DNA from: a virus
Strand: one strand, 5' to 3'
DNA: 64,000 nt
Virus record (IMG/VR): IMGVR_UViG_3300042890_002721
Location: 8,647-72,646 of that record
The translations under genes were made by a program, and so were the position numbers. Positions 1 through 64,000 of this stretch are shown here, piece after piece. Positions within the stretch are counted from its first letter, which is position 1, and each line of letters starts with the position of its first letter. Below the pieces are notes generated by a model. That model saw only the letters and a program-made list of their open reading frames with translations. It made no database searches and had not been told where the DNA came from.

Positions 1-38
1 AAATGAGTGACCAGTTACCCGACCACCCATTAATAATA

Positions 39-1466
39 TTATACTGTAACAGCAGCGTAACGCTCAGAGTCAATAACACTCAACATCATAGATATTGGAG
101 TCATGTCTTTCCCACCTAACAAATTAGTAAGCAATGCTGGGCTGAACCCAGATACCAATGCTGTACCTTCTTTATCGAAACGTACTGGTTTGTTGTTATC
201 ACCTCTTGATTGGATGTTCCAATATACCAACTTAGGCATTGTGTACCCAGCTTGAGCATAAAGAGATTCAACCATATCTTGAGCAGTCCACCCACGAACA
301 CTACCACAATTGAATTCCATGTCTGATAACATAAGAATCATTGTTGGCATTTCTTCTGGTGCAACATTTGACTCAACAGCTTTAGTTAAAAGCATTCTAA
401 ACGCTTTTTCAACATTAGTGTCGTACCCAACTGGACCTTGGATTTGTCTGTATCTCTCAGACAAACTACCTTTAAGGTATTGTAGTGTTGGGTTAGATGT
501 GAACGTGATGAACGCATCTTTGAAGGGACCTTCGTTTCTTTCTGAGATGTATAACCCCAAAGAGATTGCTACATCCATACAAGTTACGTTAGCATTTTGA
601 CCAGCTGGAGAACCCATTGACCCAGAAACGTCTACCATTGGTAAAAGTCTCTCGTTGTTACCTTCCATGTAGTTAGGCAAAGCATCCCATTGTACGTTAG
701 CACCTTTGGTATTACCAGTCTTCATGTTTTTAACGATGTCGTATGGGTATACTGCACCAGCATTGATTTTAGCTTCACCTTTCTCAACACTTGTCAAGTA
801 AGCTTGGAAACGCTCTAAATCATTTTTAGAGAAAGCTTTCATTAAATCACTCATTGCTTTTGAAGGCAATTTAGAGTAATCGATTTTAGAGAATTCTCTA
901 GAACACATTAATTGCTCAACAGTGTTAGAGTTTTCAACTAATAACTTACGGTACTCTTTTGGAGATAAACCTAAGTGTTTTCTAAGTGCAGACGCTTGTC
1001 TTTTCTTATCACGATTACCAACATTTGGACGTGGCATCCATTTAGCACAAAGACCATTTTTATCAGCTAAACCAGTAGCTATTAATGATAATGCTTGGTT
1101 TTCCAATGGGGTACCAACCAACACTAAAAGGTCATCCCATCTACCGTATTCAGCAAATAAACCTAAGTTTTTTGCAAGAGTTTCAGTACGATTTTCAGCC
1201 AAATAAGTAACGATATCTCTAAAGATTTGTCTTTCACCAGCACCACCACGTACATCACGAGCCCAAAATAACAAACGCATAGCTGTTAATTGATTTTCAC
1301 CAAAAGCTTTCGTAAATGCATTTATAAGACGAGTCTTATCTTGACCTCTCATCGCACCAATTTGGAAGAACAAGTCAACACAAAGGTTTAAAGATGATGA
1401 ATTAGTTACCATACCGTTTTCAGTATAAGAATTTTTTGTTTGCATAGCTTTTAATAATGTACTCAT
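39..1466 (-). CDS. DUF2828-family (TROVE/Ro60-like) protein with C-terminal vWA domain
   Basis: Motifs RDVRGGAGER, YGRWDDL, AKWMPR; vWA MIDAS DVSGSM; SDMEF; GFSP. Confidence 0.8.
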   Translation of the reverse strand: MSTLLKAMQTKNSYTENGMVTNSSSLNLCVDLFFQIGAMRGQDKTRLINAFTKAFGENQLTAMRLLFWARDVRGGAGERQIFRDIVTYLAENRTETLAKNLGLFAEYGRWDDLLVLVGTPLENQALSLIATGLADKNGLCAKWMPRPNVGNRDKKRQASALRKHLGLSPKEYRKLLVENSNTVEQLMCSREFSKIDYSKLPSKAMSDLMKAFSKNDLERFQAYLTSVEKGEAKINAGAVYPYDIVKNMKTGNTKGANVQWDALPNYMEGNNERLLPMVDVSGSMGSPAGQNANVTCMDVAISLGLYISERNEGPFKDAFITFTSNPTLQYLKGSLSERYRQIQGPVGYDTNVEKAFRMLLTKAVESNVAPEEMPTMILMLSDMEFNCGSVRGWTAQDMVESLYAQAGYTMPKLVYWNIQSRGDNNKPVRFDKEGTALVSGFSPALLTNLLGGKDMTPISMMLSVIDSERYAAVTV

Positions 1467-1494
1467 GATTTTTATATTTTTAAGATTAATATTG

Positions 1495-1526
1495 CAAAGT
1501 TACCATTTTTTTTGACTCGTGTCAAG
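1495..1526 (-). promoter_or_regulatory. Bacteroidota-type promoter (CTTGAC-N18-TAACTTTG)
   Basis: TAnnTTTG -7 box with an upstream TTG element, 28 nt before the ATG of the DUF2828 gene. Confidence 0.7.
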
Positions 1527-1578
1527 TTTTTTTGTTTATTTTTTTAAATTATTTTTTAAGTGACTGAAATATAGTTAC

Positions 1579-2103
1579 TTATAACTTAGTAAACCAAGCT
1601 TTAAATTTAGTACTAGTATCATATAAGTTTACAAATTCAACACCAATAATTTGTGAACCACTAGCAAAACCTAAACCTAATTGGTCAGTACTACAGTGCA
1701 TGTAGTTAACTGGCATAAGTGGTTTAAATGTTAATGTCATATTATTTTGTGCTGAATATAATGTATATGAAGCACTGTTTGTTGTATCTGAACCAATATA
1801 ATATTTGATATTAGTTACAAAGTGTAATGTATCATACATTATTGTTGTCCCAAAACCGTTCATAATCTTTGTTAATAACCAAGTTGTACCAACTAAATCA
1901 TTTGTTTGTGTTCCACTAGTCCAATTTGGTAATGTACCACCATTGGTATATTGATTTTGCCAATTAGTAGTGTCAACACTTGTTGGTGGAACATACGGTG
2001 CTGGGTTATTTTTTTTACAACCAGTAACTGTAAACATTATTAACACTGTTGTTATAATACCTAACAAAAAAGCAATGTTTTTATAAATTTTAAAATCTTT
2101 CAT
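1579..2103 (-). CDS. Predicted lipoprotein
   Basis: Basic N-terminus, hydrophobic stretch, lipobox VTGC followed by KK. Confidence 0.7.
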   Translation of the reverse strand: MKDFKIYKNIAFLLGIITTVLIMFTVTGCKKNNPAPYVPPTSVDTTNWQNQYTNGGTLPNWTSGTQTNDLVGTTWLLTKIMNGFGTTIMYDTLHFVTNIKYYIGSDTTNSASYTLYSAQNNMTLTFKPLMPVNYMHCSTDQLGLGFASGSQIIGVEFVNLYDTSTKFKAWFTKL

Positions 2104-2119
2104 ATTTTCTTATTTTTAA

Positions 2120-2150
2120 CAAAGGTAAACATAATATTTTGATTTACCAA
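2120..2150 (-). promoter_or_regulatory. Bacteroidota-type promoter (TTGG...TACCTTTG)
   Basis: TAnnTTTG at 2120-2127 upstream of the lipoprotein gene. Confidence 0.55.
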
Positions 2151-2151
2151 A

Positions 2152-2760
2152 TTATTTAACAAAATTTTTCACATATTGTTTCCTATGGTATTTATTCGAA
2201 CTATATTCTTTTAATGCTGAGATATGGTCTGGTGTTAAATAACCCTTATTTGATGACCAATTATATTCTGGGTGTAGTTCATGTAATTTAACCATATAAG
2301 CATCACGTCTAACCTTAGCTACTATAGCTGCCGCTGCAATGCATATGTATGTATCATCACCTTTAGGTACTAAATCAACACTAGCATTATTCACACCATT
2401 ATATGGTTCCCAAACTGTACCATCAACAAGAATGTATTCTGGTTTAACCGCTAATTCATCTAAACATTTTCGCATAGACTTAAATGTAGCTGGATTTATA
2501 CCTAACTCATCAATACTAGTAACAGACCCAGCGTTACATGTAATGGCTATAGCGTTAGTTAATATTAATTCGTAGGCATTGAGTCTCTGTTTCTCTGAAA
2601 GCTTCTTAGAGTCTCTTATAAGCTCTGATTTGAAACCTTTAGGCATAATGACCGCAGCCGTAACTACTGGACCAGCACCACAACCCCTACCAACTTCATC
2701 TAAACCAACTACATATTGGTATTCACCGAAGTCTTCAAGAATCTTTTTCTGTTTTGCCAT
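2152..2760 (-). CDS. rnhB: Ribonuclease HII
   Basis: GLDEVGRG..AGPVV, DSKKL, LVDG, KGD..IAAAAIVAKV.RD, NKGY, HR motifs. Confidence 0.93.
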   Translation of the reverse strand: MAKQKKILEDFGEYQYVVGLDEVGRGCGAGPVVTAAVIMPKGFKSELIRDSKKLSEKQRLNAYELILTNAIAITCNAGSVTSIDELGINPATFKSMRKCLDELAVKPEYILVDGTVWEPYNGVNNASVDLVPKGDDTYICIAAAAIVAKVRRDAYMVKLHELHPEYNWSSNKGYLTPDHISALKEYSSNKYHRKQYVKNFVK

Positions 2761-3001
2761 TTTTTATTTTTTTAAAGTAATCGTATAAAGCCCACATTGA
2801 GATAAGTGTCCAAGTAGCTTCAAGAATTATAAATGGTTCATATTGAATCATACAAGATGCTGTGCATGCAAGAATACCACCAATGATATTAAGAATAATA
2901 TATAATGGATGGTCATTATCTAATCTATCTAGAATATTTAAGAGGAAAGCGAATAGCATTAAAACCACACCAGCTGAACCTATCATATCGCTTATTGTCA
3001 T
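2735..3001 (-). CDS. Small 3-TM membrane protein (CBU_0592-like)
   Basis: IG..G..L.L.AF, Y..LN..G and LE..W pattern. Confidence 0.6.
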   Translation of the reverse strand: MTISDMIGSAGVVLMLFAFLLNILDRLDNDHPLYIILNIIGGILACTASCMIQYEPFIILEATWTLISMWALYDYFKKIKNGKTEKDS

Positions 3002-3014
3002 AATAATTTTTTAA

Positions 3015-3046
3015 CAAATGTACGATATATATTTTAATTAAACAAA
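3015..3046 (-). promoter_or_regulatory. Bacteroidota-type promoter (TTTG...TACATTTG)
   Basis: TAnnTTTG at 3015-3022, TTTG at 3043-3046. Confidence 0.55.
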
Positions 3047-3277
3047 TTATTCTTGTGGTTTTTTACTTATTTTAACTAAAATACCATGTATAACCACTTC
3101 AAATTCATCTGTTGGGTCGAATTGTAAGTATTGTGGGTTAGTTTTATAAAAAACTTCTTTATTTAATTTATTATGAGTATCTTCATCCAATACATAATGC
3201 ATTGTTAAACCCAATTTATTTATTTTTTCGCTTACAGCCATTTCAGTAATGGTTTGTATTAATTCATCACATGTCAT
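3047..3277 (-). CDS. Hypothetical protein
   Basis: ORF in tightly packed operon. Confidence 0.65.
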   Translation of the reverse strand: MTCDELIQTITEMAVSEKINKLGLTMHYVLDEDTHNKLNKEVFYKTNPQYLQFDPTDEFEVVIHGILVKISKKPQE

Positions 3278-3278
3278 A

Positions 3279-3500
3279 TTAAAACTTTGTAAAAATATTT
3301 TTAATTATTATGGCTAATTTTTGGTACCAAGTTTTTTTTATAATTTTAACCTTACTAGGATTTGATTTAATATCTTTACCTAAACCAGTTTTTAATTCAT
3401 TTATAAATGTAACTTTTACTTTAGCAGTTTTATACATATCTAAAAGTTTTTCTCTTTCAGCACCTTCAATTTCTATATCTATAATGTTTTTTTTACTCAT
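3279..3500 (-). CDS. Hypothetical protein
   Basis: ORF overlapping the NUDIX gene end; start chosen at MSKK. Confidence 0.6.
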   Translation of the reverse strand: MSKKNIIDIEIEGAEREKLLDMYKTAKVKVTFINELKTGLGKDIKSNPSKVKIIKKTWYQKLAIIIKNIFTKF

Positions 3501-3933
3501 ATATATTGGCAATTTTTTCAGCTAAGCCTTTGTATAATGGGCTTGGTAGATTATCTTTTGAAAACCAACCGTAGTTTAAGTTCTCATGGTCCAATATAGG
3601 TTTAAATTCTCGATTAGTAAACCCTTCAAAGTAATGAAATTCTCTATTTTTATTAGGTATGTGTTCAATATTTATTTTTTTGAATGTAATATCATTTGTT
3701 TTAATAAATAATTCCTCATATATTTCTCGTTTGATTCCATCGATTATATTTTCACCTTCATCAATACCACCAGACATAAGAGACCATATTGGTGTTGTAT
3801 CATTTCGTAATAATAGAAAAACTCTATCAGTTGTTTCACATTTAAGTAAAACACCACCAATTACTTGTTTTTCATCATTATCATTCATTAGTCTTTGGTT
3901 TAATACTTCCCTTATATATTTTTTAGTTATCAT
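3493..3933 (-). CDS. NUDIX hydrolase
   Basis: Nudix box GGIDEGENIIDGIKREIYEE; E..YGWF...LPSPL. Confidence 0.85.
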   Translation of the reverse strand: MITKKYIREVLNQRLMNDNDEKQVIGGVLLKCETTDRVFLLLRNDTTPIWSLMSGGIDEGENIIDGIKREIYEELFIKTNDITFKKINIEHIPNKNREFHYFEGFTNREFKPILDHENLNYGWFSKDNLPSPLYKGLAEKIANIYE

Positions 3934-4004
3934 AACTTTTATACACTTATTTATAATAAATATTTACTATTAATATTAGAATCCATATATTTGAATAAAA
4001 ACTT

Positions 4005-4346
4005 ATGATTTCATTAACATTTATTTTGATTTGTTACGGAGCATGTAACAATATGATTTACGGCTCAGTATTTGAAGGGTTTAGAAAGTTTATGTCTAGA
4101 TTCGGGACAAGCGGTTATAGCTTGCATAAATTATTCACATGTTTTATGTGTCTTGGAACTTGGATGGGTTTTGCATTATCATTGATAATGGCACATTTCG
4201 GTTTTGAACATTTAACACCAATGGGTGCTTTAGGTATAACAAATTTAGGATTGTTAGTATTCTTAAATGGATTGTTGAGTGGTGGTGGTGTATGGTTAAC
4301 TCACACACTACAAGAAGCCCTAGAACGAGCGTTCAATAAAGAGTAA
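4005..4346 (+). CDS. Membrane protein (DUF1360-like)
   Basis: TM segments with LFTCFMCLGTW (CxxC..W); TATATTTG promoter box at 3986-3993. Confidence 0.65.
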   Translation: MISLTFILICYGACNNMIYGSVFEGFRKFMSRFGTSGYSLHKLFTCFMCLGTWMGFALSLIMAHFGFEHLTPMGALGITNLGLLVFLNGLLSGGGVWLTHTLQEALERAFNKE

Positions 4347-4371
4347 TAATATTTCGCTTTTTACTAAATAT

Positions 4372-4396
4372 AGCTCCTTATAGGGGCTTTATTTTT
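4372..4396. terminator. Probable bidirectional terminator between convergent genes
   Basis: agctcct-tat-aggggct stem followed by a T-rich tract. Confidence 0.45.
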
Positions 4397-4589
4397 GCTC
4401 TTCAGTTTCGTCTTGGTCGATGATTCTAAATCTAAGCAAAGGTTTACCGTTTATGGTTATTTCACCCTTATCGTTTTCACCGATTTCTTTAACCTTTATC
4501 TTTTTATTCTTAAACTTACCACCAAGAATAGTATCACCAACGTTGATATCAATGCTTATAGCTTCATTAAATAGATTAGTTAATTTCAT
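4389..4589 (-). CDS. Small hypothetical protein, possibly virion-associated
   Basis: Start MKLTNLFNE directly after a TATTTATA motif. Confidence 0.65.
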   Translation of the reverse strand: MKLTNLFNEAISIDINVGDTILGGKFKNKKIKVKEIGENDKGEITINGKPLLRFRIIDQDETEEQK

Positions 4590-4612
4590 ATTTATAAATA
4601 TCATATAAAACA

Positions 4613-4639
4613 AAAAAGAGGCCACTTAAGCCTCTTTTT
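4613..4639 (-). terminator. Rho-independent terminator
   Basis: aaaaagaggc-N7-gcctcttttt hairpin immediately after the 4643 stop. Confidence 0.75.
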
Positions 4640-4642
4640 ATT

Positions 4643-5422
4643 TTAGTATCCTTTTGAATCTATGCATTTTCCGCACGCTTCATCTAGTCCACAATCACAA
4701 TCGGTTTCATATTCATTTTCTGTTACCATCATTTCAACTTTTTTTCTTGGTGGTAATTCAACCTTCTTTGACATGTTTTTATTAGTTTTATTCTTTTTAG
4801 ATTCTATTGCTCTCATATTTCTTTCAGCTCTAGCTTCTTCTTCGATTAATTCTAATTCCTCATCTGTCATTTCAATTGGTGTTCCATTTTCATCAACATA
4901 TGGAAGTGGGGTGTGTTTATCCGTTGGTGGAATATATTCATCCACATCGTCTTCATACTCCTCTTCAAATGTTGGTTGTGGTGTTGATATTGGTTCATAG
5001 TTGATAGTCTCATCCATTTCATCATCAATATCAATATCAAAATCATTTAAGTTTGGTACTAATTCTTCATCACTAAAAGTAAAATTAAGTCTTTGTAGTT
5101 TTATTAAACTATTTTTCTTAAATACTTCTTTAAGTTCATTAACTTTAGTACGTAACAAATCATGTTTCTTTTCTCTCTCAAGATTTAACTTGATTGTCTT
5201 ATCAACATAACTTAACAACTCATCTAACCCTACACCTTTTACTTCACTAAAAATCATATAATAGTTAAGTCCATCATCACCTTTAACTTTTTTAATACTA
5301 GAATCTTCTGGAACAGTCCAACCATCTTTGAATACAACATCAACAAGAGCTGTACCTTCTAAGTATCTAATACCTATAACGTAAGGTTGTAGTGAATCTA
5401 ATGTTTTTTGTATATTTGACAT
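4643..5422 (-). CDS. Hypothetical acidic protein with C-terminal Cys cluster
   Basis: 259 aa ORF ending CDC.....CGKC. Confidence 0.7.
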   Translation of the reverse strand: MSNIQKTLDSLQPYVIGIRYLEGTALVDVVFKDGWTVPEDSSIKKVKGDDGLNYYMIFSEVKGVGLDELLSYVDKTIKLNLEREKKHDLLRTKVNELKEVFKKNSLIKLQRLNFTFSDEELVPNLNDFDIDIDDEMDETINYEPISTPQPTFEEEYEDDVDEYIPPTDKHTPLPYVDENGTPIEMTDEELELIEEEARAERNMRAIESKKNKTNKNMSKKVELPPRKKVEMMVTENEYETDCDCGLDEACGKCIDSKGY

Positions 5423-5436
5423 AGGTTATAATTTAG

Positions 5437-5649
5437 TTATAAAGTTATACCAGTGAATATCACTGTTATAACATATGAAATAGCTATACTTAATAAAATT
5501 AATGATGTATTTGAAACTCTGTATTTGTTTGGTTCTTCTTCTGTGGATGTCAATAAAGCTTGAATAAAGTAATAACCATGTCTTATCGTTTTTAACAACG
5601 ACATAAAAAACAATATCATCAATATCTTATTAAGTATAACTACAATCAT
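5437..5649 (-). CDS. Small 2-TM membrane protein
   Basis: Two hydrophobic helices. Confidence 0.6.
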   Translation of the reverse strand: MIVVILNKILMILFFMSLLKTIRHGYYFIQALLTSTEEEPNKYRVSNTSLILLSIAISYVITVIFTGITL

Positions 5650-5660
5650 ATTTTTTATTA

Positions 5661-5840
5661 TTATGCTTCTTTTTTATTTTTGTTAGAAACTTCGATACGA
5701 AGTGCTTGAGCAGTTGTTTTAATCTCTTGTAAACCTTTTCTAAGTCTTACACCAGCAGCTTTATTATCTTTTTCGTAAAATTTAATTGCATCTTCTTCTA
5801 AAGAAGCAATAAGTGTTTTTAATTCATTAAAATTCTCCAT
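5661..5840 (-). CDS. Histone H1-like (Hc1 family) protein of Bacteroidota type
   Basis: D..KFY.K.NKAAG.R.RK.LQE.K..AQ..R motif. Confidence 0.8.
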   Translation of the reverse strand: MENFNELKTLIASLEEDAIKFYEKDNKAAGVRLRKGLQEIKTTAQALRIEVSNKNKKEA

Positions 5841-6069
5841 TTTGTTCATTGTTTAAAATGTTGTTATTGTTATTGATTGAAAACATAGATGTAAATTTAA
5901 CTATGCTAGCTTCAACCATCACCATCTTAGATAGTAATTTTTTTATTTTTTTTGTTTTTTCATTGACACCTAGGTTGGAGTTAATAGTTGATTCCAATTC
6001 ATCTTCTAATTTTAACACATCAGAATTTAAATCCATCATCACTATTTTAAAAAGTCTTTCTCCATCCAT
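5827..6069 (-). CDS. Hypothetical protein
   Basis: ORF in operon, coiled-coil character. Confidence 0.6.
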   Translation of the reverse strand: MDGERLFKIVMMDLNSDVLKLEDELESTINSNLGVNEKTKKIKKLLSKMVMVEASIVKFTSMFSINNNNNILNNEQNGEF

Positions 6070-6120
6070 ATTTTAAAACTACTACATTATTATTAAAAAT
6101 AAATACTAAAAACCTTTTTT

Positions 6121-6591
6121 TTAGATTATTTTCAATGATTTCTCAAAAATTCTGTAAATTTCAATTAATGTATCCATATCGGCATTGGTTTTAACCCTAT
6201 TATAATCAAAAATATTATCCCATAAAGATAAGACGTTTTTACCAGAATTTTCAAATATTACTTTATCTGTTGACGTATAGAATACTTCTAGCATAAATTC
6301 TAAGAAATAATTATATAGCTTAATATTTTGAAATATAATACCTTCAGTGATGAAATTGGTTATGTTGGTATCCCAACACCATTTAAAATGATTTTCTTGG
6401 TCATCTATGTTGGTAACGTCATCACCCATGTAAGTATCAAATGTAAGCATTAATAATGATTGCACAAAATCATTATAAAGCTCACATTTCTCATACTTTA
6501 TATTATTAGCACCATAAATAATTATGATACTTTCTTTACTCATTGGTGTGTTGATATAATCCAAAAAATTAATTCTATTTTTATTATCCAT
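6121..6591 (-). CDS. Hypothetical phage protein
   Basis: 156 aa ORF. Confidence 0.7.
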   Translation of the reverse strand: MDNKNRINFLDYINTPMSKESIIIIYGANNIKYEKCELYNDFVQSLLMLTFDTYMGDDVTNIDDQENHFKWCWDTNITNFITEGIIFQNIKLYNYFLEFMLEVFYTSTDKVIFENSGKNVLSLWDNIFDYNRVKTNADMDTLIEIYRIFEKSLKII

Positions 6592-6636
6592 TAATATTTT
6601 TCTAATAATATAATACCATTATTAGAAAAATAAATA

Positions 6637-6762
6637 TTATTTTATATCATTTGATTCTATTAGTGTATAAGTAAATGAATTACCATGAATCTTAGCAGAC
6701 TTTTTAACTATCTTCATGAATTCATCAAAATCTTTAACCCTCTTAAAAACTTGACACCCTTC
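6637..6762 (-). pseudogene. Stranded duplicate 3' end of the L,D-transpeptidase-like gene (7326-7925)
   Basis: Reads EGCQVFKRVKDFDEFMKIVKKSAKIHGNSFTYTLIESNDIK*; the expressed end reads EGCLVFKRVKDFDEFMKIVKKAAKIHGNSFTLTLINSNDVKH*. Confidence 0.93.
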
Positions 6763-7342
6763 ACGTAGCATCTTCAATTATATATCTTCTTTTTAATTTA
6801 TAAGTATTTTTACACATTCGTATATTACTAGGTTTAGCATTAAGACCTATTGCACAATCTTTAGAGTTATTAAAAAAATAAATTTCACCAGTTTGTGTGT
6901 CAGTAACTTTTAATGGTACTTTACTATTTGAATCACTTTGTTTCTTTTTAAAAGAATCATTGACAAATTTACCACCATAGTTAGGATTATTAACACCTTT
7001 ATTAGCTTTAGAAATTTTTAAAATTATTTCACACCTATTTGGATGGTTAGAAATAGTATCACCACCATCACCACCATTTGTCATATTAATCAAACTTCCG
7101 TTATTAATTTTACGACCAATACGATTAATCCAATATATTTCTCTTTCTAATGATTCAATATTAGTTAACCCATCTTCCAATATTATAATATCATACCCAT
7201 ATTTATTTACAATACGATGCCAATATTTAGAACGACCATGTGTACTAACACATCTATCACCAAAACCTTTACCAACATAAAAAACAACATTTGTTGCTGT
7301 ATTTATATGTGCATATACATAATATTTAGTGTTTAACATCAT
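6761..7342 (-). mobile_element. GIY-YIG homing endonuclease with NUMOD3-like region
   Basis: YYVY....FYVGKG, R, E..WI, L.N.T.GGDGG; flanked by the duplicated host 3' end. Confidence 0.88.
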
Positions 7343-7925
7343 TACTATTAATTAAAGTTAGTGTAAATGAATTACCATGAATCTTTGCTGCTTTCTTAAC
7401 TATTTTCATGAACTCATCAAAATCTTTAACCCTCTTAAAAACTAAACAACCTTCTGACCAGTTTTCAACCCAAGTTGAATCTTTACCAGCTTTATGGATA
7501 TTGATACCGAATACACCTTCATCAATCTTTGTTTCATCAAATACTAAATCTTTATTTGGGTCACGATAAACCTTTACCGATTTTGCTTGTTTTAAGGCCT
7601 CGTACTTACCTTGGTGAAGACCTAACGCATGTGAACCTCTATATTGTCCTTCAACAAGTCTAGCAACACCTTTAGCGTTGTGATATTCCATTACACCTTT
7701 CTTACCTGGTTCTGTTGTGTTCATCCATTCTTTATAAACCCAATTACCAGTCTCATCTTTATATGATATTGTAATCATATCATCAAATACGTTTGTTACT
7801 TTATTTGCAGTTGATGAGTTTCTAACACCTACGATGTTTACATCATAAGATTTATTTTTTATGTCATTAAAATAGACATAACCTTTTGAAGACAATGCCG
7901 CTTCAATTTGTTCTCTTGTATACAT
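7326..7925 (-). CDS. L,D-transpeptidase (YkuD)-like peptidoglycan enzyme
   Basis: GINIH.AG...WSEGC catalytic His/Cys motif; adjacent to lysozyme. Confidence 0.65.
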   Translation of the reverse strand: MYTREQIEAALSSKGYVYFNDIKNKSYDVNIVGVRNSSTANKVTNVFDDMITISYKDETGNWVYKEWMNTTEPGKKGVMEYHNAKGVARLVEGQYRGSHALGLHQGKYEALKQAKSVKVYRDPNKDLVFDETKIDEGVFGINIHKAGKDSTWVENWSEGCLVFKRVKDFDEFMKIVKKAAKIHGNSFTLTLINSNDVKH

Positions 7926-7929
7926 AGTT

Positions 7930-8391
7930 TTATTTTTTAAAATATAAATCAGCTTCAGCTTGCCTTCTTAATACTAAGCCTTTTAAAACTTTATTTGAAG
8001 CTTTTGTCCATTTCATGAACTCAGCTCTTATTGTTTCATCTTTTGCGTTTTTGTTGACTTTCTTCAATAATGTTGACGATTTTAGGTTTGATGGTCCTAA
8101 GTTGTAACAAAATGATACTAGTGCGTCAAATTGGTGTTGTGTGATTGTATCTATACAATATGAGTCAACATATTGTTCAAATTTTGACAACATATCTTTT
8201 AGTAGTTCAACACCTTCTGCTTCAGTCATTGGTTTATCAGCCATTGTAACTTTTTTACCGTTAGGGTAGAAGGTCGCTCCGTATGCTATTGTTGGAATCC
8301 CAGCTGGACACTTATATGGTTTAGACATAAACCCTTCAAACTTTTTGATTAGTTCGATACCTTCACTACCCGTTTTTGTAATTTTTTCCAT
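7930..8391 (-). CDS. Phage lysozyme / endolysin (GH24)
   Basis: EG....PYKCPAGIPTIAYG (E-x8-C-x5-T), QFDALVSF.YNLG, STLLKK.N, GL..RR.AE. Confidence 0.92.
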   Translation of the reverse strand: MEKITKTGSEGIELIKKFEGFMSKPYKCPAGIPTIAYGATFYPNGKKVTMADKPMTEAEGVELLKDMLSKFEQYVDSYCIDTITQHQFDALVSFCYNLGPSNLKSSTLLKKVNKNAKDETIRAEFMKWTKASNKVLKGLVLRRQAEADLYFKK

Positions 8392-8426
8392 AATTATTAT
8401 TGTTTAGTTATAAATATCTTTTAAAT

Positions 8427-8458
8427 AAAAAAGGTACCCGTTATGAGTACCTTTTTTT
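8427..8458 (-). terminator. Rho-independent terminator
   Basis: aaaaaaggtac...gtacctttttt hairpin. Confidence 0.75.
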
Positions 8459-8475
8459 ATTTTATTTATATTTAA

Positions 8476-10329
8476 TTATTCTTCTTCGTCTTCTTCTTGT
8501 GATTCTTTAACCACACCTTCTTCTTCTTCTTCAGATTCTTCTTCAGATTCTTCTTCCATATAAGATTCGTTGATTGGTTCAAATCTAACACCACCTAACG
8601 TAATACCTTCAGTTATTGCTTCTTCTTTAGCAACAGTTTCTTGGTTAGCTGTAGATTCTTTACCCATATGGATATGTTTCTTAGCTTCAGCAGCATGAGG
8701 TACATTTATATCTTCCCAATGACCAGCTTTAGCTTTTTTACCTTCAATGTTTTCACCTTCAGTTTTAACTTTAGTAGTTTCTTCAACTTCTTCAGTTGTT
8801 ACATCTTCAACACCTTCTTCTTCCTCTTCTTCTTCTTCTTGGTTAAAAGATTCTTTCATTGTTACGTGTTTAGTTGCATCAGCAGATTTTTTCTTAACAT
8901 TTTCCCATTCACCTTTTTTAGGTGCTGGTGCTTTTGTACCTTTTTCAGTTGATACAGAACCTTCTACATGAGCTTTAGCTTCAGCAGCGTGAGATACAGC
9001 ATCATCTAAATCACCTTCTTTTGCAGCTGGTGCTTGAGTTCCTTTATCTTTAGATACAGAACCTTCTACATGTTTAGTAGCTTCTGGTGCTTTTTTAGTT
9101 ATACCATCCCATTCACCAGTTTTAGCTTTTGCGTTTTCAATATCTTCACCTTCTAACAACATTTTTGATTTGCTATAGATATCACCAAAAACAGCGTTTT
9201 CATTGATTCTAGCATTACCTTTTAAAAGACCAAGAGTTTCAGTTGATTTATAACCCATAAGGTGTTTCATGTGAGCCATATCTTCAGATACCATTTTCTT
9301 ATCAGATGCCATAAGTACAACAGCTCTACCTTCAGTTAAGTTACCTTCCCAACGGATTTTATAAGTTTCATTACCATCTGTCATTTCGAATTGTTTATTA
9401 TCTACTCTGTAAGATTCTGGTATCATTTTAAGTGCATTTCCAACACCGTTAAACTCTTTTTTAAATTTAAGTCTTTTCATTCCTTCTTTTATTTGTATTT
9501 TGTTGTTATCATTATTTTCGAACATACCACCTTTCATAGCTTTTTTATCTAACTTGGTAGCTGATTTTTTAGCAGTTTGCATTGCTAAAGTAAATTGTTT
9601 TTTATTTAATAAAGAAATTATCTTATTAATAGCATTACCATATTCCATACTATCTGGCATATCAGATAACATACCAGTTTCACTGTATCTATTTAATAAT
9701 TTTTCAGCTACTTTATCAACACCAGTTTCAGCTATCCAACCACTTATGATTCTAGCGTTTTTTTCTTCTGGAGTTTCAATATTCTCATCTAAAGCATAAG
9801 GTCTATGACCAGTATCCTTTAAATCAGCTTGGATGTCTCTACCTCTAAGGTTAAGTGTTGGAGTTTGATTATTTCTTTTTTCAGTTGATGCTTTAACTCG
9901 TTTAACCAAATTTTTACCAAAGTCTGGACCAGTAAACCCTTGTTGTTTAGGTATTACATTAGCCCATTCTGGGTTATTACCCATTCTAGTACTACCTTCG
10001 ATTGCCTCTTCAGCTCTCTTTTTAAAGTTATCATCTGGTTTACTGTCATATTGAAGCATTTCTTGACCATTCATGATTTCCATTTCTTCATGATATGTTT
10101 TCTCAAAATCATCATCATAATTAAATTTGTTCTGAGCCATTTCTTGTTCATTTTTGTCAGCTTTAACATTTTTCTCAAATGCTGTGACATCTTTCTCAAT
10201 AGCTTTAACACCGTCTTTGTTAAATTTACCAGATTCTTTATTGACAGCAGCTGTTACCGAAATTCCAGGTACTGTTTCCTCTGTGATAAATTTACTATTT
10301 AAGTGTTTTTTTATTATGTTTTTATCCAT
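8476..10329 (-). CDS. Acidic putative internal head/core protein with internal repeats
   Basis: 617 aa; many (I/L)xE motifs; poly-E tracts; upstream TATTTATA motif. Confidence 0.55.
   Translation of the reverse strand: MDKNIIKKHLNSKFITEETVPGISVTAAVNKESGKFNKDGVKAIEKDVTAFEKNVKADKNEQEMAQNKFNYDDDFEKTYHEEMEIMNGQEMLQYDSKPDDNFKKRAEEAIEGSTRMGNNPEWANVIPKQQGFTGPDFGKNLVKRVKASTEKRNNQTPTLNLRGRDIQADLKDTGHRPYALDENIETPEEKNARIISGWIAETGVDKVAEKLLNRYSETGMLSDMPDSMEYGNAINKIISLLNKKQFTLAMQTAKKSATKLDKKAMKGGMFENNDNNKIQIKEGMKRLKFKKEFNGVGNALKMIPESYRVDNKQFEMTDGNETYKIRWEGNLTEGRAVVLMASDKKMVSEDMAHMKHLMGYKSTETLGLLKGNARINENAVFGDIYSKSKMLLEGEDIENAKAKTGEWDGITKKAPEATKHVEGSVSKDKGTQAPAAKEGDLDDAVSHAAEAKAHVEGSVSTEKGTKAPAPKKGEWENVKKKSADATKHVTMKESFNQEEEEEEEEGVEDVTTEEVEETTKVKTEGENIEGKKAKAGHWEDINVPHAAEAKKHIHMGKESTANQETVAKEEAITEGITLGGVRFEPINESYMEEESEEESEEEEEGVVKESQEEDEEE
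8660..9155 (-). repeat. About four degenerate repeats K.G.W....K.A.EA.KHV
   Basis: KTGEWDGITKKAPEATKHV / KEGDLDDAVSHAAEAKAHV / KKGEWENVKKKSADATKHV / KAGHWEDINVPHAAEAKKHI. Confidence 0.8.
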
Positions 10330-10374
10330 TATTAGTATGTTTTAATATAAATATCTAACTTTTTACTAAAGTTA

Positions 10375-12282
10375 TTAGGCTTTATTGTTTTTTGTTTTTA
10401 TTATAGTTATCACTTCTTCAACTGTTTTACCAGTTTTTTTAGCAATTGTTTCATATATTTTGTTCTCACCTAAAGATGGTGCATTTATAGAACCTTTTTT
10501 ATATTTAACTTTTAATGATGAAGCACCAGAGTTACAACCACCATTTTGAGCTTCTTTATTGTTATTGGGTTTAGAACATTCTGGTTGGTCAACAAAAGCA
10601 CCGCCAGCCCATTGTGGGGTTGTTTCAGCTTTGGTTGTAACGTCAGAAAAATCAGTATGATTTTTTTTCATCTTAAATGCTGGTACTGTATATTCACCAG
10701 TTGAATCAGAACCACTAGTTGTTTCTTTTAATTCTCTACGAATCATTTCTTCTTCTTCTTCTTCTTCTTCTTCTCTCATTTTTCCAAACAATGGTGCAGT
10801 AAAAGCACCAGAAGAAGCAGCAGTTGTTTCATCAATCTCACCAGATTCTTTTCTTCTAGCTAATTCTTTAGCTCTAATATCTTTTATTTTTTGTAAGGTA
10901 GCAGCTTTTTCTTCATCTGATTTAACACTAGGCTCACCAGTAAATCCTTTACCTAAATCTTGTTTAATCTTTTCTCTATCAATAGCATGTTTAACAAAAC
11001 TATCATCACTTTCTTGCATTGGATTTAAAGCGTTGGTTATGTTTTTATCTTTATCATAGATATCAAGTAATTCAGCTCTTAATGTATCATCAATTTTAAC
11101 CAAATTAGCATCAGATTCCCAACCTTGTACTCCTATACCTTTTGATAATGAGTTTAAATTCTCATCAACATATGTTGATAAAATCTCACCATCCATATCA
11201 AATTCACCATAAGTATAATCAGCGAAACCTTCTTCATCTTGGCCATCAGAATCCATAGGTACTTTACCTAAATCTGAAGCAACACTAGCAAAACCTTTTT
11301 CATCTTCACTAGTTAAATAAAAATAATTAAAACACCATAAATCATTTCTATGTTTCATTATAGCAACTTCTTTATTGAAAGCTATTGTTTCAAAATCAGA
11401 TGTTGGTGCTATACTTCTTTTTGTGTATTGTTGATTTGATTGGTTAGCTGGATGTTCTGAGTGTGAATCAAACCAATCACCTTCTTGTAGGTCAACTGTT
11501 GTGTCAATACCTTCAGAAATTGATGTTAATTTATCTTCAATTGCTTGTAAGGTTTGGTCTTTATCACCCATCGATTTCGTAATAACATAAGTATTATCTC
11601 CAGAGCTCTTAATTAATGGTGGGTTGTTTTTAAGCAATTCTAAGCATATTTTATCAAAAGTTAACCCTTTCTTCTCCCAATATGGTGAAAGTTCGTTAGC
11701 TTTACCGTATAGTCTTGCTATAAGTCCTTTCATTTCAGTTTTGATATTACCTTCTGATTCTTCAGATATTGGTTTACCAAAATCTTGTATTGCTGAAGGT
11801 GCATCGGAAGTTTTTTGTTTTATGTTAAAATCTTTACCTTCAGCTTCTTCATCAACTGGTTTTAAACTAACAACATCATTTGATACTGGCATTTCTTTTT
11901 TAAATGCTTTATCAACTCTAGCTTCACCACCTTTTATATCGGAATCCTCTTGAAGCTTATGCATTGTTTTAAACTTATCGTAAGCATAAACTAAATCTTG
12001 ACCAAAAGCGTAAGTACCAACATCAACTTTACCATCTGGATATTTAGCCCAAACATATTGATATTTATTACCGTTCATCTCAAAAGGTTCTTCACCAGAC
12101 ATTTCTTTATAGTATTCAACATATAAAGGGTCTTTATCGATAGCTTTATCTTTATCTTCTTTTAATATTTTAGAACCAAAAATCCTATCATATTGTTCTT
12201 GAGTGATTTTAAGTGTATTTTTAGTGTTTTTATTTAAACCTAAAAGTTCAGCTTGTCTTTCAGTAATTTTAATCTTTTTCAT
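10375..12282 (-). CDS. Acidic putative internal head protein (multi-segment)
   Basis: N-terminal KIKITE.Q motif twice; many (I/L/M)xE motifs. Confidence 0.55.
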   Translation of the reverse strand: MKKIKITERQAELLGLNKNTKNTLKITQEQYDRIFGSKILKEDKDKAIDKDPLYVEYYKEMSGEEPFEMNGNKYQYVWAKYPDGKVDVGTYAFGQDLVYAYDKFKTMHKLQEDSDIKGGEARVDKAFKKEMPVSNDVVSLKPVDEEAEGKDFNIKQKTSDAPSAIQDFGKPISEESEGNIKTEMKGLIARLYGKANELSPYWEKKGLTFDKICLELLKNNPPLIKSSGDNTYVITKSMGDKDQTLQAIEDKLTSISEGIDTTVDLQEGDWFDSHSEHPANQSNQQYTKRSIAPTSDFETIAFNKEVAIMKHRNDLWCFNYFYLTSEDEKGFASVASDLGKVPMDSDGQDEEGFADYTYGEFDMDGEILSTYVDENLNSLSKGIGVQGWESDANLVKIDDTLRAELLDIYDKDKNITNALNPMQESDDSFVKHAIDREKIKQDLGKGFTGEPSVKSDEEKAATLQKIKDIRAKELARRKESGEIDETTAASSGAFTAPLFGKMREEEEEEEEEMIRRELKETTSGSDSTGEYTVPAFKMKKNHTDFSDVTTKAETTPQWAGGAFVDQPECSKPNNNKEAQNGGCNSGASSLKVKYKKGSINAPSLGENKIYETIAKKTGKTVEEVITIIKTKNNKA

Positions 12283-12287
12283 ATTTA

Positions 12288-12542
12288 TTAGCTACTTTTG
12301 TTGCTTAAGTTATTCTGCCAAAGGCTTCTTTTATTCCAAAGTGTCTTATATAAACTAGAAATAACATTTCCAGTTATTTCAACAATTTTATCTTCAAGCT
12401 CTTTGTCATCTTTAAGTTTATCCTTAACAATTTTTTCAATCTTAGTTTTAAATTCACTAGTATTCATATATACCTTAAGTTCTTTGGATATATCAGACTT
12501 TGTTAATTCTTCATTAATTTTTTTATTGTTTTGGGGTACCAT
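12288..12542 (-). CDS. Small hypothetical protein, possibly virion-associated
   Basis: INEE motif near N-terminus; TATTTATA at 12554-12561. Confidence 0.6.
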   Translation of the reverse strand: MVPQNNKKINEELTKSDISKELKVYMNTSEFKTKIEKIVKDKLKDDKELEDKIVEITGNVISSLYKTLWNKRSLWQNNLSNKSS

Positions 12543-12618
12543 ATTGTTTTATATATAAATATGTTGTCTAAAACAAAAAAAACCCAATCAAGGGCTTTAT
12601 TTTATTGTGTTTTATAAA

Positions 12619-13338
12619 TTATACGATACTATACTTTCTTGGTTGTATTTTAATACTAGTAGTTGAAACATTATCGTCACCATATGTAAGTCTAGAGAAA
12701 CCAATCCCATCAATACTACAATCATCCAATAAAATAGTTTCCAATACATCGTTGTTTGGTCCTAGTGTTTTTATTATAAAGTTAAAACTATGTTTATTAA
12801 CCAACATCTCATTTAACCTAACGTTTAATTTGACATCATCATTTGTGATTAAATCGTATAAATCAACTACTATTAGTGATATCTTTGGTTTAGAACTAAT
12901 CTTTAACCCTAGGAATCGTTTCTCATCAAATGTTATTGTAGGTCTAGATATTGATTTTACTTGATTTTGTCTTATCCCTAATTCTTGTGGAAATACTACG
13001 ATGAATCTAGTGTTACTCTTAACGTCTACATAATCTTTCTTAGGTTCTACATCAACTTTTTTATCAATACCAGTAACAAAGATTGGTTTACCAAGCATTT
13101 CTTTTCTAGATTTGTCTGCAATACCATCAATTGTAAAGCCTTTACGTGTGCTCAAAGGATTAGGTTTCCCAGTCAATTCCTCATAATGTGGGTTGGCTTC
13201 ACCAGTGTATGGGTCGTACATTGGTATCTCTCTAGCTTCTTTTGGAGCATCAGTTAATAACCCTTGTGTAGATGGGATTACCTTTTTGGTTCTTTTTTTA
13301 TACCTTCTTTTAGGTTTTGGTTGTTCTTGATTTTCCAT
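12619..13338 (-). CDS. Divergent T4 gp19-like tail tube paralog with N-terminal extension
   Basis: RFIV.FP..LGI....V.SISRP, LGP...VLE..LL, F..L.Y.DD......IQP pattern resembles gp19-family tube proteins. Confidence 0.5.
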   Translation of the reverse strand: MENQEQPKPKRRYKKRTKKVIPSTQGLLTDAPKEAREIPMYDPYTGEANPHYEELTGKPNPLSTRKGFTIDGIADKSRKEMLGKPIFVTGIDKKVDVEPKKDYVDVKSNTRFIVVFPQELGIRQNQVKSISRPTITFDEKRFLGLKISSKPKISLIVVDLYDLITNDDVKLNVRLNEMLVNKHSFNFIIKTLGPNNDVLETILLDDCSIDGIGFSRLTYGDDNVSTTSIKIQPRKYSIV

Positions 13339-13805
13339 TATTTATAAATTAAAACGATTATTGGTGCTACAATAGCTGCTGTAAACCCCATTATTTTTAA
13401 GACTTTTTGTTTTATTATTTCTTTTTTTTGTTTTTTTATTGTTTCATTAAGTAATGAAATTTCTTTATCTTTGTTTGTTATAATATCATTTAAATTGTTA
13501 ACAACCTTAATTTGTAGTTCACTTTTTGTTTGCATATCTCTAAGCATAGAAAATTGAAAACCTACAGTTACATCTTTAAGTGAGTCATTTATTTCATAAT
13601 ATCTAACTAGACTGTCTAATTTTTGTTTTTCTAAAACATCAGCTAATATTATCTTCGCATCAGATAATTTAAATTGTATTAACGTATCACCATTAATAAC
13701 CACCGCAGTTACTCTATTATCTTTTATTGAGATAGTTTGTGAAAGTGTTTGCAACGACATTAGCAGACATGCGATTAACAGTAGGTTTAATTTTATTTTT
13801 TTCAT
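13338..13805 (-). CDS. Exported coiled-coil protein with C-terminal TM (spanin-like candidate)
   Basis: Signal peptide (possible LIAC lipobox or LSQ SPI site), coiled coil, C-terminal hydrophobic helix. Confidence 0.55.
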   Translation of the reverse strand: MKKIKLNLLLIACLLMSLQTLSQTISIKDNRVTAVVINGDTLIQFKLSDAKIILADVLEKQKLDSLVRYYEINDSLKDVTVGFQFSMLRDMQTKSELQIKVVNNLNDIITNKDKEISLLNETIKKQKKEIIKQKVLKIMGFTAAIVAPIIVLIYK

Positions 13806-14073
13806 TTTTAAGTTTTTGTATTTGTAGTTTCAATTCATCTATTTTATCATTATTAATATTTAATAACGCTTTAGCTTTAATGAATTCAATATTTAATTTT
13901 TTAATAGAATCATTTAATTGATTATTTCCACTAATCAATTTTTTATTAGATTCATGTAAACCAGTTATTTCAGTTTGATTATCTATTGGTGGTGTTTTAC
14001 TATTTAAAATAAAATTTAACACCAATAAAAATCCCAAAACTAATATCATTATGGTTTTTATATCTAATTTCAT
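13717..14073 (-). CDS. N-terminal TM coiled-coil protein (i-spanin-like candidate)
   Basis: Single N-terminal TM plus coiled coil; overlaps the downstream gene by 89 nt. Confidence 0.55.
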   Translation of the reverse strand: MKLDIKTIMILVLGFLLVLNFILNSKTPPIDNQTEITGLHESNKKLISGNNQLNDSIKKLNIEFIKAKALLNINNDKIDELKLQIQKLKNEKNKIKPTVNRMSANVVANTFTNYLNKR

Positions 14074-14074
14074 A

Positions 14075-14611
14075 TTAATTATTATTTGATTTGTATTCGT
14101 TAGTAAGTTTTAAGGCCCATTCATCAACCCAATTTTCATAATAACCTCTTAATTTTTGTAACACTAAACTAACTTTGTCATCTAGTTCAATATCTTTCAT
14201 AGTAGTTTGTATATCACCAGCAGCTAAATCCATTTTAAAATGAATACCAGAATCTTCACTTTGTCTTTGTAAGAATGTACCTTCAATAATAACATTTTGG
14301 TCTATTGGGTAAATCTTGAAGTTATTTATTTTAACTCTTGGGTCTACAGTATCTTGTAGTTTTTTCAATTCATCATTAAATACCGCATCTCCAGATACTG
14401 GTGATATAGTATCACCTTCAATTTCTTTTGGTTCATTGTTATCTATTGGTTCTGGTAAATCATCACCAGCTTCTAATGGTACCACATTATTAGGTGCCAT
14501 TTGAGGTTCAGCAATTTCATCAGCTTCAGTGATTAATTTGCTTTTAAAACCATTTCTGATGATTTCCATCATTTCTTTGGTTTTGTCGTGTTCGTTTATA
14601 TTTTCTTTCAT
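14075..14611 (-). CDS. Hypothetical protein, possibly virion-associated
   Basis: INE and LITE motifs followed by an acidic linker. Confidence 0.65.
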   Translation of the reverse strand: MKENINEHDKTKEMMEIIRNGFKSKLITEADEIAEPQMAPNNVVPLEAGDDLPEPIDNNEPKEIEGDTISPVSGDAVFNDELKKLQDTVDPRVKINNFKIYPIDQNVIIEGTFLQRQSEDSGIHFKMDLAAGDIQTTMKDIELDDKVSLVLQKLRGYYENWVDEWALKLTNEYKSNNN

Positions 14612-14614
14612 ACT

Positions 14615-15226
14615 TTAGTTTGTTTCTATTTTATTTTTAAACTCTTGAAAATCCCAAGCTGGTGATAAATCAGTAAAGTGTCTTTCTAAATTACTTTTAT
14701 AAATAACACCTTCATAACCATTGAAATTTTCAACCTTTGTATTATGTATTATAGATGTCATTGGTATATCGAATTCATTACATAATAACTTAACTAAATC
14801 TTTAGCTGACTCCATTTGTTCTTCAGTATATGGTGTCCAATAATTATAACCTCTCCATTTTTTTTCAATTATTTTAATTGGTTCTTTATAAATATGACCA
14901 ACCCATGTAATATATTGGTTTTTTATTTTATCTTTCAACAACCAACCATCATTGTCTAATAATATCACAATACTTTTATCCTCTAATTCTTTATCACCAA
15001 AATATTTGGATTGAAATTTTGGTTCAAAGTGTTTATAAATAGAACCAGCCGCATCAATTGTAAATGCAGCTGTTTTTTGGTATTTACCATTATATCTATG
15101 TAACCAACCATTATAATGTTTCATCTCATTATTATTGGTGTGACCTATAACTATTTGTTTTTTAGTATTTTCAATTTGCAAATAATTACTAGATGGTAAT
15201 TTATATTTAATCTCATCAATTATCAT
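14615..15226 (-). CDS. N-acetylmuramoyl-L-alanine amidase (Amidase_2)-like, apparently degenerate
   Basis: K.QIVIGHT, ID..G.IY.HF, YTEEQ..S...L...LC.EF.IP, TDLSPAWDF. Confidence 0.7.
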   Translation of the reverse strand: MIIDEIKYKLPSSNYLQIENTKKQIVIGHTNNNEMKHYNGWLHRYNGKYQKTAAFTIDAAGSIYKHFEPKFQSKYFGDKELEDKSIVILLDNDGWLLKDKIKNQYITWVGHIYKEPIKIIEKKWRGYNYWTPYTEEQMESAKDLVKLLCNEFDIPMTSIIHNTKVENFNGYEGVIYKSNLERHFTDLSPAWDFQEFKNKIETN

Positions 15227-16476
15227 TGTTTACGTCTGAAAAAAAACTTGTTGTTATCACCATCCTTGATGTGTTTGTTTGAACCTATCCTTTCAATTGT
15301 GTTTGTACCTTTTGATGGAGGAACTGGAACTGAATAACCTCTATTCTCTTTAACCTCTTTAATATCTTCAACTTGTATTTTCCCATTAGGTATTACTGGT
15401 TCTTTTTTATAAATTGGAACCTCTATTTCTTTTTCACTAACAAATGTTGTTATTTCTGGTTCTTCAATAACTTCTTCAATAACTTCTACACCCTCATTTA
15501 CAGCATCATTTGGAGTATCACTTACGGCATCATTAATAGCTAACCAAGATGATGGCACTTGTGGTTCTATGGTTTCTTCATTTTCAACATCATGTCTCAT
15601 GTAAACATTTGGTGTTGCTGGGTCTGGAATCCCATCCCAAACTTTCATTTCTGTTTGTGTTAGTTTAGGTTCTAGTGGTGTTTGTTTACCTTCTAGTTGA
15701 AAGATTCTATTGGTTGCTAATATCAATGCTATTGCCAATGGGTCAAAAACAAATATAAGTAGTAAAATCATATAGTTAACAACATTATCCATTGGTATAC
15801 CAGTTAACCCAGAAATATATTTTAATGGTCCAACTTCACCAGCTACATCACTACCAGCTTTTAATTCTAATGCTTGTACATTATATTTACTAACTGAGTC
15901 AGATAATGAGATATTTTTAGTATTTAATTCATCAATCTCAAGTGATAATTTTTGAATCTCTTTATTTGAACCTTCGATATCTCTCCTTACCTTATCTTTA
16001 CTGTAGTTACCTTGGGTGTTATCAATTCTATTTTCTTGGTTTGTTCTTAACCCAGATAATTGATTTATTCGTTTAGTTTTAGTTTCAATTATTGATTTAT
16101 TTTCAGTTATTGATTTATCAAATATTTCTTTTTTAGCTATTAAAACATCAACCTCACCTTCATGAATCTCTAATTTATTCGCAGTCTTTTGATATGCGTT
16201 TGATAAGAAGCCATAAATACCAGCAGATGTTATAATCATAAGTACACCAACACTTATAGTTAAATAAATTTTAAGTGTTGTTGCTAATTTATCCCAATAC
16301 GTGTGTAATGCTGTTGTTGTAACTATTTTACCTAATTCTAAAACACTGGCCATTATAATAACAGCTGTACTAGCACCAGCAAATAACTGACTAAGACCCC
16401 ATATAGAAAAATATGCAGCACAACCAGCAACGGCTAATGCTAACACCAACATTACATAACTAAACCTAATTTTCAT
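15223..16476 (-). CDS. Multi-TM membrane protein with large coiled coil
   Basis: AAYFSI.GL, MA..LE.GK, TS.GIYGFLS, EVGPLKY, IFVFDPLA. Confidence 0.7.
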   Translation of the reverse strand: MKIRFSYVMLVLALAVAGCAAYFSIWGLSQLFAGASTAVIIMASVLELGKIVTTTALHTYWDKLATTLKIYLTISVGVLMIITSAGIYGFLSNAYQKTANKLEIHEGEVDVLIAKKEIFDKSITENKSIIETKTKRINQLSGLRTNQENRIDNTQGNYSKDKVRRDIEGSNKEIQKLSLEIDELNTKNISLSDSVSKYNVQALELKAGSDVAGEVGPLKYISGLTGIPMDNVVNYMILLLIFVFDPLAIALILATNRIFQLEGKQTPLEPKLTQTEMKVWDGIPDPATPNVYMRHDVENEETIEPQVPSSWLAINDAVSDTPNDAVNEGVEVIEEVIEEPEITTFVSEKEIEVPIYKKEPVIPNGKIQVEDIKEVKENRGYSVPVPPSKGTNTIERIGSNKHIKDGDNNKFFFRRKQ

Positions 16477-16499
16477 TGTATATATTTTAATTATAAATA

Positions 16500-17327
16500 C
16501 TAATCATTAATTAAAGTGAACAAATCATGTGCATTATGTCTTAATTTTCTAAGTGCCTTTTCTTTGATTTGTCTAATTCTTTCTTTTGTTAAACTATATT
16601 TTTCACCTATAGCTTCAAGTGTCATTGCTTCACATTGTGTATTAACACCAAAATAAGATTCAATAATTTCTCTTTCTCTATCATCTAAAACACTAAGAGT
16701 TTTATTTATTTGGTCTTTAACTCTTTTATCGATTATTAATTCTTCTTCTTCAACTTCACTAGCTATTAATTGAATCAATTCATCACCTTCTTCATTGATA
16801 CTCTCATTCAAAGATGCACATTTAGGGAAGTATAACATACTTGAAGTGTCTTTGTCTTTATCTTTGATTTCACCAAATACTGGTTCTCTTTCATTTTCAT
16901 ATTCAAATTTAGCAATTTCTTTATTTAAATATGATATTTTGTTAATTACATTTGCTGGTAATCTAACCATTCTAGCATTATCGTTAAGACCTTGTATGAT
17001 TGATTGCCTAACCCACCAAACAGCGTAAGAGATAAATCTAAAACCACGTTTATGGTCAAATCTAGAAGCAGCTTTTATTAAACCATAATTACCCTCATTA
17101 ATCAAATCGGATAATGGTAATCCTTGTCCTTGATATTCTTTAGCAACAGAAATTACAAATTTTAAATTAGCTTGAACCAATTCATGCATTGCTTTATCAT
17201 CACCATTTTTTATTTTCTTAGCTAATTCAACTTCTTGTATAGGTGTTAATATTGTTGATTTTCTAACATCTTTAAAATATTTACCTATGCTATCATCATT
17301 GTCAAAATTTACGTATTTTTTACTCAT
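16500..17327 (-). CDS. RNA polymerase sigma-70 factor, short RpoD of Bacteroidota type
   Basis: ANLKFVISVAK.Y, DLINEGN.GLIKAA.RFD..RGFRFISYAVWW.RQ, RMVRLP, TLE.IG....LT.ERIRQI; no region 1.1. Confidence 0.92.
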   Translation of the reverse strand: MSKKYVNFDNDDSIGKYFKDVRKSTILTPIQEVELAKKIKNGDDKAMHELVQANLKFVISVAKEYQGQGLPLSDLINEGNYGLIKAASRFDHKRGFRFISYAVWWVRQSIIQGLNDNARMVRLPANVINKISYLNKEIAKFEYENEREPVFGEIKDKDKDTSSMLYFPKCASLNESINEEGDELIQLIASEVEEEELIIDKRVKDQINKTLSVLDDREREIIESYFGVNTQCEAMTLEAIGEKYSLTKERIRQIKEKALRKLRHNAHDLFTLIND

Positions 17328-17370
17328 TAAAATTCATAATTTCTTATCTTTTCGTTATTTTTGTATTATA

Positions 17371-17402
17371 CAAATATACGCATAAAAACCTTAAAAGTCA
17401 AG
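17371..17402 (-). promoter_or_regulatory. Bacteroidota-type promoter (CTTGAC-N18-TATATTTG) for the sigma gene
   Basis: Same elements and spacing as 1495-1526. Confidence 0.7.
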
Positions 17403-17414
17403 GGTTTTAGCATA

Positions 17415-17945
17415 TTAAATCCATAAAAAACTTAAAATTTCTTTTTCATATTCACTCATATTTTCAACACCATTATCTATTATTTTATCTTGTAAGTCGT
17501 TCTTCTCTTTATGAGTCATTTTACTTATATCGTCTTTGGTTAGTCTATCAGTTTTTAAAGATTGTCTTAATGGTCTAATATGACTTTTAATATCTTTTGT
17601 ACTTGATGACATCTCAACATCTTTTAAGAATTCAACAGCTCTTTCATCTAAATCACTTTCAGCCATTTCTTTTAAAAAACCAAATAACCCATCATTAACT
17701 TCTTTTTTATTGATATTAAAACCAGAATTTTCCTCATTTAAATCAAATAATAAAAAGTTCCTTTGGTTCAACTTAAAAAAATCACTTAACTCTTTAGGTG
17801 TTAATGCTGATGTGAATGTAGCTAGTAAAATACCTCTAGCATCTAATAAATTAATTTTAGAATCCGAAACTTTTTCGATTTCTAATTTAATACTACCATG
17901 GGTGTTAGCACCCATTATAACTATACAATAATTTCTAAATTTCAT
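17415..17945 (-). CDS. Hypothetical protein
   Basis: 176 aa ORF; C-terminal DKI...G.E.MS.YEK.IL; TATCTTTG box at 17963-17970. Confidence 0.7.
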   Translation of the reverse strand: MKFRNYCIVIMGANTHGSIKLEIEKVSDSKINLLDARGILLATFTSALTPKELSDFFKLNQRNFLLFDLNEENSGFNINKKEVNDGLFGFLKEMAESDLDERAVEFLKDVEMSSSTKDIKSHIRPLRQSLKTDRLTKDDISKMTHKEKNDLQDKIIDNGVENMSEYEKEILSFLWI

Positions 17946-17993
17946 AATAACTTTATTTTTAACAAAGATACTAATAATTATCTAACAAATCAA

Positions 17994-20366
17994 CTATTTT
18001 AAATTTAAGCTTGATATATTATCATTACCTTTAACAACTGTAACAACGTTATCTGCCCAATCCTTAACCAAGTCATTGTGCGTAATTAAGAATACAATAT
18101 CATACATATCTTTTATTTTATCAAACAATGGTTTAAGTTTTTCAATGTTTTCTGGTGCTACTTTACCTAACACTTCATCAAATGTGATGAAATTAGGCAT
18201 TGGTAATGTGGATATTTTACCTAGTACACCTCTCAATGCTAAACTAGATGCCGTTTTTTCAAACCCACTACCAGATTTCAATAATTTAGATACTCCATCT
18301 TTGATTATTAAAAACTCAACGTCATTCTTATCATTCATAAATATCTCGATTTCGAAATCACACACATCTTCTAATAATCTTTGAACCTCAGAGTTAATAA
18401 TTGGTAATACTGAACGTAATACTAATTTACTAATACCTTTTTTACCCACCAAATCAATATAGACCTTAAATACTTTTTCTACCTCTTCTTCTTTTTTAAT
18501 TGTTTCAATCAATTTATTTTTAATCTCAATTGAAGATTTATTTAAATTAATATCATTACCAACTCTTTCAATATTGGTTATTGTATCATCTTTGGTTCTA
18601 TTAGAAACAACTAATTTAGTTTTAACATTCTCAACTTCACTATCAACTCTTTTGTTTAGTTCAATAGCTTCTTTGTTAAGTTTATACTTCTTAAGTTCAT
18701 TCATCTTAGATGAAACATCGTTTCTTAAAGCACCAATTTCAACATCAATTCTATCTCTACTTAATTCTAATTTATTTTTATTATCGATTACTTCTTTGAT
18801 AGTGTTTAAAGATTCTAATTCTTCATTGATACTTTTGATTAATAAACCTAATTTGGTTACATCACTTTTGATTAATTCGATTTGTTTTTTATGACCATCT
18901 ATGTGTTCAGAGTTATCAACATCATCTAATTTTCTGTTACATGATTGACAAATACCACCAGCAACCAAATCATCAACAACTATTTCCAATCGACTAACCT
19001 CGGCACTCTTAACGGCCTTATCAGATGTTTGTGTTGTTAAATCTTTTGTTAATTCGTGGTGACGGTCCTCATCAAAACTAACTTCACCAATCTCTTTAAT
19101 TTCATCAACAACTTTGTTAAAGTTAGCTAATAATATTTTACCATTTTCGGTTATTGTTTTAATATCACCTTCTAATTTAGATGGATTAAGCTCAGAAATA
19201 GTAACATCTATTTTTTCTTTACTATTTAACAATCTATCATTCTCATTACTTAAATCAGTAATTTCTTTTTTGGTTGATTCAAGACGTTCATTTAATGTTT
19301 TTTCTAATTCAACTGCTAAAACACCTTTTTCTTTGTGGTCATCAATTTCTTGATTTAATGTAATCACATCAAAATCATTAGATTTTTTCTTTTTAGCAAA
19401 TTCATTATACATAGTTCTAACAGCAGCTTCTTTCATTTCTAAAACTTCCAGACCAATAAGTCTAGTAAGTATCTTTCCAGATTCTGTTGTTGTTAAACCA
19501 ATCAAATCATCTAAATTATTTTCAGTTGCCAATACAAGCATCTCAAAATCTTTTTCAGTACCAATAGTTTCTTTTAATTTTTTAGTAGTTGCTTTAGCAT
19601 CTTCCTCATTTAATTCCTTTTCAGTACCATCTGGTAATAACTCATAGTAATTAACTTTATTCGTAACTGTCCATTCACCAGTTTTCTTTTGTGAACGTCT
19701 CATTTTACGCTCTATAATGACTTCATCACCTTCTAAATCAATCATACCACGCACAACTAATTCATTTTTATCACTATATGTATTAAAAATTTGCTCATTC
19801 TTATCTGTTTTGGTTGTTGTACCATGACACAAGAATTTAATACCATCAATTGTGAATGTAGTTTTCCCACCTTGATTAGCTGGAACTGAATTAACAACTG
19901 TTAAACCTTTTAATTTAGAAAATGGAACATAATTATCCTCACCAAAACATAAGAAATTATTAACCATAAGCCATTTCATTGACCATGTTTTATGTTGTGA
20001 AGAATTTAAATCCACATTTAGCTCACCATTAACTTTGTTATCCAAAGCTATTATTCTATCAAAATCGATAACTTTACCATCTCTTTCAATAATCTCTTTC
20101 ATAAGAGCTCTTTGGTAATTAACATCCATGATATTTTCAATACCAGCACCACTAATTTCAATTAATTCACCCTTTTCATTCTTCTTAACTGGTCTATAGA
20201 CAACATTAATATTGTTCCTATTCACACCGTATTTAGAAGCAAAATAGTTTCTAATTTTAATCTTATTATCTTTACTGTAATTATGTGGTAAATCATCCCA
20301 ATACACTTTAATTTTAGAGTGTGTTGATATCATTGTTTTATCTAGTGTTTCAATATTATTCTCCAT
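17994..20366 (-). CDS. SbcC/Rad50 (T4 gp46-like) ATPase
   Basis: Walker A NQGGKTT, zinc hook CQSC, signature SGFEK, Walker B FITFDE, H-loop ITHN. Confidence 0.92.
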   Translation of the reverse strand: MENNIETLDKTMISTHSKIKVYWDDLPHNYSKDNKIKIRNYFASKYGVNRNNINVVYRPVKKNEKGELIEISGAGIENIMDVNYQRALMKEIIERDGKVIDFDRIIALDNKVNGELNVDLNSSQHKTWSMKWLMVNNFLCFGEDNYVPFSKLKGLTVVNSVPANQGGKTTFTIDGIKFLCHGTTTKTDKNEQIFNTYSDKNELVVRGMIDLEGDEVIIERKMRRSQKKTGEWTVTNKVNYYELLPDGTEKELNEEDAKATTKKLKETIGTEKDFEMLVLATENNLDDLIGLTTTESGKILTRLIGLEVLEMKEAAVRTMYNEFAKKKKSNDFDVITLNQEIDDHKEKGVLAVELEKTLNERLESTKKEITDLSNENDRLLNSKEKIDVTISELNPSKLEGDIKTITENGKILLANFNKVVDEIKEIGEVSFDEDRHHELTKDLTTQTSDKAVKSAEVSRLEIVVDDLVAGGICQSCNRKLDDVDNSEHIDGHKKQIELIKSDVTKLGLLIKSINEELESLNTIKEVIDNKNKLELSRDRIDVEIGALRNDVSSKMNELKKYKLNKEAIELNKRVDSEVENVKTKLVVSNRTKDDTITNIERVGNDINLNKSSIEIKNKLIETIKKEEEVEKVFKVYIDLVGKKGISKLVLRSVLPIINSEVQRLLEDVCDFEIEIFMNDKNDVEFLIIKDGVSKLLKSGSGFEKTASSLALRGVLGKISTLPMPNFITFDEVLGKVAPENIEKLKPLFDKIKDMYDIVFLITHNDLVKDWADNVVTVVKGNDNISSLNLK

Positions 20367-20760
20367 AAAAATCTCTTTTATTTTTGTTTCGTTCTAATTC
20401 TAACTTTTGTAACGTACTATTCCATTCTTTTTGAAAATGTTCAGAATCTTTCTTATAAGAATCACGTTCCCCTTCAAGTTTTGTTACCTTTTCAGATAGT
20501 TCTTTTGTTTGTGAATCGTCAGTTATATAAACTTCTTTTTCAACTGTAATTTCTTTTATAACTTCCACAATCTTTTCAACTGGTACTTCTACAATCTTCT
20601 CAATTATTTTATCTTTTGGTTGAGCTATTGGTGATGAACCAAATTTTTCAGCAGTAAAGCCTTGTTTGATTAATTTTATTATAAATTCATCAATATTTGA
20701 GATATCATTGACTCTACAATAATCCCAAATCTCATCTTTAAGGTTCTTCGGTATCTCCAT
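20356..20760 (-). CDS. Hypothetical protein with EKIVEV repeats
   Basis: IIEKIVEVPVEKIVEVIKEITVEKEV plus coiled coil. Confidence 0.7.
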   Translation of the reverse strand: MEIPKNLKDEIWDYCRVNDISNIDEFIIKLIKQGFTAEKFGSSPIAQPKDKIIEKIVEVPVEKIVEVIKEITVEKEVYITDDSQTKELSEKVTKLEGERDSYKKDSEHFQKEWNSTLQKLELERNKNKRDFYGE

Positions 20761-20977
20761 CTAGTCCTAATATTAAATCTTTAACATCTTTATCTGTTTG
20801 GTGAAGAAATTGAATTTCTCCGTTGTTGGTATCCACATATACCGTCAAAACTTTGTTATTTGTCATAACATAAGTATTTCCATCTCTAGCTAATCCGAAC
20901 TCACCATTTACAATGATAAAGTCATCCATATCAGCTGGAATGCTATTAATGTACGTTTTTAATTCTGTTAACTTCAT
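20738..20977 (-). CDS. Hypothetical protein
   Basis: 79 aa ORF overlapping both neighbours. Confidence 0.65.
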   Translation of the reverse strand: MKLTELKTYINSIPADMDDFIIVNGEFGLARDGNTYVMTNNKVLTVYVDTNNGEIQFLHQTDKDVKDLILGLDGDTEEP

Positions 20978-21461
20978 TTATCTTCATTTTTAATTTTTTA
21001 ACATTTTCATACTGACTAAGTAATTTTTCTAATCGATTTGGTTTTAATGTTTTATATGTAGAATCTAAAAATTCAATAGCTGAGTTTTGGTTGAAGTTAT
21101 CTAAAAGTTCCTTAGCAATATCATTTATGATTTCTAAACCATTATCTATCTCTAATGAATAGTCTATACTTTCAACACTTTCCTCTATTAAGTATGGTGT
21201 GAATAAGTTAATTAATTCTTCTAATTCAAACTCTGGTATTCTAAACCATTCGGTTCTACTTGTTTTACCAGAGTTTTCATTAACAGCTAATATCCTATGT
21301 CTACTATACCTATTATGTAATTCAATTTCTGGTATTTCTGAAATACCAATTAAAATAAGTGTCGGGTTATTGGCTCTTATTTGTTTGTATCTTCTATCTA
21401 TATTATCCGTTTTTCCAATCTTGTATAAACCATTGGCTTCCATTAAATAAGTAATAATCAT
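20946..21461 (-). CDS. GIY-YIG nuclease of T5orf172/Mug113 type
   Basis: YLM....YKIGKT....RR, E.ELH..Y, EWF. Confidence 0.8.
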   Translation of the reverse strand: MIITYLMEANGLYKIGKTDNIDRRYKQIRANNPTLILIGISEIPEIELHNRYSRHRILAVNENSGKTSRTEWFRIPEFELEELINLFTPYLIEESVESIDYSLEIDNGLEIINDIAKELLDNFNQNSAIEFLDSTYKTLKPNRLEKLLSQYENVKKLKMKINEVNRIKNVH

Positions 21462-22270
21462 AAATTAGTAATTTTCTCAGAACCACTTTCAATATCTTCA
21501 AGTGATTTTATTCTAAATTGATAATAAGGAAATCTATTATCAACATCATGTTCTGTAAATGTTTTTGATTCAATATCCCAAAACAAAAAACCATGCTTAG
21601 TAACGTTTTCACCAAAATCTTGTTGAATAAGACTTGATGGGTAAGCAATTGGAATACCTTTATGGATAAATGATTGTCTTTTATGTATATCACCTAACAT
21701 AACAATATCACACCCTTCAAATATATCTAAACCAGCACCATGGTCAAAATCATAACCAATATCTGTTTTAGCATTCATTATTGGTGCATGGAACAACCCA
21801 ATGTATGTTTTATCATCACCAAATTCAATTCTAGCACTTTCAATATCTGGTTTACTATTATCTTCAAATATTGAATATACACACCAAACAATATTGTCAT
21901 CCAAATAACATTTAGACTCTTTGAAATAATTTATATTTGCATCTGGTAAGAATTGTACCATTGGTGTGATACTATCCATACGGTCTTTATTATTCTCTAA
22001 TAAATCATGGTTACCAGCGATAACTATAACTGGTGCTATCTCTTCCAATTTTCTTAGAAACCATGTCCCTAACATAAGTTGTTCATTTGATATAACAATC
22101 TTTTGATGAACCAAGTCACCAGCAACAAGTATTCTAACTTCATCCTTTTCATATCCTTCAACCAACTCGATAATGTCTTTATATAGGTTTCTAAAAACCT
22201 CTTTATACTCATTATGTAGTCTCATTGTTCTGATATGAATATCAGCCATGTGTATAATTTTCTTTACCAT
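21458..22270 (-). CDS. SbcD/Mre11 (T4 gp47-like) metallophosphoesterase nuclease
   Basis: ADIH, AGDLVH, GNHD, FH, GDIH, SSLIQQDFGE. Confidence 0.92.
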   Translation of the reverse strand: MVKKIIHMADIHIRTMRLHNEYKEVFRNLYKDIIELVEGYEKDEVRILVAGDLVHQKIVISNEQLMLGTWFLRKLEEIAPVIVIAGNHDLLENNKDRMDSITPMVQFLPDANINYFKESKCYLDDNIVWCVYSIFEDNSKPDIESARIEFGDDKTYIGLFHAPIMNAKTDIGYDFDHGAGLDIFEGCDIVMLGDIHKRQSFIHKGIPIAYPSSLIQQDFGENVTKHGFLFWDIESKTFTEHDVDNRFPYYQFRIKSLEDIESGSEKITNL

Positions 22271-22276
22271 TTATAA

Positions 22277-22612
22277 TTATTTTTTATATCCGTTTAATCT
22301 TTTTATTTGTCCATTAAGTTTTTCAACTTCTTTATTAATATATTCATTTAAAGAAAAAATAGCATCTTCTATATAAATAAAAATTCCAAAACCAACAGAT
22401 TTATTTCCATCATTAATAATTTCTGGTTTTTTCTCCCATTGTTTACCGAAACTTAATCGAATACCATTCCATTCACTTTTTATTTCACGGTATTCACAAC
22501 TACCCATACTTAATTCAAGACCTTCAATCATTAACTCTACTATAGTAAAATTTTTATCATCAACGTAATAAATTGTATCACCTAATTTTAAGTCTTTACC
22601 AGTTTTGAACAT
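22277..22612 (-). CDS. Hypothetical protein
   Basis: 111 aa ORF. Confidence 0.65.
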   Translation of the reverse strand: MFKTGKDLKLGDTIYYVDDKNFTIVELMIEGLELSMGSCEYREIKSEWNGIRLSFGKQWEKKPEIINDGNKSVGFGIFIYIEDAIFSLNEYINKEVEKLNGQIKRLNGYKK

Positions 22613-22613
22613 A

Positions 22614-23396
22614 TTAAGCGTTTTTCATTATGTTATAGTGGTGCATTTCAATAAGTTTTTTAGCTTCGTGTTTTAAATACATTATTTGAATCTTTTCGAA
22701 TGACATTTTCTCTTTATCCCAATAACCAACACATATTTGACGACATTTACGATTTGGGTGCTCTAATTCGTACATATAAGCGTACACAGATAACTGTAAT
22801 GTATAAATTGACCATTGACATGCTTGTAAGTGGTCAAATGGTTTAAAAAGTGTCTGATAACCAAATTCATTGAAGAAGTTAAATACTCTATTTGTTTTCC
22901 AATCCCATACATCAAAGAAAATTGGGTCTATATCTATTATTAAATCCGACATACCAGCTAACTCATATTCTTCAGAAAAAAGGATTCTTTCTGGCCACAT
23001 AGCAATACCTTCATTAATCTTCAATGCTTCATAACCTTCAATAACTTTTTGTTCAAATAACCCATCTTCTGACTCATCTGGAAAATACCATTTATTAGCT
23101 AATAAATAACGCTCAACTATATCATGGACTTTTGACCCATATATATTAGCATCATCATTTAATTTTTGCCAAAAATCAAGTATTTCTTGTTGTGACAAAC
23201 CAACGTAACGTTCTTGTTTTGCGTTATCTAATTGATTAAATATTGCCAATGAAACAGATTCAGAATCAAAATGAGGTTCAATGGATGAAAGTGTCGTAGT
23301 TACCGACTTATATGTTTTACCAGTTTCCCTATGATGATATTTATGTTCTATTGGTTCAAGGTAAACTGGACCAACCCATAATTTCGCTTTACTCAT
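22614..23396 (-). CDS. PD-(D/E)XK exonuclease (RecB/lambda-exo-like)
   Basis: SVTT, G...H...E, AG..DL, DWKT, Y.LQLS.Y. Confidence 0.85.
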   Translation of the reverse strand: MSKAKLWVGPVYLEPIEHKYHHRETGKTYKSVTTTLSSIEPHFDSESVSLAIFNQLDNAKQERYVGLSQQEILDFWQKLNDDANIYGSKVHDIVERYLLANKWYFPDESEDGLFEQKVIEGYEALKINEGIAMWPERILFSEEYELAGMSDLIIDIDPIFFDVWDWKTNRVFNFFNEFGYQTLFKPFDHLQACQWSIYTLQLSVYAYMYELEHPNRKCRQICVGYWDKEKMSFEKIQIMYLKHEAKKLIEMHHYNIMKNA

Positions 23397-23413
23397 TATT
23401 TTTTTTTTTATTA

Positions 23414-23453
23414 CAAATATACCATTTTTTTAACTTACATGCAAGTATTTATC
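23414..23453. promoter_or_regulatory. Back-to-back divergent promoters: minus CTTGCA-N18-TATATTTG, plus TATTTAT
   Basis: Both motif classes occur in the 70 bp divergent intergenic region. Confidence 0.55.
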
Positions 23454-23466
23454 TATAAAATATTAT

Positions 23467-24633
23467 ATGGTAAATAGTAATATGAAAAATTTTATAAAAC
23501 AAAAATTAAACGAAGCGTTATTGAAAGAGAAATTAATGCTTAAAGATTGGGATTTATATATTCAATTGGTAGCTAAGGCTTATGCTGAAGCACCAGACTT
23601 CGATGCTAGTGTTGTAAACGCTTGGAATGCTCTTAATCAATCTAATTATACATTATTTAATAGAATCTTATCAAAGGTTAATTTAATCTTCATAACTTCA
23701 GATAAGAATAAAGTTGGTTCTATTGAAATAAATGGTAAACTTTATAAAGTTAAATTAGCAGAACTTGGTGATGAGTATAATACTCAAAGTGAGATGAAAA
23801 ATTCATTCAATGAAACTGGTATACTTAAAATTAGTATGGATTATTCTGAACACCCTATATTAAGTGTTAAAGATAATATTGTATTTAGAAGTGTTCATGA
23901 TTACATTGCTCATATATTAGGTAATCATGATTTTGGTGCTAAGGGTGAAATAGCTTGTTATAATTTACACGCTAAAATGGCACCTAATGCAGCAATACCA
24001 GCGTTGTTTACTGAAGTGGTTGGACAAGCATCAACAACAATAGTAACTAATTCTTACCCTAAACAAAAAATAGCTATATTAAAAGGTTTTGATTACACAA
24101 GGGTAGGTCTAATTGATGATGATAATTATGTGATTGTTGATAAGGTTTTAGTTCCTAAATCACAAGCTGAAAATCCAATTATAAGTAAACCAATCGATAG
24201 AACTGAACCAAGTGTTGTTCCACAAAAACAAGAATTTGAAGAACCTTCATTAACTGAGTATTATGATGATTTTGATTATGATGATATGGATTTTTTTGAA
24301 CCAAAGAAAGCTAAGAAATCCGATAAGGTTACTTTTATGGCTAAATTACCAGATGTGATTAGATTATACAGAATACTTGTTGCTGATTCAATAGAAGATA
24401 TCGATACAACATTCTTAGGTTATCATTATTCAATGGATAAAAATAATCTATTAAGAACACACAGCTTTTTAAAAGGTAAAAAATACTTCTTGGCGACTGT
24501 AGATGCTAAAAAATCTTTGGTGGATATAAAAACTACTATGGATAATAATGCATTATATCCTAATGAAAAAGAAATAACCCTTAAAAATAAAGGTAGAGGT
24601 GTTGATGTTATATCTATTGAACCGTTGAATTAA
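23467..24633 (+). CDS. Two-domain protein: HDxxxH domain plus ADP-ribosyltransferase-like C-terminus
   Basis: FRSVHDYIAH..F...GE....H...ALFTEV.GQ; C-terminal LYR...HYS...NEKEI (R-S-E). Confidence 0.55.
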   Translation: MVNSNMKNFIKQKLNEALLKEKLMLKDWDLYIQLVAKAYAEAPDFDASVVNAWNALNQSNYTLFNRILSKVNLIFITSDKNKVGSIEINGKLYKVKLAELGDEYNTQSEMKNSFNETGILKISMDYSEHPILSVKDNIVFRSVHDYIAHILGNHDFGAKGEIACYNLHAKMAPNAAIPALFTEVVGQASTTIVTNSYPKQKIAILKGFDYTRVGLIDDDNYVIVDKVLVPKSQAENPIISKPIDRTEPSVVPQKQEFEEPSLTEYYDDFDYDDMDFFEPKKAKKSDKVTFMAKLPDVIRLYRILVADSIEDIDTTFLGYHYSMDKNNLLRTHSFLKGKKYFLATVDAKKSLVDIKTTMDNNALYPNEKEITLKNKGRGVDVISIEPLN

Positions 24634-24736
24634 CTATATTCATTATAATTTAATTTTCTGGATGTTCTAAGTAAAGCAACTACACCCTTAGACCCATATT
24701 GTTCAAACAATTTAGATGGGTCATAACCTTCTGGTG
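24630..24736 (-). pseudogene. Stranded duplicate 3' end of the DNA primase gene
   Basis: Reads PEGYDPSKLFEQYGSKGVVALLRTSRKLNYNEYS*; the expressed end reads PEGYDVSLINQVYGSKGVIKLLRTTRKLKYDELN*. Confidence 0.92.
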
Positions 24737-24777
24737 ACTTTTAAGTAAATTATATGTATTTATATTAAAACATATAA

Positions 24778-25347
24778 ATGCCTTATAAGAACCCAGAAGA
24801 TAAAAAAGCACATAACAAAAAACGTTATGAAAATAATAAAGAAAAATTAATTTTACAAAATAAAGAAAATAAAAATAAAAAAATTAATAATAAAAAATAT
24901 CGAGATAAAAATAAAGAAAAAATTAATGAAAACCAAAAAATATACGCATTAAATAATAAAGAGAAAATTAATACATATAAAAGAGAATACGAAAAAAATA
25001 GAATGGAGATTGACCCATTATTTAAAATGATTAAAAACATTAGAAACTTAATTGGTGTTTCAATAAAAAGACAAGGGTTCGATAAAAACTCAAAAACTAT
25101 TACCATACTTGGTTGCTCATTTAATGAATTCAAGTCATATCTAGAATCAAAGTTTGAAACATGGATGGATTGGGGTAATAAAGGTAAATATAATGGTGAA
25201 TTAAACCATGGTTGGGATATAGACCATATTATACCAATATCTTCAGCTATAACTGAAGAAGATGTGATTAGATTGAATCACTATACGAATCTTCAACCAT
25301 TGTGTAGTAAAATAAATAGAGATATTAAAAAGGATAACTTAATTTAA
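24778..25347 (+). mobile_element. HNH homing endonuclease, antisense to primase
   Basis: LGCS...K.YLE..F...M.W.N.G; W.IDHIIP.S....LNHYTNLQPLC...N; own CTTTT-N14-TATTTATA promoter at 24738-24764. Confidence 0.88.
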
Positions 25348-26295
25348 CTCATCATATTTTAACTTTCTTGTTGTTCTAAGCAATTTAATAACACCTTTTG
25401 ACCCATATACTTGATTTATTAAACTAACATCATACCCTTCTGGTGGGATACATATTCTAATTCTATCGTATAAATCACCAAAATTTAATTGTTTGTATAA
25501 GTGTATCGCATCTTTTAGTGCATCATCATCTAATAACACCACAATATTAGATGATGATTTATCATAAATCATTTCTAACAAGATTGGTGATATGTATTTA
25601 CCTAACATTGGTATTGAATTCGGTACTACTATATGGTCAGTAACACCTTCAACAAGATATATTGTAGCATCCCAATTAATTTTAGACTCATTGAAAATTA
25701 TTTCTTGTTTTTCAACATCTGGATTTAAATATTTTAATTTGGTTTTCTCTTTTGCAAACCATCTAGCGATAAAATAATTTAATTTACCTTCACTATCATA
25801 AGATGGGATAATAATTCTATTAAAATGTTTACCCTTGATAGTATAACCTATATCAAATTCTTTGATTATATCATCTGTAATACCACGTTCTCTTAGATAT
25901 GTCATGGCCATATCATACTTAAAATTTTTGGATGTGGATTCGGATAACTTTTTATAACTTTCTGGTAATTCAACAATAACTTCTTTACGTTCTTTACCAA
26001 CCATGGTGTCAGCATCTGGTTTTAATAGTAAGTAATCACGTAAATTTTTTTGTGAACCGTATTTTTTGATTAGTTTGGTAACTGGCCCTTGCATGTTGTT
26101 TACCTCACCACAAGACCAACAGTGAAAAACACTTCTATTATAGTTTATTTCTAAGTTACCTTTACCATCACCTTCGAACATATTTTTCTCATACGAACAC
26201 GCTGGACAATCAAAAGAGATTTGTCCAGTATCTTCATTGTGTTTTCTGTTTTCACCTAGAAAACCTTCGAGTATATCTACTAATAATACTGACAT
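25339..26295 (-). CDS. DNA primase (zinc ribbon plus TOPRIM)
   Basis: CPAC...HCWSC, YLRERGI, RIIIP, KYLN, LVEG..D, LDDDA. Confidence 0.9.
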   Translation of the reverse strand: MSVLLVDILEGFLGENRKHNEDTGQISFDCPACSYEKNMFEGDGKGNLEINYNRSVFHCWSCGEVNNMQGPVTKLIKKYGSQKNLRDYLLLKPDADTMVGKERKEVIVELPESYKKLSESTSKNFKYDMAMTYLRERGITDDIIKEFDIGYTIKGKHFNRIIIPSYDSEGKLNYFIARWFAKEKTKLKYLNPDVEKQEIIFNESKINWDATIYLVEGVTDHIVVPNSIPMLGKYISPILLEMIYDKSSSNIVVLLDDDALKDAIHLYKQLNFGDLYDRIRICIPPEGYDVSLINQVYGSKGVIKLLRTTRKLKYDELN

Positions 26296-26337
26296 ACCGC
26301 AAAATTACTAATTTATTATTGATTTTACAACTTTTTA

Positions 26338-26589
26338 TTAGAATTTTTTTAAAATAAAAGATTTAACCAATAAATTTATGGTTGTACGTTTGTCTGAATA
26401 ATACTTTGAATTATTGGTTGCAATGTATTTCTTTCTAACCATATCAAAAATATCTAGTATTGTTTGATTCCTTAATTCTAATGTGTAATTTAACTCAAAA
26501 TATGTAATGTGAAAATCAACAACTGATTTGACAATAATCAAATCTTCATCAATTGTATTATCAATTAATTTATTTGTTTCACTTTCCAT
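26338..26589 (-). CDS. Hypothetical protein
   Basis: 83 aa ORF. Confidence 0.55.
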   Translation of the reverse strand: MESETNKLIDNTIDEDLIIVKSVVDFHITYFELNYTLELRNQTILDIFDMVRKKYIATNNSKYYSDKRTTINLLVKSFILKKF

Positions 26590-27224
26590 AACTCATTTTT
26601 TTGCATATATCCAATACCAGCTACATACGCATCAGAAGTATCAAATGTTTCTTTTTTGAGTTTGTTTTTCTTATCGTAAAACCAAGCTACTTGTGGTTCT
26701 AATTCAGCAACCTTTTCCCATAACACATATTTCTTATCAACATCAAAAGAATAATCACCAAATAATACTGGTGTATTTTTAGCAATGACTTTTTCAGTTA
26801 ATGGTGTACCATCTTTTTTAAATTTTCTAATTGCCATTAATTCTGGGAATGCATATTTACGTGCATCATATGATGAAATAAAATCTGGAACAACACCAAC
26901 TGTATCGTAAACAGATTTTGATATCATACCATTAAAACGTAAAAGAGTTGCAATAGTATACACATTATTTGATTGTAATAATGGTTCTTCAATAACAACT
27001 TTAGTAATACCAAAGTCACTATAATTAGCTAAAAATTCTTGTTCAAATATTTCAACCTTACGGAACAATTCTTCCATCTTACTTTGTGGTTGTGGTTTAA
27101 CTTTTGGTGATACATGGTGTAATAATTTTAATTCACCATGGTCACCCATATCTTGGAATAACGCAATACCTATGCAACTTGTTGACACATCCAATGCTAA
27201 TAAAAATTCTGGTTCTTTTGACAT
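26565..27224 (-). CDS. RuvC-like Holliday junction resolvase
   Basis: LALDVST..IG, VVIEEP, L.RF.G, D.SDA RNase H-fold acidic residues. Confidence 0.75.
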   Translation of the reverse strand: MSKEPEFLLALDVSTSCIGIALFQDMGDHGELKLLHHVSPKVKPQPQSKMEELFRKVEIFEQEFLANYSDFGITKVVIEEPLLQSNNVYTIATLLRFNGMISKSVYDTVGVVPDFISSYDARKYAFPELMAIRKFKKDGTPLTEKVIAKNTPVLFGDYSFDVDKKYVLWEKVAELEPQVAWFYDKKNKLKKETFDTSDAYVAGIGYMQKNELWKVKQIN

Positions 27225-27275
27225 ATAATTCTTTGTTTTATACCAATGTATAAAACCTTACGAAAAAATAAAGTC

Positions 27276-28487
27276 TTAAAGCGTGATTTTTATCGATAAT
27301 GCTAAAAATTCGTTTATATTTTTGTTTATTTGTCTATCAGTCTTAGCCATAGCTATTAAATTACCAAAAGAATCATATAACCCAACTTCACTAAATCTAG
27401 GGATATCACTACCAGTAAACGTAACGTTTGTAGATGCCCCAAATTCACCTCTAGCCGCAATACAATTAATGCTTTGATACACTGAAGTGGATACGCTATT
27501 AAAAGTGACTGTAGACGCTGTTGTTGCCCCCGTTAATACACCACCAATATTATTAACTATTGTTGGGTCTGTGATAACCAAGAATCCTTTATCTAAATAA
27601 GCGATACCAACTATAGTATCAGCTGTTTTAGCAATATTACTATTGGTTGTTAAATTATATAGTTGTTTACCATTACTACTGAAAGGTTTATCAGTGTTGT
27701 AACCAGTACCCCAACTTAAAGATGCATCACCACCATTTGGTTTCATGATTGAATCCGAAAATAACAAGGCTATATTATCACCTAAAAATTGTGTTGTTAA
27801 AGATGTGTCTCTAAGATTAGCATCTTCAATATTTAATGAACTACCTTTGTTTTCATAAGTACTATAAATATTATACGTACCAGCTGAGGTAGGTAAACTT
27901 AAATTAATAGTTTTTCCATCAATTAATTCACCATATGATACATTATTTATTCCCATAACTAGTATGTTTGATTGTGCAATACCAGAAAGTGCTGTATCTG
28001 AAAAACCACCATTACTAAATGTAACACCAGTATAATTTATATCTTCAGTTGAACCTAATGATAAACCGAATGAATAAAATAAATTAACCAATGGGTCTGT
28101 TGCATTGTTATTCCTATCGATTAAATTTTGTGTCAATGAAGTTCCAGAAACAGTTGTTACACCATTATATAAAACATCACTAATTATTTGTGTAGATTGA
28201 GTTTCAACTGGTTTTGTTAATGAACCAGTAGTATTAACAACCAATACACTTCTAAAATTAGTATTTGGGTTAGTTCCATTACCTAATGTTGAATTAGGTC
28301 CTATTTCACCACCTAAAGATGGGACTTGACCACTACCCAATGAGTTAACAGCATTGTAGTTAGCATCTGAATCACCAAGACTAAAACTAGTAATTAATGT
28401 ATTATTTGTTGAGACAAGTAATTGTCTACCTATTGGTGTTAACTTTGCTGTTAACGATATAGTTGTTGCTGTGTTATTAAATCCCAT
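27276..28487 (-). CDS. Virion structural (baseplate/tail) protein
   Basis: KLT..GRQ.L, FSLGDS, C-terminal SEVGLYD..GNLIA.AK; paralog of the next gene. Confidence 0.65.
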   Translation of the reverse strand: MGFNNTATTISLTAKLTPIGRQLLVSTNNTLITSFSLGDSDANYNAVNSLGSGQVPSLGGEIGPNSTLGNGTNPNTNFRSVLVVNTTGSLTKPVETQSTQIISDVLYNGVTTVSGTSLTQNLIDRNNNATDPLVNLFYSFGLSLGSTEDINYTGVTFSNGGFSDTALSGIAQSNILVMGINNVSYGELIDGKTINLSLPTSAGTYNIYSTYENKGSSLNIEDANLRDTSLTTQFLGDNIALLFSDSIMKPNGGDASLSWGTGYNTDKPFSSNGKQLYNLTTNSNIAKTADTIVGIAYLDKGFLVITDPTIVNNIGGVLTGATTASTVTFNSVSTSVYQSINCIAARGEFGASTNVTFTGSDIPRFSEVGLYDSFGNLIAMAKTDRQINKNINEFLALSIKITL

Positions 28488-28489
28488 GA

Positions 28490-30637
28490 TTAAAAATCCA
28501 TACTAAGTTCAATTGTTATTGTGTTTGATGCAAGAGTGATTGGTGTACTTACTTTACCAACACATACTAGATTTTTATCAGTATCATAAATACCAACTTC
28601 ACTAATCTTAATATTAGGTGGGTTAGTTGACATATCTTTACTTCTAGTTGGATTTGTAGTAGAGTTAAATGTTGATGAATTTACATTTACATTAAAAATT
28701 GTTTTATATATTGTAGCACCAATGTATGTATTTAAGTTTCCATAAAATAATCTTTCATCACCAAATTGTAATGCATCTGGTGTCATATTAGCAGCTAAAT
28801 TTAATAAACTGATAAGGTCAAAAGTAGTTGATGTCGCACCATTTATCATGTCTAAAACAAAACCAGTTGTTGATGGTACTTGACCTTCAAGTAATTTAGG
28901 GTCAATAGTTTCACCAGAAACACCAGTAATAGCTGTTGAGGTTAAATCAACTTGTTTCCATGAACCAGCATCTGGTCTAGTTGTTGAGTCTGGAATTATT
29001 TGGTATAATAATTTAAATTTCTTAGCGTAAAAACCGTAACCATCATATGTAGCCGATTCATATTTACGCATAAATGGTAATAAATCAGTTGAATTGATTT
29101 TAAATGCTACATCCTTAGCAGTATTTGATTCGTTTGTTAATTTTACATATTTCTGACAAGGCATACTAGAAGTTAAACCAGTTCCTATTTCATTTTCAAG
29201 GCTATAAGTTAAATAGATTGTACTGTTTATAGGTAAAATACCAGTAGAAGTACCACCAGAAGGTGAAGAAATCGTTGCAGATAATTCTGGAAGTGTCCAA
29301 TTTCTATTTGATTTGTAAGATGTAGCAGCCACTATCTCATCATCGTGTAAAACAATAGTTTTTAATTGTGGATATACTCTACCAACAACCATTGGTGTTG
29401 CTGAATTTGAAAGATATGAAGAATCCTCATATAAATCCATGTATTCAATATCACTAGTACCAATATATTGTGTCAGACCACTCGCTGTAAATTTCATACC
29501 CATTGTAGTACCACTTTCAGTTGCGTAAGCACTTCTATGATACATAAGGTCTGGCATAACAATACTAACCGTTTTACCATTTTGTGTATCTACATAGAAA
29601 AATTCACCATATAGGTTAGAAATAGTGTTATTAGTATAATGAATGATTGACACTGATTTACTAATATCATCTGGATAACTAATCCCAGGTCCATTACAAC
29701 TAAAAGATAATGTGGTAGCAGTGCTTTGACATAAATATTCTAAGTATGGGTTTTTCTCACCCAAATAAGTATAAGAACCAAATTTAGTGTAATTTTCATA
29801 CAATTTAGTTTTTGTTAAACCAGTTACACCAGCTAAATCTTCACACCAAACATTATTCATATTCCAAACTGGTACATCATGACATGTAATGTTTGAAGCT
29901 GAATCGAATGAAAGTGTTCCAGAATCCCAATATGCAGTTGTGTTTCCAGTAGCTATCGTATCATATACTTCACCACCTCTATAAACAAATACTTGTGAAT
30001 TACCAGTGAAACTAGAATAATTAGGTAAATTTCTATCGATAGTAATGTTATACATATCAATAATATCTTGTATTTTAAACCATAGATTTGGTAACGGTCT
30101 AGTATTCTCATCTGGTATTATAGTTCCAGAATAATCATTAGCTACCTTAATCAAAACTATATCACCAATTGTAAATGCCGATGTTGGTCCAATATTTAAA
30201 TTTGTTGTTCCATCTAATATTAAATTACTTATTAAATTAGTGAAAGCAACATAAGTTTCAGTAGATTTTGTTGTATAATTACCACCAGAATAAGTAAAAA
30301 AACCTCTTTCTTCAGCTTGATTATTTACAACAGCTTTTATAACATTTAAGTTAGTGTTAGTTAAATCTTGATAAGGTGTTGCTGCATTACTTGGAGTAAT
30401 ATACGATTTAAAATTTGGTTGTCTATCTAATGGTCTTAGTATTTTACTAGTTTCACTAAGTGTAGTATCACCAACATTAATTGCTGCATCTACGATAGCT
30501 TCTCTATTATAATTAAGTTCAGAATCACCGATAGCCCAATATGTAAAATTAAGTTTTCCTTGTGCTAACATTTCACGCCCAGTCTGAGTTAATTTAATAC
30601 TAACAAATGGATTTGTATTTTTTATTATATATGACAT
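28490..30637 (-). CDS. Virion structural (baseplate/tail) protein whose 5' end is duplicated upstream of the adjacent nuclease
   Basis: KLT..GRE.LA, WAIGDSE, ISEVGIYD....LV..GK. Confidence 0.7.
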   Translation of the reverse strand: MSYIIKNTNPFVSIKLTQTGREMLAQGKLNFTYWAIGDSELNYNREAIVDAAINVGDTTLSETSKILRPLDRQPNFKSYITPSNAATPYQDLTNTNLNVIKAVVNNQAEERGFFTYSGGNYTTKSTETYVAFTNLISNLILDGTTNLNIGPTSAFTIGDIVLIKVANDYSGTIIPDENTRPLPNLWFKIQDIIDMYNITIDRNLPNYSSFTGNSQVFVYRGGEVYDTIATGNTTAYWDSGTLSFDSASNITCHDVPVWNMNNVWCEDLAGVTGLTKTKLYENYTKFGSYTYLGEKNPYLEYLCQSTATTLSFSCNGPGISYPDDISKSVSIIHYTNNTISNLYGEFFYVDTQNGKTVSIVMPDLMYHRSAYATESGTTMGMKFTASGLTQYIGTSDIEYMDLYEDSSYLSNSATPMVVGRVYPQLKTIVLHDDEIVAATSYKSNRNWTLPELSATISSPSGGTSTGILPINSTIYLTYSLENEIGTGLTSSMPCQKYVKLTNESNTAKDVAFKINSTDLLPFMRKYESATYDGYGFYAKKFKLLYQIIPDSTTRPDAGSWKQVDLTSTAITGVSGETIDPKLLEGQVPSTTGFVLDMINGATSTTFDLISLLNLAANMTPDALQFGDERLFYGNLNTYIGATIYKTIFNVNVNSSTFNSTTNPTRSKDMSTNPPNIKISEVGIYDTDKNLVCVGKVSTPITLASNTITIELSMDF

Positions 30638-31512
30638 AAGTTTTCTTTTAATTTATTTTTTATTTTTTCTTTATATGAAATTCTAATTAATTTTATCTTA
30701 TTTTCAAGACAAAACTTATTTTTTATATTATCTTTTTTTTCTTGGTCAATTAAACCATTAACACCACCCCATCTATCAATTATTTCAAAATGTTGTCTAC
30801 CATCATATTCAATACATATATCCAACTCTGGGAGGTAAAAATCAAATGGTAATGGGTATTTATCCCTACAACCACTAAAAACATATTGTTGTATGTGTTT
30901 AATTTTATAATCTTCTAAAATAACCCTTATCTCACGCTCACCTTTTGATTCTTTACATAATAAACAACCATGACCTTTAATATGTTTATCTGAAGATTGT
31001 TCAAATTCACCATGGATAGGACAAATTATTTTTATCTTTTTAAACGAACCTTTATAATTCACTAATGAATAATCATATTTATTACCGTGTTTTTCTTTAA
31101 CTTTATTAATATATTCTTCACTGTTTAATTGTCTACCAGAACACTTTAAACAACCATGACCCTTTAAATGACTATTTGGTTCTTGTTCAAACGTGCCATG
31201 AACTGAGCATATTATTTTAACTTTTGTTTTATTATTTTTGTAGTCAACTAAAGAATAATCGTATTTGTTGTTATGTAAATTAACTGATTCTTTTATAAAA
31301 GATTCGGTTGTTTTATTAACACCAGAACACTTTAAACAACCATAACCCCTTAAATGACTATTTGGTTCTTGTTCAAATATATCGTGAGTTGGACATGTTA
31401 TTTTTATTTTTGTTTTATTATTTTTGTAGTCAACTAAAGAATAATCGTATTTGTTGTTATGAATTAATTTTGCTTTTTCAATAAACGTTTCATTTGTTAA
31501 TTTTTTACTCAT
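30625..31512 (-). mobile_element. Zinc-finger-repeat (DUF723-like) plus Vsr/EDxHD-type endonuclease, putative homing endonuclease
   Basis: 3x KYDYSLV.Y...K.KI.C..H..FEQ....H..G.GC..C; ESKGE, LPFDFYLP, IEYDG.QH; likely true start MSKKLT at 31512. Confidence 0.85.
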
Positions 31513-31551
31513 ATTTTTATTTACTAATAAATATACACGAAACCAGAAAAG

Positions 31552-31626
31552 TGCTAATTGTTCACGACCTTTCTCCGTTAATTTAATACTAACGAATGGA
31601 TTTGTATTTTTTATAATGTAACTCAT
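31552..31626 (-). pseudogene. Stranded duplicate 5' end of gene 28490-30637, in frame with the nuclease
   Basis: MSYIIKNTNPFVSIKLTEKGREQLA versus expressed MSYIIKNTNPFVSIKLTQTGREMLA. Confidence 0.93.
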
Positions 31627-31683
31627 ATGTTATAAATATGTTTTTATCTTATTTTAGTTATAAATATTCAATAGTAAATAATA

Positions 31684-33111
31684 TTAGTACGAATTTATTG
31701 AATTCGTTTGTATTATAATTGGTATTATTTCACTATATGTAGTATCATTGATTATATCACCACATATAGTTTTATAATTTTTACTATTCTTGACTCTATA
31801 GTATAGTGTAGTTCCAACAGTACCCGTTGCTGTAAATGTATCGTTATAAGCTGGATGACCAACAATATAAGGTGTGTTACCACTATAATATAAATTACTA
31901 AATGTTTTACCACTACTTACTTCCAATGAGAAAAACCCATTATTTAATTCTGGTGCTGTTTTTAATGTCCATGACACTAATGGTCTGTTTGTGTAAATAC
32001 CATTTACAACGTTTGTTTTAGCGTAATATGCTAATGTAATTATATCATCCAATAATAAATCCCCTTCTAGTATAATTCTATTTGGATTTGTTGTTGATTG
32101 ATAATAATCAATACCATTCGCTAATGTAGCACCATTTATCATAACAATCATCGTGTTAGTTTCTGTAGGTGTTACATTCGTATAAATTTCGTACTTATCA
32201 GTTTCAGAATTATAATATGCTCTATTGGTACCTTCACCATTTGTTGAACCACTAACAATTGGGACCGATATGAATATCGTATCACCTTGTAAGTTATTAG
32301 CAACACCATCAGTACCAGAAATAATCGTTATTATGTCATCTGAGACTGTTTCACCAGAAAGTGTTATGATATCACCATTAACTACATAATCGTAGTTTTT
32401 AGCCAATATTAGACCGTTAAGAGTTATTAACACATTGCCAACAATTGTTGTAGGTATTACAATATTTGTTATTTTAGCTTCTGGGAATATTATTAATTGA
32501 TTTATCCCTTTAGCTGGGATAACATTATCCGTTGTTGTTTGGAATATTGGAACTTCAGCTGCTTTTATAGCTCTAAAGAAAAAGTCATCATTTCCATCAT
32601 ATAACCCATATTCAGAACCACTTCTATATAGTAATGTATCCACAGTTTTACCTAATTTATTCATATATTCACTAGAAACATTGAATTCAAAATATCCTTT
32701 AACTAAGTATTCACCATCCAAAGATAAACCACTTAATGGTATTATTTGAGTTGTCGCACTTGTTGCACTAAAACCAGAATATTGTAATACTTCAGATTTA
32801 TACATAGGTGGAATGTAGAACATTTCAGCATCCGTATTATATTTATATATTTCATATTTGAATGTAGCTGAATTTGCTGTGAATGAATTGGTATTGGCTG
32901 TAAATTGGAAAGTTAATGGTATTGTTGTTGCTGTAGTTATAACATATGTTGTACCAGTATTTCTGCTGCAATCGATTTTTGAAGCACCACTTAAATTAAA
33001 CATTGGGTTTTCGAAAACAGAAATATCTGAACTCATATTAACATTCAATATATCCCTATTTCTAACAGCACCGTTATCATTTTGTATGTATATTCTCTCT
33101 TGGTATCTCAT
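31684..33111 (-). CDS. Virion structural protein with repeated beta domains
   Basis: Two V..NG..LA...DY.......I.L....D.IT repeats; structural block context. Confidence 0.65.
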   Translation of the reverse strand: MRYQERIYIQNDNGAVRNRDILNVNMSSDISVFENPMFNLSGASKIDCSRNTGTTYVITTATTIPLTFQFTANTNSFTANSATFKYEIYKYNTDAEMFYIPPMYKSEVLQYSGFSATSATTQIIPLSGLSLDGEYLVKGYFEFNVSSEYMNKLGKTVDTLLYRSGSEYGLYDGNDDFFFRAIKAAEVPIFQTTTDNVIPAKGINQLIIFPEAKITNIVIPTTIVGNVLITLNGLILAKNYDYVVNGDIITLSGETVSDDIITIISGTDGVANNLQGDTIFISVPIVSGSTNGEGTNRAYYNSETDKYEIYTNVTPTETNTMIVMINGATLANGIDYYQSTTNPNRIILEGDLLLDDIITLAYYAKTNVVNGIYTNRPLVSWTLKTAPELNNGFFSLEVSSGKTFSNLYYSGNTPYIVGHPAYNDTFTATGTVGTTLYYRVKNSKNYKTICGDIINDTTYSEIIPIIIQTNSINSY

Positions 33112-33359
33112 TAGTAGCTTATTTCTAGTGTTACCATTGGTAAATTATAATTATATTTATTTTTCAATCCAAAAGTAATTGGAATGGTTAACGCTTCAGT
33201 ATATTCTGCTCTAGTTAAATTTTGTAAAATTGCTATAAAACCATTCATAGATATATAGTCTTCTAATTGTACTTCACCAGTAATAGATTTAACCAACACA
33301 ACCTCACCAACTGGAGTTGTATGTATTTCACCTTGTATATTTCTTATTAATTGTGGCAT
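33111..33359 (-). CDS. Small structural-block protein
   Basis: ORF coupled to the next gene; TATTTATA at 33363-33370. Confidence 0.6.
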   Translation of the reverse strand: MPQLIRNIQGEIHTTPVGEVVLVKSITGEVQLEDYISMNGFIAILQNLTRAEYTEALTIPITFGLKNKYNYNLPMVTLEISY

Positions 33360-33387
33360 ATCTATAAATATGTTTTTTTAACTATTA

Positions 33388-34410
33388 TTATTGGTTATTT
33401 TGAATTATCTCAATTGTACCCAAGTATTCTGAACCATTATCTATTTTTTTAATATAAACACCAGTACATTTTTGTGTGTTAACATTACCTAATACTTTTA
33501 AATCAACACCAACATTGGTGTCTATTCCGATATATTCAACATCATTTTTTGGTTTAATACATGTATATAAATTACTTTTTTTATAAGCAAATTTTTGTTG
33601 GTCAAATATTGTATTCCCATAAATCTTAACACTACCCCATATCGTAGTTGCTGGTACAACTTGTTCAACAATATCAACCCAATATGAATCAATTAAATGT
33701 GAAAACTCATCCATATTAACATAATCAAAAGCTGAACTAGTTGTTGGACAATATTCTGAACTATTAGTATATCTATCGTATAATGCTCTAAGTGTTGGAT
33801 AACCAGATAAAACCTTTCTAGATTTAGCATCTATTAATTCAGAAGTTAAATAATATTCGAAATCTTCAATTGTTGTAACTGCTGATAATGGTTGTGTCAT
33901 TAATAAATTAAAATCAACTGATTCATCACCATTACAACAATCATCTATATTGTCAGATAAATAACCTAATCTACCATTTCTAGACATACATTTACTAGTC
34001 TTTTTATCCCAATAAACACTAGGGAATGACTTATTTAAATAATTTGTATTTGTATAAACTTCAGTATTTGCTGGATAACCAATATAAAAATAAGAATCAA
34101 AATATGATGTTGGAACTGATGGGAATTGTTCAATACCACTTTTCATAGCATTTGTTACATCATTTCTCATTTCATTAAACTTATTATTCATTACATTACA
34201 TGAAGTTTCGGTTATTTGACTTGTAAAATTCTGTATATCATATGTACTACCAGTAAAATTACTAGAACTGTAGTAAACACCAAATGTTCCATCTGGATTA
34301 TTTGTGTAAATATAATTACCAAATTCATAATGACTATACCAACCATCACCAATTCCAGTAATCATTGCCGCACTTATATCACCATAGTAACTATTATCGT
34401 AAAAATACAT
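33388..34410 (-). CDS. Virion structural protein (baseplate wedge-like)
   Basis: LIDAKSRK..YPTLR.LY, YW..IVEQ.VPATTIW..G...GNTIFD.QKF.Y. Confidence 0.6.
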   Translation of the reverse strand: MYFYDNSYYGDISAAMITGIGDGWYSHYEFGNYIYTNNPDGTFGVYYSSSNFTGSTYDIQNFTSQITETSCNVMNNKFNEMRNDVTNAMKSGIEQFPSVPTSYFDSYFYIGYPANTEVYTNTNYLNKSFPSVYWDKKTSKCMSRNGRLGYLSDNIDDCCNGDESVDFNLLMTQPLSAVTTIEDFEYYLTSELIDAKSRKVLSGYPTLRALYDRYTNSSEYCPTTSSAFDYVNMDEFSHLIDSYWVDIVEQVVPATTIWGSVKIYGNTIFDQQKFAYKKSNLYTCIKPKNDVEYIGIDTNVGVDLKVLGNVNTQKCTGVYIKKIDNGSEYLGTIEIIQNNQ

Positions 34411-34436
34411 ATATCTATTTTATTTATTTATTATCA

Positions 34437-37400
34437 TTATCCATTAATATACAAACCATTTCTTGTAATCAATGTTAACACGTAATCTCTAGCAGCTAAA
34501 AATTCTTGTTTTTTATTTTCAATACTTCCAATAGCATCATTCACATCAAAAGTTTGAGTTGATGCAGTGGTTGGAAATTTAATCAATTTATTACCATCTT
34601 TTAAATTAAAATCATTGTTTGTTGCATAATAAGTATTACCAGATGTATCTATAATATCTAAATGTACATAATAATTATCATTAAAATCAATAGCATCCAC
34701 AGTATTATTCCCAGAATCAAAAAACGGCATACCAGAAGTACTACCAGTGATATATGTTCCAAAAGGTATTTCATTATCATTTGTTGAATAATCAGATGCT
34801 AATGGGTTTGTATTATATTGAAAACCATTTGTATCAGCAACACCAATTGGTATATTAAGACGAGATAACCCACGAATTGAAGTACTACTAACATAAGGTA
34901 ACCCTAAACCAGATGATGAAGGGTCGTTAAGTCTATATTCTTCTTGATAAACAATTGGACCATTTATCGAACCTTTTCTTATTGTTGTGGTAACATCAAT
35001 TGGGATATAATCATAAGTTAACCCGTTGAATGGTTCTAATGGTCTATTACCGTTTATGTCTTGTATAGCTGTTAAATATAATCTTTTTTTTGATTGGGAG
35101 ATTTCAATACCCATTATATTATTAACATTTCGATATTCTCTAACCCTAGTATTCATATTACTATATTTAATACCTAAATCATTGTCTCTTATATCTATAG
35201 TTACATTATCTAATGTTAAAGTACATATTTTATTTATCGTTATCGTATCAATTGTTTTTGACACAACACTAGCACCAAATGTTATTCCATCACCATAAAC
35301 ATAATTACCAAAAGACACCATTGATGTATCAGAGACACCGCTAATTACATAATTACCACCACTTAAAAATGTTGTTATACCAGTTATTGTAGTTATTAAA
35401 TTAGATTGAATACTAAAATTATAAGTTATATCACCAGAAAAATCAGCAACACATTGATTATAATCATTACCATTAATAGCGTAATATTTACAAAAGGTAA
35501 TATAATCTTGTTTTAAAAAATTAACACTAAAAGCTTCTGGTATTGCATCCTTATTTTTAGCCATACATTTTCTTTTGGTTGAATCCCATTGAACCGTAAA
35601 TAAATCACGATAATCAAATAAATTACCATTTCCTTTTGTATTTACATTATCATTTACAACATAATTATTATAATTAAATGCATAAGCGGTATAATCATTT
35701 ATGTAACCACCAATTACTGAACAAAATAATTGTGGTGTACCACTATAAGCTTTAATTTGATTAGGGTTACCTTCATTTATATAACTATTTAAACTAACTA
35801 AAACATTTGTAGGTTCTAATGTAGCTGTTATATCTTGGATATAAACTTCTAATTCATCATTATTGTTAGATAAAAAATAAATAAAAACATCAGATGAGTT
35901 AATAATCATCAAATCACCACAATCACATTTAAGTATTCGAGGTGTTGGTTCGTCTAAATATTGGTATTCATTAGGTTTTGGTGTTACACCAAAAATATAT
36001 GCTGGTTGGCTAAACGATACCTCACGATTAGCTTTATTATAAGCATTTTCAGTAGCAATACGCACTGCATCTAAATCTGGATTAAGGAAAACATTATAAG
36101 GGCTATCTTTAACCGTAAAATAAACATTTGCCGCTAAATCCCTTTCGTTCATTGATTTTAACCATTGGTTTCTATGTTGTCTAATTGTAGTGTATATATC
36201 CTCTAAATCACCATAATTAGAATCCTTATAATCTATAATATTGAAACTACTTTTAAAACATGGTAATATTGGACAAGGACAATTATTTGTTTGAGTTAAA
36301 GCTGATAATAAACATGGGTTATCAGCAATATAACACCAAACATCTGTTTCTATAGCGGATGCAATGCTTATATCTAAATCAATTTCTTTTGTGTTTATTA
36401 TAAGTCTTTCATCATTTACATCATAATCAGTTTGTCTAATAGGGTTTGTTGATACATTATTTTTAATGTTAAATGTTCTATTTGTAAATGTTGTATTAGC
36501 AATCCATGATTTTTTATTATCAATTATTCTTTCTAATTCAAAACTAGGTGGTTTACTTATAAACATTTTATTATCAGATACACGTGTACATGATTTATCC
36601 AAATGTATGTTATCAATCAACACACAAAAATCTGAACACGAATTATTTATCTTGATACTTAATTTAATCTTTTTATTTGCGATAGAATTAATAATTGTTG
36701 GGTCTGATACAATTGTTTCATGATGTAACCATTTTGAACTAAATGAATTACCACTTAATGAATTATTAAATAATGTTATATCAGATAACCCAGACTCAAT
36801 AAATAAATCATCAATTAAATTTTCTCTTAATTCACTACATGAAAAAACATTATCTAATGAATTTATATCCATTGGAGTACAACCAGTTATACCTATAATA
36901 ACTTCATTCCTATCTGGTTCACCACAAACTAAAAACCCAGTATCAATATTATTGATTAAATAAGAATATAGATTACCAATACCTATTGGTGATAATAATG
37001 AATAAGTTGCAACTGTTGTTAAAGTATTATTCAATACAGCATCTAAAGTTATTTCAACATCTAGTGTCTCAAAAACATCGATTGGTTTTGTACATGTAGA
37101 TGAAGATAATGTTGTTATACTAATTAACGTAGTGTTTAAGTTATTTAATGTAGTGATACATTGTGTTTGTTGACTAATAAAAGATTCTAAATCTATTAAT
37201 AATTGTGTTTTAGTTCCAAATGGTGTTGTACACGCAAATGCTAATATTGGTTGTTGAACATTATTAGCATTGTTTAAAGAAATAATACTAGCATTTTGGT
37301 TGGCTAATATTTCAAAATCAGTACATGAATATGATGTTGCATCCCCATTTATAAATCTATTATATCTATTACCTAATATTGTTGACCATGCAGCTAACCC

Positions 37401-38105
37401 TTCTTCTGTTAAACATAATATTTGTTTACCACTACTATATGATGGTGAAAAGTATTGGAAAGGAATCGCACTATTAAAACCAGTATTTTTAAATGGAGAT
37501 AGTAATGATTGTGATGATTGTGGGTTTATTTTTAATATTGGTTTAATAACTGTTGTTACACATTCAATACTATAACTAGTTTGACTAATCACTCGATTTA
37601 ATTCAGTTATATGTTTAGATATAGTTTCACATAAAGACTCTTGTTCTAATATTTGGTTTTCAATATTTTTAATATCTTGACTAATAGAAATTTGTTGGTT
37701 TGATTGGTTTGATTGGTTTAATACTTCTGTAAGTGATTCACAATTAATTTTAAATAAATAATCAAAACTAATTTTTAAGTCACAAACTTCATTACTATCA
37801 TCAACATAAAATATAGTACCATCATTACCATATGGATTTATAGTTACTTTTAAGTTATCAATTAAACAATTTTCAGAAATAGGTTTCCATCTACATTTTT
37901 GAGAATCAATGTCAAATACATAATTTTTAGTGGAATCAAAAGTTTCACAGCACATTTTATTTAAAAAAAATGGCCCATTAGGTGTGTATACTGATACGGT
38001 ACCATCTGTATTTTCAACAACAGAACCGTTAATATCTTGTATATCATTTAGTGTTAAACATCTAGAGTAAATGTTTGATGCTCCACTTCCGTAAAAATAA
38101 CCCAT
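34437..38105 (-). CDS. Large virion structural protein
   Basis: 1222 aa, N/T/S/C-rich, structural block context. Confidence 0.65.
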   Translation of the reverse strand: MGYFYGSGASNIYSRCLTLNDIQDINGSVVENTDGTVSVYTPNGPFFLNKMCCETFDSTKNYVFDIDSQKCRWKPISENCLIDNLKVTINPYGNDGTIFYVDDSNEVCDLKISFDYLFKINCESLTEVLNQSNQSNQQISISQDIKNIENQILEQESLCETISKHITELNRVISQTSYSIECVTTVIKPILKINPQSSQSLLSPFKNTGFNSAIPFQYFSPSYSSGKQILCLTEEGLAAWSTILGNRYNRFINGDATSYSCTDFEILANQNASIISLNNANNVQQPILAFACTTPFGTKTQLLIDLESFISQQTQCITTLNNLNTTLISITTLSSSTCTKPIDVFETLDVEITLDAVLNNTLTTVATYSLLSPIGIGNLYSYLINNIDTGFLVCGEPDRNEVIIGITGCTPMDINSLDNVFSCSELRENLIDDLFIESGLSDITLFNNSLSGNSFSSKWLHHETIVSDPTIINSIANKKIKLSIKINNSCSDFCVLIDNIHLDKSCTRVSDNKMFISKPPSFELERIIDNKKSWIANTTFTNRTFNIKNNVSTNPIRQTDYDVNDERLIINTKEIDLDISIASAIETDVWCYIADNPCLLSALTQTNNCPCPILPCFKSSFNIIDYKDSNYGDLEDIYTTIRQHRNQWLKSMNERDLAANVYFTVKDSPYNVFLNPDLDAVRIATENAYNKANREVSFSQPAYIFGVTPKPNEYQYLDEPTPRILKCDCGDLMIINSSDVFIYFLSNNNDELEVYIQDITATLEPTNVLVSLNSYINEGNPNQIKAYSGTPQLFCSVIGGYINDYTAYAFNYNNYVVNDNVNTKGNGNLFDYRDLFTVQWDSTKRKCMAKNKDAIPEAFSVNFLKQDYITFCKYYAINGNDYNQCVADFSGDITYNFSIQSNLITTITGITTFLSGGNYVISGVSDTSMVSFGNYVYGDGITFGASVVSKTIDTITINKICTLTLDNVTIDIRDNDLGIKYSNMNTRVREYRNVNNIMGIEISQSKKRLYLTAIQDINGNRPLEPFNGLTYDYIPIDVTTTIRKGSINGPIVYQEEYRLNDPSSSGLGLPYVSSTSIRGLSRLNIPIGVADTNGFQYNTNPLASDYSTNDNEIPFGTYITGSTSGMPFFDSGNNTVDAIDFNDNYYVHLDIIDTSGNTYYATNNDFNLKDGNKLIKFPTTASTQTFDVNDAIGSIENKKQEFLAARDYVLTLITRNGLYING

Positions 38106-38156
38106 TATAACTTAATTTTTTTATATAAATACTTTAATTTTTTTTTTATTTATTAA

Positions 38157-40784
38157 CTAAGGTCTATAAAACCCATTACAATTAACACTACCATTTTTTC
38201 TACCTAAATATGTTCTTAAAATAAAACTAGTAGATGGGTTCAACATATCATGTCTCCCACCACTTGTCAATTTACAAGCATAACCAACATTATTTGTGTA
38301 TGGGTCAGTTATATTTGGAACAGCTACTGAAAATTTTCTCAAACAATTACACCCATCTGGTGTTATTATTGTATGACTACCATCTTCCTTGATAAAATCA
38401 ATATAACCATCTTTAGGTGTTGGGGCAGCTAACCATCCACATGCTAAAGTACACCCACATTTACCACCACCATCACAACAAACATAACCAGAATTAACCA
38501 CAACACCATTCACGACTTCAGTGTTTATAAATGGTGTACCGTTAAAACTTTTACAACACTCCATTGTTGTGTAAATCGAATTAAGTTCAACTGGAGAGCC
38601 ATTATTTGTGAAAATACTTCCATCACTATTATACTGATAATATGTGAAATTGTAAATACCAGTACTTGGATTATTAGTAGGTGATGTAATTAAACTATCA
38701 CTACATGAACTGGTATTAATTTCATCTTTTTTCTTTATACAAAGACTCATAACGTTATCAACACCCTCACATGGACATCCACATGCATTATTAACCGTAC
38801 CACCACTGTATGGGTCTGAAATGACCGTTGGTGTGAATACATAACAGTTTGATAAGTCTTCACCATCAAGTCCAGTTAAAGATACAGTATTAACAGTTGT
38901 GTTAGCTGTAGTTTCATCATACGTTCCAGATTGGTTGTTAACAAATAAATTGGTTGAACCAGAAGTAATCGTTTCAGCTGTTATTGTTACTGCTGAAAAA
39001 TTAGGTATTAAATTAACAAATTGGTTGATGTATTGAAAACCACCATCATAAGGTCCTAAATGTGGGTTATTACCAGTAAGTATATCTACATCAGATAACC
39101 CCCCACCAGTTTGTCTATACCATAACCCTTTATTTTGGAAATACATATCTGGTGTATCAGCCAATGGTCTTGGGAATCCGTCTGAATCAATAGGGTAAAT
39201 GCTTAAATCAGTATCCAAACCGTTTAATTCTAATACCTTTATAAATAATTCAATATCTATTGGTTCTTTGGCTTTATAAACGTATTCATTGAATTTAACA
39301 AGACCTTTTGGAGCCCCAATAAATCTAAGAAGAAATTCAATCGATTTTCTAGCACCTTTAGATTTCCAAATCCATGGTGAGTTAAGTATAAGTCTTCTCC
39401 AAAGCTCAACATCAGCTTCAGCAGCTGTTAATCCAACACTTTGACCAGAGAAACTTGAAGGTTTTCTAGTTATGTAATTTGATAATAAATTATTTTCAAC
39501 AACAGATGAAATTAAATCCCAACCTAATACTCTAGCTAAGTCTTTTAAATAGACATCTGGTGTGTTATCTTGTTTATCATATGTTACTGTATGTGCGAAT
39601 TCAATACCAGTTATTAACTTATTTACTTCATCAAATTCTCTACCATATATCCTAAGTGTTTTATTTGCTTTTTGACCAGATGTATCTTGGTCCAAATAAC
39701 TTAAATGAACTGGTGTTGTATCAAAATCTGAAATAGATTCAGTAACTAAAAATCTGTTTATTAAATCACTAGATTTTAAATCGTTTTTATTCGAAATATC
39801 TACTAATTTATTAACATAACCAATATATTGAGTTGTATCGAAATCAATATTATACCCATCAGATACTGGCCAAGTTACATCATTATTAATGTATAATACA
39901 ATACCATTATCAGTTGTTATTGGATATCTAAATGATGCTGTATAAATTGGTGTAACTTGTCTATTAAGTAAGTATGATTCGAAATCTGGTAACCCATTAA
40001 AGAATTGTTCGACTTGTTGTTCGTTTGGTTTGATATGGTAAGTAGTTGTACCACTACTAGAACCACTAAATGGATTACCAAAAGTTTTGAAAAATAAATA
40101 ATCATTTGCTTGAGTAGTTGAACCAGTGAAACCAATCAGAGGGTATTCACCACCATTAACTAATATAGAATAAGATAAATATTCAACTGTTAAATCTCTT
40201 AATGGATTATTTTCATTGAATGAATTTAAAATAGTACCATTAGCTAAATAATTAATTTGAAATTTATTGTTTATAAATCTAGTATCTACTTTAAATGTTG
40301 TTTGATTTGTAATTAAATCATAATTATTATCTTGGAATGTTGCACCACTTAAAGCATCACCATTTATATCTGAAGAGTTTGGGTTTAGGTATAATGATGC
40401 TGGCCAATTTGTTATTATTTCTTCTAATGAGACTCTAACGAATTCAGTTAAAGAACCAAACAATGCATAATAATTTAAATTTGTTTTATCTAAATTAAGT
40501 TTTGGCTTTATATTATCATTTAATATTGTTTGTGATTGTACTTGTGTTAAATCTAAATCATTTAATGTAACAAATTTTGAGAACTTACTAGTAATAAATG
40601 TTTTATCATTTTTAGGTTCCATATTTGTTGTAATAGTAAAATTACCCATTGTAAACAATGTAGTTCCACTATTACTAGTTAATTGTGTTCCAACTAAATC
40701 TGGACTAAATGGTCTATATTCGATACCATTCCCAAAAAATTCTTTTTTAGCGTATCCAACGACTTTTATTCTATTATTACTCAT
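38157..40784 (-). CDS. Baseplate wedge-like protein
   Basis: LKDLAR.LGW, WRRLILN...IWKSKG.RKSIEFLLR.IG (P2 gpI/T4 gp7-like motif); Cys-rich C-terminus. Confidence 0.65.
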   Translation of the reverse strand: MSNNRIKVVGYAKKEFFGNGIEYRPFSPDLVGTQLTSNSGTTLFTMGNFTITTNMEPKNDKTFITSKFSKFVTLNDLDLTQVQSQTILNDNIKPKLNLDKTNLNYYALFGSLTEFVRVSLEEIITNWPASLYLNPNSSDINGDALSGATFQDNNYDLITNQTTFKVDTRFINNKFQINYLANGTILNSFNENNPLRDLTVEYLSYSILVNGGEYPLIGFTGSTTQANDYLFFKTFGNPFSGSSSGTTTYHIKPNEQQVEQFFNGLPDFESYLLNRQVTPIYTASFRYPITTDNGIVLYINNDVTWPVSDGYNIDFDTTQYIGYVNKLVDISNKNDLKSSDLINRFLVTESISDFDTTPVHLSYLDQDTSGQKANKTLRIYGREFDEVNKLITGIEFAHTVTYDKQDNTPDVYLKDLARVLGWDLISSVVENNLLSNYITRKPSSFSGQSVGLTAAEADVELWRRLILNSPWIWKSKGARKSIEFLLRFIGAPKGLVKFNEYVYKAKEPIDIELFIKVLELNGLDTDLSIYPIDSDGFPRPLADTPDMYFQNKGLWYRQTGGGLSDVDILTGNNPHLGPYDGGFQYINQFVNLIPNFSAVTITAETITSGSTNLFVNNQSGTYDETTANTTVNTVSLTGLDGEDLSNCYVFTPTVISDPYSGGTVNNACGCPCEGVDNVMSLCIKKKDEINTSSCSDSLITSPTNNPSTGIYNFTYYQYNSDGSIFTNNGSPVELNSIYTTMECCKSFNGTPFINTEVVNGVVVNSGYVCCDGGGKCGCTLACGWLAAPTPKDGYIDFIKEDGSHTIITPDGCNCLRKFSVAVPNITDPYTNNVGYACKLTSGGRHDMLNPSTSFILRTYLGRKNGSVNCNGFYRP

Positions 40785-40794
40785 TCTTTTTTAA

Positions 40795-41718
40795 TTATAA
40801 TGTTGTTACTGATGTAAATGATTTTGTGAAATCAATACTAGCTCTTTCTTCTCTAACCTCAAATAATGGTTTACCACTAAATTGGTCTTTGATTTCAAAC
40901 AAGTTGTATTGTTTATAAATATCATTGTTGAAGTTATAGATAGTGTAAATACCATCTTCAAGACTTTTACTTTGATTACCAAATAATGCAAATGCTAGAG
41001 TCTCAACATCATGTTGAACCATTTCAACCTCAACCATTATAGGGTTGAAAAATGTATTTGTTATAATTACTTGTTGGTTTGGTTGACCGATAAATGGTAC
41101 TGCATTAGGTTTAACGTTTGATGCAGAACTTGGTGATACGGTACAATAAGTCAAACTTGAGTTATCATTGAATCTATAACGAATAGCTTTTTGGTTACTA
41201 TTTGTTAAATTTTGATTAACTGGTTCAGCTCTATTGTTTGATGTAATAACCCTAAAGAAATTATTTAACTTAGCATCATCAGCAGCTGTGTTTGTGTCTA
41301 AATACTCAATTCTATAACCAACAAGTCCATTATTCTCAAATTTATTTGCAAATTGAGAGGGGATTGATGAGATATCAAATAAAACACCTTTGATGTCTGG
41401 GTATGCTGAAAGAGCACCACAGTCAACTATTTTAGTTCTAATCTCAACTGGTTTGATGTAAATTGTATAAAAACCCTTTGCACCAAATGTTGCTACGGGT
41501 AATTTAAGTGTGTACATACCACCAAAAATTTCAAATCCAGATACTCCAGATTGTGTTTTATTTGGATTATCTATTTTGAATAAAACTTCGTTAGAATCCA
41601 ATTTAATCAAGTCGTTATTACCAATCTTATCTCTAGATGGTGTGTAGTGGTAAAACACTTCTACATCATCTGGTGATATATCTGCTGGTCTTACTATACC
41701 ATACGTTCCAGTTGCCAT
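40795..41718 (-). CDS. Conserved virion structural protein
   Basis: 307 aa ORF in baseplate block. Confidence 0.65.
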   Translation of the reverse strand: MATGTYGIVRPADISPDDVEVFYHYTPSRDKIGNNDLIKLDSNEVLFKIDNPNKTQSGVSGFEIFGGMYTLKLPVATFGAKGFYTIYIKPVEIRTKIVDCGALSAYPDIKGVLFDISSIPSQFANKFENNGLVGYRIEYLDTNTAADDAKLNNFFRVITSNNRAEPVNQNLTNSNQKAIRYRFNDNSSLTYCTVSPSSASNVKPNAVPFIGQPNQQVIITNTFFNPIMVEVEMVQHDVETLAFALFGNQSKSLEDGIYTIYNFNNDIYKQYNLFEIKDQFSGKPLFEVREERASIDFTKSFTSVTTL

Positions 41719-41767
41719 AATTTTTTATCTTTGTATTAATATAACATTGTTTTGTTCAAAGTATATT

Positions 41768-42649
41768 TTATTGTTTATTTAGTTTGTAAAATCCATTACC
41801 ATATCTACTTAATTCACCTAAGTTTTTGATTTCAGATAATCTTAAATGAATATCTAACACACTAGTCTGTCCTCTATCTATAAATACGTCACTTTGTACT
41901 TCTGGTGGATTAATTATACCAAATAAATACTCTTCTTTGGTAATAGCTGATAAAGATGTGTTTGTTTCATTCCATCCCTCACCAATATATTTAAATTGAG
42001 TAAGTGGAATTGTTGAATTGATGTTATCTATCACAACACTTCTAGTTTCCCCAGTATAATCTAAATACTGTAACCCATAAATTTGATTATTAGTCCCTAA
42101 ATTACTATCATTAGGTGTGTTAAATACATATATTCTAGGTTCCCCCATAGAAAAAACCCTATCAACACCAAGTATATTTAAATTATTATAGTTAATGTAG
42201 TCTTGAGAATTGGTATCGAACCCGATTCTATACTGATTATTTCTATCATAAGACTTAACATCTTCTAATTTACTATCAGTAAACCCAGTTATTAGTGAAT
42301 TACCATAAACATAATAGTCTGATTCAACACTACTAGGCATTCTTAATATGTTTTTATTAGTACTAGTGATTCCAGTCATCGGTTGAGATGTTGCACCAGT
42401 CATAAATGGGAATGTAAAACCACTAGAACTTAATTTATCTACCAATAAAGTATAATCTGGTGATGATGGGTTATTATTATCTTTAGGTATATATTCTATA
42501 TCAGTAAATAAACCCATATCATCAACAGTTTGTGTTAAATTAATTTTTAAATAGAATGTTGTAGCCGTAATAGTTCCCCACGTAGGGCTATTATAATTTC
42601 TATCAATACTATCCTCTAATAATATTTTTCTTTTAATAACCGAACTCAT
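41768..42649 (-). CDS. Virion structural protein whose 5' end is duplicated upstream of the adjacent nuclease
   Basis: 293 aa; KEEYLFG...PEVQSDVFIDRG; start overlaps the nuclease stop. Confidence 0.65.
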   Translation of the reverse strand: MSSVIKRKILLEDSIDRNYNSPTWGTITATTFYLKINLTQTVDDMGLFTDIEYIPKDNNNPSSPDYTLLVDKLSSSGFTFPFMTGATSQPMTGITSTNKNILRMPSSVESDYYVYGNSLITGFTDSKLEDVKSYDRNNQYRIGFDTNSQDYINYNNLNILGVDRVFSMGEPRIYVFNTPNDSNLGTNNQIYGLQYLDYTGETRSVVIDNINSTIPLTQFKYIGEGWNETNTSLSAITKEEYLFGIINPPEVQSDVFIDRGQTSVLDIHLRLSEIKNLGELSRYGNGFYKLNKQ

Positions 42650-43535
42650 TTTTTAATTTTTCATTTACATCTTCGTTATAATTAACTCTAATTAACCTAA
42701 TATCATTGTTTAAACAATAGTTTGTTTTTATTAAATCTGTTTTTTTGACTCTATTAAAACCTTTCTCACCACCAAATATGTCAATTGGTTTAAAATGTTG
42801 TATTCCATCATATTCAATACATACATTATAATCTGGTAGATAAAAATCAAAAGGTAATGGTCTAATATCTTTACAATCATTAAAATATTTTTGTTTTATG
42901 AATTTTAGGTTATTACTAATTAAATAATTTCGCACCACTTTTTCACCTTTTGATTCTTTACAAATTGGACAACCTTGTCCTAAAATATGGTTATTTGTTA
43001 ATTGATTGAATTCTCCGTGTTTTGGGCAAAGTATTTTAACCTTGGTTTTTGTATTGATGTAATCGACCAAAGAATAATCATATTTATCACCATGTTTTTC
43101 TTTTGCTTGTTTTATAAATTCATATAAATTTTTTCTTTTAACACCACCACAATGTTGACACCCACTACCTAAAAGATGGCTATGTGGTGTTTGTTCGAAT
43201 TCACCATGTATCGAACAAATTATTTTAACTTTTTCATCATATTTTTTATATTCAACCAAGGAATAATCAAAGATTCCATTATGTATATTCTTAGCTTTAT
43301 TTATGAATTTATTATTAGATAAAGTTTTATTTAACTTAAATTTTTCACGACCACAATATGGACAACCTTGATTATCTAGGTGACAGTTTGGTGTTTGTTC
43401 GAATTCACCATGTATCGAACAAATTATTTTAACCTTTGTTTTATTATTTTTATAGTCGACTAATGAATAATCATAAACGTTTCCATGTATCATCGCACAT
43501 TTTACAATAAATTCATTTGTTGTTAGTTTTCTCAT
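42633..43535 (-). mobile_element. Zinc-finger-repeat plus Vsr/EDxHD-type putative homing endonuclease
   Basis: 3 YDYS..C..H..H.GC..C repeats; ESKGE, PLPFDFYLP, IEYDGIQH; CTTTT-N13-TATTTATA at 43540-43565. Confidence 0.85.
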
Positions 43536-43565
43536 ATAATATAAATATATTGTAAAAATTAAAAG

Positions 43566-43595
43566 TTATAAAATTTTGCGTTTTAATACTTCCAT
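43566..43595 (-). pseudogene. Stranded 5' stub of gene 41768-42649
   Basis: MEVLKRKIL* versus expressed MSSVIKRKILL; its ATG overlaps the upstream TAA (TAATG coupling). Confidence 0.8.
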
Positions 43596-44410
43596 TATGT
43601 TGCTAATATTTGATATAAGTTAACCGTAGCGTTATTTGTTGAATAAGATACGTTATTTGAGTAAGTGTTATCAATTTCATAGTAGTACCCATTATTTTTC
43701 CTAACCAAAACATATCTAGTATATAATTTAGTTATCAATTGGTCTATAGGTAATGCGGCATTACTTACCATAAGGTTAGTTGACTTACCACTTTTAGCGT
43801 TTTTAAAAGATGCTCTCATATAAAGATACTTTGGTGCACCATTAATTACTAATTCATCTTTAAAATCATATATGTAATAACCTTGTGCATTACCTATAGG
43901 GTTAAGTATAGGGTTATCAACAGAGAATGTTAAAAATATCTGACTAGCTGGTATTGGTTGACCAACTGAAATATTTGGTCCACTAGTTTGGTATAAGTCC
44001 ATTGGTGTTAAGCTGGGGTATAATGTGATAAAACTGATTAAGTTTTGTATTAATGGGTTGTCACTATCGTAGAATGATAAATTAAGGAATGTTTGTTTGA
44101 ACTTTTCAGTTTCAAGTTTAATATCATCATCAGTGAAACCAATATCACCATAAGTTAATTTACCATCCAAATTAACAACATATGTAATCTTATCAACATG
44201 ATTACCTAGTAAATCTGTTGGTAAGAATCTAGTTTTTTCGTAATCAATAATTGGGTTTATTGCTTTTTCAATTTCAGTTTCAACAAATACTCGCTCAATT
44301 AATTCAGATTGGTCAACCAATTGGTATTCCATATTAATAGGAATATTAATAGTAGTTGCTGTAGCACCAGACATTAATGAAAGATTTATTTTATATTGAT
44401 TAACAAGCAT
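43595..44410 (-). CDS. Virion structural protein
   Basis: 271 aa; INPIIDYEK.RF, F..TFL.L.FYDS. Confidence 0.65.
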   Translation of the reverse strand: MLVNQYKINLSLMSGATATTINIPINMEYQLVDQSELIERVFVETEIEKAINPIIDYEKTRFLPTDLLGNHVDKITYVVNLDGKLTYGDIGFTDDDIKLETEKFKQTFLNLSFYDSDNPLIQNLISFITLYPSLTPMDLYQTSGPNISVGQPIPASQIFLTFSVDNPILNPIGNAQGYYIYDFKDELVINGAPKYLYMRASFKNAKSGKSTNLMVSNAALPIDQLITKLYTRYVLVRKNNGYYYEIDNTYSNNVSYSTNNATVNLYQILAT

Positions 44411-45299
44411 AATATTGTTTTAATTTATTAGTTATTTTTTCATCATATTTAATAATTATCAAATCAATTTGTTTATCAACACAATAATTTAATTTTATTC
44501 TATCTCTTTTTTGTTGTTGTTTAAAAACCTTAAAACCACCAAAATAATTGATTGGTTTGTAATGTTGTTCACCTTGGTACTCAATACATGTATTATAATC
44601 TGGTAAATAAAAGTCAAAAGGTAGTGGTCTAATATCTCTACAATCTGGGAATCTATGTTGTGGTAAGAAATTAATATTATTTTCTGTTAGGTATTTTCTT
44701 ATTTCAGATTCACCTTTAGACTCTTTACATATCGGGCAACCGCCACCATTTAAATGATGATTTGGTGATTTTTCAAACATTCCATGGATACTACATATTA
44801 TTTTAATTTTTTTATGCGTACTTTTATATTCTGTTAATTTATACGAATATAAAAGACCATATTTACTAATTGCTTCAGTGATAAAATCTTCAGTGGTTTT
44901 TCCTCTACCAAAACATCTACCACAACCACTACCATTTAAATGGTCATTTGGTTTTATTTCAAAAACACCATGTTTACTACAAATTATTTTAATTTTTGTT
45001 TTATTATTAAAATACTCAACTAGTGAGTAATCATATTTATCACCATATACTAAATTAGCCTTACAAATAAAATCCTCATTTACCATTCTTTGTTTTTCAC
45101 TTCTATTTTCAACACCACATTTATAACAACCACTACCATTTAAATGGCTATTTGGTGTTTGTTCAAAATTTTCATGTTCTGGACATGTTATTTTAATTTT
45201 ACTATATGAATTTACATAATTAGTTATAGAATAATCATATTTATCACCATGAATTGATTTAGCTTTAATTATGAATTCTTCAGTCGTTAATTTTTTCAT
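44400..45299 (-). mobile_element. Zinc-finger-repeat plus Vsr/EDxHD-type putative homing endonuclease
   Basis: 3 zinc repeats; ESKGE, PLPFDFYLP, IEYQGEQH; TATTTATA at 45316-45323. Confidence 0.85.
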
Positions 45300-45343
45300 T
45301 TATATTTCTTTTTATTATAAATATAACAAACATTAAAAATTTC

Positions 45344-45355
45344 ATTAACAAGCAT
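45344..45355 (-). repeat. 12-bp direct repeat ATGCTTGTTAAT (second copy at 44399-44410), encoding MLVN
   Basis: Identical copies flank the nuclease; both the upstream gene and the nuclease end in AC* across it. Confidence 0.8.
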
Positions 45356-47123
45356 CTTCTTCGGTATTAGTTGTAAATTTATCAGTCATTCGCTCACCTA
45401 ATGGGTCAGCTGGAAATTTATAATAATACAAACCCCAATTATCAAAAGCGTCTTGTCTTCTTACAAGGAAACAATCATTTGTATACATATAATGACACCC
45501 ATTTAAAAATGGGTAATCTAATGGTTTTTCATCTGATTGGTTATAACCAATGTCTAACAAGTCTCTCCATAAGTATCTACCATCACCTAAATTAACAGCA
45601 TAAGATGGAATACCTTCAGTACTACTATCACCTTGTTCTATGTAAGTTGAAAATTCTCTAATTTTAATAAGTTCATGTGCTTGATAAAAATAACCTTCTT
45701 GTCTTGGACCTAAATCTATATTTTTAAATGTTGGAGATTCACCTATTTTATCAACATATGAGAAGTTAGCTAATGTTTCTCTATTCAAAGTGTTAAACCT
45801 ATGTGATACATTAGCTAAAATCGTTTCTTGGACTTCATACATATTATATTCAACCAAATCACCATAAAAATAATTATCATTTATAGAAACTTGAGGTTCT
45901 AGTGGTGTGTGTGTCTTAAACGGTAATAACCCACCGTTATGGATTAAATTAATAGCTGGAATTGATTGTAAAAATGTATTAGTTCCACTTGTTTTTAATT
46001 CTGGTATAAATGGTGTTTCAATACCAGAAGATACTTTAGTGAATAAACTGTTGCTACTAGTTTTAATTTTAGTTAAGTATAATTCACTCAATGGTCTACC
46101 TAAATTATCAACCAAATCACTAATATCTATATCCTCATTAAATACAAATTGAGTAATTGGGTCAGAATAAACATTTTCACTAAAAGATAATTTATATGTT
46201 TCATAATCATCTTGTTCAATCATTGGTGTACTTCTAGTTTTAATTTTTTTAAATACTCTAAAATAATATTCAGATTCTTTATCTGATACCATTCTTTTCA
46301 TTCTTGAATTTGGACCAATATTACCACTATTAGGTACATCAATAACAAAATAATAATCTTTATAATCACCATTATCTAATCCAGTTCGAATAACATTATA
46401 AACACCATTATAACCAGTTGTTCCAGTAATTTTAACTGTATCACCGATTATTAAATTATGTAAACATGCAACACCAAATGCTGTCATTGATTTTGTCGCA
46501 ACTATAGCTGGTATCGCTTCTATAACCATTAACCCACCATTAACCATTGTATGTCCAGTATCGTTATGATGTGGATATGTTATTGTTAATTCCCAATTCT
46601 TAACTGATGGTGAACCATTTTGACTATTATATGGTTTGGTATCTTGGATAAAAGAAAAACGATTTCTAGTTGGTTCCATATCATAATAATTACATAAAGA
46701 AGACTTGGTTTTATCTGGTTCATTATAACCAAACCAACCATTAACTTCTTTTAAGAAATTTTTAATAGAATCAACATAATTAACATCGTTTGAATCAGCT
46801 ACATCACCATCTTTAGGATATGATGTATCAACAAAAACTAACTCATTAAAACCTTTCCACGTTTGCCAATTATTATTGGTGCTATTATCTAAATTAAATA
46901 AAGCATTTGAAATTGTAGGGTTTATTGTCCCTAAAACTCTATAATAATTACAACGTTGTCTTTCTGTGTTAAATCTTTCACCAACATTAACTATTTTATT
47001 AATTTGGTCTGGAGGTAATAACCTTTCTTTACCATCCAAATTAATCTTCAAAAACGTATCAGTATTTGTCGATTTTGTTGATGTTTCGTTGTTTAATCTT
47101 TGTTGTGTTCTATATGTAGTCAT
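45345..47123 (-). CDS. Virion structural protein
   Basis: 592 aa; F..ERQ, DNLGRPLSELYLT, WRDLLD.G, YPFLNG.HY. Confidence 0.65.
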   Translation of the reverse strand: MTTYRTQQRLNNETSTKSTNTDTFLKINLDGKERLLPPDQINKIVNVGERFNTERQRCNYYRVLGTINPTISNALFNLDNSTNNNWQTWKGFNELVFVDTSYPKDGDVADSNDVNYVDSIKNFLKEVNGWFGYNEPDKTKSSLCNYYDMEPTRNRFSFIQDTKPYNSQNGSPSVKNWELTITYPHHNDTGHTMVNGGLMVIEAIPAIVATKSMTAFGVACLHNLIIGDTVKITGTTGYNGVYNVIRTGLDNGDYKDYYFVIDVPNSGNIGPNSRMKRMVSDKESEYYFRVFKKIKTRSTPMIEQDDYETYKLSFSENVYSDPITQFVFNEDIDISDLVDNLGRPLSELYLTKIKTSSNSLFTKVSSGIETPFIPELKTSGTNTFLQSIPAINLIHNGGLLPFKTHTPLEPQVSINDNYFYGDLVEYNMYEVQETILANVSHRFNTLNRETLANFSYVDKIGESPTFKNIDLGPRQEGYFYQAHELIKIREFSTYIEQGDSSTEGIPSYAVNLGDGRYLWRDLLDIGYNQSDEKPLDYPFLNGCHYMYTNDCFLVRRQDAFDNWGLYYYKFPADPLGERMTDKFTTNTEEDAC

Positions 47124-50100
47124 TACCCATTAATTGTTTTAGTACACCCAACACTATCAGTAAGTATTGTTGTTATATTCAGATTATTGTCATAGATAGG
47201 ACTAACATAAATAGATGTTATGTTATATGGGTTACCAGTAACAGTTCCAATACCACCAGATGAACTTATATTATGTTTATATAACGATGTGATTGATGGG
47301 TTTGTATTAAGTGTTGTACTTATACTACCATTTAATTCAATCGTTGGAGTTACCATAGTTGAAGTTAATATATTTAAATCATCACTATAACAAGCTATAG
47401 TACCATATTTAGCTCTTATTTTAATACTAGTTGATACTAATGTTTTATCCACTATGAATTTTAATGGTGTTGTATTATTAACATATGGCATTGAAATATC
47501 GTGCCACTGACCATTTATATCTTGGAATTGTAAATTTGATGTTGTAGGTGCATCAAATGAATAATCTAAATACACAGTAACTAAATACCTATCAATTTTA
47601 CATTGTTTATTTAATTCACTAGTTGAGCCAGCAGTTAAAGTCATTTTTGGATTAATAGAATCAACATTTGTTATAATAGTTACTGTTTCTGGTGTTGATA
47701 AACTATCAGTAATAATCGTTGTATATGTACCAGAAACTAAACTAACTAAATTACTATTTGTAGAACTAAAACCATTAGGTCCAGTTGTTGAAAAAGAATA
47801 AGGTGGTTTACCACCTTGTGGTGTTATCGATATCTTACCATCAGTACTACCATAACATGTTGTATCTATTTTAGTTGTAACACCATTTAAAATAGGTAAC
47901 CCAGTTACTATTAATTTATCAACACTAACCATGGTACCAACACTATCGGTAATTTCAATAGTATATCCTATTGGGTCTTGAAATGGTATTCCAGTTATTA
48001 CTGAAGGTGTTGCTGGTGATGGACCTCTAACTATTGTTCCATTAGCATCTTTTAATACATATGTATATGGTTGAACACCGTTGTTTATATTATTTATTGT
48101 AATCTCACCATCATTACTAGAAACTGTTAAAGCGTTTTTACTAACAAAAGCATACGCATCTAGTGGAGCTGGACCAGAAACAACTACATCTCTACTAATT
48201 ACTCTACCTAGTGAATCAGTACCTTCAATAGTATAGGTACCCATACCCAATCCAGATATAAGTGTACTAGTATTTGATTGTATTGAGCCATTTATCGAAT
48301 AGTTAGGTCCTACTACCGTATATGATATTGGAGCTTTACCACCTATAAAACTAAATGTTATACTACCAATTTGTGTGTTACTTCCAGTTGATGTTGCTGT
48401 TGATTGAATTATAAATTCATCTCTCTTTAAAACAACACATTTAGTGAAGTATTTTGAATTCATTTTGTCTAATGATGTTTTACCTGGTAATAAACCAAAA
48501 TAAAAGAAATAAGAATGTTTAGTTTGCCCATAATCATTATCACCATTCGTGAAATTTCTAAACGATAAATAATCATTACCATTTTTAATTGGGCTAGTAA
48601 AATCATAAACACCATTATTTCCAGTATTAAAATCAGTTGTGGCACCACTAGTTGGTAAACTAAAACTAGTTGGTGAGGTAGTATTTTTATTTAATTCAAA
48701 AAATACATCTCTAAACCATTTACCATTATCATCGTCAATATCTAATGAACCAATATTACCATCTGGTGTAATAGGTGTACCAGCACTATCAAATGTAATT
48801 TCATCAATATTAACACCAAATTCACATATGTGTCTTAAATTTAAACAACCATTACTATCTACGTGAATACCAACACAATCAACGTTAAAAAATAACCCAC
48901 CATGTGTATCATTTAAATCGACAACACCAGTTGCCTCAAAAACACCTTCTTCACTAATATCTGAAACATCTGGTGGTAATTTATATGTTGTGGGGATTAA
49001 TAAATCATTAACTTTAGGAATTCCTTGCCAATCACATTCAAACACTGAACCTAAACACATTATATCAGTTGCGAATAATTTATAACCAACATTATGTGTT
49101 GAAGCAGCATAATATAATTCTCCATTAACATTTTTTATAATACCTTCTCTTAAACCACCAGTACTATAACCCCTATTTTGTGCATCAAAATCAATAATAA
49201 TGTTAGAAAAACAAGAATCAACTAAATATTGTGTATGACAGTTATTGTCTGGGTTTCCATTATTATTACTATTAACACCAGTATAATTTGGGTCATTGGT
49301 GAAATCATCACAATCATATTCACAAAACTTTTCACTACCAGGTTTTCCATTATTTTTACGTTTTTTTTTATATTTTAACAAGAAACTAAATAAAGAACCA
49401 TTAATCCAATCATTATAAAATTCGTATTGAAATAAACCCATAGATTTTGCCATTTGAAAAGCTAAACATTTAAGCATACTAACATTACTAGTGTCAACAT
49501 TACCATATTCATTTGTTAATTCAGTATAACCACTATTAAATGGTTCGCCACCAATTGTTACACAACCTGGTGCATACACCATGTTTGGTTCTTCAGATGG
49601 GCAAGTTATACTTAAACACTTAGCGTATTCTGGTTCTGGTATGTTTGGAATAGATAAACCAAACCAATTTGCAACATCAATCAATGAATTTATAAAACCT
49701 ATTATTTTTTTAATAACCCAAATAATAAAATTTATAATAGATATTATAACAGCATTAATCAATATTATTATTGTTGATAATATTGACATGATAACACAAA
49801 TATTTGTGAACATAGGGTTTACCTCTGTATCCACTCTATTATACGGGAAAGGTGTTTTATCACCAGCACATGCATCAACATTTTTAATCGCTGTCATGCC
49901 TCTTGTAGATGTTAATTTGTTTGTTTGGTATCTAGCAATGAAATTAGATACGGTATATATTTTATTCCAATGTAAATCCTTAAAACTAGAATCTTTGGTT
50001 GCTGGACCATTATTAGTTTCTGGACCAAAATTATAATCTATCTCACCTTGGGTTGATGGATTATTAGGTACTAGAAATTTACCTCTAGTTCTAAGCCTAC

Positions 50101-51199
50101 CTTGACCACCAGTTTCGTCCATACCTATTCTAAACCTAACACTAGCTCTAGTTGGTATGCCAATATTAGGGTCTTGTGAATAAATTAACCCACCAAATTC
50201 ATCAGTAACCATATAATCTAAATTCATAGGTATCTGATATGACCATGAACCATTTTCATCTATAACTCTACCACCATCTACATCAAATCTTTCAATATCA
50301 CCATCAATAGTTTTTCTAATCATTTCAATCGACCCTTCACCAGTAATTTGTTCACAAAGGTTACCTAATTTATTTCTGGGTCTACAACGTTTATTAACAC
50401 TTTGTTTATCTTGGTCACCAAAAATACTACCAGTAAAAATTGCAGATGGTATTACAGTATGGTTTAAAGGTATATCTAATCTAGTGATACCTATCTCACA
50501 ATTTTCTGTATCACCCCAGAATGGTTGTACGTTAACACCAGTATTAAATGTTTTAATTTGTACTAATTTATCTAGATTTTTACCACCTTTGAATTTTGTT
50601 GGACTATCAAACATTTTTTCTGGTGTACCTTGACTAATTAAGTCATATGGTCTTTGTGAAATTATACCAATATCTGAAACATCAACATCAACATGTACTG
50701 TATATGTTCCAACTGGAACACCAAATATCATAAAATCACCAGAATTGTTTGTTGTTGAAGTATATTTGTAATATTTACAATATACTTCAAGCATAGTTGG
50801 GTTATCTAATACTTCCCTTTTACTTGGAAAAGTACCTATTGTGGTAAAACAATCATTATCTGGTGCACCATCTTTAGGTAGAAGATTATATCTAACACCT
50901 TCAGATGTTTTATCAGTGATTATTTCATAAGGGTATATGTTTTTAATCTCTGGATTTGTTTTATCTGTATCATCTAGTGGAATAAAAACACTAACCTTAG
51001 CGTTTGGAACACCAAAACCATTATTTACTGTTACTCTACCTACAATAGTACCATAATCAGAACAAAATCTTGTATATGCTTCTTCTTGAGATATCTTTAA
51101 TGAAAGAATCTCAATAAAATCAAAATCTTGTTCTATATTAACTTTAATATATTTATCATCACCATTTGGTGTTGTTTTTATTCTTACCGTATTTGACAT
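47123..51199 (-). CDS. Large virion structural protein with C-terminal SprB/Ig-like repeats
   Basis: 1358 aa; N-terminal beta-sandwich (GVPNAKVSVF, SGDFMIFGVP.G); repeats GG..PY.Y....G.Y....TDS.G. Confidence 0.7.
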   Translation of the reverse strand: MSNTVRIKTTPNGDDKYIKVNIEQDFDFIEILSLKISQEEAYTRFCSDYGTIVGRVTVNNGFGVPNAKVSVFIPLDDTDKTNPEIKNIYPYEIITDKTSEGVRYNLLPKDGAPDNDCFTTIGTFPSKREVLDNPTMLEVYCKYYKYTSTTNNSGDFMIFGVPVGTYTVHVDVDVSDIGIISQRPYDLISQGTPEKMFDSPTKFKGGKNLDKLVQIKTFNTGVNVQPFWGDTENCEIGITRLDIPLNHTVIPSAIFTGSIFGDQDKQSVNKRCRPRNKLGNLCEQITGEGSIEMIRKTIDGDIERFDVDGGRVIDENGSWSYQIPMNLDYMVTDEFGGLIYSQDPNIGIPTRASVRFRIGMDETGGQGRLRTRGKFLVPNNPSTQGEIDYNFGPETNNGPATKDSSFKDLHWNKIYTVSNFIARYQTNKLTSTRGMTAIKNVDACAGDKTPFPYNRVDTEVNPMFTNICVIMSILSTIIILINAVIISIINFIIWVIKKIIGFINSLIDVANWFGLSIPNIPEPEYAKCLSITCPSEEPNMVYAPGCVTIGGEPFNSGYTELTNEYGNVDTSNVSMLKCLAFQMAKSMGLFQYEFYNDWINGSLFSFLLKYKKKRKNNGKPGSEKFCEYDCDDFTNDPNYTGVNSNNNGNPDNNCHTQYLVDSCFSNIIIDFDAQNRGYSTGGLREGIIKNVNGELYYAASTHNVGYKLFATDIMCLGSVFECDWQGIPKVNDLLIPTTYKLPPDVSDISEEGVFEATGVVDLNDTHGGLFFNVDCVGIHVDSNGCLNLRHICEFGVNIDEITFDSAGTPITPDGNIGSLDIDDDNGKWFRDVFFELNKNTTSPTSFSLPTSGATTDFNTGNNGVYDFTSPIKNGNDYLSFRNFTNGDNDYGQTKHSYFFYFGLLPGKTSLDKMNSKYFTKCVVLKRDEFIIQSTATSTGSNTQIGSITFSFIGGKAPISYTVVGPNYSINGSIQSNTSTLISGLGMGTYTIEGTDSLGRVISRDVVVSGPAPLDAYAFVSKNALTVSSNDGEITINNINNGVQPYTYVLKDANGTIVRGPSPATPSVITGIPFQDPIGYTIEITDSVGTMVSVDKLIVTGLPILNGVTTKIDTTCYGSTDGKISITPQGGKPPYSFSTTGPNGFSSTNSNLVSLVSGTYTTIITDSLSTPETVTIITNVDSINPKMTLTAGSTSELNKQCKIDRYLVTVYLDYSFDAPTTSNLQFQDINGQWHDISMPYVNNTTPLKFIVDKTLVSTSIKIRAKYGTIACYSDDLNILTSTMVTPTIELNGSISTTLNTNPSITSLYKHNISSSGGIGTVTGNPYNITSIYVSPIYDNNLNITTILTDSVGCTKTING

Positions 51200-51211
51200 A
51201 AATTATTTTGT

Positions 51212-51541
51212 TTAATTTGTTATGTGCTCAACATCTATAAGTTCATACTCATCTTCATCGTAGTCATCATAATCATCATCATCATCGTCATCATCGTCAT
51301 CATCTTTATTAGGTGTTAATTTATTAACTAATATAGATAAAATTTCTGTTATATTAACTTCTTTATTTAAAACTAAAGTTCTAAACATAAACCAAATAGC
51401 AGCACTTAATATTATTGGTAATAATATTAATGAAAATAAAAACACAACACTTCTTAGTGTGTAGTTAGTTATTTTTTTAGTTAAATTAACTTCTGAACCA
51501 ACAGCATATTGGTCTTTTCCCGTTTTACAATTACAACCCAT
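51212..51541 (-). CDS. Small membrane protein with MGCNC N-terminus and poly-Asp tail
   Basis: One TM segment, acidic C-terminus. Confidence 0.65.
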   Translation of the reverse strand: MGCNCKTGKDQYAVGSEVNLTKKITNYTLRSVVFLFSLILLPIILSAAIWFMFRTLVLNKEVNITEILSILVNKLTPNKDDDDDDDDDDDYDDYDEDEYELIDVEHITN

Positions 51542-51608
51542 CTTTTAAAAATTTTTAATTTTGTTATATCCTTAAATTTACTAATTTAAATCTAATAAGG
51601 AAATAGTA

Positions 51609-53426
51609 TTATTTAACTCTAACCAATATATCTTTAGTTGGTTCTAGAATTTCAAACATACTAGTTGGTTCACCGAATAATGTATAATCACCACTTAAAT
51701 CGATTTGTCTTGTGTCAGCATCTAAATAAGGTTGTGAAATCTCATTTAAGCTATACAAACCACCTACTTTATTATAAACTCTCAATTCAATGACGTTAAT
51801 CACACCACCAACATTATTTATTTCTTTTAATAAATTAGAAATATAGATATTATCACCCATTTGGTATTTATTGATATCCATATAAGATTGAACATCATTT
51901 ATTACTTGTGATATTACTTGTGATTGGGTTACTTTTTTATCAATATATAAATCAATCTCAAACCCTAGGTTAATAATTCTACCATCAGTTATTTGAACAT
52001 AATCATTAAGCATTCTATAATCAGCTAAATAAGTTGAAATATTATCTTTTAATGCACTAGTAGAAGTATTTGATAATTGACTATTACCATTTAAACCTAA
52101 AACATATACATTTATTTTGTTTTGTTCTTCAAAAACACCACATCTAAATGGTACACCAAATTTACCTGGCATTTGTGTTATTCTAGTTTGATAATCTTTA
52201 ATCGTTACGGCTCTATTTTGTGAAGCAAAATTATATTTAACCATATTTCTGATTTCATCAACACTAGGCACATCTCTACCACCTAAAGCTGGAAATGCAT
52301 TATTAACTTTTAAAGAGTTTTTAACAGCATTATTTATTTGTTGGTCACTACCAATAACACTTACATTAGCTAAACCAACAGTAGTTAAAACACCAGTACC
52401 AATATTTGTATCAGTACCACCACCTACTCTATATTTAACAAACATAGTGGTATTTGCTGTTGGGGTTTCACCTAAAGACATATTATTTATGAAATCACCT
52501 ATTTGATTAACCAACGCTGTGTTGCTGTCAAAATCACAAAGACTAGATGTATCTTTGGTTCCAGAACCAAATATTGTCTTGGTGAAACCTAAATCAGTAT
52601 ATTCACTTATGAATTTTTTAGTAACAGATATGAATTTACCTGGTCTTACGCCAGCATTATCAGTTGTTTTTGTTGTATCTTCAATAAAAACCTTATCTTC
52701 AGCCAATGCATCCATCTCAAACCATCTGTTGGTTAAATCAATAAATTGAGCAGCGTTTGGTTCAGTTGTGAAATTAGTACCTTGGAGGGTTATAATTGAA
52801 TCTATTGATAAAACATTTGTATCTGGTAATATAAGTTCAAAGAATGGTTTAACATCACTTGCATTTATTACCCTTTTAAATATTTTAGTAAAACCATTTA
52901 TAACCATTTCTCTTTTAATAAGAGTATAGTTTATTATTGTACCGTTTGAGTCAACATTAGGTATTATCTTTCTATTAGGTATACCACCAACCGTAAATGG
53001 ATTTGAAAAATCAATATCCACACTTGTTTCGAATACTTTACCAGCACCAGTAACTTGAGTACCAGCTCTAATTATTGGAGCGTATGATGAATCAAATGTA
53101 TCACCAAATACTGGAACTTTAACACTAAAATCTACAATAGTAACACTTGGTCGTTTACCAGGAATCTTTAAACCAAAAGTTCTAGCTAAAGATAATACAG
53201 ATTTTCTCTCTTGTGCGTAATCGATTTGTGTCTCTTGAAACATCCTATCCGTATTAACAGATAACATATCACCAACAGCAGCATTTAACTCTAATAACAT
53301 CATACCAACACTAGCATCATTAAAGTCATTAAAGATATCTGGGTAATATTTTCTAACCATATCGATTAGTTCAGCTCTGATATCTGCGAAGTTTCTACTA
53401 GTGTAATTTATACCTTGATTTGCCAT
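51609..53426 (-). CDS. Baseplate wedge subunit (T4 gp6 / baseplate J-like)
   Basis: Y..R.F..IR..L, DFNDAS.G.ML.EL.A.VGD, FGSG, YRVGGG, QNRAVT.KDY. Confidence 0.88.
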   Translation of the reverse strand: MANQGINYTSRNFADIRAELIDMVRKYYPDIFNDFNDASVGMMLLELNAAVGDMLSVNTDRMFQETQIDYAQERKSVLSLARTFGLKIPGKRPSVTIVDFSVKVPVFGDTFDSSYAPIIRAGTQVTGAGKVFETSVDIDFSNPFTVGGIPNRKIIPNVDSNGTIINYTLIKREMVINGFTKIFKRVINASDVKPFFELILPDTNVLSIDSIITLQGTNFTTEPNAAQFIDLTNRWFEMDALAEDKVFIEDTTKTTDNAGVRPGKFISVTKKFISEYTDLGFTKTIFGSGTKDTSSLCDFDSNTALVNQIGDFINNMSLGETPTANTTMFVKYRVGGGTDTNIGTGVLTTVGLANVSVIGSDQQINNAVKNSLKVNNAFPALGGRDVPSVDEIRNMVKYNFASQNRAVTIKDYQTRITQMPGKFGVPFRCGVFEEQNKINVYVLGLNGNSQLSNTSTSALKDNISTYLADYRMLNDYVQITDGRIINLGFEIDLYIDKKVTQSQVISQVINDVQSYMDINKYQMGDNIYISNLLKEINNVGGVINVIELRVYNKVGGLYSLNEISQPYLDADTRQIDLSGDYTLFGEPTSMFEILEPTKDILVRVK

Positions 53427-53438
53427 AATTTTTATTTA

Positions 53439-53825
53439 TTAAAGTTTAATTGTTACAAAATCAGCTGTTTGGAAAACTCCATCAGTTATTGTGTAATCTA
53501 TATTGATAACAGCAGCATATTCACTTTCTTCTGTTTCAGTAACTGTTATTTCATTAATTGTTAAGTTTGGTAAATATCTTTTAACAACCGTTTTAATCTC
53601 ACTTTTTATTTCTGATAATGTCATATCATCATTTGGTTGAAATATGAATCTAAGTAAATCCGTACCAAATTCTGGGTTGTATAATCGTTGACCTTTACGT
53701 GTTAGTATTAAGTGCATTAAATCAGCTTTAATTGCTGCGTTTGGGTCTGAATTCAAATCCAAAAAGAAACCATCATTACTATTCTTAAAGGGAAAATTTA
53801 TATTTATATATGTTTTACTAGCCAT
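53439..53825 (-). CDS. Baseplate wedge subunit gp25 (GPW/gp25 family)
   Basis: I.FPF, IK.DL.HLILTRKG.R...P.FGT.L..FIF.P. Confidence 0.9.
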   Translation of the reverse strand: MASKTYININFPFKNSNDGFFLDLNSDPNAAIKADLMHLILTRKGQRLYNPEFGTDLLRFIFQPNDDMTLSEIKSEIKTVVKRYLPNLTINEITVTETEESEYAAVINIDYTITDGVFQTADFVTIKL

Positions 53826-53883
53826 AACTTTGTTTATTAGTAAATATTATACTATTTAATTTTTATAAGTAAATATGGTAAAT

Positions 53884-53905
53884 AAAAAAAGGCCCTCATG
53901 GGGCC
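53884..53905 (-). terminator. Rho-independent terminator after nrdA
   Basis: ggccct-cat-ggggcc stem with A7 (U-tract on minus strand). Confidence 0.7.
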
Positions 53906-53915
53906 CTTAATTATT

Positions 53916-56228
53916 TTAGCTTGAACAACCGAAGCATTCAAATTGACTGTCTACTGGTTTTTCTGGTGTTTTATTCTTATCCATATCGATAGCTAAGTGT
54001 TTTGCTTTATTTTCGACTGGTTGACTTCTTAAGTAATATTGACCAGTTTTTAACCCTAATTTCCAACCCAATGTATGTGCTGTTGTTAATTTACCTACTG
54101 TTGGTGTATCGAAGAATATATTAAGACTTTGTGATTGGTCAATAAATGGACCTCTATCGGCAGACATCTCTATAAGTGCTTTTTGAGATATTTCCCACAC
54201 TGTTTTGTAAACGTCTTTAATTTCTTGAGGTATAACTGGTATGTTTTGAACACTACCTTCATTTTTAATCAATTCATTAAGTATATCTCTATTCCATAAT
54301 CCTAAATTTTCTAAATCTCTAACTAAGTGTTTATTTACCATTGCAAATTCACCACCAGTTACCTTACGAACATATAGGTTAGATGTGAATGGCTCAAAAG
54401 CTTCATTAGAACCGATTACACGAGCCGAACTAGCTGTTGGTGGACAAGTTGTTAGAAGAGAGTTTCTAAGACCATATAAAAGGATATCAGCTCTTAATTC
54501 ATCCCAATCATACATACCACTTAAACCATCTTCTGTTAGTCCCCACATTTCCCATTGGAAAATACCTTGAGATATTGGTGAACCTTCATAATGTTCATAG
54601 GTTAATCCAGTTTCTTTAGCTAAATCACATGATTGTCTTAATGCATTAAAGTATATTGTTTCAAATATATTTTTATTTAATAATCTAGCCTCTGATGATG
54701 TAAATGGTAATTTTAACATTGCGTAAACATCAGCTAACCCTTGAATACCTATTCCTAAAGCTCTTTGTTCTAAACCACCTTTTCTACCTTCTTGTGTTGA
54801 ATACTCATTGATTTCAATAGCAATATTAAGTGATTTTGTGATAGAACGTGCAACACGACCTAATTCATTAAAATCATATTTACCATCTTTTACAAATTTT
54901 TGAACTGGGATAGATGTTAGTGTACAAATAGCTGTTGTATCTTTATCAGTTACTTCCATTATTTCTGAACATAAGTTACTAGAGTGAATCACACCAAAGT
55001 TCTTTTGGTTAGATTTCTCGTTAGCATGGTCTTTATAACACATATAAGGCATTCCAGTTTCGATTTGAGCTTCTAGTATCTTAAGCCATAAATCATGTGC
55101 TTTAATTTTTGTACCTAAACCCATTTCAACTCCTTTATTATATTCAGCTTCATATTCATCACCATAAATCTCATACAATGGTTTTAACCCAGCTGTTTTA
55201 ATATCGTGAGGACAGAATAAATACCAATCACCATTAGACTCAACAGCTCTCATGAAGTTATTTGGAATCCAAAGTGCAGTGAATAAATCACGAGCTCTTA
55301 AGTTTTCATCACCAGTTTTCTTTCTAATATCTAAAACATCAAACACATCTTTATGCCATGGTTCAATAAAAACAGCACAAGAACCTGGTCGTTTACCTCT
55401 TTGGTTCCAAAATCTCAACGCTTCATTGATTACTTTTAAGTATTTTAAAATACCACCAGCTTTACCATCTGAATTACCAACATTTGTTTCTCTAGAACGT
55501 ATGTTTGATACAGCTAATCCAATACCTTCAGCTTTTGAAGATGAGATTGAAAGTCTACCTAACATATTTAATAAACCTTCAGTTGAGTCATCTGGTACAA
55601 TTGATAAATTACATGATGCTATTTGACCAATTGTTGTTCCAATATTTATTTTTATTGGAGTTGCTGGTGATTCTTGTTGGTTACTTAAATCATTGTATTT
55701 CTCGATAAAATCTTCATCGTTGTTTGTTACCATAAGTGCAACCCTAACATACATGTGTTGTGGTCTTTCTACTACACTACCATTAGGTAATTTTAATAAA
55801 TAGATATCTTTCAATGAACACCACCCAAAATAATCAAATTGATAATCTTTTTTATAATTTATTACTGATTCAATCAAAGTTATTTTTTCTTTAACTTTAT
55901 TATAATAATTTTCACTCAACAAACCAGCACTATACATTTTCTTGGTTGCTTTCATGAAGTTATCTTCAGTTTCTTTATGTAACTTACTAATAGCTACGTT
56001 AGCTGCTAATTTAGAATAATCTGGATGATTCATAGCTAATGATTCAGCAACAACTGAAATCAAATCATCCAATTGATTTGTTGTCATATTATCCGCTAAT
56101 CCTTGTGTAACTTTTATGAATAATTCATCTGAGTTTACTTTTAATCCTTCAGCTTGTTTTTTAATCCTAGTAAGTATTCTACTAGGATTAAAATCAATCT
56201 TGTTTCCGTTTCTTTTTATTACTTGCAT
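53916..56228 (-). CDS. nrdA: Ribonucleotide reductase class Ia alpha subunit with ATP cone
   Basis: VIKRNG ATP cone, ERPQH, SSNLCSE, PPTASS, DQSQSLN, LKTG.YYLR, C-terminal CxxC. Confidence 0.96.
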   Translation of the reverse strand: MQVIKRNGNKIDFNPSRILTRIKKQAEGLKVNSDELFIKVTQGLADNMTTNQLDDLISVVAESLAMNHPDYSKLAANVAISKLHKETEDNFMKATKKMYSAGLLSENYYNKVKEKITLIESVINYKKDYQFDYFGWCSLKDIYLLKLPNGSVVERPQHMYVRVALMVTNNDEDFIEKYNDLSNQQESPATPIKINIGTTIGQIASCNLSIVPDDSTEGLLNMLGRLSISSSKAEGIGLAVSNIRSRETNVGNSDGKAGGILKYLKVINEALRFWNQRGKRPGSCAVFIEPWHKDVFDVLDIRKKTGDENLRARDLFTALWIPNNFMRAVESNGDWYLFCPHDIKTAGLKPLYEIYGDEYEAEYNKGVEMGLGTKIKAHDLWLKILEAQIETGMPYMCYKDHANEKSNQKNFGVIHSSNLCSEIMEVTDKDTTAICTLTSIPVQKFVKDGKYDFNELGRVARSITKSLNIAIEINEYSTQEGRKGGLEQRALGIGIQGLADVYAMLKLPFTSSEARLLNKNIFETIYFNALRQSCDLAKETGLTYEHYEGSPISQGIFQWEMWGLTEDGLSGMYDWDELRADILLYGLRNSLLTTCPPTASSARVIGSNEAFEPFTSNLYVRKVTGGEFAMVNKHLVRDLENLGLWNRDILNELIKNEGSVQNIPVIPQEIKDVYKTVWEISQKALIEMSADRGPFIDQSQSLNIFFDTPTVGKLTTAHTLGWKLGLKTGQYYLRSQPVENKAKHLAIDMDKNKTPEKPVDSQFECFGCSS

Positions 56229-56238
56229 ATTTTTTTAG

Positions 56239-57210
56239 TTAAATTTCTTCATCAAATGATATCGGACCACTTAAATCAGCTGTTTTATATTCTGTTGAAC
56301 GACCTTCAAAAAAGTTTTGTTTAGTTTTCAACGCAATTTGATTCATGAACTCAAATGGATTCTTTGAATTAAACTCTTTTTCACAATTAAATTGAATTAA
56401 TAAACCATCAACAACAAATTCTAAGTATTGTTTCATCAACTCTGAATTCATACCAATAAGTGATACTGGTAATGATTCTGTGATGAATTCTTTTTCAATT
56501 TCTAATGCTGATAATAGAATTTCTCTAATTCTAGATTCAGTTGGTTTATTGATTAAATGGTTATTAACCAAATGTATTGCAAAATCACAATGTAAAGCTT
56601 CATCACGAGATATGAAGGCATTCGTATCACAAAGACCTGGCATTAAACCCCTAGATTTTAAGTAGAATATACTACAAAATGAACCAGAGAAGAATATACC
56701 TTCAACAGCAGCGAATGCCACTAGTCTTTCAGCAAATGATTCTGATTCAATCCATTTTAAAGCCCAATCAGACTTTTTCTTTACTGGTGGCATATATTCG
56801 ATTGCTTTAAACGCTTTATTACGTTCAGAGATGTCTTTGATGTATGTATCGATAAGTAAAGAATACATATGACTATGAATGTTTTCCATCATTACTTGGA
56901 ATCCATAGAAGAATTTAGCTTCAGTATATTGAACTTCCTTTAAAAAGTTCTCTGCTAAATTTTCATTTACAATACCATCAGATGCTGCAAAGAATGCTAA
57001 TACGTTTGTAATAAAGAAACGTTCATTATCAGTTAATTTATTATTCCAATGGTCAATATCTTTTGATAAATCAACTTCTTTTTGTGTCCACATAGCTTCT
57101 TGAGCTATTTCATAATAATCAAATAAATCTTGATGTACTATTGGAAATAATACAAACCTATTTTCATTTTCTTTAAGTATTGGTTCAATCACCATTTTTT
57201 TTTCACTCAT
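56239..57210 (-). CDS. nrdB: Ribonucleotide reductase class Ia beta subunit
   Basis: [40 protein letters not shown]; likely start [10 protein letters not shown] at 57210. Confidence 0.95.
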
Positions 57211-57226
57211 TTTGTTTTTTTTTTTA

Positions 57227-57937
57227 TTAATCTTTATATCTCCAAATATACCCACCACATGTTTTACCTCTACCTTTACAAACACCAATTAAATTAGTTT
57301 TAAGTTTCTCTAATTTATTTTCTTTAATAGCTTCGGATATTGAACTATATTCATCTAAAACTTCATTAGTTTTAGGACATATTTTTAAAACACTTTTTTT
57401 AAATTTATTATGCCCATTTGATAGTGCTAATTTATGTTCGTCATCTAATTTTCTACCCGTTAAACTATCACTAATTTTTTTTTTAGTTTCTTCACTTCTT
57501 TTTAACCCTAAACCACCAAGACTAATATTATCTTTATGTATTTTGTTTAGTGTTTTACCCTTCCAAAAACATGTTTTACCTTTATTACTTAAAGATATTT
57601 TTAATCTAGTTTCTTTAGATGGACTTAGATTTAAGTTAGATTCACCACCATCACTTAAATTAAGAATCTTATCACCAAACACACTTCTATAATATTTTAT
57701 CCAGTATATTTCTTTTTCAACCCATATATTTTTATCTACTTCTTCAATTAAAATAATTAAAGGTACCACCTCTTCATTTAATAATTTATTAATCCATAAA
57801 TAAAGAGGTGTTTTTCGTTTATGTCTACCATGATATAAATGAGCACCCATTCTTTTTTTTAATGTCATTTTTGTTTTACCAATATATCGAACCTCAAATT
57901 CAAATCTAGGGTCAACTATTTTATATATTTTCACCAT
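57227..57937 (-). mobile_element. GIY-YIG homing endonuclease with NUMOD3/NUMOD1 C-terminus
   Basis: KIY....RYIGKT, R...H, E..WI, NLSDGGE, SEETKKKIS, GGYIWRY; CTTTT-N14-TATTTATA at 57950-57976. Confidence 0.9.
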
Positions 57938-57990
57938 TATATTTTTATTTATAAATATAATAAATAACAGTAAAAGACTAATCTATTTGG

Positions 57991-58070
<80 letters not shown>

Positions 58071-58077
58071 GTTATTT

Positions 58078-59481
58078 TTAAATTTGTTTTGCTTTTTGTT
58101 TTGCTTCAAATAATGCATTAATACGTTGTTGATTATCTTTATCAACACCATTTTTATATTCTGTACGACTTTTACCAGTTGGTGATGCATCACCCATTTC
58201 AATTTGTATTCTAGCGTTGTCAAAAACTATGTTTGGGAAAATCATACCATCCTTACCGAAACGAGATTTAAGAATAGCCATTGTAGCTGTTCCATCATCT
58301 TTTTGGTCAAGTGTTTTAGCAATTGACACGATAAAGTGACCAATTTGACCCTTTTTGATTGAACCACCCATTTGATTAGCTTCAACAACTTCAGCTGATA
58401 TAGAACTTCTATTACCTTGAACAGCTGTCCATCCAGCTAAATCTAATTCAGATAACATAGATTCAAATTGTCTCATAACAGCACCCTCACCAGCATTTAT
58501 ATCATCAAACTTTTTTGATGGAGTAACACAATCAATATAATCCAAAGTAATTAAATCTGGTCTAAAACCACTAGCAATTTGTTGTCTTATGTATTGTCTA
58601 ATCATTGGTATAGTTGTACCATCACTAGAGAATTTTTTAAGTCTTAATCTACCAGTTCCATTTTTAGTATTACTTTCCATTTCTTTTGAGATTTTCAATA
58701 TCTCTTCTTTATGTAAGACAAGACTATTTAAATCGTAACCAGACCAACAAGCTAAATGTTTCCTTTGGATAACCTTTGGCATATCTTCGAAAAATATTTG
58801 AAGAACCTTATAACCTTCATTCATTGCGGTATTACATATCTTGGTCATCATGGTTGTTTTACCCACACCAAAAGGTGCGAGTATTACAGCCAATTCTCCT
58901 TTAGATAACCCACCATCCATGATTTCATCCAAACCTTTAATACCAGTTGGGATTGGTTTTCTGAAGTCATCATCTAATACGCTTTCTATATCATGACCAA
59001 TATCCATACCATCATCTTTGTTATCACCATGTTCAAGTGCTTTCCTAAGAATAGCTTCACATTGTTCATAGTCTTCTAGATTACCTTTATCAATGATTTG
59101 TTGTATTTGTTTAATAGATTTCTTAAGCTCTTGTTGTTTACAAAACTTCATTGCAGTTTCTTGAACATATATAGAATCATTTAAACTTGATTCTTTAATC
59201 TTTTTAAGTTGTGCAAGTGCAAACTTTCTAGCTTGCACATTGCTTATATCTTCTAATAATCTAAACTCAACACTACCAAAGTCTGGTATTATGTCATACG
59301 TATTTTTAGCCTCTTTAATAGCAGCTGCTATCTTTTTTAAATTTTCTTCTTCAAAGTAATTTTGGTCTAATATATCGATAATTGAGTTAGCAAATTGTTT
59401 ATCTGTAAGTATTTGTGCTAATAATCTTAATTGGTAATCACTACCTAAATATGCTAAACTATTTTTGTCTATATTCGCCAT
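58078..59481 (-). CDS. DnaB-like replicative helicase (T4 gp41-like)
   Basis: IPTG...LD....GGL..GEL, APFGVGKT, DYID, TAVQ.NR, KSRFG. Confidence 0.92.
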   Translation of the reverse strand: MANIDKNSLAYLGSDYQLRLLAQILTDKQFANSIIDILDQNYFEEENLKKIAAAIKEAKNTYDIIPDFGSVEFRLLEDISNVQARKFALAQLKKIKESSLNDSIYVQETAMKFCKQQELKKSIKQIQQIIDKGNLEDYEQCEAILRKALEHGDNKDDGMDIGHDIESVLDDDFRKPIPTGIKGLDEIMDGGLSKGELAVILAPFGVGKTTMMTKICNTAMNEGYKVLQIFFEDMPKVIQRKHLACWSGYDLNSLVLHKEEILKISKEMESNTKNGTGRLRLKKFSSDGTTIPMIRQYIRQQIASGFRPDLITLDYIDCVTPSKKFDDINAGEGAVMRQFESMLSELDLAGWTAVQGNRSSISAEVVEANQMGGSIKKGQIGHFIVSIAKTLDQKDDGTATMAILKSRFGKDGMIFPNIVFDNARIQIEMGDASPTGKSRTEYKNGVDKDNQQRINALFEAKQKAKQI

Positions 59482-59523
59482 CTATTTCTTTTTATATTTT
59501 AAAACTTTTTAATAATAAATATA

Positions 59524-60054
59524 CTAAAGTGTCAAATTAGACTCTAAAGTTATGTAATTTTTTTGAGCTAAGTAATACCTTATCTCACTGATAATTGATG
59601 GGATAATTTCTTTAATATCCACTGAGTATCTAACTTTTGGTGGGAATAAATTTCCAGAAAATCCACCCTTAGCAACCGCTTTTTTATCTACTCTAATTTC
59701 AAAGAAAAAGTTATCTACTTTATCTGATGTTACTTTAGTAGTGTCTTCATTTTGGTCATGGTAAGGTTTGTAATTATCCCATAAATAATTTACTGATTTA
59801 TTTTTTAAGAATCTAGGTATAAGACCTAATTCACCAAACGTACCGTTATTAACACCTACGATGTTATCCATAAGTTCTTTTAATTCTAATGAATTAAGTG
59901 AATCCTCATTGAAGTTTCTGATATCAAAGAATCTTTGACAGATAATATTGTTGTTATTTATAAATAACACAAATTCAAATCTTTGTTCTTCAAATTTTCT
60001 CACAAAATCACTGTTTTGTGTTGTTTCTGTTTTTTTGTTTTCTAATGTTTTCAT
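59524..60054 (-). CDS. Conserved hypothetical phage protein
   Basis: 176 aa; IICQRFF, PPKVRY.VDI. Confidence 0.7.
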   Translation of the reverse strand: MKTLENKKTETTQNSDFVRKFEEQRFEFVLFINNNNIICQRFFDIRNFNEDSLNSLELKELMDNIVGVNNGTFGELGLIPRFLKNKSVNYLWDNYKPYHDQNEDTTKVTSDKVDNFFFEIRVDKKAVAKGGFSGNLFPPKVRYSVDIKEIIPSIISEIRYYLAQKNYITLESNLTL

Positions 60055-60056
60055 TT

Positions 60057-61118
60057 TTAAATGTTTTTAATGTTCGTAATTTCTCTTTTGAGTAAGTTCT
60101 TAAATGGTATTAAATATTCTTGGTATCTAAATTCACCCATCTCTTTATCTAATCCATCTTTTACCATCATATCATAAACCTCTTTAAATTCTATGTTGTC
60201 TATGAAACCATCAATTAGTTCTTCTAATTGTTCTACACCATCTTGTGTCATCATAGGTTCTTTTAGGTTAACTAATAAATGATTAATTTCATATAATTTA
60301 TCACCTTGAACTCCTTCTGTAACACAGTTAATAATATTATCTAATATCATTAATGGTTTTTTCTTGTTTGTTATTCTTTCTAATTGTTGTTTTTTCGCAT
60401 CATCTATTATCTCATTTAAGGTTAATTTTCTTTCTTTTAACATTGGGAAGAGCGTTATTAGCTTCTTTTGACCTAATCCTTTAATACCTTTTATGGTATC
60501 ACTATTGTCACCAATCATTGTTTTAATTAGAGCAGCGTTCTCGTAATTATATGCAAAGTACGAATAAAAGTTGGTTGTGTCAACATAATTTTTAATTGCA
60601 GAGTCACAAAAGTATATTTTAATGTCATCCTCAATCAACTGAGCCATGTCTCTATCGTTTGTAATTATAGTGATTTTCTCGTTTGATTTCTTATTCAAAC
60701 AGTAGTAAGCAATGAAATCATCACCTTCAATGATTGAGTGCTTTAATTGTCTTATATGGAGCTCATTTAAGTAATCCCAAACTCTTCTGCGTTGAAGTAA
60801 TTCATCTTCATCTATTGGTTGGGTACCATTTATGTAGTCTTTACCTCGACCACTTTTATAAGGTTGATATATTTCATACCTTAATTTACCACTAAAATTA
60901 CCATCCCAAAAAACAAATACCTTATGGTATAAGTCTTCAGATAGCATTTTTCGTAACATTGTTAGGAATTGGTAAACACCACCTATGGGTTTACCTTGTG
61001 AATTATACATCTGTTTGGCACCGAAAAAGCCCGTTTTAAATAAGGCATTTCCGTCTACCAACAGTGTATTTGTTTTCTTAATTTGTTTTTCACCACTACG
61101 TGGAGGTCTTTTGTTCAT
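60057..61118 (-). CDS. 5'-3' exonuclease / flap endonuclease (T4 RNase H or PolA N-terminal type)
   Basis: LLVDGN, VFWDG, R..IY..YK..R, EGDD.IA, DRDM.QL, GD.SD.IKGIKGLG.K. Confidence 0.92.
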   Translation of the reverse strand: MNKRPPRSGEKQIKKTNTLLVDGNALFKTGFFGAKQMYNSQGKPIGGVYQFLTMLRKMLSEDLYHKVFVFWDGNFSGKLRYEIYQPYKSGRGKDYINGTQPIDEDELLQRRRVWDYLNELHIRQLKHSIIEGDDFIAYYCLNKKSNEKITIITNDRDMAQLIEDDIKIYFCDSAIKNYVDTTNFYSYFAYNYENAALIKTMIGDNSDTIKGIKGLGQKKLITLFPMLKERKLTLNEIIDDAKKQQLERITNKKKPLMILDNIINCVTEGVQGDKLYEINHLLVNLKEPMMTQDGVEQLEELIDGFIDNIEFKEVYDMMVKDGLDKEMGEFRYQEYLIPFKNLLKREITNIKNI

Positions 61119-61144
61119 GTTTGAACATTTAAATAGTTAATACT

Positions 61145-62248
61145 CTATTCTCTGATGTCGTCACCTTCCATCGTTCCTTCTTCTTCAATAAACTCAAGTT
61201 CTACATCATAACTAACATTTAATGCGTCATGGATGAACTTTCTATTTTTTGTTTTGTAAGCATCTAACTCATCTGGGTTAACATACCCATGTGGTGTTGA
61301 TGCAATAGTACCATTTCTTTCAATACCAGTAACGTGATTCTTCTCACATCTAATCTTAGCTTCAGTTCCATATTGGAAATCTTGACCTAATGCTTTAGCT
61401 GTTAATTTTTTAGTACCATGTGTTAAAATACCACCGATGTGAACAATTATTCTAGAGTTAAAGAACATGAACTCACCACCTTTATGTTTAACAACAACAC
61501 CATTCATACTATCTAACCAAATCTTTTGAACACAAACCATCGTATTTGTGTATTCACTTTCTAATGAACGACTAGAAGGGATTTTAAAATTAACTATAGC
61601 TTGAAAAGCACCCATAGCACCAGCATTCCACATATTGTTACTTGTGTTTGAACAAGCAGATTTGTAACAGTTAAGTGTACCAATTGAATCCCATAAGAAA
61701 CACATATTAGTATTGATAATACCTTCCTCTTGTTTTTGAATCATTTCAGATATAAAGTAAGAAACATCTTCGATAACTGGCTCAAGTCTTGTTGGTTTGG
61801 TCATCATCTTACTATTCTGATGGTCGTAGTTTTTATATCTATTATACAAATCAGAACTTCTCATAAGAATAAACCCATCTGGTTTTTCTGTTATTTCACC
61901 AGTTTTCTCATTAACAACTTCAATAAATTTAACACCAACTTGTTTTGCGTGTTCCGTATTCCAGTTACCTTCTGTTTCAATGACAATTGCCATATCACCA
62001 ATTTTTTGACATCCAGCAATTGCTTCATAGAAAGCAGTTGATTTACCAGTGTTTGAGTAACCTCTAACTAGAGATACATAACCACGTGGAAAACCTGGTA
62101 ATTTTAATGCGTCATGCCAAGCCTTAGATAATGGAATCCATGTTAAATCTTTATCCTTTGGTTCTGAATTTATGTTTTCTGTTTCTAAAAACGCATCTAA
62201 ATCAAATGGTTTTTTTTCAATTGCTTTTTTTTCTGGTTTTTTGGCCAT
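61145..62248 (-). CDS. RecA/UvsX-like recombinase
   Basis: G.P.G, Walker A GYSNTGKST, IETE, LWDSIG, KGG, KNHV. Confidence 0.85.
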   Translation of the reverse strand: MAKKPEKKAIEKKPFDLDAFLETENINSEPKDKDLTWIPLSKAWHDALKLPGFPRGYVSLVRGYSNTGKSTAFYEAIAGCQKIGDMAIVIETEGNWNTEHAKQVGVKFIEVVNEKTGEITEKPDGFILMRSSDLYNRYKNYDHQNSKMMTKPTRLEPVIEDVSYFISEMIQKQEEGIINTNMCFLWDSIGTLNCYKSACSNTSNNMWNAGAMGAFQAIVNFKIPSSRSLESEYTNTMVCVQKIWLDSMNGVVVKHKGGEFMFFNSRIIVHIGGILTHGTKKLTAKALGQDFQYGTEAKIRCEKNHVTGIERNGTIASTPHGYVNPDELDAYKTKNRKFIHDALNVSYDVELEFIEEEGTMEGDDIRE

Positions 62249-62283
62249 CTTTTGTTAAGTTAATACTCATGTTATTTTAGAAC

Positions 62284-62309
62284 AAAAAAGGAGCAATCCC
62301 TCACTCCTT
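62284..62309 (-). terminator. Probable terminator after SSB gene
   Basis: aaggag-N10-ctcctt stem with A-tract. Confidence 0.5.
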
Positions 62310-62333
62310 CTTGTTTTTTTTTTATACCATTAA

Positions 62334-63263
62334 TTAAAATGGTAATTCATCTTCAGTTCCCTCAGAATCAACAGTTACCTCAGAATCAACAGTTTCAGAA
62401 ACAGTCTCAACTTTAGTTTTTGTTGTTGAAGCTTTTACATTAGCTTTTACATTTTCAACACCAATTGTAATTTCTGCTTCAATTCCATCACCACCTTCAT
62501 TAGTAACTGATTCTCTATCAACGAATTTCTTTTCGTCTTTATCCCATACTGGAATACCACCTTTAACAACGATTTCCATGTACTCGTAAGATTTGATAGC
62601 GTAAACATCTTCCCAAGTTCTAGCATCATTTAACCATTCAGTAGAAATTTCAGAATCTTCTGATAATACAGATGGGTCTAAGTGAGAAATAGATGAAACT
62701 GTTGGTTTACCTAATTGATTTCTATTGATTGTGATAGATAAATCACGACCAGTTTCTGGGTTAGTTACATCTTTTTTGATTGCTAACAAAACACCTTGAA
62801 TCTTATCCAAGATACCTTCTTTTCTCCAATCATGTGCGAATCTCCAGAACTTAACACCTAAATGTTCGTTATCTCTGTCAATTACTTTAACAACGTAAAA
62901 TAATTTAGCGTTGTATTTTTTAGCCAATTCTTTATCAGAATCTTTACCAGTTGCACGCAAAGCATCATTTGCCTCACAAAATGGACATGCTTCACCTTTC
63001 TCATGTTTTAAACATGGAATTTTAGACCATTTACCATCAACTTGAACACTATGTGCATATAATTCCGTAAATGGACTAGTCCCATCTTGTGTTGGTAATA
63101 TACGTACCGTTTTTGTTGCAGACTTTACTTTATCATCGATATAAGTATTAAAGTAGTTATCTAAGTTATAAACCTTAGCTTCTGTTGATTTCGTGTACTT
63201 AGGTTTATTGTTAGCCTCGTACTGTGCTAGCATTGCCTCTAGCGGATTTTTTGTTTCACTCAT
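62334..63263 (-). CDS. Single-stranded DNA-binding protein (T4 gp32-like)
   Basis: RILP....PF...H, C......CPFCE, VIDRD...G.KFW, GRDL.I, acidic tail ending ELPF. Confidence 0.88.
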   Translation of the reverse strand: MSETKNPLEAMLAQYEANNKPKYTKSTEAKVYNLDNYFNTYIDDKVKSATKTVRILPTQDGTSPFTELYAHSVQVDGKWSKIPCLKHEKGEACPFCEANDALRATGKDSDKELAKKYNAKLFYVVKVIDRDNEHLGVKFWRFAHDWRKEGILDKIQGVLLAIKKDVTNPETGRDLSITINRNQLGKPTVSSISHLDPSVLSEDSEISTEWLNDARTWEDVYAIKSYEYMEIVVKGGIPVWDKDEKKFVDRESVTNEGGDGIEAEITIGVENVKANVKASTTKTKVETVSETVDSEVTVDSEGTEDELPF

Positions 63264-63316
63264 TTGTTCTGTTTTTATTTATTTAACTGTTATTTATTTA
63301 CGTTCTTAAGTTATTA

Positions 63317-63433
63317 CAAATATACTATATTTTTCATAAAAGTCAAGTAAAATTATGATGTTTTAATGATATTTTTTAACATTAAAACCAACTAATTTTT
63401 ACAAATTTACTAACATTTTAAATAAGATGCAAG
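63317..63433 (-). promoter_or_regulatory. Two tandem Bacteroidota-type promoters
   Basis: CTTGCA-N18-TAAATTTG (63402-63433) and CTTGAC-N17-TATATTTG (63317-63347). Confidence 0.7.
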
Positions 63434-63461
63434 TAAAAATTGAAATAAAAATAAATAAAAT

Positions 63462-63489
63462 AAAAAAGGCCCTATAATAGAGCCTTTTT
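63462..63489 (-). terminator. Rho-independent terminator
   Basis: aaaaaggccctat-a-atagagccttttt hairpin. Confidence 0.7.
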
Positions 63490-63509
63490 GAGTGTTTTTA
63501 ATATGTTTT

Positions 63510-64000
63510 TTAAATATCTTCTTCTTCGTAATCATCTTTAACGGTGAAACTTTGTTTTATATCACCTTCGGAATAACTACTATCAACATCATCTTGTGTT
63601 AATGTGTATTCTTCATCTTCTTTTTCATTACCCATAACATCATAAGCACCTTCTTTGTCAGCCCAATAATCAGTTAATTTTTGTGAATAAGGATAAGAAC
63701 TTAATGAACGCATCTCCAATTTTTCAACTGGTGTTGGGTTTCTTTTGATTATTTCTTGTTCCAATTCAGATATCTTACTACTAACATTATCCATACTAGC
63801 AACACGTGATTCTAAATCACTAAGTTTTTGTAATAACATTTCTGAATTTTGACTAGCTCTATCAGCAGACATTTTAGCTTCCTCTGAACCTTTAACTAAT
63901 TCAGTAACATCAATCTCAACATCATCACTAGCTGGTTCTTCCATAGGTGGTGCTGGAGCCGCTTCTGGGGTTGGTGGAACATCACCACCCATATCACCAC
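63510..64000 (-). CDS. Acidic hypothetical protein, 5' end outside the window
   Basis: EIDVTELV, PTPVEKLEMRSL.SYPY..KL.DYW; frame is open to the window edge. Confidence 0.7.
   Translation of the reverse strand, partial: GDMGGDVPPTPEAAPAPPMEEPASDDVEIDVTELVKGSEEAKMSADRASQNSEMLLQKLSDLESRVASMDNVSSKISELEQEIIKRNPTPVEKLEMRSLSSYPYSQKLTDYWADKEGAYDVMGNEKEDEEYTLTQDDVDSSYSEGDIKQSFTVKDDYEEEDI

Follow-up and report, generated by a model that had tools for sequence, protein, structure and literature searches.

Organisation of the primase locus

The window, i.e., the whole stretch of 64,000 nt that was analysed, comes from an uncultured freshwater (lake) phage, which is probably a jumbo phage because the record amounts to 72.6 kb at an estimated completeness of 21%. 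The locus studied here comprises a DnaG-type primase gene, an HNH-like endonuclease gene antisense to it and a second, severed primase end, which are listed below in window coordinates. Because of a 10-nt repeat, two placements of the limits of the insert are equally valid.

23467..24633, plus strand: convergent 388-aa ORF (phrog_3170, unknown function), a flank outside the insert that is present in the HNH-less contigs
24630..24734, minus strand: stub, the native primase 3' end (PEGYDPSK...NEYS, then stop), 34 codons plus stop severed from the gene
24727..24736: 10-nt repeat, copy 1, heading the stub
24737..24777, plus strand: 41-nt spacer 5' of the HNH start, an insert part within the 709 nt skipped in HNH-less contigs
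24778..25347, plus strand: HNH-like endonuclease ORF, 189 aa, antisense to the primase
25339..25435, minus strand: replacement primase 3' end (YDVSLINQ...DELN, then stop), an insert part missing from HNH-less contigs
25339..26295, minus strand: DnaG-type primase (Zn-ribbon and TOPRIM) in its expressed form, 318-aa ORF
25436..25445: 10-nt repeat, copy 2 (CACCAGAAGG on the primase strand), Pro-Pro-Glu-Gly codons
24727..25435, equally 24737..25445: 709-nt insert, as defined by the joint in HNH-less contigs

The primase ORF matches PF08275 with 35.7 bits (cut-off 26) and the DNA primase family phrog_47 with an E value of 8.9e-38, and its PDB matches (4e2k, 5guj, 8gao and 8dvf) were all deposited as DNA primase. 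It shows the hallmarks of the DnaG-type class—a catalytic-core profile, a Cys4 zinc motif and the Glu, Asp-x-Asp and G-x-D-P motifs of TOPRIM—with C30, C33, C59, C62, E216, D256, D258 and D289 invariant, Asp289 being unchanged in 27 sequences. At 318 aa it falls within the range of its relatives (317-319 aa), and it terminates in PEGYDVSLINQVYGSKGVIKLLRTTRKLKYDELN followed by the stop; the primase of the best cultured relative is less than 32% identical.

The primase and HNH-like ORFs converge, and their 3' ends overlap by 9 nt (25339-25347, common to both). This overlap had been reported in a preliminary description of the DNA, together with a stub beyond an HNH gene on the opposite strand, with which our coordinates and translation (24630..24734) agree. 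On the minus strand, 24630-24776 translates as KSPEGYDPSKLFEQYGSKGVVALLRTSRKLNYNEYS between two stops, with in-frame stops preceding the stub, whose own stop overlaps that of the 388-aa ORF by 4 nt. The GC content of the insert is 23.4% versus 29.0% in the flanks. The 41-nt spacer holds no more promoter-like sites than shuffled sequences, and a scan of 23300-26500, with 20 such sites (24.9 expected) and 0 terminators, was uninformative on HNH expression. The preliminary description had also argued against a splicing intron, rightly so: the primase ORF is complete and as long as that of its relatives, the HNH-like gene is on the other strand, and a search of 23000-27000 against Rfam found no intron family, its sole match being a chance snoRNA (E 0.78). 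We therefore rejected a group I intron or an intein and regard the nuclease ORF as free-standing, i.e., separate, on the opposite strand and outside any intron or intein.

The insert lies directly 3' of the Pro-Pro-Glu-Gly codons of the TOPRIM P-x-G-x-D-P motif. The family profile pairs PPEDYDPSKIFEKLG with LPSGMDPDEYIGKYG of 4e2k and IPDGLDPDDYIKKFG of 5guj, and the motif at the junction corresponds to G-M-D-P-D in one solved DnaG-type primase and to G-L-D-P-D in another. Asp-Pro was read by eye at this motif in 118 of the 120 best homologues, in keeping with the earlier statement that the motif is common in such primases, and the reported difference between an Asp-Pro stub and an Asp-Val expressed gene can be read directly in the two tails. 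At the DNA level, GAAGGTTATGACCCATC is unchanged in relatives L001 and L003 and has one change each in L002 and L004, these relatives being about 70% identical in protein. By these alignments, the insertion site is the conserved catalytic-motif sequence of an essential gene.

The HNH-less allele and the origin of the two gene ends

The insert represents a precise presence/absence polymorphism between near-identical genomes, documented by contigs of runs X3, X4 and X7 (from two studies) and by protein P0245. In lake-water contigs from two other studies, 24726 is joined directly to 25436, with exactly 709 nt skipped between the 10-nt repeats, as read from assembled contigs rather than raw reads. 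Record 1 of X3 (3353 nt) aligns to 23000-24726 and 25436-26949, and record 12 of X4 (2423 nt) to 24013-24726 and 25436-27000, their joint being recorded as skips 709, side 255, both 10. Each flank piece has 2 other letters, which makes the flanks about 99.9% identical to the window, and the X3 contig shows no differences across 25436-26295. In X7, from another study, the joint is 24728 to 25438, and 709 nt are likewise skipped. The X3, X4 and X7 runs are distinct from the likely source runs of the window. Two signals were set aside: the joint in X8 (24736 to 25460, 14 other letters), which belongs to a more distant relative, and the X4 depth over the 3' part of the HNH-like gene (up to 124), which stems from many short contigs of other organisms. 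An assembly chimera was rejected: every word sampled from 24000-26300 is found in two runs, although both of these could be the source sample.

As deduced from these contigs, the HNH-less allele specifies an unbroken primase of 318 aa that continues straight into the stub sequence. Its protein, P0245, occurs on four contigs; residues 1-289 are identical to the window primase, and its tail is that of the stub except for the final residue, the stub and this working tail being one base apart (24634). Since the primase runs into the stub in the HNH-less allele, the stub is the native primase end and the expressed end came with the HNH gene. The earlier proposal that the HNH gene is a mobile insertion and the stub a displaced native end is thus upheld by the HNH-less contigs and P0245.

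The two tails were paired by a self-tblastn of the 64-kb window (E 3.5e-8, 21/32 residues identical), a resemblance beyond chance, and share 74 of 107 nt (69%), with 9 synonymous and 13 non-synonymous differences over 35 codons. Their divergence is greatest beside the junction: in successive stretches, identity is 11/12 nt, then 19/36, then 42/57. The stub is closest to the nearest relatives P0001-P0003 (26/33 identical). The expressed tail shares 24/34 residues with the tail of P0071 (20 of the first 22 are the same by eye) as against 21/34 with the stub, although the P0071 primase body is just 69% identical to that of the window. By these comparisons, the expressed tail is a diverged foreign copy that is phylogenetically discordant with the body of the gene.

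The distribution of tails among relatives is patterned. In the P0071 cluster, 7/7 full-length members have Asp-Val or Asp-Ile tails, in the P0010 cluster 9/9 members have an Asp-Ala tail, and in the cluster at 90% or more 5 of the 8 members have stub-like Asp-Pro tails; P0243, P0248, P0249 and P0251 are among the primases with Asp-Val or Asp-Ile. Three primase backgrounds (P0242, which is that of the window, P0243 and the P0071 cluster) share a module, YD[VI]SLIN[QE], at the head of tails that are unlike in other respects, as would be produced by repeated co-conversion; a foreign expressed tail and the same module in three backgrounds are the two marks of that process found here. All seven relatives with readable downstream context (L001-L004 and L082-L084; full downstream ORF set listed for L084 only) have Asp-Pro tails, none of them followed by an HNH gene beyond the stop of the primase, and the linkage of HNH gene to tail is seen in one genome, that of the window. 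Degenerate DNA patterns for the expressed tail gave 0 matches in viral contigs and genome contigs, and a metagenome scan with patterns including YDVSLINQ and KGVIKLLR gave six loci (four with Asp-Pro tails, one ending before the tail and one distant), none with Asp-Val or Asp-Ile, blanks that are not proof of rarity. A protein search with the tail only had P0004 as its sole match.

A candidate homing nuclease and the rival readings

The HNH assignment of the 189-aa protein is weak. The ORF matches phrog_1035, "endonuclease VII", with an E value of 1.9e-6 and PF01844 with 16.8 bits (E 0.0074), under the 21.4 cut-off; PF01844 matched 1 of 19 HNH relatives at E <= 0.01, and P0145, among the HNH relatives listed, carries a precomputed PF01844 annotation. 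Across 19 relatives no variation was seen at D147, D149, H150, N171 or N180, and we take D149/H150...N171...N180 to be an H-N-N catalytic motif. There was no match to NCBIfam, and none to PDB sequences for the family profile. The AlphaFold model reaches a pLDDT of just 46-66 over residues 140-189, and a Foldseek search of the PDB with this model, which is unreliable in the catalytic part, returned nothing at E <= 0.001. The family is large (5733 proteins at E <= 1e-20) and its members occur in varied genomic contexts; two of them, P0122 and P0123, are 87% and 80% identical to the 189-aa protein. At 23 of 53 IMG/VR loci with HNH relatives, the gene overlaps a co-oriented 457-588-aa ORF by 14 nt, the L006 copy of which—the sole copy checked—is a portal. 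This conserved position could mean that much of the family serves some purpose other than homing.

Taken together, the sequence comparisons make it probable that the 709-nt insert, located within the 3' end of the gene for a DnaG-type primase, is a homing-endonuclease cassette of the free-standing HNH type that brings a surrogate gene end with it. Its parts are a diverged second version of the final ~30 primase codons, stop included, the antisense HNH gene and a 41-nt leader, so arranged that the primase stays full length (318 aa) while the native last 34 codons lie downstream as an unexpressed stub. In a mixed infection, the HNH enzyme would cut HNH-less (Asp-Pro) alleles at or near CACCAGAAGG/TTATGACCCATC, and repair of the break would copy the cassette from the HNH-bearing genome, with homology arms provided to one side by the primase body and to the other by the stub or native tail. 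The recognition site would have to reach to the left of the 10-mer, since the stub keeps the 10-mer and all to its right. The HNH-bearing genome would be immune to its own enzyme because the insertion parts the site halves and because the carried tail differs most from the native one just past the junction. On this reading, the cassette would be a clear-cut natural case of a selfish element of known type, one that jumped recently.

What confers immunity is where we part from the preliminary description, which held that the element had imposed one non-consensus residue on an essential enzyme as the price of immunity. That a single Pro-to-Val change beside the catalytic Asp should be both the immunity determinant and a functional cost on the primase has some appeal, as Pro is found in nearly all of the homologues (118/120) and in two solved DnaG-type primases, and the altered residue is a single codon away from the junction, where the two tails diverge most. 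We nevertheless regard it as rather unlikely: with 22 of 35 codons differing, 9 of them synonymously, the whole 34-codon tail is of foreign origin rather than a native tail with minimal mutation, and the Asp-Val/Ile and Asp-Ala tails are cluster-wide (7/7 and 9/9), hence the residue is tolerated. Furthermore, insertion alone splits the junction sequence and could give immunity without any Pro-to-Val change.

Other readings dispense with homing at the primase altogether or reverse the order of events. The HNH gene and a primase tail might have been acquired as a passive mosaic junction, by illegitimate or microhomology-mediated recombination at the 10-nt repeat, in which case the primase would not be the target of the nuclease, whose role might be, e.g., packaging, host DNA degradation or inter-phage competition. 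The direct repeat bounding the insert, the portal-like neighbour shared by 23/53 HNH relatives and the weak HNH signature all fit such an event; against it, the junction falls exactly in catalytic-motif sequence with conserved DNA, the YD[VI]SLIN module recurs in three primase backgrounds, three endonuclease genes in the window and one at L014 carry duplicated ends of the interrupted gene, and the flanks are without other exchange, 25436-26295 being the same as in the X3 contig. Passive acquisition is therefore quite unlikely in our judgement. Highly improbable is the opposite direction of change, in which the HNH-bearing state would be the older one and the HNH-less contigs would be precise deletions between the 10-nt repeats, with the stub serving as a spare end. 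The end-points of such a deletion do match the repeat, its product is in frame, and the stub is intact over 34 codons and one base (24634) from the working HNH-less tail. Yet the seven relatives with readable context are all without HNH, P0001-P0003 and 5/8 members of the cluster at 90% or more have stub-like Asp-Pro tails, and it is the expressed tail that is phylogenetically discordant; even if such deletions happen, the original event was an insertion.

Relation to known mobile elements

The homing reading gains from similar arrangements elsewhere. At L014, a 56%-identical HNH relative has a second copy of the 5' end of a 269-aa gene (E 1.45e-10) next to it, and the window contains two further endonuclease genes with duplicated gene ends alongside. 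At L008, where an HNH relative lies between a RuvC-like gene and the primase, a stub was sought beside the gene and not found. We tentatively suggest, at somewhat less than even odds, that these cases may reflect a general, unnamed mode of homing in freshwater jumbo-type phages, for which we propose the name "terminus-replacement cassettes". Surrogate gene ends, 5' or 3', would be carried into essential genes without an intron or intein, the displaced native end would be both a cleavage-site scar and a second homology arm by which the cassette could move on to further genomes, and the carried tail (here YD[VI]SLIN) would be the immunity determinant. The endonucleases concerned would be of the HNH-like, GIY-YIG and multi-repeat types, the last with PHROG matches annotated HNH/homing endonuclease.

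The closest parallels are the free-standing homing endonucleases of T-even phages that mediate "intronless homing", such as SegF, SegG and MobE. Their genes, which no intron or intein surrounds, adjoin an essential gene of replication type that is present as a resistant allele, and they spread by break repair with co-conversion of the flanks. However, the T-even genes are located between genes, whereas the lake-phage cassette is inside coding sequence, with a substitute gene end and a stub; moreover, its nuclease gene is antisense and belongs to an unrelated and weakly recognisable HNH-like family. Homing endonucleases borne by introns and inteins enter conserved catalytic-site codons of essential phage replication genes without destroying them. 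Unlike these elements, the lake-phage cassette keeps the gene whole by a carried stop and tail and not by RNA or protein splicing.

The hybrid atp6 gene of Allomyces is a comparable case. In fungal mitochondria, according to the part of the report available to us, free-standing LAGLIDADG genes are accompanied by partial duplications of atp6 and cox1 that create pseudogenes (PMC7487136). As in the lake phage, there is a partial duplicate of an adjacent gene with one copy working and the other a pseudogene, although the setting is an organelle and the nuclease a LAGLIDADG protein rather than a phage and an HNH-like one (PMC7487136). The identities of 90-100% given in that part of the report concern duplicated endonuclease genes, not the atp6 and cox1 pieces, and are thus not to be set against the 69% DNA identity of the lake-phage tails (PMC7487136). 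In ICP1 vibriophages, homing endonuclease genes of the HNH and T5orf172 families, with repeat-rich DNA-binding parts, lie at boundaries of genetic exchange, according to the portion of the article available to us (PMC10448857). There too, nuclease genes near essential genes mark recombination boundaries between related phages, but the "duplication" described in that portion refers to repeats inside endonuclease genes and not to the ends of target genes, and primase goes unmentioned in it (PMC10448857).

The lake-phage locus offers a nearly live view of a homing-type invasion. Alleles with and without the insert are about 0.1% apart in the flanking DNA, so that the limits of the insert are known to the base and the 10-nt repeat in the catalytic motif marks the likely region of cleavage. 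This yields a candidate enzyme-and-target pair from an uncultured phage that is directly testable, and it illustrates a splicing-free route for an endonuclease gene into coding sequence, in which a spare gene end is brought along. Together with the two other cases in the window and L014, the primase case suggests that short orphan copies of gene ends beside nuclease genes are a usable signature. Such orphan ends could help locate recent homing events and their target sites in metagenomes, and they account for some of the mosaic C-termini and spurious small ORFs found in annotated phage genomes.

The primase locus and its second 3′ end

The source IMG/VR record comprises 72,646 bases with an estimated completeness of 21%, and the window, with a GC content of ~28%, carries nearly all of its genes on the minus strand. 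The primase locus contains the following genes.

23467..24633, plus strand, 388-aa gene, the next plus-strand gene beyond the stub
24778..25347, plus strand, HNH-like ORF of 189 aa (phrog_1035 "endonuclease VII", E 1.9e-6; Pfam HNH match below threshold)
25339..26295, minus strand, primase of 318 aa (PF08275 above threshold, and phrog_47)

The primase family profile aligns with the solved chains 4e2k, 5guj, 8gao and 8dvf, all deposited as DNA primase. The HNH-like ORF converges on the primase gene, their 3′ ends overlapping by 9 nt, and in the gap between this ORF and the 388-aa gene the minus-strand translation, bounded by stops, reads KSPEGYDPSKLFEQYGSKGVVALLRTSRKLNYNEYS. This is the stub, in which the last 34 primase codons and the stop codon occur a second time; a self-search of the window paired it with the primase tail at E 3.5e-8. 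The preliminary description, which had noted the stub, the opposite-strand HNH gene and the 9-nt overlap, was correct in every element, and it was also right to dismiss a splicing intron (no intron match in Rfam).

The slot between primase and exonuclease varies among phages: it holds the 388-aa convergent ORF (23467-24633) in the window, a convergent ORF of 174-178 aa in four relatives (4925-5458 in loci L001, L003 and L004; 756-1292 in L084) and none in L002. L004 also has a GIY-YIG-like 246-aa ORF upstream of its RuvC-like gene (2519-3259) and a 617-aa exonuclease ORF (5423-7276), compared with 260-283 aa in other relatives; by eye it looks like that shorter exonuclease with an intein-like insert in it.

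An HNH-less allele and the extent of the insert

The insertion of an endonuclease cassette carrying a surrogate primase tail is real, recent and precisely delimited. When sequencing runs were ranked by their share of the window's sampled words, two runs, which may be the source, contained all of them, X3-X6 (from one other study) 0.62-0.64 and X7 (from a further study) 0.39; contigs of X3, X4, X7 and X8 were compared with window positions 23000-27000. In a 3353-nt contig of X3 and a 2423-nt contig of X4, position 24726 is joined to 25436, skipping exactly 709 nt, with two other letters per flank piece relative to the window, and the same skip is found in X7. The joint is ambiguous by ten letters, corresponding to the repeat ccttctggtg at 24727-24736 and 25436-25445, which supplies Pro-Pro-Glu-Gly codons on the primase strand. 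The primase body (25436-26295) shows zero listed differences between the X3 contig and the window, and the HNH-less gene as deduced encodes an intact 318-aa primase ending in the stub tail. P0245, a database record of this HNH-less protein, matches P0242, the window's primase, at every position from residue 1 to residue 289 and has NEYN as its last residues, in agreement with a single base difference at 24634. Because both the HNH-less contigs and P0245 run directly into the stub tail, the native primase end is the stub, and the insert is the 709-nt segment, made up of the expressed tail, the HNH gene and 41 nt of leader.

Insertion is also the parsimonious direction of the event: an Asp-Pro tail with no HNH gene after the primase is found in four of four IMG/VR relatives (68-71% identical) and in L082-L084, the three metagenome relatives that could be read past the primase. 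An exact excision between the two 10-nt repeats may also have occurred secondarily.

Origin of the expressed tail and a homing reading

The stub tail is nearest to P0001-P0003, the nearest relatives (26/33), and the expressed tail to P0071 (24/34), a primase whose body is just 69% identical and lacks close relatives among the sequences compared. Since 22 of 35 codons differ between the two tails, 9 of them synonymously, the expressed tail is an old, diverged copy from elsewhere rather than a mutated native tail. The earlier proposal that a non-consensus Asp-Val was imposed as the price of immunity finds no support in this form. The residue is indeed unusual, Asp-Pro being present in 118 of the 120 best homologues (the exceptions are P0010, Asp-Ala, and P0071, Asp-Ile), but the replacement took in the whole tail. 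Every full-length member of the P0071 cluster (7/7) carries Asp-Val/Ile and every member of the P0010 cluster (9/9) Asp-Ala, and the insertion itself splits the junction sequence in two.

The junction lies within the TOPRIM motif aligned to G-M-D-P-D and G-L-D-P-D of solved DnaG-type primases; Asp289 is invariant, and the junction DNA, GAAGGTTATGACCCATC, is conserved in relatives with only ~70% protein identity. Divergence between the tails peaks in the twelve codons past the junction (19/36 nt identical). We read the 709-nt insert as a homing cassette, in which the HNH protein would cleave a specific target and so bias its inheritance. Recognition is predicted to need bases to the left of the repeat, because in the stub the repeat survives together with everything to the right of it. 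The module YD[VI]SLIN[QE] begins otherwise unlike tails in P0242, in P0243 and in the P0071 cluster, three backgrounds spanning close and distant primases; this is the pattern that repeated co-conversion from a single site would leave. P0243, of the P0001 cluster, is a second Asp-Val allele; it shares 91% identity with the window's primase and belongs to another close background. Its tail is DVSLINEEYGTIGVVQLLRTTRKLNYSEL, in which the final 8 residues agree with P0243's own background, and may represent a patch of gene conversion. Only in the window's genome is the HNH gene documented in linkage with the tail.

The HNH assignment is tentative, drawing on the PHROG match and the conserved D-H...N...N residues; NCBIfam and PDB sequence searches with the family gave no matches, and over the catalytic part the structure model cannot be relied on. 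The homing reading also draws on the great size of the HNH-like family, which numbers 5733 proteins at E <= 1e-20. In 23 of 53 IMG/VR loci (among L006-L047) the relative occupies one fixed position, where it shares 14 nt with the beginning of a co-oriented ORF of 457-588 aa; this ORF is a portal in L006, the one copy checked (phrog_213, E 7.6e-61). Much of the family may therefore not be actively mobile. In L008 (1729-4285), a phage with a 47% identical primase, a 285-aa HNH relative with an N-terminal Cys-x-x-Cys pair lies antisense between a RuvC-like gene, whose 3′ end it overlaps by 26 nt, and the primase; no stub was detected there.

Similar designs elsewhere

Comparable arrangements, which also favour the homing reading, occur in the window and in L014, a 320,934-base IMG/VR contig.

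Window, 7326..7925, minus strand, 199-aa gene interrupted by a GIY-YIG gene, ending in EGCLVFKRVKDFDEFMKIVKKAAKIHGNSFTLTLINSNDVKH
Window, 6761..7342, minus strand, co-oriented homing-endonuclease ORF (GIY-YIG; phrog_314, E 5.7e-24)
Window, 6640..6762, minus strand, stub past the GIY-YIG ORF, EGCQVFKRVKDFDEFMKIVKKSAKIHGNSFTYTLIESNDIK
Window, 28490..30637, minus strand, 715-aa ORF, first 25 codons MSYIIKNTNPFVSIKLTQTGREMLA
Window, 30625..31626, minus strand, 333-aa endonuclease ORF (phrog_559, E 1.6e-81, and phrog_9084 "homing endonuclease")
L014, 1756..2565, minus strand, working 269-aa gene (phrog_12094)
L014, 2857..3537, plus strand, HNH relative, 56% identical
L014, 3521..3616, minus strand, stub of 31 aa overlapping the HNH 3′ end

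At 6640-7454 the architecture is that of the primase locus with a GIY-YIG gene instead, the two gene-end copies being 88% identical over 41 aa. The opening 25 codons of the 715-aa ORF recur, 22/25 identical, at the start of the 333-aa endonuclease ORF (window 30563-31626), which looks like an insertion past codon 25 with duplication of the 5′ end; this endonuclease has two paralogues (~52% identical) at 42633..43535 and 44400..45299. In L014 the HNH relative has the first ~24 codons of the 269-aa gene on both sides, and 1756-3616 is a 5′-end version of the cassette design.

Insertion of an endonuclease with a surrogate tail belongs to an already known kind of element. SegF, SegG and MobE of T4 perform intronless homing, and atp6 of Allomyces is a hybrid gene. 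In fungal mitochondria, according to excerpts of PMC7487136, free LAGLIDADG genes accompany partial duplications of the adjoining atp6 and cox1, yielding pseudogenes, and the excerpted text of PMC5626475 describes a partial duplication of nad2 with no tie to an endonuclease. The available portion of PMC10448857 reports that phage endonuclease genes mark recombination boundaries near essential genes; within that portion no duplicated target-gene ends are described and "primase" occurs 0 times. Our limited literature search found no phage description of the surrogate-tail architecture, and one may exist. The primase/HNH cassette would gain interest if this architecture were a general mode of homing in these phages.
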